Shown: positions 1 through 64,000 of the stretch, piece by piece
Layout of the letters: each line of letters starts with the position of its first letter
Position numbering within the stretch: position 1 is the stretch's first letter
From: Takakia lepidozioides
Lineage: Eukaryota > Plantae > Bryophyta
DNA length: 64,000 bases
Direction: 5' to 3'
NCBI GenBank assembly: GCA_030704615.1
Contig: CM060733.1
Coordinates: forward strand, 36,394,001 to 36,458,000
The notes under the pieces: model-generated
Database searches by the model: none
What the model saw: the letters and a program-made list of their open reading frames with translations, nothing else
Told to the model about the DNA's origin: nothing
Made by a program: the position numbers and the translations under genes

Positions 1-569
1 CCCCTCTCCTCTATCACCAAGAAGTCCTCCTCCGAATGATGTCCCTCAATTCCCCGTTTCTCCCTTTATCTTCCTATCCGCGGTTCTAACCGTTTCCCTC
101 ACTAACCGTCGTCTGTGAACTAACATGTTCCCTTCGCAGGTGTTGTTCCCCACAGTCGTTCCCTGTCCTACTCTTCGTTCCCTATGATCGTGACAGCTGT
201 GTCAAGCTGTGACTGGCTGTGTGAAACTGTGACGGGCTGTGACTGGCTGTGCGACTGTGTTTGGCTGTGTCGGACTGTGTTTGGCTGTGTGGCTGTGCCG
301 GGCTGTGTCGGTTGTGACGACTGTGACGGGCTGTGTTGGCTGTGTGGGCTGTGACGACTGTGACGGGCTGTGTTGGCTGTGTCGGCTGTGACGACTGTGA
401 CGGGCTGTGTTGGCTGTGTTGGCTGTGACGACTGTGTTGGGCTGTGTAACCCCCCTCTACAGTGCGCTGCTGTCACCCCTAAGGTTCCTCTTGGTCTCAG
501 TCTGTGCAAAAATTAAGGGTACCCTACAGATCCCGTATAAGTGTCTAAGTCCCCGACAGTCCTCTAACA
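1..569 (-). repeat. 3' LTR (window-truncated) of three-ORF Gypsy family
   Basis: Minus strand starts TGTTAGAGG at 569, directly after a PPT. Homologous to the LTRs at 17671-18550 and 52707-53676, and carries the CACAGC-rich minisatellite (~190-445). Confidence 0.9.
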
Positions 570-572
570 TTA

Positions 573-585
573 CCCCTTCCCCCTC
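573..585 (-). promoter_or_regulatory. Polypurine tract
   Basis: Minus strand reads TTTTT-GAGGGGGAAGGGG-TAA-TGTTAG, immediately upstream of the LTR. Confidence 0.85.
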
Positions 586-599
586 AAAAAGCCGTGTCC

Positions 600-2987
600 T
601 CACGGTTTACTGATTTCTACTAGCAAACCTTTGTGAGTGAGCACCTTCTTGACGTTGAGAGTTTCGTGGCGGACTGTGTGTACGAGCCCGAGGTCTGTCT
701 CTGGTTGACGGAGATGGTTGATCACTACCTGGATAAGTGAGGCCCTCTGGAGGCTGATATCGAGGTAACCTTTCCGGCATAGGAGACCCCCGTCGCTTCT
801 TCTCTGCCATCTGAATTGCATAGTCTTCTCCCATGTCAAAAGAATTCGGTGAAGAAACAGTTGTATCAGAATCCTCATCGTCTCTCAGGTGTTTTAATTT
901 TCGAACTTTTGTGTGTAATCATCTGGGGCATACAATGCTGTCCTACCATGTCTGGAAGTTTGTATTTTACAACATGGTGTAACCGCTGAACAGCAAAATT
1001 GGTGTAGACACTGAGCTCCTTGTCTGTCCAGGTGAGTGGGGTACCAATTACTGGTGCAGCGTGCAAGTATTTCCATGCCACATGTCCCTTATAGAAAATG
1101 TCATCAATGCCGAATTTCTGTGTTGACAAATGGTTGCAGGCCGCTTGAAACCATGAACGAATTTGAGAATCCTTTTGCATCATAACTTTTGGGTCATATA
1201 GGTACATATGAGGTGGCACCGAAGGTAATACCCAATGATCTCCACTGGAATAACTTTGAAAGCGTGTTTGCATCTTTTGTTGCTCAATGTGGTAACGTAC
1301 CAGAAAACAAGCAGCGTAATATAACCCGCACCCCATGACAATACTTGCTATCTCCTTGGTCTTGGTATAAATGAGTCCATGTACAACCTGGAAAGCAATC
1401 AATTCCCTCAACATGGTACCTGCCTCGTGCCAGTATTGTGCAAAGTGATGATCTTCAATATGTCGATTGTTCGGAAGAACTTTAGTCCTAGTTGCCACTG
1501 GCAGCCAAATACGCATGATTTGGTAGTAATGTGCGAATGACTGCGGAGGACTAAATTCTTTCCAAGCCAAATCCAACATGATGGGAATTTGGTTGAAGGG
1601 CATAATCATAGCCCTACTGTACTCCCTTGCAGCTGGAGTTTTAGGTGGGTTAAAAGCGGCATTGCCCCATACCTCCGGCTGTGGTGGCTGTGGTGTGGTT
1701 GTAGTAACCACAGGTTCAGCTATTGGTACAGTGACTTGTTGTGGTGGTGGTGGTACTGGCTCTTGTATCATTGGCATCTCCTGCCCCTCCTGTGAAGACT
1801 GAAAAGCCAAAGTTTTGGCTTGTAAATAAGAAGCCATTAGCTGTTCCTGAGGGATATAGACTCTTTGGTCGATGTTTGAAGTGAGTTCTTCCACTTGAGT
1901 CTGGAGTCCGTCTACATCCTCTTGTAACTCTGCTATCCTACTATAGACATTGTCTATAGTAGTTGTGGCAATGTTCTGCACCTGCAGCCTGAGCTCATTC
2001 ATCTCGCTTTGGGTGAGCTTCCGTGGTGCTTTGCCCTCTACTGGTCCTTGTGCTAACCAGACCTGCATAAGGCTGTTATCCACCAAGTTGCTTGTGGTTC
2101 CCCTGAGAGTTTGCTCCTCTCTTAGCTTGTACAATTTCAACTGCTGTTGTAAAGCCTCCATGCGCTTCGCCTGAGGTTCAACCAATTGCGCATAAGCAGC
2201 AAGTAGATTATTGGCTTCCTTCCAAGCCTTGTTATTGACCGCGATTTCATTTCTATTGGCCATGATGGTTTGTTGCAACTCCACGATGTGCTTTTCTTGA
2301 TCAGCTTCAATCTGCCTGTATTGCTTGAAAGTATCTTCATTGCGACAGATTGTTTTTTTCATATCGACAATGAGCTTCATTTGCTCAACATTCTCTTCTT
2401 CTGCCTTCGTACATTTTTCCGCTTGACTGTTTATTTCTTTTGTTGATTGGTCAAGCATAGTTGTAAATGTAGCACATTGTATTGCCATCCTGTTATGCAC
2501 TGTCTGCAACTCCGTATGTAGTGCATTCAGTTCTTGCAACTTGCTTCATGCTGCACCTGCATTTGGTATAGCTGTTGCTTATGTGCTTCTTGCAACTGGT
2601 CTTGCGCAAGGCCTGCCTCAATCAATTGTTGCTTGGCCAATTGCAAAGCCATTTCTGTATTTCCCAAGTCCTGCTTCATCTTGAGAGTGACCTCTTCATC
2701 GACCTTGTTTGCACATTCAGTGGCAAGTCGAGCCTCAAACTCCTTCCTGAGTTCCTCTTTCAAGGCTGTCAATTGGGTAATTGGAACATGGGATTTGACA
2801 TAAGTCCCCAACAAATTAAGTGTCCTGCCTATGAGCTCATCAGCATTGCCTGGTTGAGGGTCATCATGGTGAGGTTGCTGCTTTTCCTCCTGATCTTCAA
2901 CAGTGTGATGTCTCACTAACCATTCAGGCCATGTCCACCGGATTTTTCCTGAACTACTTCATCTATCACCGGTGCTACAGTGTCATG
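600..2987 (-). pseudogene. C-terminal half of the Gypsy 3' extra ORF (coiled-coil, env-position), frameshifted and cut by a DNA transposon
   Basis: ORFs 2527-2916 and 875-2539 match the C-terminal half of ORF 60147-63755, and 600-878 probably continues it. Homology stops at HDTV, where TGTCATG ends at 2987. Confidence 0.9.
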
Positions 2988-3001
2988 GAGGTTTACTATT
3001 T

Positions 3002-3060
3002 CATGAGCAGAAACCATGAGCCATGAGCCATGAGCCGCATGAGCCGCATGAGCGGTGAGC
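3002..3060 (+). repeat. Terminal CATGAGC/CCGCATGAG short tandem repeats
   Basis: catgagc-agaaac-catgagc-catgagc-catgagc-cg-catgagc-cg-catgagc-ggtgagc. Confidence 0.85.
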
Positions 3061-3834
3061 CGAAGTCTAAGATACGCGGATTTCATGAGCGGACTCCTCC
3101 AAATTTGGAAATGCGGCAGATTAAACAAGTATTAAAATAATAGTTTTTTATTTGACCTTGCCGTTTTTGGACGTTCCAGATCATGTAATGCGGCGAAGAT
3201 ATGTCGTCAGTAACAAGTCCGCTCATGGTTTTATAGATCCGCTCATGGAAATAAGTGACCGTGCAACGGGAAATCCAGTATACCACTGCAAAAGGACGTC
3301 GCATACTGGCCTGTATAGAGTATTCCGCGGTTTTACATGCCTTAACATTGGAATGAAGCTGACCCTTTTGCCGCGATTGAACCAATGGAGTCTGCACCAA
3401 TACAGTCTGCAGTACTTCACAATTCTGTCTTCTTCGGGTATTCGGCGGGAAAGGTTTGCAACTGAACTGGGAAATAGGGTGCCGCATTAGGGTTCGCACG
3501 TGCGAAATTTCGGAGCGGTTTGGTGTTGGCGAAGGCCGCCTCTGGGGGTACCTACGACGATACTTGGAAATTCGGCGCCGCATTTCCTTGTCGGAGGTCG
3601 AATGAGGAGAGCAAGTTTTCGGAAAGCAGAAAAACATGAACCCTCCAACATACAAAAATACATGCACGTGGAAACAAGTGAACGATATAGTAATATCTTA
3701 GTTCGAGCAAAACAGGTTACTGGTAGGCAAGACATATGTCGGACCTTTGTGTGGCCAGAGTCTGAGGTACTGGCAGCAGTACAGTTCTACTATCCGATGG
3801 GATACCGTAATTGTATGTGGACCGCAAGCCAAGC

Positions 3835-6800
3835 TCACTGGTCCCCTGGATCCATATTCAGAAGAGTGTGAACCTCCTGGGGGCTCAACCCTGGTGCATG
3901 TATGAAGTGATGAGTTGTGGAATTACAACGGAGTCTCTTTAGGTACACGTAGTACAAATGCTTGCAAGGGCAGTATGATGCCCCCTTGTTCGCCATGATC
4001 TGGAAGTCGGTGCAATTGCAGGTGGGTAATTCTGAAATGGTGATGGTGTACACCTCATTGCGAACAGCTGAGCCCGCCGTGGCCATCTGATACACACGCC
4101 CGAATCCTGGTGGGGGCACTTCTGTCGAGCTCTGGATTGTACAGTTCATCCGAAGTGCATTCCCCATCCTTGTCTCGTTCACTTTTGAGGGAGGTCGCCG
4201 CCTCTTCGGTTTCCCCCAACGGTGTGTAGGATGCTTAGAGCTGTCGTGTCCCATTGTTCTTGCTCTCACAGGGGTCGGTGGTGGAGGCTGTGGAAGCGGA
4301 AATGGTTGTCTGGGGACGTCAGTGCGCTGCACCATCCGAAATCCTGCGGCGGTAAGGGCGTCGGCCTCAACCTGACTCAGATCGCAGCCTGGTTCCACCG
4401 GCCACACCGGGGGAGCCTCTGGCATTGTTTGTATGCCGTACTTGGGCTTTCCATACACGCAAGTCATAATGTCGTGCCTGCAGAACCAGAACTGGGTGGT
4501 TGTCGCCTCCGCAAACTTTGCATGGACAAATCTTCCTGTAAAAGTAGGAGCAGGGACAGCCCCATCTGGATTCCTCCTTATCATCTCTAAACAACGTTGC
4601 CGTGTATCCACACGAATTGCGGAACACCTTCCTCGAAACGACGGCTTTGTGCGAGCAATTCTCCACTGTGAGGCAGACACAGTCGTCTCCACAATGGCTT
4701 GGCCATACTGCATAACAGCGGGCGGAATGTGGGGCAAGGGAGCGGTGGGAATTTGTTGCACGAAATCCCCGGTGAAGGCGACGGCGATCTGGAATTTCTT
4801 GGGCTTCCACTGCTGGAAGACACATTGTGCGGCAACATGACGGGACCTCGAGGTGCTGTCCGAATGTTCCTGTCGGATCTCCAGGAATCCTCTTCGCACC
4901 CGGGTTCCTCTTCAATCCTCCGCCTGACAGGGCGAGTCCGGACGTCCCCTCTAGGTGTTCACCTCTGCGGTGCAGAGGCGTCCCTTTGATCTTCTCTCGC
5001 AATGCTGTCGCCCATTTCACTGGATTCTTGGACCTCGAAGCTGTTCGTACCAACAATTCCTCCCTGTCCGGCCCAAAGCCCCATTGTTTGCCGCTCAGGA
5101 ACTTGTAGTACGTGGCTTGCTGCATGATTGCTCTGTCGATGTCCTCCGTTGTGGCCGTCACTACGTCCACCAGATGTGCGGCAGAAGACGCTCGCCAGGA
5201 GGAGTGGACCGATTCTGCCATATTCGTGTTCGGCATGTCCGTGTCGGAATCCAAGCACCGCTCCTAGAAGGACACAAACAACGGTGAGGGACCAATCGAA
5301 ATGTCCGTAACAGAAAGACAAATGAACGAAAATGACAGCAGCCTACCTCCCGCATGTACTGTCCGAACTGTCGATACCGAAAATGCCACCACCCCAACCA
5401 GCTGTGCAATGCTCCCAGATTGGTTGTCTCCACTGCACCTGACGTGTTCCACCAAGCCTCGATGATAGCAAACTTAACCTCCGCGTCATCAAATGTGGGT
5501 GCATCCTTCCACGCCGTACAAAGGACACGGTGTTCAGCCTGGAATGAGCTAGCAACAAATTTGGTAGTGTAGTGGGATAGACTCTGCATCCAATGGAATC
5601 CACAGGATCTCTCTTTCCCCTCCATTGGAACATTGGGGTCCTCACCGTACACACGCCGCACCGCTGCCCAGTTGGCCTGAGCGTTGTCTGCCATGAATCC
5701 CCTGAAATTGGGCTCTGGCAATCCCGCCCTTGCCATCTGCTCGTTTATGCCCTCCCACAGATGCATCTCGGACTGTGTGTCCTCCCCTTTCATCTCGCAG
5801 ATTGCAATCGTCATGAGCCTCTTGGAGTGATAGTCATAAACATGCGCACCCATAGTCACCCACTGATGGTTTGTAATTCGCTTGATGTGATCAAACATCA
5901 CCCAAGCATTCGACAAGTTTCCAGTTGTCATGCGAGTGACCAAGTCGACTCCACTCCCAGGCCCACACGTCGACATTTTGAAAATGTAACAACGATCGGA
6001 TTCGCTGCCTTGCCCTGGAAACCTGCTACCTTGGATGTAGTCATATCCAGTCATTCGTTTCACCTCCAGGATTGAGTACATGTCCGACCCCCTGCCGAAC
6101 TCCTGCTTGCAAGATACGATGTGATTCCGCACATTCGGACTACAAACGTGCGAGACGGACTCCAAGAGGTCACGCATCTCGTCTTCGGTCAAGGGCTCTC
6201 GGTCGGAACCATCTTCAGACATGATTTTGCCAAGAGCAATCTTGTGGGCTGCCTTCAGCTGAATCTGCTTTGGTCTGGCTCCGGGGCTCAATTTCACCTC
6301 CTCTTTTATGATGTCGTGTGCTTCCTGCACAGCCTCACGCATGTTGCCTCTCGCCAAGGGGTGGCAGTGGACCCCAACGTGTATGCAAGCTCTAGTCAAG
6401 TCCGGGAGCAAATGGATTACGTAATATTGCTTGGCTCTGCACATGGACATGCACGTCGGTGGTTCTTTGCAATGTGCACACTTGAAAGAACCCGCAGGAG
6501 CTTGGCTGGAGACAATGAATGGATGATGCGTTGTGCCAGTCCAATCCGTCTCGTTTCTCCGCCCTCCTTTGGAGAGAAAGTGGAAGCAGGTGGGATTGAG
6601 GCACCTCAGCTTCCCCGCACAGAGGACATATCGTACACGAACACCATCAGCAATTTTCGTGCTACTGGTCTTCGTCACACACCAGGGGTGTCCGTCATGC
6701 TTTCGATCCATGTCTGTTAACATCCCGGAGGCTTTTCTTTGACGAAGAAACAGGTGGAAACTCGAAGATGACATTGCCATCGACTTCGGGAGGCAGAAAA

Positions 6801-7234
6801 GTTACCTTTCTGACTGGGAATTTGGCATAGTCGAGAGCAGCCAGCTCGGAGCGAGAACCATCGAGGTGATGTTGTCGTAGGAGCTGCACAATGGACCGGG
6901 TTGGAGTTATGCTCGAGGGCACATGCGTAGCACCTACAGAGACGTCCATGCCGGATTTGAACGACCGTGTGGAGGACATGGGTACCTCAATGCAATCATC
7001 TTCCTCGTCGGAAATGTCGAATACGTCCACACGAGAAGCTATGGAGGGTCTTGACGGTCCAGGTCGGGAATGATTATCGTTGCATACCTCTCTGTTGGCA
7101 GTGGCCGCCTCTCGGTTTCCGGACTCCTTTGTGGATGGTGTGGGCAGCGACTGATTCGGAAAGGGAATGGGCATTCCCACAGCTCGGTACAGGATGGTGT
7201 CTGACGAGGGGGAACGTGCCATTCGATTCCGCAA
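3835..7234 (-). pseudogene. MULE transposase: GCM-like Zn domain + DDE core + SWIM finger (2 frameshifts, 1 intron)
   Basis: GCM-like W..CAGKLRCLNPTC..CAHC..C..GVHCHP. Catalytic WVMFD, FMAD, CGFH and TNMAESVH. SWIM CNCTDF..CKH. A phase-0 GT-AG intron (5346-5264) joins ORF 5161-6780 to ORF 4367-5254 in frame. Frameshifts near 6730 and 4870. Upstream ORFs to ~7800 may also belong. Confidence 0.85.
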
Positions 7235-7869
7235 CCTCCGTCGTTACCTAGCACGACAATGGTCTCGTCAACCTGTCCAGGAACATCCTTCCTTTCTTCT
7301 TCCAAATAAACTGTGCCCGGTTTGAGCTTGAATTTGGAACAAAGGTAAGTTTCAGTCACTCTGCAAAGTCCTCCCTCGTTGGGATCCAGGCTCTCCCAAG
7401 TTGCGGAGGACAGCAAACTATAGCGTAGGAATTCGGAGCCATCGAACACCGCACGGAGTTGGCAAGTGCGAGGTTCAGTATAGCGACAGACCAAGGCTCA
7501 CAGGCACCATCTAAGTGGATCTGCGGAGTCCATCGACAATTGGAAGTCGCACATTGAAGTGGAAAGTATTGTTTCAAGCTACATGCATGAAGGTGGGAGG
7601 TTTGATTCCATAGCCAGTGAGTAGGACAATGATGGCCGATTCGGCGACGAAATAACATCTCCTGACAGTTTCTCCTGAGGGTGGATCCAGCAGTATTCTC
7701 GGTGCAGACAGGAACGTTCGCACTGACAAGTGCCAGGACTGCTGGTTAAAACGGTCAGACAACCAAGTTGTGCTCATCAAGACTGGCCGCAATTGTGTTG
7801 TTTCGGAACAATGCAACCCATTGAGGTTCCAGATTTCCGTCCGAGTGATTCTGTTTCGATTGCTGGTGG

Positions 7870-9615
7870 ACGGAAATACGGCGCCGCATTTCCGTATTGC
7901 ATCTTGGTCATGCAACAGAGCGACGGAAATGCGGCACCGAGTTTCCGTCCGGGGAAACTTTATACTCTCCAGAACGGAAATGCGGTAACGCATTTCCATC
8001 CAGCAAGCACGGTATGTGAAGGTGGAACGGAAATGCGGTACCGCATTTCCGTTCTGATTGAGATTTATGAACAACGGGAACAGAAATGCGGCACCGCATT
8101 TTCGTCCGAGTCGCACTTTCGACATTCCAGAACGGGAATGCGGTGCCGCATTTCCATTTTGTATCTGATGCATGGAGCTGAGGGATAGAAATGCTGCAGC
8201 ACATTTCCGTCCTTAAAAGACATTCATACTCTCGAGAACGGAAATGCGGTACCGCATTTTCATTCAACAAGCACGGTATGTGAAGGTGGAACGGAAATGC
8301 CGGTACCGCATTTCCGTTTCTGATTGAGAATTATGAACAACCGGGAACAGAAATGCGGCACCGCATTTCCGTCAAAGTCGCACTTTTCGACATTCCATAA
8401 AGGAAATGCGGCGCCGCATTTCCATTTTGTATCTGATGCCTGGAGCCGAGTAAGATTCCGACAGCTTCATACAGCGCAATTCCGACCGGTTTGAGACATT
8501 CACACTATCCAGAACGGAAATGCGGCACCGCATTTCCGTTCTGACTGAAAATCGTGAACTATCTGAACTGAAATGCGGCACCGTATTTCCATCCGAGTCG
8601 CACCTACCATCATTCCAGAACGGAAATGCGGCACCGCATTTCCGTTCTGACTGAAATCGTGAACCATCGGAACTGAAATGCGGCAACGTATTCCATCCGA
8701 GTCGCACCTACCATCAGCCAGAACGGAAATGCGGCACCGCATTTCCGTTCTGACTGAAAATCGTGAAACCATCGGAACTGAAATGCGGTCAGCGCATTTC
8801 CATCCGAGTCGCACCTCCACACATTCAGAACGGAATGTATTAGATTTAAAAGGAAATGCGGCACCGCATTTCCGTTCTGATGAAATATCCTGAAACATCG
8901 GAATGAAATGCGGGGCGCGTACCGCATTTCCGTCGGAGTCCCACCATCCGACATTCCCAAACGGAAATGCGGCACCGCATTTCCGTTTGTATGTGAGCTG
9001 GAGCTGTGGAACGAAAATGCGGGAAGGCATTTCCGCCAGCGTCAGACGTTAATACTCTACAGAACGGAAATGCGGTACCGCATTTCCATTCTGACTGAAA
9101 TCGTGCGCAACGGGGTACAGAAATGCGGCACCGCATTTCCGTTCGAGTCGCACCTTCCGACATTCTCGAACGGAAATGCGGCGCCGCATTTCCGTTTTGT
9201 ATATTCGGCCTGGAGCTGTGCTACGGAAATGTGTTGCCGCATTTCCATCCATGTGAGACCTTCAACCTTTCCAGACCGGAAATGCGACACCGCATTTCTG
9301 TCCAGGTGAGACCTCTATACTTTCCCGAACGGATGTGGCACGACATTTCCATTCATCAACTAACGTATGTGAAGTGGGAACGGAAATGCGGCGCCGCATT
9401 TCCCTTCTGAATCTCATACTTGGAGCTGTGGGACGGAAATGCGGCACCGTATTTCCGTTCAACAACTAAGGTATGTGAAGGTGGAACGGAAATGCGGTGC
9501 CGCATTTTCTTCCAACAAGTACGGATGTGTAGCAGAGTGATCGTACTTAACGGAATGCGGCGCCGCATTCGCATTCTCGCCTCCAACTCATCAGACGCTG
9601 GGACGGAAATGCCTT
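7870..9615. repeat. Array of ~33 26-bp palindromes ACGGAAATGCGG(CA/TA/CG)CCGCATTTCCGT with ~27-bp variable linkers, 53-bp period
   Basis: Unit starts at 7870, 7923, 7974, 8027, 8080, 8132, 8185, 8238, 8291 ... 9550, 9603. Confidence 0.95.
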
Positions 9616-9980
9616 GAAATGTGACACGTGGAGCAACGGAATTGCTGCACATGTCGGCACTCTATCTGACTGAAGGGGCATGAGGCGGCGCGGCCTGACC
9701 GTTGGATAATGATGTTTGATTTTCGGACGGCGGGCGTACCCTCAACGATTCGAATTTCGTAATGACGCAAAGTCCACGAGGAGACACTTTCGTCCAACCT
9801 TTCGAACCCAAGTGGTGCATCACCGCCGTTTCATCTACTTTTGTCGTGTCTCTCAGTCACCCCTCTCGCGCCCTTTCCATCTGCACTCTTTGGCCCCTTT
9901 TCCCTCTCTCTGTTCTTCTTATGCTCAACTGAGAGGGGGGGGTAGTGCACCCAGACAGGAGACCTCGTCGCAAAGCTCCG

Positions 9981-10480
9981 NNNNNNNNNNNNNNNNNNNN
10001 NNNNNNNNNNNNNNNNNNNNNNNNNNNNNNNNNNNNNNNNNNNNNNNNNNNNNNNNNNNNNNNNNNNNNNNNNNNNNNNNNNNNNNNNNNNNNNNNNNNN
10101 NNNNNNNNNNNNNNNNNNNNNNNNNNNNNNNNNNNNNNNNNNNNNNNNNNNNNNNNNNNNNNNNNNNNNNNNNNNNNNNNNNNNNNNNNNNNNNNNNNNN
10201 NNNNNNNNNNNNNNNNNNNNNNNNNNNNNNNNNNNNNNNNNNNNNNNNNNNNNNNNNNNNNNNNNNNNNNNNNNNNNNNNNNNNNNNNNNNNNNNNNNNN
10301 NNNNNNNNNNNNNNNNNNNNNNNNNNNNNNNNNNNNNNNNNNNNNNNNNNNNNNNNNNNNNNNNNNNNNNNNNNNNNNNNNNNNNNNNNNNNNNNNNNNN
10401 NNNNNNNNNNNNNNNNNNNNNNNNNNNNNNNNNNNNNNNNNNNNNNNNNNNNNNNNNNNNNNNNNNNNNNNNNNNNNNNN
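9981..10480. other. Assembly gap (500 N)
   Basis: Run of exactly 500 N, probably a placeholder size. Confidence 1.
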
Positions 10481-10659
10481 GTCCCTTTCTTTTGACACCT
10501 GTCCTTGCACTTCATTCTCCTGCTTGTGTCGCAACCCCTGAACCTCCACGTGTCTAGTTTTTAAATAATTTCCGTTTCTTCTTCTTTCCTTCATGCCATT
10601 TTCCTGAAGTTTTTATATGTGTCCACTTGTCACTGATTCTATGGATCGTCTGTAACTGT

Positions 10660-10930
10660 AGTAGGCTGTGTTGAGCTGTGACAGGCTGTGTCATACTGTG
10701 TTACGCTGTGATAGCTGTGTTGCACTGTGGTCAGCTGTGATAGGCTGTGACACGCTGCGGAGGTTTGTGATAAGCTGTGTCACGTCGTGACGGGCTGTGA
10801 TAGGCTGTGTCACGCCGTGCTTGGCTTTATAGCTTTGTCAACGCCGTGATGGGCTGTGATGGCTGTGTCACGCCGGATGGGCTGTGATAGGCTGTGTTGC
10901 GCCTTGCTGGGCTGTGATAGGCTGTGTCAC
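10660..10930 (-). repeat. 30-bp CACAGC-rich tandem repeat at the end of pol (copy A)
   Basis: Repeated GGGCTGTGATAGGCTGTGTC units. Confidence 0.85.
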
Positions 10931-13900
10931 GTTTGTTTTGCCCCCTCGTCATATATACTGGGGCCTAGCGACAGGGTTCCATACTCCGTTCGTACAGTGG
11001 TGCAGCCCGTGACTGCTCTGCTGTTCAACATGCAATCATGCTGCAAGGGGTTTGTCATGGATGCCACTGTACCCTTTAACTTATTTGCATGACTCTTCCC
11101 AGCATTTCTTTTTGTTAATGGTTTGTACATGGCTGTGTTGTTATCATACATCTTTGTATGACATAAGGTCCTTTCATGGTGATTTTAAGCTTAGAAGCTT
11201 AATCTTTCCTTTCTTTTGCAAACCATAGAACCAAATCCCCGCCCCGTCTAAGTCTTTAACCTTGCCTTCATCAAACTGTTCCTTTTCTCTTCATCTGAAT
11301 TCTGGTCATATTATCAGCTGCATCAGCACGTATTTCTTCCACATGGTATAATTCATGTTTCCTGACTTTGATGAGTCTTGCAATCCATTTCTTTTTCCCC
11401 ACTCCGTTCTCATGGTAGGTAACAGGAATTCCACTGGAAGTAAGGCTTCCATACCTATAACTAATTGGAATGGGTGTATACTTTGTGGTGACTTTATACG
11501 AAGTCCTGTATGACCATAAAGCTGTCAGCAGCTTTGTATCCCATCCGTTCTGTTTGCATGACTATCTTAGCCAAGATAGTACATAGTATTTTGTTGGTAG
11601 CCTCTGCCTGTCCATTACCCTGTGGGTAATATGTTGTACTCTTTCTATGCCAATCATAAACTCTTTAGTCATAACTCAATGGTCTCATTCATGAAGTGAC
11701 TTCCTTGATCACTGATAAATTCTAAGGGACATCCAAATCGTGTAAGTATGTTCTCGTACAGGAACCTTTGCTGTGGACTTGGCTGTGTTGTCCCTCAAAG
11801 CTTAGCTTCCACCCACTTTGTAGTATAATCAGTGGCTGTAATTATGTACCTGTTTTGTGTATTCTTGATGGTGGATTAATTGGTCCAACAAAGTCTAGTC
11901 CCCATTTCTGAAATGGTTCGTAGGCATTGTAGGATGCAAGGCCATTCTTCCAGATCTCTGCAAAGGTCCTAGCCTCTGACATTCATCACACTTCTGACAA
12001 TACTCATGTACATCTTTGAACAAAGTAGGCCACCAGTATCCTTGCGAGTAGTATCTTTCTACTGGTAGTCTCTTCTCCAAAATGACCTCCAGCCACTCCT
12101 TTATGAACTTCCTCCAAGACTTTTATTTACTTCATGGTGGTACAAGCAAGCATTGTTTTAGTACCCCATCTGGTCCTAACTTATACATTCTGCTTCTTAC
12201 CATAGTAATAAGGTAAAGATTTGATAGCGATTCTCTTCCTCTGCTCCTTACCATAACTAGGTGGGCACTGACCATGAGCAAGATAGTATCTGATTGGCCA
12301 CTGCCAATCTAACCATTCATCTGCACTTCCTTGCACCTCCATTACACAGAAACTCGCATCAGGTAACTGATCGTCCACTCCTGTGGGCGGCCTCTCCTGT
12401 TGTTAGTCGTGACAAATGATCTGCCACAAGATGCCAAACGGCCAGGCTTGTAAATAACCTCGAACTCAAACTCATGAGATTATTAACCACGCTCGCTATC
12501 CTTCCACTTATCAAAGGTTTGTTCACCAGATATATCAGAGCCTGGTGATCACATAAAACATAAACTTTCTTCCCAATAGGTAATGCCTGAATTTCTTCAC
12601 TGCATAGATCATTGCTAATGCTTCTCTTTCCGTTGTGCCTATAGTTCCTCTCAGCACTGTTCATCAAACGGCTAGCATAGTACACAGGTGAATCTATATT
12701 CCCTGTAACATTCTGGGCTAACACCGCTCCAACGCTCTCCTGATGCATCGCAGTGAACATGAAATACTACATGCCAGTGAGGTTAATCAGCACAGGTGTA
12801 GTTGTTACTGACAGTGTAAGTTCCTCAAACGCCTGTTGACATTCAGCTGTCCATGCAAACACTGCATCTTTCTTCAGAAGCTTGCTCAATGGTGCTGCTA
12901 TTTGTGCATACCTTTTGACAAATCTTCTGTAATAACTGGTTTGCCCAAGGAATCTCCTTAACTCTTAACATTCACTGGTGGGTGGAGAGCTTTAATGGAC
13001 TCTGTCTTCCTGGGATCCACAAGGAGTCCCTCTTACACACAATGTGTCCCAGAAGCACCCCTGAGTTCACACAGAAAGTACACTTCTCTGGGTTCAAGCC
13101 CAGACCTCTCATCCTGCATCTGGCTAGGCATAACTCCAATTTATGCAAGTGCTCATTCTTAGAGCTGTACACACTGAATCATCAAAAACACCTGCATGAA
13201 ATCATCCAGATACTTGAAAAGATTCACTTATCACTCTCTGAAAGGTCGCTGGTGCATTACAAAGTCCAAAGGGCATGACTTTGTATGCATAAGCCCCCCA
13301 GTCTGTGTGATGAAAGCTGTTTTCCCTTGGTCTTCTTCTGCCACTTGCACTTGATTATAAACACTGAAGCCATCCATGAATGAGTACATCTCATGGCCTG
13401 CCACAGTGTCTAATACTGCTTCTGTGAATGGCAAAGGGAAAGGATCTTTCTTCGTACAAGCATTCAGCTTCTTATAGTTCACACATACTCTTAGTTTGCC
13501 ATTCTTCTTGGGAACTATAACAATGGGTGACAACCAAGTTGTATACTCTATTGGGTATATAAACTTAGCCTCAGCCAACTTCTTTATCTCTTCTCCAACC
13601 TTCTGTGCGTAGTTGGGATTCATTCTATACCTCGCCTGCTTGATTGGTACTGACCCTGGTTCCAGTTCAATTTATGCTGACAGACTTCAGGTGGTATCCC
13701 TTTTAGATCCTCATAGCTCCAAGCAAATACATCTCTGTATTTGATGAACAAGCTTTTGCTTCTTCGAAGAATTCCGGCTCCAAATCAGCTCCTACTTTCA
13801 CCATCCTCGGTTCCTCCTGAGTTCCCACATTTACTTCTCTCACCTGCTCATCAGCTGTGATTGTCCAACCAGTCACCACTTCATCCTGTAAGCTCACAGT

Positions 13901-14773
13901 GGCTGGTTCTTCTAGGATTTCTATTTCTCCTTCTCTTTCTTCATAGAAATGTGATGGGTAAATGCTGGTTTCTTCTTCAGTTGGTGTTGCTGTCACTACA
14001 CCACAGCAGATACCTCTCAAACAACTTAGGCTTTCCAGCCGCATCTCTGCAACCTGCTCCCACTCTGGGTGTGCAGCAAATAGGGTAGCTTCCTGCTCCT
14101 CATCCAGTCCTCCTCTCCAATCATACTCTCTGACTCCTCGAGGTCTTCTTGTAGCAGGTAATCTACTAGATTTCTTTGTGGTAATTTGTATCTCGTGTAT
14201 CCCATTATGCACGGTTAATAACTGAGAATTCCAGTCATGGAATACCCTGGCCTGTTTCAGCCACGGACGTCCCAATAATAAGGAGTAAGCTTCCATGACT
14301 TCATCCATTTTTAATACAGTTACGGTGATCATAAAGATCATTTTCTGTATCTGTATCTTAACTCCTCTTATTAATCCCAATGGCTGCACACTTCTTTGAT
14401 CTGCCATTGTTACTGTAAATGGGGCTGGTTTCATGTTACTTAGACCAAGCTTCTTCCTTAATTGGTCTGTCATGATATTTACTCCAGAACCACCATCTAT
14501 CAGTACATCAGTTAGTTCTGTGCTTCCAATTCTCAATTGGATTACTGGCATAGAATCATCAAAGTCCATGACTGGTTCTCGCCCTTCCGGCTTCATATTA
14601 TAACTGGTCACCTTGCTGTTCAGGTCTGTGTTTCGTGTCTCTTGGGCAATTCGATTGATTGCTTGATACAGCCTGTGCCTACAATAAGGTGCCACAGCTA
14701 ATAGCTGTCCAATGGTAATTTCCGCTTTGGTCTGACATATTACTGCAGCCAAAGTCTCTTCATTACTTTGCAT
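10930..14773 (-). pseudogene. pol (protease, RT, RNase H, integrase) of copy A with many indels
   Basis: LIDGGSGVNIM protease; WLSPIVIVPKKNGKLRVCVNY and SFMDGFS RT motifs; VYYASR RNase H; [13 protein letters not shown] integrase. Confidence 0.92.
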
Positions 14774-17061
14774 GTCTGCATCCTCTTTTTCCTTTCTTCC
14801 TCACTCCCCTCTTTTTCTCCATCCGAATCAGAGGAATCTGCCACAGGAATATCAGTACTCTTTTGCATTTCCCTTATAGTATCTGCCACTTCCTTGTGCA
14901 GTTCCTTCTCATCCTTCCAAGTCTCTTCATCTTCAGGCATATCATTGCCACTTCCAGTCTCATCTTCTTCCTCTTCTACTGGAGGTATTAGTTTGGCTTT
15001 ACTTCTTGTTACTATCATTGTACTTACTTCTGGTACAACACATGGCCTAACCATGTGAGCTGCCACCACTGGGCCCTCATTCACAGGAGCTCTCATCTCA
15101 TTCTGGTGTCTTATCCAGAATGAACAGGCTGCCTTGCGATGTCCTGGCTGATTACAATAGTAACATAGCTCTTCACCATTGGGTCCTCGCCCTTGGTCTG
15201 GTCTTGGATTATTTCTATAATCCTGATTCCCGGGCTGGTAATTCCCCCTTGGATTACCCTGATAGTTGCCTCTGGAATTTCCTTGGTGATTCCCTCTTGA
15301 ATTACCTCTCCCTTCCATGCCATTGTTATAACCACCAGACCTACCATAGTGGTCCTGATCATTGCTTCTTCTTGGCTGGGGCTGCACCTGATGCACCCTC
15401 ACTTGCCTAGGTTCTCTTGCAGCTGTCCTTCTGTTGTAGTAACAATTCTCAGTAGAATGGTTATCCATTTTACAGATAGTACAGTGTTTCTCCTTCATGT
15501 GGCATTCTGTAGTGGTATGGCCTTCATTCTGGCACTTTGCACACCATACACCCTTCCTCCAATGTGTTGCAGCCTCTGTGGCATACTTCTTCAAGATTTC
15601 TTCCAATCTTTTCTCATAGTTATCCCTCTTCAACTTTTCCTTTCTCTTACTCTTTCTTTTTAGTTCTTGCTCTTCTTCTTCATCTGACTCATCTTCAGAG
15701 TCCTCATCTTCCTTTTTCTCTCTCCTGAGCATTCCCAATTGCTCAATTCTGTTTGCAGTTTCAAATGCCTCCTCCACTGTATTATGGGGTAACATATCCA
15801 CTTTCTTCTGCAACTCTGGTCTTAGTCCACTCACAAACCAAGTCTTCTATAAACCGGGTGCTGGTACTGCAGCCAGCTTTTTCATCATCAATTCCATCTT
15901 CTCCATATACTCTTCAACAGTTTCATGCTTCTTCTGCTTCAGCTGTTGTAAACTTCCATACACTTCATCCTCAGTTTTACTTGTCCTGAACCTATTTCGA
16001 AATGCTGTATTCAAGCCATTCCAGGTTAGGAAATGATTATCAGGGAATCTTGCATACCATTCACTTGCTTTCTTGATAAGTGAACAAGGAAACAGTCTCA
16101 TCTTGGCATCATCGCCATTCTCATTGTTCACTATACACATGTGCTCAAATTGGCTAATGTGTACATCGGGATCCCCTTTTCCTGAATATATTGGAAAGGG
16201 TGGTTTTGCCCGTGTTGGTTGTAACGCCATCTGTGGCCCTACCTTCTGCCCACTGACAGGTGCTGGCACCCTTGCTGGTGCTGGTCCTTCTGGACCCGTT
16301 GTTTTTGTGGTGGATCTTCCACCAAGTGGTGGCCCTTGAGCACTCCCTGCTTCTGGCCCCACGATATTCACAGTATTCCCAGCTTCAGTTGCACTACTTC
16401 CCACACTCCCTGTCCCCCCAGAGCCAGATCCAGGCAGCCCGCCTGATCCCCCTGAGCCGACACCTTCGTTGGCCTGTGATCCAAGTGCTCCACTTGATCC
16501 AGGTCCAACGGGTTGGGATGTCCTGGTTGTAGTCTCAACCTCAGCTGTTGGGTCTACTTCTTCATATTCTTCCTCTTCTAATTTCTTCTCTCTGTTTTCA
16601 TCCTCCAAGTTCTGCCCTTGGGTTTCTTCTTCACTCATGTAACTCAACTGTAATGGTGTTGGAGAGTCTGAACTCTCCGTTGGCTCTGCCACATCCTCAT
16701 CTCCTTCTTCATCTTCTGCTTCAGAAACTGGAGTTCCTGTTTTTGGTGTTCCATGCCAACTCTTATCAAAGATTTCTGTCAAGTCTTTTATCCAAGGATG
16801 TACCTCAGATCTTTCACCTCGTGATTGATCTTCTTCCTGTACCAATTCCCTTAATCTTTCTTGCAAAGAAACAGAAGGAGTGGCATCCAACTCTAGTTCT
16901 TCCGGTATAGGTGATGCACTCTTTGATCTTAATGGTGTGAGAGGTCCAGATGATTCCCCTATGTCTATTCCTCTCTCCCAAAGATATGGATAATTAGCTT
17001 TCAGATAGCTTTCTCTTTTTGCTGAATATCTCTGTCGTCTAGCTTCTCTTTCATCACTCAT
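14740..17061 (-). pseudogene. gag of copy A (capsid domain + 3 CCHC knuckles), premature TAG at 15847
   Basis: YSGKGDPDVHISQF..LFPCSLIKKASEWY capsid motif; CAKCQNEGHTTTEC, CTICKMDNHSTENC and CYYCNQPGHRKAAC knuckles; CAG>TAG relative to copy C. Confidence 0.92.
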
Positions 17062-17082
17062 GTCCCATGTCTTTCATTTCTT

Positions 17083-17778
17083 TTAATGTGGCAATAACCA
17101 AAACTCTCTTCTGTAATATCTCTCGTATATGCCTGGGTTTCTTTCAAGCTTCAATGCACCCTTGGCTATACTTGAAGTCTCTGTTACCATATAACCATAT
17201 GGCAAACAAGTCTGAAAAGCTGTTCTTGGTGTGAGTTTGATCCACAAAATATCCTTTGGAATCCAATTCTTTACCAGTACAAGCTCTTCATGCATATGAG
17301 TATAAACATTCACCTTTCTTTCTTCCCAGCCTTCAAACTCTACTCGTTTAATGGATAGCAATGCTATCACATAAACCAATGTTGGTAACCAACGTGCTCT
17401 TCCTCTACAGGCTACCTGATAAATCTTTATCACTCCTTTCTCCAGACCCCATTCTGGATCAGCATCATGCACTCGTTTAAGAATATTTTCTTTACAACCG
17501 TCTGGCAATTCCAAGAACCTTTGAAAGAATTGTTTGGACAATCTTTCTTCCTTCGTTCCACAGGGAATTTGATTCACTTCAAATTCTTTAATGGTCCATC
17601 CACCATGATCCCACCAGATGCCTGTCACATCTGGTTGTTCATGTCCCAGGTCCCCAGTATGGTCGCCAAATGTCGCGCGGCTTTTACTCACCCATCCCTT
17701 CGCTATCCGAGGCGGAAACTCCAAGATAGAAGAGTTGGAAATCTCTAAGTACTCAACCCGCGCAGAACAATCAGTCAT
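17083..17778 (-). CDS. ORF0, 231-aa unknown protein starting inside the 5' LTR and crossing the PBS
   Basis: Intact 696-nt ORF ending 21 nt before the gag ATG. The same ORF in copy C has one CGA>TGA stop. Confidence 0.6.
   Translation of the reverse strand: MTDCSARVEYLEISNSSILEFPPRIAKGWVSKSRATFGDHTGDLGHEQPDVTGIWWDHGGWTIKEFEVNQIPCGTKEERLSKQFFQRFLELPDGCKENILKRVHDADPEWGLEKGVIKIYQVACRGRARWLPTLVYVIALLSIKRVEFEGWEERKVNVYTHMHEELVLVKNWIPKDILWIKLTPRTAFQTCLPYGYMVTETSSIAKGALKLERNPGIYERYYRREFWLLPH
17650..17668 (-). promoter_or_regulatory. Primer binding site, tRNA-Arg-like
   Basis: TGGCGACCATACTGGGGAC, 2 nt after the LTR end ..GCGACA. Resembles the complement of plant tRNA-Arg 3' ends. Confidence 0.75.
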
Positions 17779-18550
17779 GACCTACAGCTAGTGTATCATG
17801 GGGGTGTTTCCTATTTGTTTCCCTTTCCGCATTCATCTTAGCTACCTTACCATTGATAATTAAGTATCAGTTTGCTTCATCGATCTATCGGTTTCCTTCA
17901 CTCATCCATTCAATCCACAGCTTCACTCAGATCTCTCTACACAGTGTGATTGTATCGTATAAGTATCAGATTATGATTTATCAGGTATCAGGCCGAAGCC
18001 ATTATGTCTCTAATCTGCTCTACAATATCACTACATCTTTGCATATAACAAGCATCTACTAATCCTCCTTTCTCGTGCTCTCCGACCTCCGCTCCCGTAT
18101 GACTCCGAAATCCTCCTTCCCCGAATAATAATCCCCCCATCATTCCCCGTTCTTCCCTTTATCTTCCTATCCGTAGTTCTAACCGTTTCCCTCACTAACC
18201 GTCGCTTGTGAACTAACATGTTCCCCACAGTCGTTCCCTGTCCTGCTCTCCGTTCCCTATGATCGTGACCGCTGTGTCAAGCTGTGACTGGCTGTGTGAG
18301 CTGTGTGGGCTGTGTCGACTGTGTTTGGCTGTGTCAGGCTGTGACTGGCTGTGTCGGCTGTGTCGGGCTGTGATTGGCTGTGTGGGCTGTGTGGGCTGTG
18401 TTGGCTGTGTCGGCTGTGTCGACTGTGTAACCCCCCTCTACAGTGCGTTGCTGTCACCCCTAAGGCTCCTATTGGTCTCAGTCTGTGCAAAAATTAAGGG
18501 TACCCTACAGATCCCATATAAGTGTCTAAGTCCCCTACAGTCCTCTAACA
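17671..18550 (-). repeat. 5' LTR of copy A (880 bp)
   Basis: TGTTAGAGG...GCGCGACA termini, followed by the PBS. Confidence 0.92.
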
Positions 18551-18782
18551 CTCCCGGAGGGAAATGCATACTTGCGTACAGCTCCTTGGTTGGATTCGGA
18601 AGGTGCATGCAGAGTGCTTTGGATATGCTGTTGGGACTCCACAATGGGATGAAGTAATGGCATTTCAGTTCAACTCTCCCGAAGTGCCCCAACAACCTTT
18701 CAGTTGGGAGTGTGGGTTTTACGTGATGTCTTTCATTGAAGGGTATTACGACTGGCTGAAAGGCGATAGACAGAAACCTTAA
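18551..18782 (+). pseudogene. 3' end of a Ulp1/C48 SUMO-protease-like gene, cut by the LTR insertion
   Basis: VPQQPFSWECGFYVMSFIE matches the Ulp1 catalytic Q..C motif (PQQx4-5CGxYV). Confidence 0.7.
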
Positions 18783-19663
18783 GAGAGAGGACAAGCCTTT
18801 ACACCAAGGTGGTTTAATTTCAGGTTTCCGTTACTGCAACGATTGCAGTGTGTAAAGCATATCCGTCGTGGTTTGGACGATGTAGAAAAATTGCTCCTTT
18901 GAGGAAATAAATATATACATTCAATGTTGTTTCAATTCACATTTTGAATGTATGTAATATTTTCTGAGATGAAGGCCTACATGCACTCTTACTGTTCCCA
19001 CCTATGCAAGTTTGTCAAAAGAAGTCGTGCAATGGCCGAACAATATAGTCCAGTAGACAACCACCCCACGTCCTCACTTGGGCAGACTACTTGGTTCTAC
19101 TATTAACTACTGTTAGCAGACTACAACAGTCTCCGTCTGTTTGACCAGTTTACCGCGCAGTCTGCTGGCTGCTTAGCAGTTTGCCGGCTAGTCTGTTGCA
19201 TGCTGAGAAGTCTGTCGGGTAGTGTGCTGGCCGCTCATCAGTCTGCTCGGCAGAGTGTGTGGCACTTTGATACATAGTTTATATGTATGTGCAGTTGGGC
19301 TCCGTGTCTGGGCGAGTACACTCCGTGGGAGCAGTCCGATGGACACTGCAGAAGACCACACAGTCAGTCCATACTGTATATCTGCTGGACCACCCAGTCT
19401 GTTAGCCGAAAACCATCAGCAGACTTGGCAGTGTTATTCTGCACTTGTGCAGTCTGCTTAATAGTCTGTTTGGCCATTTTCGTGGTCTGTTGAGCAGAAT
19501 GCTCAGTCTTCCGCAACTTGACGGTGGGGCGCTCTGAGCTCTGATGGAATGCACTTCCAGGGTGTTAATGATGCAAACATGTATGCACTCTCAAGTGTGG
19601 ACCTTTTATTTCTCTGCATGGAATATGCTGGCATAACATTGTTTTGCTGTGTGAGTATGCTGT

Positions 19664-22600
19664 CTACTTGGGTCTCGCCCAACGGTCTGAAACCTTAACA
19701 ATTCTAGAGTATATTTTCGTTGCAGGTGTTGGGGCATACACCCTATTGCGCATTCTCCGCAAGACTTTGGGTCGGGTTTTCCATGCTTCGACAAAATCCC
19801 TCTTTTTTTTCAGAGACAAATTATTATTGTCGTCAACAGGTTTTGCTGCACGAGGATGTAGCATCCCAGCAGCACTTTTGGCCAGGATATCAATAAGTTG
19901 TCCTCTACAGATTCGAAGGCACGACAACACATGTGTCTCAAGGTACTTGTCATCACCCACAATACGAAGTATATCTGACCATTCTTCGGCCATACTCAGT
20001 GGGACGTAGACGGGTTCCTCGAGGGATGCAAAGTCACAATCCTCCACAGGTCTGTCCATCACGATAGTTGTTTTATCCAACATCAGATTATGCAATCCTC
20101 CATGTATGGTTCCGAGCGTCGTGCCACATGCACGCACTATCCTGCAAGTCGGGATGAAGCAACTTCAGCACTTTCACTTGGTGTTTGCACAAATTGCCTT
20201 TCATTACCCATGGGCAAGTGCAAGAAGCCCAATCCAATCTAGGGTTGTAAACAATGTAGGTTGTGTCTGGGTGATTGCTGCTTAGCACATACGCTGGTTG
20301 TCCTTCCACCAAGGGTAGAGTCACATTGCTCGCTGGAATGTCCCTGGCCGTTAGCACAGAGCTAGATATGTATTTTTCCTGCTTGTCATTGCGTATGAAC
20401 CCATGCGTCTTCAAATGAATTGCGTACCAGTAGTGTGTGAGCACACGGTCCGTGAGTTCCCATATTAGCCAATCGACTCTTCAACCAGTCATTTTGCCTT
20501 TCCCCATCCTCAGTCTAGCCTTCAAGTTTCCAAGGTATGCCTCAATGCTAGCATTTGTGTCTTGACTGGCATGTGGAACATGACGAGCATCAGTACACCA
20601 CATTGCTATTTTAGGAGACCATTCCTTGTCGATGTACTTTAAAAATTCCCGGGCATTCCGATATTTCTTTCTCATGTCCCTGATTGTTTTGGCAACCCAT
20701 AGAAGCACTTTTTTGGGATCGCTTGGTCCACCTCTACAGTACATGAGGTCTCCCATATCCTTTAACACGTTTGCTGCTGTGACGGGATCTTTGGTCTTCT
20801 GACATGATTGCTCTACCCATGCCTTGCGGACATGCCAAAGGCACAGGAAAATGAGGACTCCTTTGAAAGCAACCCTGCACATAACACATCCACATGAGGC
20901 ACTTCAGAAGGAACTCCGGCTGGTGGACACCATCCGAGTGCTGGAGACCTCCAACAGACTTCACACCAACCTCTAAATGGATTTGGTGGTAAGACACTGC
21001 CTGCGAGTGTGGCGGGCTGACTTCCCCTCCCAAGTCTGCTAGCAGACCCATGAAGCGTGGCAGCGGACTCGGCCCGTTCAGTGTACCAGCGGACTCACCC
21101 ACGCAAGTCTAGCAGCGGAGTTGGTCCGTTGACTGCAAGCGGACTCGCCCACACGAGTGTGCAGCGGAGTCTCCGAGTCGAGTTTGCCAGCGGAATCGCG
21201 CATGCGAGTCTACCAGGGTACCGGCGCAGGCGTGTCTGCCAGCCGAGTAGCCCAAAGCAGACTCCACACCAACCCCTACACGAACTTGGTCGCAAGACAC
21301 TGCCTACGGGTCTGGCTGGCCGACTTCCCCTCCCAAGTCTGCCAGCAGATCCATGAAGGGTGCCAGCAGACTCGCAAGTCTGCCAGCGACTTGGTCGGGC
21401 GAGTCGGGCTTGCCCACGCGACTTGGTCCGAGTCTTGTCTGCCAGCAGACTCGTGCATGCGAGTCTCTCAGGGAACTGTCGCACGCGACTCTGCCAAAGC
21501 ACACTATGATGACACTTACATGCCAGAGGACTTCGACAGTGGGTGTTTGTTGAGGTATGGAAGACTCACCTTATAGCGTTGATTTCAACATCTGCATCAT
21601 CAACAATGAAGGCATTGGGTCGCCAGGTCGGCATATCTGCATGGAGTTGGTCACGCAAGGCTGTCATCACGGCACCATGTCTGTTATCCTATTCCTGGCG
21701 GATATGATGTCGCAACTGGTATACCGTTCAGCCACTCGTCGAAAACCATCAACGTGTACAATGGGAACTGTTCAGATGCACTATGTCACTATGTCAGTTG
21801 GTTCCAATGTGCAACATCCTACGAACAATTGATTTGCAGAAATGGTAAGAGGATGAATCGTACCTTGTGGTGATTTTTCCCGAAGGTTGCATCGCATGCA
21901 ATGATACGCGCATGTCCCAATTGAAGCATTCTCTGCTTCTACCACTCAGTTTGAATGCCAATAGAGAATGTCAAATCTCCATCGTAATGCTTGAAGGTTG
22001 GCGCCAATGTTTCTTCTCAATAGAAGAAGACTGATGCGGGGTTCAGGTCTTTCCACATGCGGACGCTGTCGGCATCGTTGGCATGCTTTATGAACGTCTA
22101 CCACGCCCGTTTCTAAGCCAGGTTGCGGATATCTTGCTCGAGGAGGAAATCATCACGTGTCCATGCATCTCCCAAACATGTGTTGTTCATGACACGCTCC
22201 TTGTGTTCCATCATGATTTGTGCGACCGTGAGGCCTCGGCACAAACACTCAACGACCCAGACTTTCAATTCCTCGCTATTGCGGGGTGCGTAGGCTGCCC
22301 GTGTGTTCCTGAACCCTGCGGTCTTGCCATGGGAGGGTTTCCCTAGGGCATCGACGTGCTCCATGTTGTTGTAGTATGTGAGGACACAAATGTCCAGGGC
22401 AAGATAAGATTGTTGCACTTTGAAACAACAAAGGCACCCGCGCTTGTACGACTCTCCGTAGTCCGACTTCTTCCTTCTTGGGCCTTTATGCGGGTGTTTA
22501 GTGCCAGCACCCACATCCGGACCTCCACGCTTTTGTTTTGGATCCTCGACAGTTGCATTGACCGTGCGCTTGTCATCGGGTCCGTAGCAGCATTGATACC

Positions 22601-23136
22601 TATCAAATGGAATTCAAAAGCCAAAATATCAACCTATGGACTTATGGAAGCCATAGTCGGAGACAAATACAAATCACAACAACAATGCAGTGACATCCCT
22701 AAACCACAATGAGGATGGTGCACACATGATACTACTCAAAAAGGTGTTCCCTCTGGGAGCTTTCTGCACTCCGGCGTCCACTTTACTGTGCACATGTACC
22801 CAATATTGAGTGGGGCAGTCCTCCACACTCTCCTCTCCATGGACGAAGTCCTCAATTCTATCCCCAAGGTATACAAGCTTTTTTAACACGCACTTGCACC
22901 CCCCTAAACCCATATTGCGTTTCACACTTCCAATGGATGTCCTTATTGTTGAAAGGTCCTCGTTTCGGTGTTTGCAGACTTTGTCGAAGAGGGCGTATAA
23001 GCCGGCTCTCAAATTGCTGAATGTCGTCGGCTTCCGCTCCTATATCCATGCCCTGTACAGTGCAGAACACACGCTCCATAAGAACCTGCAACGAAAGCGC
23101 CGCTGGACACGATGGAGAACGTGCACGGAGAAACAA
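19664..23136 (-). pseudogene. MULE/SWIM transposase, degenerate and spliced
   Basis: KRGCLCCF..H..HG Zn region; FPLYTLMVFD; FIVDDA; LCLWHVRKAW; TNASIEAY; SWIM CTCPW..NLCKH. GT-AG introns near 21863-21770 and 21569-20876. Confidence 0.85.
20930..21500. repeat. Intronic repeat field of GCCAGCAGACTC/GAGTCTGCC motifs with a ~300-bp direct duplication
   Basis: 20990-21075 matches 21295-21375. Related AGTCTGCTGG/CAGCAGACT motifs at 19130-19500. Confidence 0.7.
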
Positions 23137-23809
23137 GACCCACGTTTACAGCTGGTGGCAGATGGCAGGCGGCAGAGATAAGGCCCTAAATTGGAGGGCT
23201 GCGATGGGATTTGTCGTGGACGGCCCAGAGCTTGCGGGCGGGCGGACACGCGGACACGCGGAAAGGCCCCAGCGGACCCGCCCCAACGGAGCGGCCGAGC
23301 GGACAGGCCGGTGGATAGAGCCTGGGAGGGGCAGCCGCGGCGGGCGTGGGCGACCGCTGGCAGCGGCTGGGGGTGGGCGCCGAGGGGCCCACCGTCCTTC
23401 TCGCACGCTTGCGTTCATGACCCTATTATTGTAAAATGAGAGGCATTTGTGAGCTGTCGCTCCCAGGTGTTTCCCTTAAAAAAAAAGAAAAAAAAGAGCC
23501 TCTTCCCATACAAGTACATCGCATAAGTGGGTTTGAAGTTTGAACCCTGGAGCACGGCAGAGAGATGTAAGGTGCAATGCCCTAAAGACGATACTTACCG
23601 CAGAGGCGAGCACGGCAAGCCAGCAGCGATGAGCGAGCAACGTCGTGTCTAACTTAGCAATTTCCTCGCATGGCTGTCTGCACCGCGTCACCGTCGCTGC
23701 TGCCATTCACTTATCACAATTTTTAGCTGCTTGCATTTTCTGGATGTCTTCCTCTTATTTCAATTGAAGGAGAAGTTTAAGGTGGGAGGGGGAACAGAGC
23801 CTGAGAGAG

Positions 23810-26800
23810 ATGGCCGGGGAGGCGGAGCCAGCGAAGATGCTGCTGCCGTATCTGCAGAGAGCAGACGAATTGCAGAAGCATGATCTGCTTGTGTCGTACT
23901 ACTGTAAGTGTTTCATTCCATGTGTTTGACAATTACTGAAGTTTGAGTAAATGTTGACTCACTTACGTGGGAAGCAGCGGTGGTTGTGAGTTGGTGAATA
24001 GAATTCGAGTACTTAGGGTGGTGCCAACCTGTAGCATGTTGTATTGACCTTATGAGCAATCGAGGCACCTTTCTGGATCTGGTTCGGAGGCTTGAATTGG
24101 AGACTGTTAAAGTATGTGACAGTGAATTGGGCTTGCAAGGACGGCTTCCCTCTCCAATTACTTCCAGAGGGTTGAATCTATTCACTTGATATTGTATGGT
24201 AGGAATATAACATCAGCTATACAGGTTATCTTTCGTGCCTCTGACCTACCTGGTTACGTCCTGACATAATCGAGCATTCATGTGTGTTCTCTGCCGAGAC
24301 ACAAATTATCCAGAAACAATCTGTATATGTGGTGCTACAGATGATTTTCATCATTGCGCTGGCAGGTCGACTGTATGCGATGGAGAGAGGGTTAAAGATA
24401 CCTAACAAGGAGCGTACTAAGGCAACCAATGCTTTGCTCATTTCTCTCATGAATCAGCTCGAAAAGGTGACACATCTTTCTCTGTGAGAAATACTAGTGA
24501 TATCTTATGATAGAAGAAGCTCTCCTTGCCTCCAATTTACAAGACAGACCATCTGGGTATACCACCCAACTGTTCCTCTTGGTATGGCATGACCTTTCCC
24601 TTTTTCTGCTGGGAGAACTACTGGTAATTGCAGTTATCAACGTCATCAGAAGTGTTTTGGAAGTTACTGCGATGTTGAGTTCGCACCTTGGGCAGGTTCC
24701 CTACACAGTCATAAAGGGCTTTTACTACATTTTAGGTGGTTTTGTTGAGCAGAAACATGCTTTCATGTACATTGGATGTAAGTTGGCAGGAAATCTTCTC
24801 TTTTGCTCTCAAGAGTTGGCTGGTTTGGATGCTGTAATTTGGATGCTGCAAGTACTTTCTTGTCATTGACAGAAGCGAGCTGCTTAATTTTAGGGATAGT
24901 GGTTACTGACCTTTTATTTTATTGTTACCCTAGGATAAAAAGGCAGTGAAACTGAGTCCGGATGACAGCATGTACATGGAGGGGTTTGCATTGAGCGTCT
25001 TTGCAAAGGCTGACAAGCAGGATCGAGCTGGTCGTGCTGACTTGTATGCACCCACACCTACCAATTTATACAAGTTCTATGAAGTCCACACCCAAACTGA
25101 TTAGAAGTATAGTCGACAGTTGTGGTGGCTTTCTGGACACTGGAGCATGCTGATTCTGAATCCTCCCATAAAGAGTTCAGCTGAAATAAAGTTGAGAGAA
25201 CCTCAACACCAAGGCAATAGTTTTGGGGGATAAATGAAGGCTTTTCAGGTCTCTGATGTCCATTTGTGAGGTTTATGTGTGACTGGGAGAGACAGAGAGA
25301 GAGAGAGAGAGAGAGTTTTCCATAGAACATGATGGTTGCAATGGTGGTTACTTGTCAGGAACACTGCAAAAACTTTCTATGCAGCCAGTATTTTCATGGA
25401 GGTCCTTCACCAGTTTGGCGAGATGCAGCCTGATGTAAGTAGTGTTACCCTGTCTCGACTTGCTTCTGACCTTATTTTAGATGCTCACGGCATTTACTCA
25501 TGAACAGGAGTTGGTATATTTGTAGAAAAATAATGCTGAGATGGGAGGTGCAGGTTGGTTAAGTGGGAGGTTAGTGCCCTGTAATCCCATGTGTTGCCAA
25601 TTTGGGGAGGCAGAGCCTGTACATCATGGTCTTCCGTTTAATCCAACCCATGCGTCTGTGGGTATGGCAATACCTCGTACATGTGCCCATATTTTTCTAA
25701 CCACGAAAGTTGAACTCATCTGTTTTTTTGTTGCTTCTGGAATGTCTATCCATCTCCTTCAGCCGCCTTGTCCCCCCTCTCTCTCGCTTTCTGCCCTTTT
25801 CAAACTAGTATGACTGGCAGTGCAAGCACAGCCACTGGTGCCACATCTGTGGAATGTCAGTGGGCTAGAGTAGCAGTTCTGCAATCAACATTGTGATGTC
25901 TAGGATGCCAGCCCTTAAATGAGCATCCTGATTCCCTATTACTGGATGGTGTGCATTGCCTGAGTGTTCAGGCCGAGTTTCCATACCTTGGTGGCTGGGT
26001 TGATTTCTCCTAGAACCAAGCCGTCATGTATCAGGCAGCCTCCTTGACAGGGGACACCTATGCTTCCGTCCAAACTTGGCACAGGGTCTATGGCCACAAG
26101 GCCATGGCACATAAGGTCTTATGAGTACATTCTCTCTGCGTGACATCGGTGAGGACCTTAATGATGATCTGAAGGGCCTACCACTAGACTGAAATGTGAA
26201 GTCAGGGCAGGGAGTCTACCTTTGAACAAAATACAAATGTGTAGAGAAAAGGGAGATTGTCAATGCCTGATGTGCAGGCAGCCTGAAGACATCCATTTTC
26301 TGATACACTGTCCGGGGTATAGCGACCCTCTACAGGACCATCAAGAACATAGTCCCTGCTGTTCACAACTTTCAGAATCTCGAGGCTGAGCCTAAAGCCC
26401 TGATCCTGCTGGGGTCTAATTGTTGGGCAGCTCACATACAGCAGATTGATGCTTGTGTGAATGGATTTCTAGAGGAAATCTGAAAAGCCCAAACGAATTG
26501 CTTATACCAAGGTAAGTCCCACTACTGAAGCGAGCCCCTCACAAAGGTAGTGTCTATCCTGGCTTAAACTTGGCGCGGCCACAAGGTTCCGGCATGCAAT
26601 GTCTCATGTGTACATTCTGTGTGTGTGTAGCTGTCATAGAAGAGCGACACTTGCCTTTGAAACAGGTCAGCTGGTGGCTAAAGGCATACATATTGAATTA
26701 TCACATGGTTGCATCTCAGATGAATGGGTTCTTAGTGTCAGCGTGATGGTGGATGCTGGGGGGGCAGATTGAACAGAAGCAGAAATACTCAATTTGGAAG

Positions 26801-28168
26801 GCAGCTGACATACGCAAAGCCCTCAGTGAGGGGCGCAAACCAGTGCCTGGTCCCCCTGGCGGTGAGGGGGAATTACCTGATGGGGAGTCCATGTCATGGG
26901 ATGCTGAGGTACGTTTGTGGAATCACCCATAGCAGTTTGATTTGCCTGTTTGTAAGCCCAGATGGAGGTGAATAGTACACATTAGATCTTTGCATGAAAG
27001 CTTATCTTGCGAATGCTTGGCAGCTACCTATATCCTACAGATTTTTCCATTTATCTAGTTTGGTTTTGGATTGCATGTCATGGTGTGCCCATTCTCTTTT
27101 TTTGAGTCTAGATCGGGTCATGGGAAAGCTCCTGCCAGGCATGAAACCATTTTAGCTTCAATATCTTGACCAATGGCACCTCCTGGTTGAATTGAGCTCT
27201 GCAGGAAAGTTCAGTTGGCTTTCTTGGGTTTGTGAGGGAAGGTAAAATAGTCTTTACAGGTTTTAGTGTTTATTCACAAAATGTAATTTGATGTACTCTT
27301 GTGATTCTCCTTCGAACAGATGTCGCTGCAGAAGGGAAGTTCAAATGTTTTCGCAGAGGTTCCCTCCCTAAGTTTGCCTTCCAATGGAAATATGGGTTCC
27401 AACCTAGTACCAAAAGACTCCTCATTTCCGTCACCTCCACCTCTGCATTCTTACACTTCATCCTCTAATGACATTGATCTACCTCCTGCCCCCTCCCAGT
27501 CAGTTTACCCATCAATGCCTGGGCATGACTTGGGTCCACCCTCAGGAAGCTTGCCGTTCAACTCCGGCTCCCAAGCCTCAAATCACTTGAACTTGTATGC
27601 TCCACCACCAGGGCCTTCATTTGATGCCTTAGGGACTGGTGACACTGCAACACCTTCCACTGTTGGCAGCTACTCTCATGCATCGGATCAATCAGGTTTG
27701 ATGTCTGGCACAAACTACCACTACCCTTGGACGTCTCATGATGGGGCGGCATCCATCCCATCAAACTACCAGTCGTACTCTCCCAGCACCCCTGATCCCT
27801 TCCGAACAGACAACCAGTCTCCAACCAGTTATGCCTCACCTTCTTCTTCAGGACCATCAGGTTACCCATCAACAGCTCTGCAGAGTCCGCCTGCTCCCAA
27901 TGGTCCAAATAGCAATGCAAGATTTGCTCAAGTACCTGCCCACCAAGTTCATACTCCAAGTGCACCGGGTGCTTCAGACATGTCAGGAGGGTGGACAGGG
28001 AATGGGATGTATGACAGCAGCTACCAACCCTCGCCAGCCCAAGTAGCAGAGGCCCATAAGGTTTCAAGATTTGCTGTGAGTGCGCTGGCGTTTGATGATG
28101 TCCCAACCGCCTTAGCCTATCTGAAAAGATCACTTGAGTTGCTGACCTCCCCTTCTGCTGCCATTTAG
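23810..28168 (+). CDS. LIP5: LIP5/VTA1 ESCRT Vps4 (SKD1) activator, 456 aa; exons 23810-23903, 24366-24466, 24934-25043, 25359-25434, 26768-26908, 27320-28168
   Basis: N-terminal LLPYLQRADELQKH..SYYCRLYAMERGL and KQDRAGRADLNTAKTFYAASIF, plus the C-terminal VSL domain AEAHKVSRFAVSALAFDDV. All introns GT-AG; spliced CDS 1371 nt in frame. Confidence 0.96.
26130..26630 (+). mobile_element. Non-LTR retrotransposon 3' fragment in LIP5 intron 4
   Basis: Homologous to the reverse complement of 46700-47140, with a C..C....ED..HFL.HC knuckle remnant. Ends in a (TG)n tract. Confidence 0.75.
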
Positions 28169-28751
28169 TGACCCAAAATCTCACTGTTTCTTATTAGTGA
28201 TAAAATTGAAAAGTATGTCTGGCATTGTTAATAAATTCTTACCACTTCAGTTGGGATTGGGTGTCTCTGACAATAGGGTCAGAGGGGTCCTAGCCAAAGA
28301 TGTACCTCTTGGCCATTACTTTATTTGGTCTTCTGAGGAGGTGTTGACTAACAGATCATCAGTCTTTTGTATTGTTTTGGTTTTCATTAGCTGCACTGGG
28401 TTTTTCATCATTGTTGTAAAGTGCTGGTGCAACTTGTAAGAGGCTGCCAACTGCTGTTAGTGAAGCTTCCATCTGTGATTTTTGGGTGTGTGGTGGGTCA
28501 GAAAGGCAGAGAGAAGTATGATTTGACTTTGGAAGATAAAGCTTGCATAGTCTTCACATGATGGGCTCCAAGCTGCCAAAACACAACACTCAAGACTGCT
28601 GTAGGCCTTGCACTAACTCCCAGCAATCCTGCAGATTTCAGATCTGAAGCATTATATTTGTATACATGACTCCAATCGGAGCTTGCCTAATAAGAGCCGC
28701 CTTCTCCCCTTGATGGTACTGCCTCCTTCAGGGATGGGCCCTAGTGAAGCA

Positions 28752-30038
28752 AATATGTACCCAATTGTTCCAAAACAAAAAAATTAAGGAAAGAAAATTG
28801 GACATCTTAACAAGGCGTCCCAACAAAGGTGGCTATAGCATGCGGCCTTACCTGCATGTGGGGGCGCACATGGAATAAAGTTGGCTAGGGAAGGTTGTAG
28901 ATTGGAGGAGGTTCTAGTGGTGTGACGAGGTCATTTTGGCAAGCTATAGACAAAGAGGGAGCTTGGGAAGAGATGGAGGGTATAGTAGGGGGAGTGCAAG
29001 AGGAGAGGGAGGGTAAGGCACGGCAAGGGGCCATCAGCATCAGAGCCAGCTATGTTTCAAGTCCGGCTGTACATTATTTGTTTCCTCTCCCTTGAAGTTG
29101 AAATGTAGAGGTGGATTGGTCTTCAATATAATCTTCTTAGCAGTATCATGTGGCTAGTATCTAACGACCAACAAGTTTTATGCCCACTTGTATTTTTATT
29201 ATGTCATGCTACCCGTATTCAAGGCTGAATTTTCTGCTCGAAATTACATCTCCGATGCACTATAATATGCCAATACGACCGATCTTATATGAGATTAGAA
29301 TATATGGCCAGTTTGGACCCCATTTTGGAATGACTGGGATATAAGTCCAATCTCATATATAATCGGTCGTAATGGCATCGTAATGGAATACAGAAGAGTC
29401 CATCAGAGATGTAATTTTGAGCAGAAAATTCAGCCTTGAATACAGATAGCGTGACATAATGAAAATACCCGTGGGCATAAAACTCGTAGGTCGTTATACC
29501 AACCACTCGTATACCAACCACATGATACTGCCAAGAAGGTTATAATGAACACCAATCGACCTCTACACTGCAACTTCAAGAGATAAAGATAAAGATTCTT
29601 TAACGTCCAGTGAATTTACAGAGCATACTGCTCAACACACATTCCATCGAGGGCCCAATGGACGGTCTGAAGGAAGAAAGCGGTAATGTACATCCTGACC
29701 TGAAACCTCGCTAGGCTCCTTGCCATTGCCACTGTTGCGTGCCCTGCCAACTTCGATCCTGTCTCTTCTGCGCTCCCCGCTAGACCCTCCATCTCTTCCC
29801 AAGCTCCGTCTTTGGCTATAGCTTGCCAAAATGACCTTGCCTCACCTCTAGACCCTCCTCCAATCTAGAAGCTTCCTAGCCAACCTTTGGCATGCATTCC
29901 ATGTGGGCCCCACATTCAATTGCTACTTTCACATTTGCATGCACTAGTAGCCAGGTGGCCCGCATGATATAGCCACCTTGTTAGATGTCCAATTTTCTTT
30001 GCTTAATTTTTTTTAAAGGAACAATTGGGGTACATATT
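28752..30038. mobile_element. ~1.3-kb foldback / long inverted-repeat element
   Basis: Arms 28752-29310 and 29331-30038 are imperfect reverse complements, e.g. TATTCAAGGCTGAATTTTCTGCTC vs GAGCAGAAAATTCAGCCTTGAATA. Loop about 20 nt. Confidence 0.88.
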
Positions 30039-30109
30039 GACACATCTGATTCTGTGAGAGTATAAGAAGCATGGAGGGCACGCAGTTCACTTGAGCCCGA
30101 GGTCTTGGT

Positions 30110-30460
30110 GAAGAAAAGAGTTTCATCTTGTCTTTTTTCCCTTTGTATTAGTTTGATCCCCAGTTTTGTAACTCGTCCCGTGTTTTGGCATGTAAGTTGT
30201 CCTATCCTTCCCTTGCCACTTGGTTTCTTACTCTCACTTGTCCCCTTAGCAGGTTAGCACTAGTGGTTTAGTGTTCCTGGTTACCTGCTGCTTACTTTTT
30301 AGTGCCTGCTGTTTCTCCCCTCTCCCTAGGGTAACTGGCTCTGAGTGGAACCTCCTTTTTCTGCCTTCATGGCTAATTGTAAGGTTATTTTTTCCTTAAT
30401 TAATAAATTTTCCAGGGCTTACAACCCCCCTGTTCTTAAAAAAGAAAAAAAGAAAAGAAG
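30110..30460 (+). mobile_element. Probable LINE 3' end with poly(A) tail
   Basis: T-rich 3'UTR-like tract, AATAAA, a GGG..CCCCCC motif, then an A-rich tail. Confidence 0.4.
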
Positions 30461-31858
30461 TTGTCCACACACCCACAGTGCAAGTTGAATGAGCTAGTTC
30501 ATGGAGGTTGTTACATATGCAATCATCAACCGGTTCTGCAACCATGATCTCTCTTAACCAGTCAAGTTGGCAAGGTTAGAATCACCAAGATTTTTATAAG
30601 ACTTTCATAGCATATGTTTGATACATTCAGAGTCAGAAGGTCTTTTTATGTATGAAACTGACGGTGGCTTGATTGATTATGCTAATGGTTTTGATGACTG
30701 CAGGCATACCCGCAACCTTGACATCCAACTGCAATGTCATGTGGGCAACTTAGGTGCCAACATTTCATGCATTTGAATGATACTGTCGCATGACCTTGAG
30801 CATATATATATATGACGCCAACCAAAGCTAGCTTGAGCAATTGATATGACAACACTATAATGATGCAAACAAGCCAAGATCTCGATTGCCAAGGGAGTTT
30901 AGTTCAAAATCCATGTGGTATTGTCTGTTGTTGCATCATCACAATTTGAGCTCTCCCTGGGGAACTCCATCACTCACCAATTTGTTTTTGACAGGTCTGA
31001 ATCATAGGCGACTGCACTGAGAGCAACCTTTGAGCGTGCTGGGATTGTGAAATGTGGGATGCATGTTGAAATGGTCAAATCCGAGTTGGGCTTGGGACCA
31101 GAACAGATGCTGAGAAACAGGCAGCACACGAGGGCTCCGTCAAGATGCCTCAGACGCTCAGCAGCTTGTCGAGGTTGCCAACAGTCAATCAATCAGCTAT
31201 TAGTGAAGCTTCCATCTGTGATTTTGGTTGTGTGGTCGGTCGGAAAGGGGGAGAGAAGTAGAGCAGGTGATGTGTAATTCGTAAGGGTTTTCTGTACCCA
31301 TGGTCACCAGTATATAGCTACCATCTAGCATCATACTACGGTGTCATTGACCATTTAGTCCCTTCTCTGCATGTCTTACCACTCCCCTGGGATTAGTAGA
31401 CACTTCAAGATTTCAGTTAATGATGAATTTGTCTTCGTGCAAGTTTGTGGCCACCCATTCGTCACACCCCTCCCCTCCTTATGCAGCACAATTGCAAGTT
31501 GGAGTTTTCATACTGCCTGGACACCAGGCCAGCAAGTGTCCAGCAAATTAGAGGGAGGAGTGGTAGCCTCCTCAGACAGACAGATGCTGACAAGAGGCAG
31601 AGAGTGCAAAGATCCCGCGAGCACAAGAAGGGGCCATCATAGTATTGACGTCACTGCTGTGGTTGCTGTCCACACAGCAAGATTATCTTGGTACGGCCCT
31701 AGAGCCTCCCTGGAGCCCTTGACCATCAGTAGGTTGTCTGCTTTGAGGATTTTTTCAAGTCAGGCTTATACTGGACTTCAGTTATTTCTACTTTCTTTTG
31801 CATGTTCATGTTCATGGTCTGACAAGTTGTGTCATTAGACTTTTCGCCCAGAACCCAA

Positions 31859-32234
31859 TAGAGTTATCCGTAAAGGGTCCCAAACTCGGCATGAGAACCC
31901 TGAGTTTGGCCAAAACTCGGTATGAAACTCGAAACTCAGGATCAAGCGGTTCGACTAGAAAAAAACACGGGACCAAACTGCCAAGACTAGGAAAATGGGG
32001 GTGAAAGGAGTTTGGTGCCGAGTTTTGTTAGTCGTCGAGGCGGAGGCGGTCGGAGCTCACGAGCTTGCGCCATAGCAGCGGTTGCCCTCATCCCCAGTTT
32101 ATGATTTGGTGCCCTCTTCTCTGACTTCGTGCTCAGTTTTCTGCACTTTACGGATTAACTCAAACTCAGGATGAAACCCGTAACTCGGGTCCAAACAGGG
32201 TACCAAACTCAGGCTCACTTTCCGGATAACTCTA
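31859..32234. mobile_element. MITE, hAT-like
   Basis: Perfect 12-bp TIR TAGAGTTATCCG/CGGATAACTCTA and repeated subterminal AAACTCGG/AAACTCAG motifs. No clear TSD. Confidence 0.7.
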
Positions 32235-34882
32235 ATGTTTCCCTTGACCTTGAAATGTATTTGGTTTCCAGATTTGGGGATGGGAGCTATTCATAGAGTC
32301 AGTACAGCAGATGTTACCATCTTGAAAGGTAGCTTCCATTTGCTTGAATGATAGTGTGGTTCATTACCATTAGTCAACCCCCCTGGTCTTTCTCCATCTC
32401 AATAAGCCCCAAATCGTTGTTGTTCAGATTCTCTTTTACATAAACCATGGCATACTTGCTGTTTGGATCCTCAAGATTGGAGTTACCCCTTTCCATTCGT
32501 TGCCGCTTTGGTGCTGTCATCCATAGTTGCTCAAGTTCCTAAGACAATAGCATTCAATACATGAAATGTCGGCATCTAAGTTGCCCATATTGCAAGCTGG
32601 ATAATCTCTTGAAGACCCTGAACATGGCAAACGTGCATAGGTCTGCTCTGAAAGTCTTTTTACAGAGCAAATCTTGGTGATACTGACCTTGGCTTGACTT
32701 GTTAAGAGAGATTATGGTTGCAAACATGCATGACACTAATGGTGGATGACTGCATGTGTACCCACAACCTTACCCACATACTGACAAATTGATCCATAGC
32801 ACACCCACTTAATTACCAAAAAGATGCACGCTACGAGTTTCATCGTCAACCAGTATTCAACACTTGTCCTCCTTCCTTGGTAAAAAGGGAAATGGGTGTT
32901 GAATCCAGATCAGACATCAGACATAGGGCTTGCAAACCGATCTACAGTTCACTCTTGACCAGCAAGGAAAGACAATTGTGCCGGGAAATCTCCAGAAAAA
33001 GTTTTTGCTATAAAACTTCTATACTCAGGCCAAGAGAGGCAAACAGGCAACAACAGAACTTCGGCAGTGCACTCACCTGCAAGGCTTTTTTAATATACTT
33101 GTTGTAGTTCATAACATGGTGATCGCTTGTCATTGACAAAGATAGCACAAGTCTCTCAAACCGACCTTCCACTGGAACAGCAGTCTGAACGCGGCAGGGC
33201 CTGGGTAGGCTATGCGAAAGACAAGCATCAGCATTGGATATTGCTGTCTTCTAGGAATATCATACACCTTAACATCACCTAAACCTTCTCACATGATTTC
33301 TGTACATTACGTCGGAAAGTAAGTTGAAGCTCCTGAATGATGAAGAAAGCTACTACAGTCTTATTCTGCTTCAAATCTTGGTCAAGGATTTTTCGCCGTT
33401 GTCCATGGCAAACCCAATCAAGTCCGAACATGATCAGAAGATGGGGTTGGAAGGATGTGACCAAACAAAAGAAGGGAGCTCACAGTACAGACCCACAAAA
33501 AGGCTCCTTGTATGTGATATGAAAAAGACGGCCTGGTGGGTGAAGGCGCCTGGGATCCTTGAGCATTCTGCTCTCAGACACAAAAGTGTCCATAACACAT
33601 ACCACCGCCAGTGATCTGCAGACCCATGGACACTGGGATCAATTTTTACGAGTTCAGTTTCCAACTTGTCAACCCCTAAATACATGCGCATATCACATCC
33701 ACACTTGAGAGGATGATCTTTTGGAATTCCCAATGATCATCTAAGCAGGAAATGGAGTTTAGGTCCCTGGTAAACACCAAGGGGATTATGGTTTAACTCA
33801 ACCATAAATCTACATGCAGGAGATATACACTTGACCTGCCACACAGACCAGTCAGGGGCTGCACGGTCCTAGCTGTAAGCCTTCCTATAAATCCCACCCA
33901 TTTAGTCATGAATGATCTTGACAATGCGACCGCACTCCTGTTGATCAAAAGGCATTGCTTCTTGAAAACATGCATTTGCTGCAACATTATGGCCATTACC
34001 AAGGAGTAATGGGCTCCATGTGCTTCCAGCATGGCCTTTTAATCAGTGATACTGAGGCATGGCACATTCCCCTTCTTTGTGAGACTGTAGGTTAAGTGCA
34101 ACGGAACAAAAGCCCAGGTAAGGTTAGAAGGCAATGCTGTGGAAGCACTCTCAAGCGTAGACACAAGAAAAAGGCATGGCCTTTTGTTAAAGAGATGAGG
34201 AAGTTCCCGGCTCTGTGATTGTCTCAGGAAATCCATGGTCGAGAATCCAAGCCCAACAGAGATACACATACAAGATGACAATTTACAAGTTGAATCCTGG
34301 AAACCAACTACATGTATCATTCATGAGTAGGTTTCAGGAACTACAAAGTAAGAGAGGACAACAGAAAGATCTTCACGATAGGTGTCGAAGTCCGCGGTAG
34401 AAAGTCGTCCTGGAATGCACAATAAAAGGAATGATTGATCATTGAGTACAAACCATTTGCGAGGGCAGAGAGAAGGAATTGGATGCAAAACTGTGACTGT
34501 GATGGAAATAGTGATTATTTATTGTTACACAAATCCAGCATAGACGTAGGATCCGAACTCCCTGTTGAATCACCATCTCCAGTTGGAACTCTTGAGCACG
34601 ACTTACAGCTTTGCATTTGCAACATTTTGAACTTCGCTCCCGGTGGCTCAAATCCATTAAGGCAAGCGGAGGAATTCAACATGCAGGCTCAATCCCCAGG
34701 GGTATAGCTTATCAGCTAGGACTTCAGTTCGTGTCAAAAAGTGGGTTCTTTCCAGTTGTAAAGAGTTACCTGAACTTACAGCTCCACTAAACAAAGTCCA
34801 TCTCACAATCTATGCAGTAACAATATCACCGCACTTCAATCCAAATTTTCGGCCAACATGGAGCAGAGAACTGACCTGCAGT

Positions 34883-37800
34883 CACTTGCAGCCAAATGCG
34901 CATGATTTGATAGTAATGTGCCAACGACTGCGGAGGACTAAATTCCTTCTAAGCCAAATCCAACACAATGGGAATTTGGTTGAAGGGCATAATCATAGCC
35001 CGACTGTACTCCCGTGCAGCAGGAGTTTTAGGTGGGTTAAAAGCAGCATTCCCCCATACCTCAGGCTGTGGTGGCTGTGATGTGGCTGTAGTAACAACAG
35101 GGTCAGCTACTGGCATAGTGACTTGTTGTGGTGTTGGTGGCACTGGCTCTTGTACCATTGGCATCTCCTGCACCCCCTGCGAAGAAGACTGAAAAGCCAA
35201 AGTTCTGGCTTGTATATAAGAAGCCATCAGTTGCTCCCCAGGTACAAAGACTCTCTTGTCAATATTTGATGTCAGGTCCTCCACCTGAGTCTGCAGGCCG
35301 TCTACATCCTCTTGTAGCTCCGCTATCCTACTATAGACATTGTCTATAGTAGTTGTGGCAATGTTCTGCACTTGCAGTCTGAACTCATTCATCTCGCTTT
35401 GGGTAAACTTTTGTGGTGCTTTGCCTTCCACCGGCCCTTGTGCTAACCAGACCTGCATAAGGTGGTTATCCACCAAGTTGCTTGTGGCACCCTTGAGAGT
35501 CTGCTCCTCTGTGAGCCTGTACACATCTATCTGCTGCTATAAAGCCTCCATGCGCTTCGCATGAGGTTCAACCAAATTCGCATATGCAGCAGCCAGATTA
35601 TTGGCTTCCTTCCAAGCCTTGTTAGCCACAGAGAGTTCATTTCTATTGGACATGAGCGTTTGTTGCAATTCTAGGATGTACCTCTCTTGGTCAGCTTCAA
35701 CCTGCCTGTATTGCTTGAAGGTATTCTCATTTCGACAGATTGTATTCTTCATATCGACAATGAGTTTCGCTTGCTCGACATTCTCTGCCTCTGCCTTCGT
35801 ACATCTTTTCGCTTGACTGTTAACTTCTAATGTAGTGTGCTCAAGCGTAGTGGTGAGTGTAGCACATTGTATGGTCATCCTGTCATGCACTGTCTGCAAC
35901 TTAGTATGTAGTGCATTCACTTCTTGCAACTTGCTTTCATGCTTCACCTGCATTTGGTATAGCTGTTGCTTATGTGCTTCGTGCAACTGGTCTTGCGCGA
36001 GGCCTGCCTCAATCAATTGTTCATTGGCCAATTGCAAAGCAGCTTTTGTACTCTCTAAGTCTTGCTGTATCTTGAGAGTGACCTCCTCATCGACCTTGTT
36101 TGCACACTCAGTGGCAAGTCAAGCCTCAAACTCCTTCCTGAGTTCCTCCCTCAAAGCTGCCAATTGGGTAGTTGGAACATGGGATTGACATAAGTGCCCA
36201 ACAAATTAAGTGTCCTGCTTATGGAACTCATAAGCATGGCATGTTGAGGGTCATCATGGTGAGCTTGCTGCTGTTCTCCCTGATCCTCAACCGTGTGATG
36301 CCTCACGAACCATTCAGGCCATTGCCCCACCAGATTTTCTTCCTGAACCACTTCATCCGTCACAAGTGTGTGTATTATATGCACAACAGGGTTTCCCCTG
36401 GACAACCGCTGCACCTCTGCAATCATTGTTTCCCTGACCAAACCAGAATTTTCATAGAGAAGGTCCCCCTTCTCAATTTCTGCCACCACCTGTTCTGTAG
36501 TGGGGATATCTAACCCTTCTTTCTCCAAATCAATTATTTGTGGTGGAACTGCATGGACAACTTGTGGTAACTCTGTGACAAGCCGATCATCTGGCTGTGA
36601 TGGCTGTGATACTGAAGTAATTTCCTCTTCCCTCTTTGAAGGCCCTGCTTCCAATAATAGCAGCTCTTTGTGCTATTGTGTCCCTTCCTGCACAAGAGCT
36701 TGGGAAACATTATCATGCGATTTCCGTGAAGCCAGTGGATCCGCCACTACAGTCTTTCCCCGCCTATGTCTCTTAGACTGGGGTTGCCCTGCCAGTCCAC
36801 CCTCACTGTGTGAAGAGCCTTGCTCTTCCATTGCAGTGGTTTCGGCCTCAAACACTCTCATCTCCTTTCTTTCCCGAGCATCAAGTATGCAAGAATCAAG
36901 AATTATTTGAGCAATGATTGGGCCAGACACTATGATAGGAGACTTTGCGGTAGTGCCATGTTATCTCTTCATCTCCTTTACCAGTGCGTTGTACATTATG
37001 TCCGCCCATGCTACCTCTTCTCCTCCAGGGCTTTGAGTATTTCCTCTGTGAAGGATCTGCTCAAATATTGTTGGTTCTGTTTCATGGCAAACAGAACGTT
37101 CAATACCTGGCCTACCTCCCTTAGCCCTGGTACACACGGCCTTGGTACAAGCATAACCCTGAGTTTTAAAGAAACTCCCTTCTTGGAATAAGTCCCCTAT
37201 TTGCAGTCTTGCCCTGTGCTCCTCCACATGCACCTGACCTGATGGCAATTCTTGTTGTAGGTATAGGGGAGTAATTTCTAATTCAACTCCCTTTCACCTT
37301 TGTTGCTCTTCTCCTGTCCTGCTCAAAGTTCTGCAAGAATTTGTAACATGTACTGCTAATGGTGCAATGTCCAATCTTTGCTTTGGCAATCCTTCTAATC
37401 GCAGCTCCTTCAGTAACTGTACCGCATGTGGAGTAGCAATCGTTTGTTTTCTGCAGGATTGTGGTCTCTTCACCCTGATTTCTTCCCTTCCATTCCTTTC
37501 ACTCTCTTCATTCTAGACCCACATAAAGGTTTTGGTTGTAACCAATTGAAGAAATGCCTGCAGGGCACAAAGCATAAATGTATGGTTGCCACAAAATGCT
37601 ATGGGTAATTTCTTGTAAGCCTGCGGGGCTTGCAAGCATCGATTAAGAGAAAAGATACTCTCTGTTCTCCTATCTCCCCTATCCCCTGCCACTGCATCGC
37701 GAGCGTATAGTCTGTTAGTTCCTCCATAGCTTCAAAGCTATAGCATTGATGTCTGTCCCGTCGAGACGCCCGTTACTTGGAACGACGCCGACTCTTGCGC

Positions 37801-40800
37801 TTAAAATCCCTAAATCCCTCCAATTTCGTGATCCTGCTTCTGGCTTATGATTTGCTATAACCGATGTGACTGGATTTTAGATTTAATTTCCTTCCCTGGA
37901 TTTCCAGTTTCCACTTTCCACTCTAAGCATGTCCTTAGGATATGCCACATGTGACATGGATTTCGCTTTTCGGTACTTTTAAAGGGTTCCGTTACCCTTT
38001 CCTGCTATGCATTAATGGCCATAATAAGTTAATGTCCGGGGTAGGTACTTTGACGGCCAATTTTGTCTTCTCTTGATGAGAGTCGCCCTTGCAATCCATG
38101 TCCGGCTGTGTGTCTCCCCCCTCGCCCTTGCATCCACGTGTCCATTTTCTACACGTGCCTTCGCCACTTTTCCCGCTGGCCACTCTCCCTGATGTTAACC
38201 TACGTCCACCTGTCATGGATGCTATGGACTGTGTAACCTCAGTAAACTGTGTTGAGCTGTGACAGGCTGTGTCATGCTGTGGTATGTTGTGATAGGCTTT
38301 GTCATGTTGTGCTGGGCTGTGATAGGTTGTGTCGCGCCGTGATGGGTTTGTGATAGGCTGTGTTGCGCCGTGATGGGCTGTGATAGGCTGTGTCTCGCCG
38401 TGATGGGCTGTGATAGGCTGTATCCGCGCCGTGATGGGCTGTGATAGGCTATGTCGCGCCTGTACTGCCCGCCCTGGTCATATACGCTCGGCCTAGCGAC
38501 AAGTGCTCCATACTCTGTTAGTATCACTGGCGCAGCCCGTGACTGCTTTTGCGTTTCAACATGCAAATCATGCTGCATGGTTTGTCATGGATACCACTGT
38601 ACCCCTTTAACTTATTGGCATTGACTCTTCCCAGCATCTCTTTGTTAATGGTTTGTAACACGGCGGTGTTGTTATCATACATCTTCTGTATGACATAAGG
38701 TCCTTTCCATGGTGATTTAAGCTTAGAGCTTTAATCTTTCCCTTCTTCTGCAAAACCAGAGAACCAAATCTCCCGTCTTAAAAGTCTTTAACTTGCCTTC
38801 ATCAAACTGTTTCCTTTCTCTTCATCTGAATTTCTGGTCATGTTATCAGCTGCATCAGCACGTACTTCTTTCATATGTATAATTCATGTTTCCTGACCTT
38901 AATTTGAATCTTACAATTCCATTCTCTTTCCCCATTCCGTTCTCATGTAGATAACAGAATTCCATTGGAAGTAAAGCTTCCATACCATAAACTGATTGGA
39001 ATGGTGTATACTTAGTGGTGACTTTATATGAAGTCCTGTATGACCACAAAGTTGTCAGCAGCTTTGTATCCCAATCCGTTCTGTTTGCATTGACTATCTT
39101 AGCCAAGATAGTACATAGTATTTTGTTGGTAGCCTCTGCCTGCCCATTCCCACCCTATGGGTAATACGTTGTACTCTTCCTATGCACAATCATGAACTCT
39201 TTAGTCAATAGTTCAATGGTCTCATTAATGAAGTGACTTCCCTGATCACTGATAAATTCCAAGGGACAGCCAAATCGTGTAAGTATGTTCTCATACAGGA
39301 ACCTTGTTGTGGACTTGGCTGTGTTGTCCCTCAAGCTTTAGCTGCCACCCACTTCGTAGTATAATCAGTGGCTGTAATTATGTACCTGTTCTGTGTATTC
39401 TTGGCTGGTGGGTTAATTGGTCCACCAAAGTCTAGTCCCCATTTTTGAAATGGTTCCGTAGGCATTGTAGGATGCAAAGCCATCTTCCCAGATCTCTGCA
39501 AAGGTCCTAGCCTCTGTCCTACTGATTCATCACAACTCTGACAATACTTGTGTACATCTTTGAACAAAGTAGGCCACCAGTAACCTGCATGTCGTATATC
39601 TTCCTACTGGTAGTCTCTTCTCCAAAATGACCTCCTGCCACTTCCTTTATGAACTTCCTCCAAAACTTTATTAACTTCATGGTGGTATAAGCATCGCTTC
39701 AGCACTCCATCTGGTCCTAGCTTATACATTCTGCTCCCTACCATAGTGTAAGGTAGAGCCTTGATAGCAATTCTCTTTCTCTGCTCCTTTCCATAACTTG
39801 TGGGCACTGACCATGAGCAAGGTAGTATCTGATTGGTCGCTGCCAATCTAACCAGTCATCTGCACTTCCCTGCACCTCCACTGCAAATAGACTCGCATCT
39901 GGTAATTGATCATCTACTCCCGTGGCTGGTTCTCCTGTTGATAACCGTGACAAGTGATCCGCCACAAGATGCAGCCTCCCAGGCTTGTAAACAACCTCGA
40001 ACTCAAACTCGTGCAAGATTATCAACCATCTTGCTATTCTTCCGCTTATCAGAGGTTTGTTTACCAGGTATATCAGAGCCTGGTGATCCACATAGAACAT
40101 AAACTTCTTGCCCAACAGGTAATGCCCGAATTTCTTCACTGCATAGATCATTGCCAATGCTTCTCTTTCCGTTGTGCTATAATTTCTTTCGGCATTGTTC
40201 ATCAATCGGCTAGCATAGTACACAGGTGAATCTATCCTTCCTGTAACATTTTGGGCTAACACTGCTCCCAGTGCTTCTCCAGAAGCATCACAGTGAACAT
40301 GAAATATTTCCTGCCAGTGAGGATTAATCAGCACAAGTGTAGTTGTTACTGACAATGTAAGTTCCTCAAAAGCCTATTGACATTCAGTGTCCATGCAAAC
40401 ACTGCATCTTTCTTTCTTCAGAAGTTTGCTCAATGGTGCTGCTATCTGTGCATACCGTCTGACAAATCTTCTGTAATAGCTGGTTTGTCCCAAGAATCTC
40501 CTTAGACTCTTTGCATTTACTGGGGGTGGAGAGGCTTTAATGGCCTCTGTCTTTCTGGGATCCACAAGAAGTCCTTTCTTGCACACAATGTGTCCCAACA
40601 GCACCCCTGAGTTCACACAGAAAGTACACTTCTCTGGATTCGGGCCCAGACCTCTCATCCTGCATCTGGCCAGACATAACTCCAATTTATGCAAGTGCTC
40701 ATTCTTAGAGCTGTACACACTGAAATCATCCAAGAATACCTGCATGAAATCATCCAGATACTCATGAAAAGATTCACTTATCACTCTCTGAAAGGTTGCT

Positions 40801-41751
40801 AGTGCATTACAAAGTCCAAAGGGCATGATTTTGTACGCATAAGCACCCCAGTCTGTGATGAAAGCTGTCTTTCCCTGGTCTTCTTCTGCCACTTGCACTT
40901 GATAATAACCACTGAAACCATCCATGAATGAGTACATCTCATGGCCTGCCACAGTGTCCAATACTGCTTCTGTGAATGGCAAAGGGAAAGGATCTTTCTT
41001 CGTACAAGCATTCAGCTTCTTGTAGTTCACACAAACTCTTAGTTTACCATTCTTCTTGGGAACTATCACAATGGGTGACAACCAAGTTGTATACTCTATT
41101 GGGTATATAAACTTAGCCTCAGCCAACTTCTTGATCTCTTCTCCAACCTTCTGTGCATAGTTGGGATTCATTCTGTACCTTGCCTACTTGATTGATACTG
41201 ATCCTGGTTCCAGTTCAATCTTATGCTGACAGATTTCAGGTGGTATCCCTTTTACATCCTCATAGCTCCAAGCAAATTCATCTCTGTATTTGATGAACAA
41301 ACTCTTAGCTTCTTGAAAGAATTCTGGCTCCAAATCAGCTCCTACCTTCACCATCCTCAGTTCCTCTTCAGTTCCCACATTCACTCCCCTCACCTACTCA
41401 TCAGTTGTGATTGTCCAACCAGTCACCACTTCATCCTGTAAACTCACAGTGGCTGGTTCCTCTAGGATTTCCATTTCTCCTTCTCTTTCTTCATAGAAAT
41501 GTGATGGGTAACTGCTGGTTTCCTCTTCAATTGGTGTTGTGGACACTACACCACAGCAGATACCTCTTAAACAACTTAGGCCTTCCAGTCGCATCTCTGC
41601 AACCTGCTCCCATTCTGGGTGTGCAGCGAACAGGGTAGCTTCCTGCTCCTCATCCAGTCCTCCTCTCCAGTCATACTCTCTAACCCCTCGAGGTCTTCTT
41701 GTAGCAGGTAATCTACTAGATTTCTTAGTGGTAATTTGTATCTCGTGCATC
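34883..41751 (-). mobile_element. Internal fragment of the same Gypsy family (copy B, diverged subfamily): RT-RH-INT, 30-bp repeats (~38245-38460), 3' extra ORF
   Basis: ORFs 40374-41171 (RT, VFLDDF), 39738-40355 (RNase H) and 34949-37248 (3' ORF pieces). No LTR on either side; cut at 41751 by the CACTA element. Confidence 0.92.
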
Positions 41752-42971
41752 CACTACAACAAAAAGCGGCTTTTACGTCTCTGTGTTATGACTGCAAATG
41801 CAGTCATGGAAGCCATTTACGACTTCCTGACTCTGAAGACGTAAAGACCTAGTCAGTTGTGACATGGCAGATATGACTCTCCAGGCTGGCTGTCATGTGG
41901 CGCCAGAGCAGCTGTGGGGGTAGTCATACACGCTAGCATTACTGAATGACTGAACGGACAGTGTAGTCCATGTCAGCCGCGGTGTCAGACAGACACGTGG
42001 TGGCTACAGAACATGCCACGTGTCAGACTGCGACGCCAGCCCTCACTGCCAGCTATGACAGTGGACGAGGGAATTAAACGACAGCACGTGTCGCGTCATA
42101 GAAGAAACGCGTGGTGCGACATATCATTGCCACGTGTCACTGTGGGGGACGGGGCTTCGCAGTCACATGTATGTCTTCATGGGGGGAAATTTGGGGTCAA
42201 CACGTGGCAGCATCTGGGGACACCATATGCCACGTTCGTGTGTGCCCACGTGCTGGACTTTCGAGAGCTGTGGTGGATTCTTGCCAGTCATACCTACGAC
42301 TGGCGCAGTACGGTATATTCCATGAACAGGGGATTCCATGAGGACGTTGTAGTCCCAGGTGGTGCCACATGCACGATCCTCTAAACCTCACGTGCTGCTT
42401 CGTAATCATACATTTGACTGGACGTTCTGCATATGGAGTCATAGGACCAACTGCGCGGGGACCTTAGGGGGTCACGTGTCGGAATATAATATGCTCATAC
42501 ACGTATCATATTGGGTTCGGTACTCATGGTTATGGCTCTAGACGGACACGTGGATATGCCACAGAGGCAGCCAATAGGGTGCCACGTGCATGTGCCATAC
42601 AACATCACAATCATGTATACAGCAAGACTTTAGGCACAGAAGTGGCACAAAAGTGGCACAGACGTAATTCTGAAAGACCACAATAGCAGCAACATCACCA
42701 TCCAGCATCACCATTATCAACCACATATGAACAGCAGCAACATAACCAACCATAGTGTGTGCAATGGGGACATACCACCTACCACCACATTGCTCATTAA
42801 TGAGGCATAAGTTTGCAACAACATGCATGAGAAAATCCAACATGTGATTGCTATCAAAATTGGACAGTCAATTCAGAGAAACTGTCACTACTATAAGTTA
42901 CTGTAGTTGCCAAATCCGGATGAGGCACAGGTGGAAATCCCCAAGAAATCCACGATGCTAGCCGACCTGCC

Positions 42972-45900
42972 TCATCTCTTTGTCTGCAAGGTCTTCACTA
43001 GTTTGTCACTCCACACAGTAATGTAACCTACAGTGTCTCCCAACTCAGTGTGATGAGGCTTCATGGATTTGTTGTGATATGGTAGAGGGGCATTGGGAAT
43101 GCGGACATCATCAATGTGGATGGCCACATAGCCTTCTGGCACAACATGGTACCCTTCACTCACCTCCATCCCTTGGAGACCAGCAATGCGGCCAGATCCG
43201 GCTGTTGATCGCGAAACAGTGTCTATGAGCTTGACATGGTCTCCCACCACGAACTGCCATCCCAGCCCAAACATGGCAGATTGCATGAGAATTGTGGAAC
43301 ATGGATCGTGGAACGTATTGTGTCTACAAGGTCTACAAGGAGCTAATAACAATTTGTCTATCCAGGTCGGGAAGGGGAGAATAGCAGATGCATACACTTA
43401 CCCCATTCTGCGAATCAGGGATCAGTGGTGTCGGCTTCCTGAAAGGGTGAAGGTGTGCTGCCCTTTGATTTGGGGGGCCTCGTTCGTGGCCAAGCACCTA
43501 CAACCAACCAACAAGCACCAAAAATGTATATTATCTACACTGGGAACTCAAATTACACTAACACAATAAGATGCACCCAAACTGTCAATGCCTACAGTTG
43601 ACACTGCGACAGTAATTTGACAAACTCTATCACAACATGTTTTACTGCCACAACTTAAGCACAAATGAGGCTGGCAATGGCACAAGGGAGTCACACAAAA
43701 ATGCCTCTAATGTCTGGCACTGTGTACCACACTACAAAGTATGTTACCTGGCGAGGCTGAATGGCTCGAGGGCTGATAGCTTGTTGCCCAAATGTGGGTT
43801 GCCCTTTGAGATATTCTGGAATGCTCGGAGCCTTAGCTGCCCCCTCCAAGAAGGGCCATAAGCTGGTCAGAAGGAAATTATCATTGTGCGCCTCTACAGA
43901 ACGACTTCTCCAAGGCAGTGGGAAAATGGCGTTGTATGCTGGATTTTTTGACCCCTTGTGCGGTGTGTCGTCAACAAGAAGAGTGGTTTCAGGATTCCAG
44001 ACACAGTTGTCCCGCCACACTGTAGATAGGTTCTTCAGAAACCGTGGTTTCATGGGCAGGCTCCCATCCATGTCAGTGGACTGCTCACAATATCCCCCAT
44101 CCCACTTGAATGCAAGGTCACGGTGCCCATGGAAAAGCCAGTCCACTGTGGGTAGGAAGTTACGTGGTTGCATACAAGACCATGCTGCCACTTCAAAGTG
44201 TTCGAAACACTTGTCCAAAAAAGCTTTGCAACCAGGCCTTACAACGACCATCTTGCTACCACATAATTTGTGCTCAAGGCCATTTGGAACCACAAACGCA
44301 TTACCGCTCCCGACATGGACGCACTCACACAGCAATCCATTAATATCTAGGATGAGCAAATGCTTGCCCTTCTCCACTATTGTGTGCACGACATTCTCTG
44401 ACATTAATTGAAGGTTGGGAGTGGAAGTGACAACCGTGGGTTGCTGGGTAATATCTGCCCGCGGGGAAACAAGGTCAATGTCCAGGGTTGTCTCAGATGC
44501 CCCCACCGCGATAGCAGCAGGCCGGAGTTCTGCATGCGCCTCCACTACCGCACAGTGTGACAGAACTGCACGAGGACGCGTAAGTTCCTTGGTAGGGGTG
44601 TCGTCCCCTCCACCTGGGCCACCTGCACATCATCCTCGAATGCATCAACGGGAGTGACGTTACCTGGTGACATGCCAGGCAAGTCAAACCTGTCCTCCAG
44701 ACGTCTTGAGGCTGAAGGGCCAGCGATGCACGAGCTGTTTGCTATGGATGAGCCCACTAAGGCAGGTGAGGAAATGCTGATCCCAAATTTCTCAGCCATG
44801 GCCTTCTGGTACATCATCACATGCGATATTGTAGCCTTCAAATCCATCATATCTTTGTGTTGTGCACCCTGTGCTCTTTCCATATCCTCCACTTTGCGAG
44901 CAATTGCTGAATACCCAGAGGTCCCCTCTTGCCAGGTCCACGCAAGTCCATGAACAACATGAGAACATCATGTCGTTGGTAGGGAAAATGCCTAGAACAA
45001 AATAATCGACAAAAAATGGGAGAAAGAATGATCACGTGGATCTCACCATCCGCTCACTGGTCAATGTTCTGCTTACTGAACCTTCCTGGATTTCATGCAA
45101 CGATGGACTTTGGCCTCGCTCCTTTGCCTGCATTTGTCATGTACCAGCTCAGTATGCTAGCATGGTCAACCATGACGAGCGACATACCATTCTGTGACAA
45201 CAGTGATTGAACAGAGGTTTGTCAGACATACTGTTGGGATGCAACCAATATTGGTATCCCCGCGCCCACTAACCTAGTCACTATGTCTGCAGTAATACAT
45301 AGAGCTGAGTGACAAATGCAGCTAATGCAGAAGAGTAATCACCAGCATAACACTACCCTATGTTAATGACCACAAAAAGTCATGTTAACACTCACACTCA
45401 CTCTCACTATTGCAGTTTCAAATACTGCCCTGACATCATCATTGCACGACAACTCTGATCAGACCCTCCTCTATCCACACTTACAGATTGGTATGTAAAA
45501 TGAGGACCCCACCCACTTCACAACTTTGCCAGGTTCGGGTAATCCGGGTTTTCTAGTAATCCAATAATCCGGGTTTTCCAGATATCCTCTAGAAAACCCT
45601 TCACACAAGCATCAATTTGCTGTGTGTGATTTGCCCAAAAACTAGGCCTCAGGAAGGCCTGGGCTTTTGGCTCAGCCTCTCAACTTTCAAAGTTGGTGAA
45701 CAAGGGTACAGGCACAATTCCCTTGATTGAATTGAAGACAACGTCTCTTTGGTGAGAGAACCCTGGACAGTGTATCAGAAAATGAATACTGTCTTCAGAT
45801 TGCCCACACAATGGACAATTGCACTCTCCCTTTCCTCTCTGCTTCTGTTTGCTGTTCAAAGGTAGGCTTGCTTCCTGCCCTGAGTTTAAATTTCAGTCTA

Positions 45901-48400
45901 GTGCCGAGAGTGGTAGACCCTTGAGGTCATCCAAGATGTCCACCCCCATGTCACTGACTAGAAAGAAGTTCAGGGAAGTTCTCTGCCTAACTTCATTTCA
46001 TCAGACAATCTCATGGCAACAAACATGGCTTCAGACACTACACAGCCTCTAAGGCAGATTTATCCAGCAGGGTCAAGACTTGCGGATCCAGGTCCAGGTC
46101 CTTGAGAATCTTTTTCTCTCTCTTCTGCCAGGACTTAGCCTGTTTGACAGGGCGGTCCTGTTTCCAAGATATAGAGTCGATCAACTTAGGATATCTGGTG
46201 TTGGGCATATGTTGCAGCTGACCCCACCATCTGACCTTGAATTCATCTCGTCGGGAGCTTAAGGATGGAATGCCAAACTCACCCCGAACAACCACATTGG
46301 CTGTTTTGGAGCATGCTGACATACACTCCTTAAGCACCCCCACTTGAATGGATTCTAGAGACTTAGCCTGGTTGGAGCTATCAACCCATATAGCAGATCT
46401 GTACTCCAAGGCAGGTCCCCCCTTAAAGAAAAGCCTGCAAGCACCTTGCGACAAGGTGAATGAACACTTTAGTTCACTCCACAGGCAACACCCCTTCAAG
46501 AAAAACCTGATTGCCGAGGACATAATTTGGAGAATTCAATGACAAAGCCTGGTGGCACTTCGTACTTCCCTCCTAACATGGTGTAAAATGGGGGAAATGG
46601 ACACCCCATTATACATTGTACTCATAAGACGTTGTTTGCCGTAGCCTTCTGGCCATTGACCCCACGCCCAGTTTGAGCGGGAACAAAAGGAACAGAACCT
46701 ACCTCAGTCAGGGGTTTGACGTTGGTAGTAAGACTTACCTTCATATAAAGATTTAATCCGGGTTTTCCAGATATCCTCTAGAAAACCCTTCACACAAGCA
46801 TCAATCTGCTGGGTGTGATTTGCCCCAAAACTAGGCCTCAGGAGGGCCGCGGCTTTTGGCTCAGCCTCGAGAGTTTCAAAGTTGGTAAACAGGGGTACAG
46901 GCACAATTCCCTTGATTGAATTGAAGACAACGTCTCTTTGGTGAGAGAACCCCGGACAGTGTATCAGAAAATGAATATTGTCTTCAGATTGCCCACACTA
47001 CGGACAATTGCACTCTCCCTTTCCTCTCTGCTTCTGTTTGTTGTTCAAAGGTAGGCTTCCTGCCCTGAGTTTAAATTTCAGTCTACTTCCAACTTGTGGG
47101 TAGACCCTTGAGGTCATCCAAGATGTCCACCCCCATGTCACTGACTGGAAACAACTTCAGGGAAGTTCTCTGCCTAACTTCATTTTCATCAGACAATCTG
47201 ATGGCAACAGACATGCCTTCAGACACTACAGCCTCTAAGTCAGATTTATCCAGCTGGGTCAATACTTGCGGATCCAGGTCCAGGTCCTTGATAATCTTTT
47301 CTACTCTCTTCTGCCAGGACTTAGCATGTTTCACATTATAAACAACAATCAGCCAAGGCAAAGAGGGCAAAAAGGCTGGTGTGTGAACTTACAAGCCGAG
47401 CCTCAACAGATGCCTTCCCACCACGTCCTGTTTTTGAAGGCTTCTTGATTGATGAATTTGCAACCTTCATGAGGGCACTTTTTGCGTTGAATCCTGCTGT
47501 CTGCCAATACGATACCAGCCTGTCCCAATGAGCTTCCTTCAGATGCGCAGGCCTCCCCTCGCCTGCCTTGTACATTGCATGGATCTCGTGTCTTTGGGTT
47601 TTCAAGGCAATGCCAAGTGTCTTCCTCATGTGCTCATAGTCAAGACCACGTGGCGTGTACGCAAATGTAGAGTTTAGAATCCTATATATTTCTTCAATGA
47701 CAGATTCGTCCTGCGCTGCAATATGCATTGACATGTCACACAAACGCCACATCTGGCCTTTGAGGGCTGCATGCCAGGTATTGCGTGCTGGTCCAATGGG
47801 CTCTCCAGCTTTGTCAACCGGAAGCACTTGAGGGGGGAGTCCATCTTCGTCTCGCGCATCATGGTTTCGGATTGCCTCTGCCCTGGCACGCCTGTTCGCC
47901 CGCCTCAAAGCATTAGCTCGCTCCTTCTTGGTCATAGGGGTCTCTTCCTTTGCCACCTCAGGTGGTGGGGCAGCTGGGGGTTGCCATGGGGAATGGGGGG
48001 CGGGACAGTATCGCCCACCGTATGGCCCAAAAGGTTCGTATGGTGGACGTGTAGATGCCGGGTAAGCATGTGGGTCTAGGAGGTAAGGGGGAATAGGTGG
48101 AGGAGAATGGGCATATGGCTGCTGTGGGTAACCACCTGGAGGGGGCTTGTATTGGATGTGCGGGTTGTAAGGGCCCGCAACGCCATACTGATCGGGGGTG
48201 GGGTAGGCATGTGGGTAATGTGTGTACGGAGGGTACTGTGGAATAGGTCGTGGAGGTGGTCGTTCTGCGCTTGGGGCTTGTTTGTAGCAGGGTTGACTTG
48301 TTTGAACAACCCCCGCCCCGATGGACTGCCCACCACAGCTGCAGCGCCTTCGATGGAAGCTCGCCTCTTCCTGGCCTGCACAGAATAAAAACCAATTCAA
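42972..48400 (-). pseudogene. CACTA TnpA-like gene: Ptta/En/Spm-type domain, coiled coil, FCP1/NIF phosphatase-like domain, Tnp1-like C-terminal domain
   Basis: HWDRLVSYWQT..FNAKS..KTGRGG (47336-48400). LILDINGLL, RPGCKAFL..F.VAAWS and LLVDDTPHK..NP (43748-44545). VPEGY..I.ID.V..P..PLP..LGD.VG...VW (42972-43253). In-frame GT-AG exons; one frameshift near 44560. Confidence 0.75.
45540..47330 (-). mobile_element. Tandemly duplicated non-LTR retrotransposon 3' fragments inside a CACTA intron
   Basis: LEYRSAIW..LESIQ..VRGEFG..L..RR (LINE RT C-terminal region) and a CCHC knuckle. 45563-46140 is duplicated at 46755-47330. Confidence 0.75.
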
Positions 48401-49654
48401 ACATTAAAGTCAATCAAAGCATTCAAATGAAATCATGGCAACTTAGAACAAATTAACGCCGTGCACCTGCCATTTTAAAGCTTTGATTGTACTCATCCTC
48501 CTATGAGCAGGTCCTCATCCCCTCAGACTCATCAGGTGCCCCACACTTCTGTTTACCCATTCAGAAAAGTGGGGGCTGAGCCAAATCTACATGGCCAATT
48601 CCAAAGCCTACCTAGTGGGGAGACCTCAAAAACCATTGGCATGCTTGTATCAAAGCGTGCATACAAGTACTTGCATCAGTGGGTAGATGGACTCATTTGA
48701 ATGGACATTGCATTTTAGTTGTAAACAGAAACATCACTATGTATCAACCTCTTAGTAAGAGCCTTTGACTTTAACCCAAACTATGTACACGATGAAGATA
48801 TAGCAAAAGGGGTTGATTTCCTATCCCATTGTGGGGTTTCACTGCCTATATGCTCGGGCATCCCTTCCTTCCTACATCCCAATTTTTCTAGCAATGCCAT
48901 CTCCCCAATGTGAAATTCCCAAAGTGAGAACTTTCCAAATGTGATTGCATTCAAAGTTGTGCCACGTCCACTGCCAGATTTTCTGTGGCTTCCACCTTTC
49001 AACCTCTTCTGTGTGGGAAGTGCATTTACATCCTGGAATGCTAAGAAAGTCTCAGACACGTTCTGTACATTTGCATGCTTCCTTCATGGGTATGCTGAGC
49101 ATGTGAATGCATAGAAATGCTGAAGATGTGGCGTCATAGTGAGGAGGTGCTTACAGATGGTGATTTTGCCGGCGACGGGCGTTTCTGGGGAAGCGAGGGT
49201 GCAGGAGCTGGGTGGCGAAGAATATCTTCGCTAGAATCGCCAGTGTGCTCGCCCGCAGGGACACACAACAAATCCTCCTCCTCGTCTTCGTCTACATACT
49301 GTCGTGCCTCGTCGGCCATTGTTTCTAGCCTTCCACTGCGTCTGGGTGGTCCCGTGGGTAGTGGAGGTCGACGGCAAGCACGCTTTGGTTTCGGAGCAAG
49401 AAGCCTGCAATCCTCGCCCCATGAAGAAATTAACCAATCCCGCTCTCTTCATGGTGCGCCATGATAGTGTGGAGACAGGCGTCGCCTCACAACCATCATT
49501 CTGTGTACTTAGCAATGCAATCCCAACACTGGGAATGTAGAAAAACTCGTAAACCCAAAAGACAAGGATGCGGGCAATTTCAGGCTAAACCGTAGACCTC
49601 TCACATTTTTAAAAAAAAAACCCTAATGACAAGCCTGTCGTGCGCATACATATC

Positions 49655-52406
49655 GTTACACAACTACATCGCTGTCCAAACCACACCACACATATATGCA
49701 CAATAAAGTAGTCTGCCACAATCGCCCCCCTAGCTGGTGGATAGGTCCCTTTACCTCCAGATAGCTACAAGATGTAATAGCCACAGCCGTACTAAGTCCT
49801 CTATCACTGTCCCTATTGTACTCAAACTCTATAGACCAAGGGGCCGGGTACAAGAGTAGCCCCATCGTTAGTCGCCGTCTTGCAATCTGTGAACTTGAGC
49901 CAGGATCTCGTGTGTTCAAGGTCTCCTAGTAGCTGGGCCTTGCGTTTCTTGTTAGCCTTCCATGGTTGTATCCACTCCCACTATCCAATGCAATGTGGAC
50001 ATAACCAATCCCCATGTGGAACCATCTCAAGAGGTGGAGTCAAGCATCCCATATGCCAACCTCTAGAGCATCGATCGCACACCAACATGGTGGCTGCCCC
50101 TTTAGCAGACCCACACAACATGCACCTCAAACCTGCAGATACCACTGCCAGGTTTGGGTCAATCCTGCCATCGACATTCAGAAGGTGACATGGCGCACAA
50201 TTACGCACATGGTCCTTTCAAGTTATGCCATCCCGACCCTCCAAGACCAAGACGCCTGAGGGCAAGACCTCTCGAACCCTCAAAATAACACGTCTTGCAG
50301 TCACATCCAGGGTCGTAGGAGCAGTCTGCTGCAGATAGACATAGTCACCAGGGTTGAATCTCCAAACCCCAGGACGATAGCCCCCACCACGTATGGTAGC
50401 ATACCTCAACGTATCACGGTGTTGTGCAATGGCAAGGTTCTCGAAAGCCATGGGCATGACTCTCTTGAACAACTCTGCACGCTGCTCACATGCACGTGCC
50501 CACACGTCCGGATCGTCAAGGTTAAGAACTGTAGCAGCTTCTCTACGAATGGATGTAGGCAAATCCGGCTCTCGGCCAAAGAGAAGAAAGTATGGTGAGA
50601 AGGAGGCAAGTGATGCTTGCTTGCTAAACCTGTAGCCCATGGCTAACCAGGGTAACTGAAGGTCCCAATCTCCTAGGTGTCCCTTCTGCAAGCCATACTT
50701 GCGCAAACCCCTCTTTACTATCTGAACAACTCTCTCTGCCAAGCCATCGGCCTCAGGATGATCCCGAGAAGTGGTGCGGTGGTCTATCAAGGCCTTGTCA
50801 CACAAAGCCTGAAACTCCCCCAAGAACTCTCTCCCTTGGTCCGTGAGTACCTCAGCTGGAGCACCGAATCGGCTAAGCACACAATCCAGGAATGCATACG
50901 CAGCTCCCTCACTAGCCTTATCAGGCAATGGAACCAATTCAATCCACTTGGAGAAGTGCTCCACCATCACCAACACGTACTTGTTGTGGCAAATGGTCAG
51001 TGGCAACGGCCCTGCGAAGTCAAGACTCCACCTGTAGCCCAATCCCATGATCGGAAGAGGGTGCAATTGTGGAGTAGGGGCGTTGAATGAAGCACGCACC
51101 CTGTCACACACCATGCACCTAGCCACAAATTGTTGCACCTCTGTGTGCATACCACACCACCAATACTGCCCCTGCAGTAGACTATGAGTGCGTCGCACCC
51201 CAAAATGCCCCAACTCCTCATGGGCATGCCGCACTAACCGTGGCCGCTGTGTTGGGTGAGGCACAATCCTCACTCGACCATCCTCCCACACTCGGAGCAG
51301 GTGTGTCCCCTCCCACCTGAACCTCTTGGCTCGTTGTAGGATCTGATCCCTCTCCTTGGCAGTCACAGTGGCTGCCGTGTCTCCAGTGCGGAGGTAGTCC
51401 AACACAACTGAATCCTCATGTATATCTTTGGCGCCACCTTGCTCATTGCTGGCCTCAGGGTCCTCAGACACTTGATCCACAATCATCCCAGTTGCAGGTC
51501 CAACCTGGCCTTCCGCTGCCAAGATATACAGAAATGCAGATGCATGCCATCCGGGCACCATCTCCTCATCCGTCTCACCATGCCACCGAGCTCCAGTGTC
51601 ATCCTATTGGCTCGTGCATGGATCGCGACTCAACCCATCTGCATTGCGATTGACCAAACCCGGTCGATGCACCACCTGAAAGTCATACTCTTGAAGGATG
51701 AGTGCCCACCATGCAAGCTTCCCCGTAAGCTTGTCTGACTCCATCAACCACTTGAGTGGTTGGTGATCCGTGACAAGGGTGAAGAGATTGCCGTATAGAT
51801 AGCACCTAAAGTGTGCCACGGCCCACACTGCAGCTAAGCATTCTCCCTCATATGAGCTATACTTAGACTCTGCAGCATTGTTCGAGCGGCTAGCATAAGC
51901 CACTACGAACTCTCTCCCCTCATCATCCACCTGTGTGAGCACCGCTCCAAGTCCCAGCATGCTCCAATCTGTATGCAGCTGAAAAGGACGCCCCCTGATA
52001 GGTCGTCTCAAGATGGGCGCCGAGGTCAACCTCACCTTGAGCTCTTGAAAAGCTTGTTCTTGCTCATCTTCCCACTGCCACTCCTGGTCCACCTTGGTCA
52101 GCTTGGTTAGAGCCTTTGCAATGGCACTAAATCCCTTAACAAACCGTCTGTAATAGTTTGCTAACCCCATGAAAGCTCAAACTTGGCTCACATCCGTGGG
52201 GCGTGGAACCTGTGCAATGGACTCTACCTTAGTCTGCTGTACCCCCAATCCTCCAAGATATATTATGTGACCCAGATACTCAATCTGGTTGTGGAAAAAC
52301 TTGCACTTGCCCGGATGTAACTTCAATCCGCGCGTCCTCAAGCGCTCAAATACCCCCTGAAGGTGTCTCTCATGCTCCTCCACCGTAGCACTAAAGATGA
52401 TGATGT
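49655..52406 (-). mobile_element. Gypsy LTR retrotransposon 3' half with a PHD finger on integrase
   Basis: RT (DIIIFS..KCKF..YLGH), RNase H (LHTDWS, YEGECLA, TDHQPL), integrase (HEELGHFG..CMVC, LDFAGP, TDQGREF, AER), then a C4HC3 PHD. Putative short 3' LTR at 49655-49972. Confidence 0.88.
49981..52406 (-). pseudogene. pol RT-RH-INT-PHD in one frame with three nonsense codons
   Basis: ORFs 52177-52383, 51604-52170, 50218-51561 and 49981-50208 are all in the same frame. Confidence 0.9.
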
Positions 52407-52706
52407 TGTAGTGTGAAAAGAAGGGGCGTGAATCCCCTTCTGGTTAATCCTAAATCCGTGGTACTCCCCTCTATTCCTTCTTCCCCTTTCCAGCTGATTG
52501 TCCAGGCAAGGGAGAGGAGCGTTCTTTTCCTATCCAACCATCTTCACATGGTTATATGGGTTTTCCCTCAGTTACGTTCGTGATCAGAGTTCACGGAATC
52601 CTCATCCACGCCGCAGCGGAAGAGAAGACATGGATGGGGAGTCTTGAATTGTTCTTGCTCTCGGTTCTACTTCTATTCAACAGCCTGGCCCTATGATCAT
52701 GGTGCC
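52407..52706. other. Unassigned segment interrupting the PHD-Gypsy RT; possibly the start of another LTR (TGTAG...)
   Basis: RT homology stops at 52406 and the new sequence starts TG. It is itself interrupted by the copy C LTR. Confidence 0.35.
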
Positions 52707-53676
52707 TGTTAGAGGACTGTAGGGGACTTAGACACTTATACGGGATCTGTAGGGTACCCTTAATTTTGCACAGACTGAGACCAACAGGAGCCTTAGGGGT
52801 GACAGCAGCGCACTGTAGAGGGGGGTTACACAGTCGTCACAGCCGACACAGCCCGTCACAGTCGTCACAGCCCACACAGCCAACACAGTCCGTCACAGTC
52901 GTCACAGCCCACACAGCCAACACAGCCCCGACACAGTCGTCACAGCAGACACAGCCCACACAGCCCGTCACAGTCGTCAGCACCCGACACAGCCAAACAC
53001 AGCCAGTCACCGCTTGACACAGCTGTCACGATAATAGGGAACGAAGAGTAGGACAGGGAACGACTGTGGGGAACAACACCTGTGAAGGGAACATGTTAGT
53101 TCACAGACGACGGTTAGAGAGGGAAACGGTTAGAACCGCGGATAGGAGGATAAAGGGAGAAACGGGGAATGAAGGGGGATCATTATTCGGAAGAGGATCA
53201 TTATTCGGAGGGGGACTTCGGAGTCAGGCAGGAGCGGAGATCGGAGGCAAGAGATGGAGAGCATGATGAAGGAGAAAAGAGGATTAGTAGATGCTTGTTA
53301 TATGCAAAGCTGTAGTGATATTGGAGAGCAGATTAGAGACATAATGGCTTCGGCCTGATACCTGATAAATCATAATCTGATACTTATACGATACAATCAC
53401 ACTGTGTAGAGAGATCTGAGAGAAGCTGTGGATTGAATGGATGAGTGAAGGAAACCGATAGATTGATGAAGCAAACTGATACTTAATTATCAATGCCAAA
53501 GGTAGCTAAGATGAATGCGAAAAGGGAAACGCATAGGAAACACCCCCATGATACACTAGCTGTAGGTCATGACTGATTGTTCTGCGCGGGCTGAGTACTT
53601 AGAGATTTCCAACTCTTCTATCTTGGAAATTCCGCCTCGGATAGCGAAGGGATGGGTGAGTAAAAGCCGCGCGACA
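52707..53676 (+). repeat. 5' LTR of copy C (970 bp)
   Basis: TGTTAGAGG...GCGCGACA termini; CACAGC minisatellite ~52830-53030; left flank GTGCC. Confidence 0.92.
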
Positions 53677-54264
53677 TTTGGCGACCGTACTGGGAACCTG
53701 GGACATGAACAACCAGATGTGACAGGCATCTGGTGGGATCATGGTGGTTGGACCATTAAAGAATTTGAAGTGAATCAAATTCCCTGTGGAACGAAGGAAG
53801 AAAGATTGTCCAAACAATTCTTTCAAAGGTTCTTGGAATTGCCAGACGGATGTAAAGAAAATATTCTTAAATGAGTGCATGATGCTGATCCAGAATGGGG
53901 TCTGGAGAAAGGAGTGATAAAGATTTATCAGGTAGCCTGTAGAGGAAGAGCACGTTGGTTACCAACATTAGTTTATGTGATAGCGTTGCTATCCATTAAA
54001 CGAGTAGAGTTTGAAGGCTGGGAAGAAAGAAAGGTGAATGTTTATACTCATATGCATGAAGAGCTTGTACTGGTAAAGAATTGGATTCCAAAGGATATTT
54101 TGTGGATCAAACTCACACCAAGAACAGCTTTTCAGACTTGTTTGCCATATGGTTATATGGTAACGGAGACTTCAAGTATAGCCAAGGGTGCATTGAAGCT
54201 TGAAAGAAACCCAGGCATATACGAGAGATATTACAGAAGAGAGTTTTGGTTATTGCCACATTAA
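53569..54264 (+). pseudogene. ORF0 of copy C, single nonsense mutation
   Basis: Collinear with 17083-17778; CGA>TGA at 53872-53874. Confidence 0.6.
53679..53697 (+). promoter_or_regulatory. Primer binding site, tRNA-Arg-like
   Basis: TGGCGACCGTACTGGGAAC, 2 nt after the LTR. Confidence 0.75.
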
Positions 54265-54285
54265 AAGAAATGAAAGACATGGGAC

Positions 54286-57200
54286 ATGAGTGATGAAAGA
54301 GAAGCTAGACGACAGAGATATTCATCAAAAAGAGAAAGCTATCTGAAAGCTAATTATCCATATCTTTGGGAGAGAGGAATAGACATAGGGGAATCATCTG
54401 GACCTCTCACACCATCAAGATCAAAAAGTGCATCACCTATACCGGAAGAACTAGAGTTGGATGTCACTCCTTCTGTTTCTTTGCAAGAAAGATTAAGGGA
54501 ATTGGTACAGGAAGAAGATCAATCACGAGGTGAAAGATCTGAGGTACATCCTTGGATAAAAGACTTGACAGAAATCTTTGATAAGAGTTGGCATGGAACA
54601 CCAAAAGCAGGAACTCCAGTTTCTGAAGCTGAAGGTGAAGAAGGAGAAGAGGATGTGGCAGAGCCAACGGAGAGTTCAGACTCTCCAACACCATTACAGT
54701 TGAGTTACATGAGTGAAGAAGAAACCCAAGGGCAGAACTTGGAGGATGAAAACAGAGAGAAGAAATTAGAAGAGGAAGAATATGAAGAAGTAGACCCAAC
54801 AGTTGAGGTTGAGACTACAACCAGGACATCCCAACCCGTTGGACCTGGATCAAGTGGAGCACTTGGATCACAGGCCAACGAAGGTGTCGGCTCAGGGGGA
54901 TCAGGCGGGCTGCCTGGATCTGGCTCTGGGGGGACAGGGAGTGTGGGAAGTAGTGCAACTGAAGCTGGGAATACTGTGAATATCGTGGGACCAGAAGCAA
55001 GGAGTGCTCAAGGGCCACCACTTGGTGGAAGATCCACCACAAAAACAACAGGTCCAGAAGGACCAGCACCAGCAAGGGTGCCAGCACCTGTCAGTAGGCA
55101 GAAGGTAGGGCCACAGATGGCGTTACAACCAACACGGGCAAAACCACCCTTTCCAATATATTCAGGAAAAGGGGATCCCGATGTACACATTAGCCAATTT
55201 GAGCACATGTGTATAGTGAACAATGAGAATGGCGATGATGCCAAGATGAGACTGTTTCCTTGTTCACTTATCAAGAAAGCAAGTGAATGGTATGCAAGAT
55301 TCCCTGATAATCATTTCCTAACCTGGAATGGCTTGAATACAACATTTCGAAATAGGTTCAGGACAAGTAAAACTGAGGATGAAGTGTATGGAAGTTTACA
55401 ACAGCTGAAGCAGAAGAAGCTTGAAACTGTTGAAGAGTATATGGAGAAGATGGAATTAATGATGAAAAAGCTGGCTGCAGTACCAGCGCCCGGTTTACAG
55501 AAGACTTGGTTTGTGAGTGGATTAAGACCAGAGTTGCAAAAGAAAGTGGATATGTTACCCCATAATACAGTGGAGGAGGCATTTGAAACTGCGAACAGAA
55601 TTGAGCAATTGGGAATGCTCAGGAGAGAGAAAAAAGAAGATGAGGACTCTGAGGATGAGTCAGATGAAGAAGAAGAGCAAGAACTAAAAAGAAAGAGTAA
55701 GAGAAAGGAGAAGTTGAAGAGGGATAACTATGAAAAAAAATTGGAAGAAATCTTGAAGAAGTATGCCACAGAGGCTGCAACACATTGGAGGAAGGGTGTA
55801 TGGTGTGCAAAGTGCCAGAATGAAGGCCATACCACCACAGAATGCCACATGAAGGAGAAACACTGTACTATCTGTAAAATGGATAACCATTCTACTGAGA
55901 ATTGTTACTACAACAGAAGGACAGCTGCAAGAGAACCTAGGCAAGTAAGGGTGCATCAGGTGCAGCCCCAGCCAAGAAGAAATAATGATCAGGACCACTA
56001 TGGTAGGTCTGGTGGTTATAACAATGGCATGGAAGGGAGAGGTAATTCAAAAGGGAATTACCAAGGAAATTCCAGAGGCAACTATCAGGGTAATCCAAGG
56101 GGGAATTACCAGCCCGGGAATCAGGATTATAGAAATAATCCAAGAACAGACCAAGGGCGAGGACCCAATGGTGAAGAGCTATGTTACTATTGTAATCAGC
56201 CAGGACATTGCAAGGCAGCCTGTTCATTCTGGATAAGACACCAGAATGAGATGAGAGCTCCTGTGAATGAGGGCCCAGTGGTGGCAGCTCACATGGTTAG
56301 GCCATGTGTTGTACCAGAAGTAAGTACAATGATAGTAACAAGAAGTAAAGCCAAACTAATACCTCCAGTAGAAGAGGAAGAAGATGAGAATGGAAGTGGC
56401 AATGATATGCCTGAAGATGAAGAGACTTGGAAAGATGAGAAGGAACTGCACAAGGAAGTGGCAGATACTATAAGGGAAATGCAAAAGAGTACTGATATTC
56501 CTGTGGCAGATTCCTCTGATTCGGATGGAGAAAAAGAAGGGAGTGAGGAAGAAAGGAAAAAAGAAGATGCAGACATGCAAAGTAATGAAGAGACTTTGGC
56601 TGTAGTAATATGTCAGACCAAGCAGAAATTACCATTGGACAGCTATTAGCTGTGGCACCTTATTGTAGGCACAGGCTGTATCAGGCAATCAATCGAATTG
56701 CCCAAGAGACAGGAAACACAGACCTGAACAGCAAGGTGACCAGTTATAATGTGAAGCCGGAAGGGCGAGAACCAGTCATGGACTTTGATGATTCTATGCC
56801 AGTAATCCAATTGAGAATTGGAAGCACAAAACTAATTGATGTACTGATAGATGGTGGTTCTGGAGTAAATATCATGACAGACCAATTAAGGAAGAAGCTT
56901 GGTCTAAGTAACATGAAACCAGCCCCATTTACAGTAACAATGGCAGATCAAAGAAGTGTACAACCATTGGGATTAATAAGAGGAGTTAAGATACAGATAC
57001 AGAAAATGATCTTTATGATCACAGTAACTGTATTAAAAATGGATGAAGTCATGGAGGCTTACTCCTTATTATTGGGACGTCCGTGGCTGAAACAGGCCAG
57101 GGTATTCCATGACTGGAATTCTCAGTTACTAACTGTGCATAATGGGATGCACGAGATACAAATTACCACAAAGAAATCTAGTAGATTACCTGCTACAAGA

Positions 57201-57457
57201 AGACCTCGAGGAGTCAGAGAGTATGACTGGAGAGGAGGACTGGATGAGGAGCAGGAAGCTACCCTATTTGCTGCACACCCAGAATGGGAGCAGGTTGCGG
57301 AGATGCGGCTGGAAAGCCTAAGTTGTTTAAGAGGTATCTGCTGTGGTGTAGTGTCGGCAACACCAATTGAAGAGGAAACCAGCAGTTACCCACCACATTT
57401 CTATGAAGAAAAGGAGGGAGAGATAGAAATCCTAGAAGAACCAGCCACTGTGAGCTT
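54286..57457 (+). pseudogene. gag-protease of copy C (1-nt frameshift near 56620)
   Basis: 787-aa ORF with capsid domain and 3 CCHC knuckles, then ORF 56610-57512 with LIDGGSGVNIM. Confidence 0.92.
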
Positions 57458-57492
57458 TCATCACAGACTGGGGGGCTTATGCATACAAAGTC

Positions 57493-60282
57493 ATGCCCTT
57501 TGGACTTTGTAATGCACCAGCGACCTTTCAGAGAGTGATAAGTGAATCTTTTCATGAGTATCTGGATGATTTCATGCAGGTGTTTTTGGATGATTTCAGT
57601 GTGTACAGCTCTAAGAATGAGCACTTGCATAAATTGGAGTTATGCCTGGCCAGATGCAGGATGAGAGGTCTGGGCTTGAATCCAGAGAAGTGTACTTTCT
57701 GTGTGAACTCAGGGGTGCTTCTGGGACACATTGTGTGTAAGAAGGGACTTCTTGTGGATCCCAGGAAGACAGAGTCCATTAAAGTCTCTCCACCACCAGT
57801 GAATGTTAAGAGTTTAAGGAGATTCCTTGGGCAAACCAGTTATTACAGAAGATTTGTCAAAAGGTATGCACAAATAGCAGCACCATTGAGCAAGCTTCTG
57901 AAGAAAGATGCAGTGTTTGCCTGGACAGCTGAATGTCAACAGGCGTTTGAGGAACTTACACTGTCAGTAACAACTACACCTGTGCTGATTAACCCTCACT
58001 GGCATGTAGTATTTCATGTTCACTGCGATGCATCAGGAGAAGCGTTGGGTGCGGTGTTAGCCCAGAATGTTACAGGGAATATAGATTCACCTGTGTACTA
58101 TGCTAGCCGATTGATGAACAGTGCTGAGAGGAACTATAGTACAACGGAAAGAGAAGCATTGGCAATGATTTATGCAGTCAAGAAATTCAGGCATTACCTA
58201 TTGGGAAGAAAGTTTATGTTTTATGTGGATCACCAGGCTCTGATATATCTGGTGAACAAACCTTTGATAAGTGGAAGGATAGCGAGGTGGTTAATAATCT
58301 TGCATGAGTTTGAGTTCGAGGTTATTTACAAGCCTGGCCGTTTGCATCTTGTGGCAGATCATTTGTCACGACTAACAACAGGAGAGGCCGCCACAGGAGT
58401 GGACGATCAGTTACCTGATGCGAGTTTATTTGTAATGGAGGTGCAAGGAAGTACAGATGAATGGTTAGATTGGCAGTGGCCAATCAGATACTACCTTGCT
58501 CATGGTCAGTGCCCACCTAGTTATGGTAAGGAGCAGAGGAAGAGAATTGCTATCAGAGCTTTACCTTATACTATGGTAGGAAGCAGAATGTATAAGTTAG
58601 GACCTGATGGAGTACTAAAACGATGCTTGTACCACCATGAAGTAAATAAAGTCTTGGAGGAAGTTCATAAAGGAGTGGCTGGAGGTCATTTTGGAGAAGA
58701 GACTACCAGTAGAAAGATACTACTCGCAGGATACTGGTGGCCTACTTTGTTCAAAGATGTACATGAGTATTGTCAGAAGTGTGATGAATGTCAGAGGCTA
58801 GGACCTTTGCAGAGATCTGGAAGAATGGCCTTGCATCCTACAATGCCTACGGAACCATTTCAGAAATGGGGACTAGACTTTGTTGGACCAATTAATCCAC
58901 CATCCAAGAATACACGAAACAGGTACATAATTACAGCCACTGATTATACTACAAAGTGGGTGGAAGCTAAAGCTTTGAGGGACAACACAGCCAAGTCCAC
59001 AGCAAGGTTCCTGTACGAGAACATACTTACACGATTTGGATGTCCCTTAGAATTTATCAGTGATCAAGGAAGTCACTTCATGAATGAGACCATTGAGTTA
59101 TTGACTAAAGAGTTTATGATTGTGCATAGAAAGAGTACAACATATTACCCACAGGGTAATGGGCAGGCAGAGGCTACCAACAAAATACTATGTACTATCT
59201 TGGCTAAGATAGTCAATGCAAACAGAACGGATTGGGATACAAAGCTGCTGACAGCTTTGTGGTCATACAGGACTTCATATAAAGTCACCACTAAGTATAC
59301 ACCATTCCAATTAGTTTATGGTATGGAAGCCTTACTTCCAGTGGAATTCCTGTTACCTACCATGAGAACGGAGTGGGGAAAAAGAATGGAATTGCAAGAC
59401 TCCATCAAGGTCAGGAAACATGAATTATACCATGTGGAAGAAGTACGTGCTGATGCAGCTGATAATATGACCAGAATTCAGATGAAGCGAAAGGAACAGT
59501 TTGATGAAGGCAAGTTAAAGACTTTTAAGACGGGGGATTTGGTTCTATGGTTGCAGAAGAAAGGAAAGATTCAAGCTTCTAAGCTCAAATCACCGTGGAA
59601 AGGACCTTATGTCATACAAAAGATGTATGATAACAACACCGCCATGTTACAAACCATTAACAAAGAAATGCTGGGAAGAGTGAATGCAAATAAGTTGAAG
59701 GGGTACAGTGGTATCCATGACAAACCCCTGCAGCATGATTTGCATGTTGAACCGCAAGAGCAGTCACGGGCTGCACCAGTGTTACGAACGGAGTATGGAA
59801 CACTAGTTGCTAGGCCCAGCATATACGACCAGGGTGGGCAAAACAAACGTGACACAGCCTATCACAGCCCGCCAAGGCGCAACACAGCTTATCACAGCCC
59901 ATCACGACGTGACACAGCCAACCACAGCCCATCACGACGTGACACAGCCTATCACAGCCCATCACGACACAACACAGCCTATAACATACCACAGCGTGTC
60001 ACAGCCTATCACAGCTTACCACAGTGCATCATAGCCTATCACAGGGTAACACAGTATGACACAGCCTGTCACAGCTCAACACAGCCTACTAAAGTTACAC
60101 GATCCATAGAATCAGTGACAAGTGGACACATAAAAACTTCAGGAAAATGGATGACGGAAGAGGAAACGGAAATTACTTTAAAAATAGACACGTGGAGGTC
60201 AGGGTGCGACACACAGCAGAGAATGAAGTGCAAGGACAGGTGTCAAAAAGAAAGAGGAAAGAACGGCCGTCAAATGGGATGA
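57493..60282 (+). CDS. pol remainder: RT C-terminal half, RNase H, integrase with GPY motif, repeat-encoded tail
   Basis: [70 protein letters not shown]-terminal part deleted. Confidence 0.92.
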   Translation: MPFGLCNAPATFQRVISESFHEYLDDFMQVFLDDFSVYSSKNEHLHKLELCLARCRMRGLGLNPEKCTFCVNSGVLLGHIVCKKGLLVDPRKTESIKVSPPPVNVKSLRRFLGQTSYYRRFVKRYAQIAAPLSKLLKKDAVFAWTAECQQAFEELTLSVTTTPVLINPHWHVVFHVHCDASGEALGAVLAQNVTGNIDSPVYYASRLMNSAERNYSTTEREALAMIYAVKKFRHYLLGRKFMFYVDHQALIYLVNKPLISGRIARWLIILHEFEFEVIYKPGRLHLVADHLSRLTTGEAATGVDDQLPDASLFVMEVQGSTDEWLDWQWPIRYYLAHGQCPPSYGKEQRKRIAIRALPYTMVGSRMYKLGPDGVLKRCLYHHEVNKVLEEVHKGVAGGHFGEETTSRKILLAGYWWPTLFKDVHEYCQKCDECQRLGPLQRSGRMALHPTMPTEPFQKWGLDFVGPINPPSKNTRNRYIITATDYTTKWVEAKALRDNTAKSTARFLYENILTRFGCPLEFISDQGSHFMNETIELLTKEFMIVHRKSTTYYPQGNGQAEATNKILCTILAKIVNANRTDWDTKLLTALWSYRTSYKVTTKYTPFQLVYGMEALLPVEFLLPTMRTEWGKRMELQDSIKVRKHELYHVEEVRADAADNMTRIQMKRKEQFDEGKLKTFKTGDLVLWLQKKGKIQASKLKSPWKGPYVIQKMYDNNTAMLQTINKEMLGRVNANKLKGYSGIHDKPLQHDLHVEPQEQSRAAPVLRTEYGTLVARPSIYDQGGQNKRDTAYHSPPRRNTAYHSPSRRDTANHSPSRRDTAYHSPSRHNTAYNIPQRVTAYHSLPQCIIAYHRVTQYDTACHSSTQPTKVTRSIESVTSGHIKTSGKWMTEEETEITLKIDTWRSGCDTQQRMKCKDRCQKERGKNGRQMG
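59849..60090 (+). repeat. 30-bp tandem repeat GACACAGCCTATCACAGCCCATCACGACGT
   Basis: About 4 clear and several degenerate units, read as DTAYHSPSRR in pol. Confidence 0.9.
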
Positions 60283-63200
60283 AAGGCGGGCCCATTAATG
60301 AATACGGAAAAAGGGAAACGGAACGAACGGCAAGTACAGAAAAGCCGAATTCATGTCGCATGTGTGATCCTAGTGGACTATCCAACAGGGAAAGTCCACT
60401 AAAGAAGATAAAAGTTAAAATCCAGTCACAGCAGAAACAGCCAATAGAAAACCAGAGAAATGATCAAGAAAATGGAGGGAAATTGAGCGCAAGAGGCGGC
60501 GTCGTTCTGAGTAACGGGCGTCTCGACAGGACAGGCCATAAATGCTATAACTTGGAAACTATGGAGGAACTAACAGACTATACGCTCGCAATATTACTTA
60601 CGCAGTGGCATAGACACGAAATGACAGAGCAGACCTTTTCTCTTGAGCAATGCTTGCAAGCCCCGCAGGCTTACAAGAGATTACCCATAGCTTTCTGCGG
60701 CAACCATACGTTTCTGCTTTGTGCACTACAGGCATTCCTGCAGTTGTTACAGCCAAAGCAGTTCTGTGAGTCTAAGATGAAGAGAGTGAGAGGAATGGAG
60801 GAAATCAGGGTGAAGAGCACCACAATTCTGCAGAAACAAACGATGGCTACCCCACAGGCGATAAAGATACTGGAGGAGCTGAGATTGGAAGGATTGCAAA
60901 GTCTAGATTGGACACTACACCATAGACAGTACATGTTACAATTTTTGCAGAACTTTGAGCCAAGGACAGGAACAACAACGGTGAAGGGAGTTGAATTAAT
61001 GATTACTCCCCTATACCTCCAGCAATTGTTTCAATTGCCAGCAGGTCAGGTGCATGTGGGGGAACACAGGGCAAGACTGCAAATAGGGGACTTATTCCAA
61101 GAAGGGAGTTTCTTTAAAACTCAGGGTTATGCTTGTACCAAAGCTGTGTACCCAGGGTTAAAAGAGATAGGCCAGGTATTGAACGTTCTGTTTGCCCTGA
61201 AACAGAACCAACAATATTTGAGCAGATCCTTCACAGAGGAAATACTCAAAGGCCTGAAGGGACAAGAGGTACAATGGGCGGACATTATGTACAACGCACT
61301 AGTAGAGGAGATGAAAAGATTACAAGGTACTACCGCAAAGTCTCCTATCATAGTGTCTGGCCCAATCATTGCTCAAATAATCCTTAATTCTGGCATACTT
61401 AATGCACAAGAAAGGAAGGAAATGGGAGTGTTTGAGCCAGAAACAACTGCAATGGAAGAGCAAGGCTCTTCACACAGTGAGGGTGGACTAGCAGCACAAC
61501 CCGAGACTAAGAGGCAGAGAAGGGGAAAGACTGTAGTGGCGGATCCACTGGCTTCACGGATTCCGCATGATAATGTTTCCCAAGCTCATGACCAGGAAGG
61601 GGCACAGCAGCACAAAAGAATGTTATTACTAGAAGCAGGACCTTCAGAGAGGGAGGAGGAAGTTACTTCTGCATCACAGCCAACACAGCCACTTGAACGA
61701 CTTGTCACAAGGTCACAAGTTATCCATGCAGCTCAACCCGAAATAATTGATTTGGAAAGTGAAGGGATAGAGATTCCAACTACAGAACAGATAGTGGCAG
61801 AAATAGAGAAAGGGGACCTTCTCTATGAATATTCTGGTCTGGTCAAGGAGACAGAAATCCCAGAGGTGCAACAGTTGCCCAAGGGAAATCCTGAGGTGCA
61901 TATAATGCACACACCTGTGTTGGAGGTACCACAGGCGGAAGGTCATGACACTGTAACACCAGTCATAGATGAAGTAGTTCAGGAAGAAAATCCGGTGGGA
62001 CAATGGCCTGAATGGTTAGTGAGACATCATACTGTTGAAGATCGGGAGGAACAGCAGCAACCTCACCATGATGACCCTCAACAGGCAATGCTGATGAGTT
62101 CCATAGGCAGGACACTTAATTTGTTGGGGACTTATGTCAAATCCCATGTTCCAATTACCCAATTGACAGCCTTGAAAGAGGAACTCAGGAAGGAGTTTGA
62201 GGCTCGACTTGCCACTGAGTGTGCAAACAAGGTCGATGAAGAGGTCACTCTCAAGATGAAGCAGGACTTGGGCAATACAGAAATGGCTTTGCAGTTGGCC
62301 AAGCAACAATTGATTGAGGCAAACCTCGCGCAAGACCAGTTGCACGAAGCACATAAGCAACAGCTATACCAAATGCAGGTGCAGCATGAAAGCAAGTTGC
62401 AAGAACTGAATGCACTACATACGGAGTTGCAGACAGTGCATAACAGGATGGCGATACAATGTGCTACATTTACAACTATGCTTGACCAATCAACAAAAGA
62501 AATAAACAGTCAAGCGGAAAAATGTACGAAGGCAGAAGAAGAGAATGTTGAGCAAATGAAGCTCATTGTCGATATGAAGAATACAATCTGTCGCCATGAA
62601 GATACTTTCAAGCAATACAGGCAGAGGGAAGCTGATCAAGAGAAACACATCGTGGAGTTGCAACAAACCATCGTGGCCAATAGAAATGAAATCGCGGTCA
62701 GTAACAAGGCTTGGAAGGAAGCCAATAATCTACTTGCTGCCTATGCGCAATTGGTTGAGCCACAGGCGAAGCGCATGGAGGCTTTACAACAGCAGTTGGA
62801 ATTGTACAAGCTAAGAGAAGAGCAAACTCTCAGGGGAACCACAAGCAGCTTGGTGGATAACAGCCTTATGCAGGTCTGGTTAGCACAAGGGCCAGTAGAG
62901 GGCAAAAGCCCACGGAAGCTCACCCAAAGCGAGATGAATGAGCTCAGACTGCAGGTGCAGAACATTGCCACAACTACTATAGACAATGTCTATAGTAGGA
63001 TAGCAGAGTTACAAGAGGATGTAGACGGACTCCAGACTCAAGTGGAAGACCTCACTTCAAACATCGACCAAAGAGTCTATATCCCTCAAGAACAGCTAAT
63101 GGCTTCTTATTTGCAAGCCAGAACTCTGGCTTTTCAGTCTTCACAGGAGGTGCAGGAGATGCCAATGATACAGGAGCCAGTACCACCACCACCACAACAG

Positions 63201-63755
63201 GTCAGTGTACCAGTAGCTGAACCTGTGGTTACTACAACCACACCACAGCCACCACAGCCGGAGGTATGGGGCAATGTCGCTTTTAACCCACCTAAAACTC
63301 CAGCTGCAAGGGAGTACAGCAGGGCTATGCTTATGCCCTTCAACCAAATTCCCATCATGTTGGATTTGGCTTGGAAAGAATTTAGTCCTCCGCAGTCATT
63401 CGCACATTACTACCAAATCATGCGTATTTGGCTGCCAGTGGCAACTAGGACTAAAGTTCTTCCAAACAATCGACATATTGAAGATCATCACTTTGCACAA
63501 TACTGGCACGAGGCAGGTACCATGTTGAGGGAATTGGTTGCTTTCCAGGTTGTACATGGACTCATTTATACCAAGACCAAGGAGATAGCAAGTATTGTCA
63601 TGGGGTGCGGGCTATACTACGCTGCTTGTTTTCTGGTACGTTACCACATTGAGCAACAAAAGATGCAAACACGCTTTCAAAGTTACTCCAGTGGAGATCA
63701 TTGGGTATTACCTTCGGTGCCACCTCATATGTACCTATATGACCCAAAGTTATGA
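60147..63755 (+). CDS. 3' extra (env-position) ORF, 1202 aa: plant-retroelement accessory-type N-domain, acidic linker, long coiled coil, unknown C-domain
   Basis: Open 3.6 kb, with homologues in copy B and at 600-2987. Likely start at ATG 60561 (MEELTDY, conserved in B). A 1-nt frameshift near 63750 truncates a longer C-terminus. Confidence 0.85.
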   Translation: MDDGRGNGNYFKNRHVEVRVRHTAENEVQGQVSKRKRKERPSNGMKGGPINEYGKRETERTASTEKPNSCRMCDPSGLSNRESPLKKIKVKIQSQQKQPIENQRNDQENGGKLSARGGVVLSNGRLDRTGHKCYNLETMEELTDYTLAILLTQWHRHEMTEQTFSLEQCLQAPQAYKRLPIAFCGNHTFLLCALQAFLQLLQPKQFCESKMKRVRGMEEIRVKSTTILQKQTMATPQAIKILEELRLEGLQSLDWTLHHRQYMLQFLQNFEPRTGTTTVKGVELMITPLYLQQLFQLPAGQVHVGEHRARLQIGDLFQEGSFFKTQGYACTKAVYPGLKEIGQVLNVLFALKQNQQYLSRSFTEEILKGLKGQEVQWADIMYNALVEEMKRLQGTTAKSPIIVSGPIIAQIILNSGILNAQERKEMGVFEPETTAMEEQGSSHSEGGLAAQPETKRQRRGKTVVADPLASRIPHDNVSQAHDQEGAQQHKRMLLLEAGPSEREEEVTSASQPTQPLERLVTRSQVIHAAQPEIIDLESEGIEIPTTEQIVAEIEKGDLLYEYSGLVKETEIPEVQQLPKGNPEVHIMHTPVLEVPQAEGHDTVTPVIDEVVQEENPVGQWPEWLVRHHTVEDREEQQQPHHDDPQQAMLMSSIGRTLNLLGTYVKSHVPITQLTALKEELRKEFEARLATECANKVDEEVTLKMKQDLGNTEMALQLAKQQLIEANLAQDQLHEAHKQQLYQMQVQHESKLQELNALHTELQTVHNRMAIQCATFTTMLDQSTKEINSQAEKCTKAEEENVEQMKLIVDMKNTICRHEDTFKQYRQREADQEKHIVELQQTIVANRNEIAVSNKAWKEANNLLAAYAQLVEPQAKRMEALQQQLELYKLREEQTLRGTTSSLVDNSLMQVWLAQGPVEGKSPRKLTQSEMNELRLQVQNIATTTIDNVYSRIAELQEDVDGLQTQVEDLTSNIDQRVYIPQEQLMASYLQARTLAFQSSQEVQEMPMIQEPVPPPPQQVSVPVAEPVVTTTTPQPPQPEVWGNVAFNPPKTPAAREYSRAMLMPFNQIPIMLDLAWKEFSPPQSFAHYYQIMRIWLPVATRTKVLPNNRHIEDHHFAQYWHEAGTMLRELVAFQVVHGLIYTKTKEIASIVMGCGLYYAACFLVRYHIEQQKMQTRFQSYSSGDHWVLPSVPPHMYLYDPKL

Positions 63756-64000
63756 TGCAGAAGGATTCTCAAATTCGTTCATGGTTTCAAGCAGCCTGCA
63801 ACCATTGTCAACACAGAAATTCGGACTTGATGACATTTTCTATAAGGGACATGTGGCATGGAAGTACTTGCACGCTGCACCAGTAATTGGTACCCACTCA
63901 TCTGGACAGACAAGGAGCTCAGTGCCTACACCAATTTTGCTGTTCAGCGGTTACACCAAGTTGTAAAATACAAACTTCCAGACATGGTAGGACAGCATTG

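Follow-up and report, generated by a model that had tools for sequence, protein, structure and literature searches.

A tandem palindrome array in a Mutator-like transposon of a seed-free plant and its probable ParB-type reader

The transposon and its internal array

The window, by which we mean the whole stretch of 64,000 nucleotides that was analysed, is repeat-rich, plant-like DNA in which several Gypsy copies accompany a spliced gene resembling Vta1 and a single N gap. One Gypsy family, marked by (GCTGTG)-type tandem blocks, is represented by three copies or more, at 215-18700, 34900-41800 and 52800-64000, and has a long additional ORF behind pol (60147-63755). Of these copies, the one at 215-18700 is the host of the transposon studied here, which is nested in it such that Gypsy homology ends at 2987 and resumes at 10485, past the gap. 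Elsewhere the plus strand holds the spliced host gene (23800-28168), Vta1/LIP5-like by eye in its C-terminal exon. The minus strand holds a second decayed element that by eye is Mutator-like (SWIM-type; 19600-23100, with short repeats at 21060-21391) and served as a CpG control, an ORF that carries a DINGLL motif and by eye resembles HAD/NIF (43691-44545), and a proline-rich ORF whose C-terminal part is transposase-like (47336-48400). The transposon and its surroundings comprise the following features.

2988..3065, plus strand: visible transposon end, 3' of the transposase, where Gypsy homology stops; seven clustered TGAGC, resembling the ends of L001, L002, L028, L032 and L033
3468..3589, no strand assigned: two isolated degenerate array palindromes (at 3468 and 3564), 3' of the transposase; a half-site stands at 3107
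3835..5263, minus strand: transposase exon 2, encoding the third acidic residue (motif MAESVH) and, at the C-terminus, a SWIM-like finger
5264..5346, minus strand: putative intron, GT-AG, 83 nt, placed from the sequence and a break in homology
5347..7442, minus strand: transposase exon 1; the start at 7442 is a candidate, homology running from 7380
5347..6075, minus strand: Mutator/IS256-type RNase H catalytic core, with D297, D365 and the CxxH residues C393/H396
6346..6723, minus strand: WRKY-GCM1-fold zinc domain, from conserved Cys/His ligands and structure matches
7870..9628, no strand assigned: internal tandem palindrome array of 32 (plus one or two decayed) palindromes of 26 bp, core CG-N4-CG, modal period 53 bp, five linker families
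9629..9980, no strand assigned: element DNA past the array, without an inverted copy of the visible end; contigs continue past 9973
9981..10480, no strand assigned: assembly gap, which must conceal about 1.7 kb of host Gypsy (unless deleted) and the other transposon half

The transposase gene, on the minus strand, extends from about 7440 to 3835, is split by a single putative intron of 83 nt, and has 91 homologues at 30-51% identity. The top structural match to an AlphaFold model of exon 1 is the IS256/Mutator transposase ISCth4 (Foldseek E 3e-4, Z 11.2), and across the homologues D365 and H396 are invariant and D297 and C393 nearly so. At the C-terminus a SWIM profile matches with E 0.035 and 14.1 bits, under the 19.6 cutoff, and the ligand motif is visible. 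A preliminary description of this DNA had assigned a GCM-type domain to the transposase, and the assignment stands: C54, C60, C65, C104, C110, C114, H138 and H140 (480-aa query numbering) are invariant and C101 nearly so, a ligand set that is GCM-like and two-zinc, and structure comparison recovers 1odh (Foldseek prob 0.91, E 0.05), WRKY domains (Z 6.2 and 5.8) and GCM (Z 4.3). The zinc domain is unmatched in Pfam; searches of Pfam, NCBIfam and PDB sequences left both it and the ParB domain of the relatives unnamed, and the two take their names from structure prediction. With a DDE catalytic domain and a WRKY-GCM1 zinc domain in the modelled structures, the element is a Mutator-type DNA transposon.

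Relative to other copies in contigs from sequencing runs, the gene carries frameshifts near 4772 and 4945 in exon 2 and near 6733, 7206 and 7378 in exon 1, and because its transposase is frameshifted the window copy is predicted to be non-autonomous. The element family is high-copy in these contigs, and was met in no sequencing run recorded as RNA. A second array or an inverted end was looked for in 9600-9980 and not found; since the contigs continue past 9973 and no inverted partner precedes the gap, the array is internal to the element.

The array lies about 430 bp upstream of the transposase. A unit parse divides 7870-9574 into 32 units, each a 26-bp palindrome plus a linker of about 27 bp; one of them, at 8460, is heavily decayed, and further decayed palindromes stand near ~7815, 9603 and 9636, which bears out the array of about 33 copies first described. 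The consensus is ACGGAAATGCGG-NN-CCGCATTTCCGT, making this a GGAAATGCGG-type array, and the two central bases vary among CA, CG, TA and TG. The period is 53 bp in 18 of 32 cases, 51 bp in three, 52 bp in three and 54 bp in two, with six outliers of 50-73 bp; the modal value amounts to 5.05 helical turns. Between 10500 and 64000 there is a single match scoring at least 22, which is at chance level, and no comparable array occurs in these other 53 kb of the window.

Read by eye, the linkers follow the order ?-E-ABCDE-ABCDE-BC-BC-BC-BCDE-BCDE-E-A-D-A-a-d, that is, a 5-unit higher-order repeat (ABCDE twice), then a run of BC dimers and then shuffled units. Ungapped linker identity is 0.54-0.82 within a family versus 0.14-0.51 between families, with a shuffle null of about 0.25, so that the five families and the layout given in the preliminary description are upheld. 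As mutual inversions the families reach a best identity of 0.41 versus a null of 0.26, a weak signal. The expectation that palindromes evolve more slowly than linkers also holds: column conservation is 96% in the palindrome versus 59% in the rest of the unit, and in 16 same-family unit pairs mismatches amount to 8.5% of palindromes versus 15.2% of linkers (Fisher p=0.004, the pairs being non-independent). Departures from the palindrome at 8584, 9287 and 9343 are absent from most other copies in the run contigs. The array is real, and its palindromes are under constraint.

A conserved palindromic repeat with variable linkers of constant length is also found in CRISPR arrays, and a CRISPR-like or transcribed multi-hairpin RNA, processed to unit-length small RNAs, had been considered. 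The units do fold strongly (z -5.5 to -7.7), as is expected of any palindrome array. Such an RNA nevertheless appears highly improbable. The linkers recur in five families and, searched for external targets, matched no phage or plasmid; viral and prokaryotic collections do not contain the exact palindrome, and there is no Rfam match. Further, the 2-nt centre is too short for a loop, adjacent units cross-pair in three of four folds, and the single putative RNA run covers no part of the array, which is weak evidence. Unlike CRISPR loci, the region shows no cas gene and belongs to a eukaryotic transposon.

Arrays, ends and accessory genes of related elements

The relatives are long loci fetched for homologous transposases, which are about 40% identical to that of the window. 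Palindrome arrays lie upstream of the transposase in eight of nine such loci (L001, L002, L003, L004, L030, L031, L032 and L033), in agreement with the expectation that the array is found 5' of this transposase. Their motifs are as follows.

L001: CTTGCGC-NN-GCGCAAG, period 182 bp
L002: TGTGCGC-NN-GCGCACA, spacing 102-232 bp
L003 and L033: CTCTCGG-NN-CCGAGA, periods ~137 (L003) and 129 (L033)
L004 and L030: GCTCG-N4-CGAGC, irregular spacing
L032: GTTTCGG-NN-CCGAAAC, period 45-48 bp
L031: TTTCG-N4-AGAAAG, slightly asymmetric

The geometry shared by these arrays is CG-N4-CG, and a near-diagonal cross-search indicates that the motif is nearly private to each family. Two CG-N4-CG palindromes also lie between the two genes of L037, and in the relatives sites occur in the introns of the accessory gene and on both flanks of the transposase, much like the window strays at 3468 and 3564. 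There is no clear array between the genes at the GCM-transposase copy of L034 and at L035, though the ParB gene is present in both; the 25 metagenome loci L005-L029, mostly short or strongly CpG-depleted (o/e 0.03-0.47 where measured), have no recognisable arrays and are uninformative. At L034:17536-18320 five TTTCG-GACC-CGAAA palindromes with a period of ~192 stand next to a second ParB/methyltransferase copy, which is 86% identical to the array-less copy facing the GCM transposase. The CG-N4-CG sites at L030:2500-7560 are interspersed with long repeats able to form hairpins, whose arms reach 66 bp and whose periods are 255 and 455.

Two further claims of the preliminary description, that each palindrome is a pair of inverted GCM cores and that helical phasing is under selection, did not survive this comparison. 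The animal GCM site is ATGCGGGT (PMC2172107). This full site, ATGCGGG(C/T), has no copy on either strand, the 6-mer ATGCGG alone being present, and ATGCGG is not common to the relatives, whose half-sites read TTGCGC, GTGCGC, TCTCGG, GCTCGT and TTTCGG and whose zinc domains are 37-45% identical to that of the window. The relatives' periods of 45-48, 129, ~137, 182 and ~192 bp, or irregular spacing, correspond to 4.3-4.6, 12.3, 12.7-13.2 or 17.3 helical turns, or to none; with values such as 4.3, 12.3, 13.0 and 17.3 turns, phasing is not a property of the family. As flanks and periods are family-specific and the core CG-N4-CG alone is shared, neither the GCM site nor 5-turn phasing is conserved. 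In each of the seven arrays scored, conservation is higher in the palindrome than in the remainder of the unit (0.90-1.00 versus 0.50-0.91). Copy number and period would then be set by tandem duplication in a family-specific manner, with selection acting on the palindrome and not on its phase.

The same tandem turnover could be read as that of a neutral minisatellite, a palindrome unit amplified by slippage or unequal exchange, carried by a high-copy transposon and with its arms homogenised by gene conversion. Turnover of tandem repeats typically leaves higher-order repeats and shuffled units, the period is not conserved, and unrelated tandem repeats are common in the related loci. We consider this quite unlikely, given that the CG-N4-CG geometry recurs at the same position in nine families that otherwise have no common repeat sequence, that the sites of L002, L004 and L030 are conserved despite irregular spacing and a non-repetitive context, and that two CpGs per site persist in a genome whose retroelements show a CpG o/e of 0.18-0.5. 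The array is tied to the transposon and is no free satellite: it lies upstream of homologous transposases in the eight loci and in run contigs is no more abundant than the transposase, contig depth being a poor measure. As a sign of protection, CpG retention failed its control (o/e 0.77 versus 0.72 in the unrelated Mutator element of the window).

A cluster of the end motif TGAGC/GAGCGG is common to the window, L001, L002, L028, L032 and L033. In L002 and L032 the motifs of one end are inverted relative to those of the other, and L002 shows a duplication of 8-9 bp. The L002 locus contains two near-identical element copies (285-11905 and 15421 onward), of which the first is without about 1.5 kb holding the methyltransferase exon, and the 8-9 bp duplication borders one copy on its right and the following copy on its left, with an F-box gene (12709-13938) in between. 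Inside the L002 element, between array and ParB-like gene, lies a protein-kinase-like gene (3602-5098, minus strand; Pkinase E 4e-8).

A head-to-head ParB-like exon is present in ten related loci (L002, L003, L004, L014, L030, L032, L033, L034, L035 and L037), two of which are NCBI genome assemblies: L035 (GCA_022343405.2) and L037 (GCA_014529385.2). The accessory gene to which it belongs points away from the transposase, with the array between them; it is spliced and has a DGNHR motif in the conserved exon, whose family comprises 1,072 clusters at 50% identity. The fold model, which covers the N-terminal ParB/Srx part of the accessory protein, reaches a pLDDT of 95.7 in AlphaFold. Foldseek relates it to Noc/ParB/Srx (prob 0.94-1.0, E ~0.01), VIA-align ranks KorB (Z 8.1) and PadC (Z 7.6) among a best eight rows that are all of the ParB/Srx fold, and an Atlas feature search returned a ParB_N cluster among its results. 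Domains of the accessory gene were searched exon by exon, as separate exons, and the later ones match N6_N4_Mtase (E 4e-7 in L002), pieces homologous to this domain recurring in L032-L034. Amino-methyltransferases usually have (D/N/S)PP(Y/F/W) as motif IV; here it reads DIPD/DIPE/DVPF, and because it is non-canonical, catalysis by this methyltransferase-like domain is doubtful. The VANC domains DUF1985 and DUF287 had no Pfam match in the scanned accessory exons.

Scans of the whole readable window with tblastn and HMMs found no accessory gene, and the 8-10 kb upstream of the transposase in L001 and L031, both of which have arrays, yielded no ParB exon. Since the window transposase is a long branch, about 40% identical to its relatives, we infer the cargo of the window element from them. 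The gap covers the place where they carry the ParB/methyltransferase-like gene, and the accessory gene of the window copy, if present, would lie inside it.

Candidate readers of the palindromes

Mutator transposases bind element ends. Here a conserved end motif is combined with a variable internal motif, which points to a second reader, and the end motif TGAGC/GAGCGG is likelier than the palindrome to be the site of the transposase. The preliminary description had instead cast the transposase as binder, its dimers contacting the palindromes through the WRKY/GCM-type zinc domain so as to autoregulate, counter silencing or load the transpososome. The proximity of array and transposase speaks for this reading, as does the sharing of GCGG by half-site and end motif in the window family; moreover, WRKY-GCM1 domains tolerate diverse sites and transposases can self-regulate (PMC1702500), and the AtMu1 transposase alone binds and hypomethylates cognate copies (10.64898/2026.08.24.746577). 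Nonetheless we judge it rather unlikely. AtMu1 binds at TIRs (10.64898/2026.08.24.746577), families with unlike internal palindromes have the end motif in common, no full GCM site is present, and in the relatives it is the ParB-type accessory gene that faces the array. The transposase sisters L004 and L032 (87% catalytic and 74% zinc-domain identity) have different main palindromes. The palindrome sequence clearly followed neither the transposase tree nor the ParB-N tree: the ParB-N sisters L034b and L030 have different palindromes too, and L003 and L033, sisters in both trees, have a common motif, which can be counted for the transposase as well.

Similar arrays also adjoin transposases without a GCM domain, which again argues against the zinc domain as reader. 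Next to L033 and L034 are elements with a DUF7869 DDE-type protein, which we take to resemble Sola transposases. At L036:1051-12319 and L033:14078-21917 the DUF7869 transposon has a head-to-head gene with an INGQHS motif (ParB box-II-like), and CG-N3-CG palindromes lie between the DUF7869 gene and this partner (17 copies in L036, seven in L033). The INGQHS gene family, with 152 homologues, is colinear with the ParB-like family, weakly so (hhalign prob 8%, E 0.004); PDB and Pfam gave no support for it as ParB, the likeness being at motif level. With so weak an alignment between the INGQHS gene and the ParB-like family, the control is no more than suggestive.

Palindromes with a CG core are common among plant factor sites, and sites that lie between divergent genes and in introns could form a bidirectional enhancer for the two genes, read by a host transcription factor. 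The flanking bases are, however, private to each family, even among families from one sample, so that a co-evolving, element-encoded reader fits better than a fixed host factor, and we regard the latter as very unlikely.

The array thus probably represents parS-like sites for the element's own ParB-type accessory protein, the predicted binder, whose gene would lie outside the readable window. A dimer of this protein would load on the palindromes, as ParB does on parS, and might spread along the element; it may keep the element open or marked, acting in anti-silencing or on the promoters of the two divergent genes. For the zinc domain of the transposase, the main targets would be the terminal TGAGC/GAGCGG repeats. 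It likewise seems probable that a large Mutator-like DNA transposon family of seed-free plants has a self-recognition module, to which the array contributes the cis-acting half.

Relation to known systems and significance

WRKY-GCM1 domains on Mutator transposases are already known (PMC1702500), and the Mutator-like elements (MULEs, relatives of IS256) covered in that study share with our element the WRKY-GCM1 fold, DDE with CxxH, and a putative SWIM finger. The TIR-like ends of MULEs, with short repeated motifs, and their target duplications of 8-11 bp have likely counterparts in the inverted end motifs of the relatives L002 and L032 and in the 8-9 bp duplication of L002, one end alone being visible in the window. 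MULEs differ in the two-zinc GCM-like ligand pattern found here, which PMC1702500 reports only for the animal GCM1 family, and in the internal palindrome array and the ParB-type cargo, the latter seen in relatives.

The array probably belongs to a land-plant variant of an accessory module proposed in 2025 for red and brown algae. In the consulted parts of the two sources, PAG3 of the Bostrychia Plavaka element is a ParB-like gene adjoining tandem inverted-repeat arrays (10.1101/2025.02.11.637652), and the Ectocarpus element Sola1-1_Ec32 encodes a fusion of ParB and an N4C/N6A methyltransferase on the strand opposite the transposase (PMC12477816); there, both put forward self-binding and self-modification as proposals without tests. 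Compared by description, these and our elements are DNA transposons with a ParB-like accessory gene (here in ten relatives), and the inverted-repeat tandem arrays of PAG3 have their counterpart in the window and eight relatives. The differences lie in the land-plant host, in the Mutator-type transposase with its WRKY/GCM zinc domain and putative SWIM finger, in the 2OG-oxygenase of PAG3 as against the methyltransferase-like domain of the land-plant relatives, and in the family-specific CG-N4-CG site code, which those parts of the algal accounts do not describe. In our literature search, which covered subscription papers thinly, no land-plant description of a ParB-type transposon module was found.

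VANDALs are, according to the consulted part of the Bostrychia study, the sole transposons reported to bind and alter their own DNA methylation via an accessory protein (10.1101/2025.02.11.637652). The analogy with VANDAL/VANC of Arabidopsis drawn in the preliminary description is apt: these too are Mutator-superfamily elements with an accessory gene (here in relatives), and their family-specific motifs have multiplied as tandem repeats, both in introns and upstream of the transposase (PMC5735166). VANC, however, has DUF1985/DUF287 and reads non-palindromic 9-mers, whereas here there are palindromes and, in relatives, a ParB fold; and it is for VANC that hypomethylation has been shown. With bacterial ParB/parS, Noc/NBS and KorB/OB the present system shares the ParB/Srx N-terminal fold, the box-II-like DGNHR motif and clustered palindromic sites of 14-26 bp near the gene. 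It differs from them in that no ParA is seen and in that its accessory gene is eukaryotic and spliced, the encoded protein having a large helical insertion and ending in a methyltransferase-like part.

As the window copy is broken and has no visible accessory gene, it contributes comparative evidence and not a new system. What the land-plant family adds is matched sets of candidate proteins and sites, with at least nine different CG-N4-CG palindromes, plus CG-N3-CG next to a second transposase type, and such sets make a ParB clamp or a bacterial-type DNA mark on plant chromatin directly testable. At its furthest, the proposal would be that seed-free land plants harbor a widespread ParB/parS-like system encoded by transposons, every family pairing a CG-N4-CG palindrome of its own with its own ParB-fold reader, the latter acting as a nucleotide-dependent sliding clamp on chromatin and writing or mimicking an N4C/N6A mark that blocks host 5mC silencing; in this full form we hold it to be doubtful. 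If true, the family palindromes and their ParB-fold readers would constitute a natural library of orthogonal reader/site pairs.
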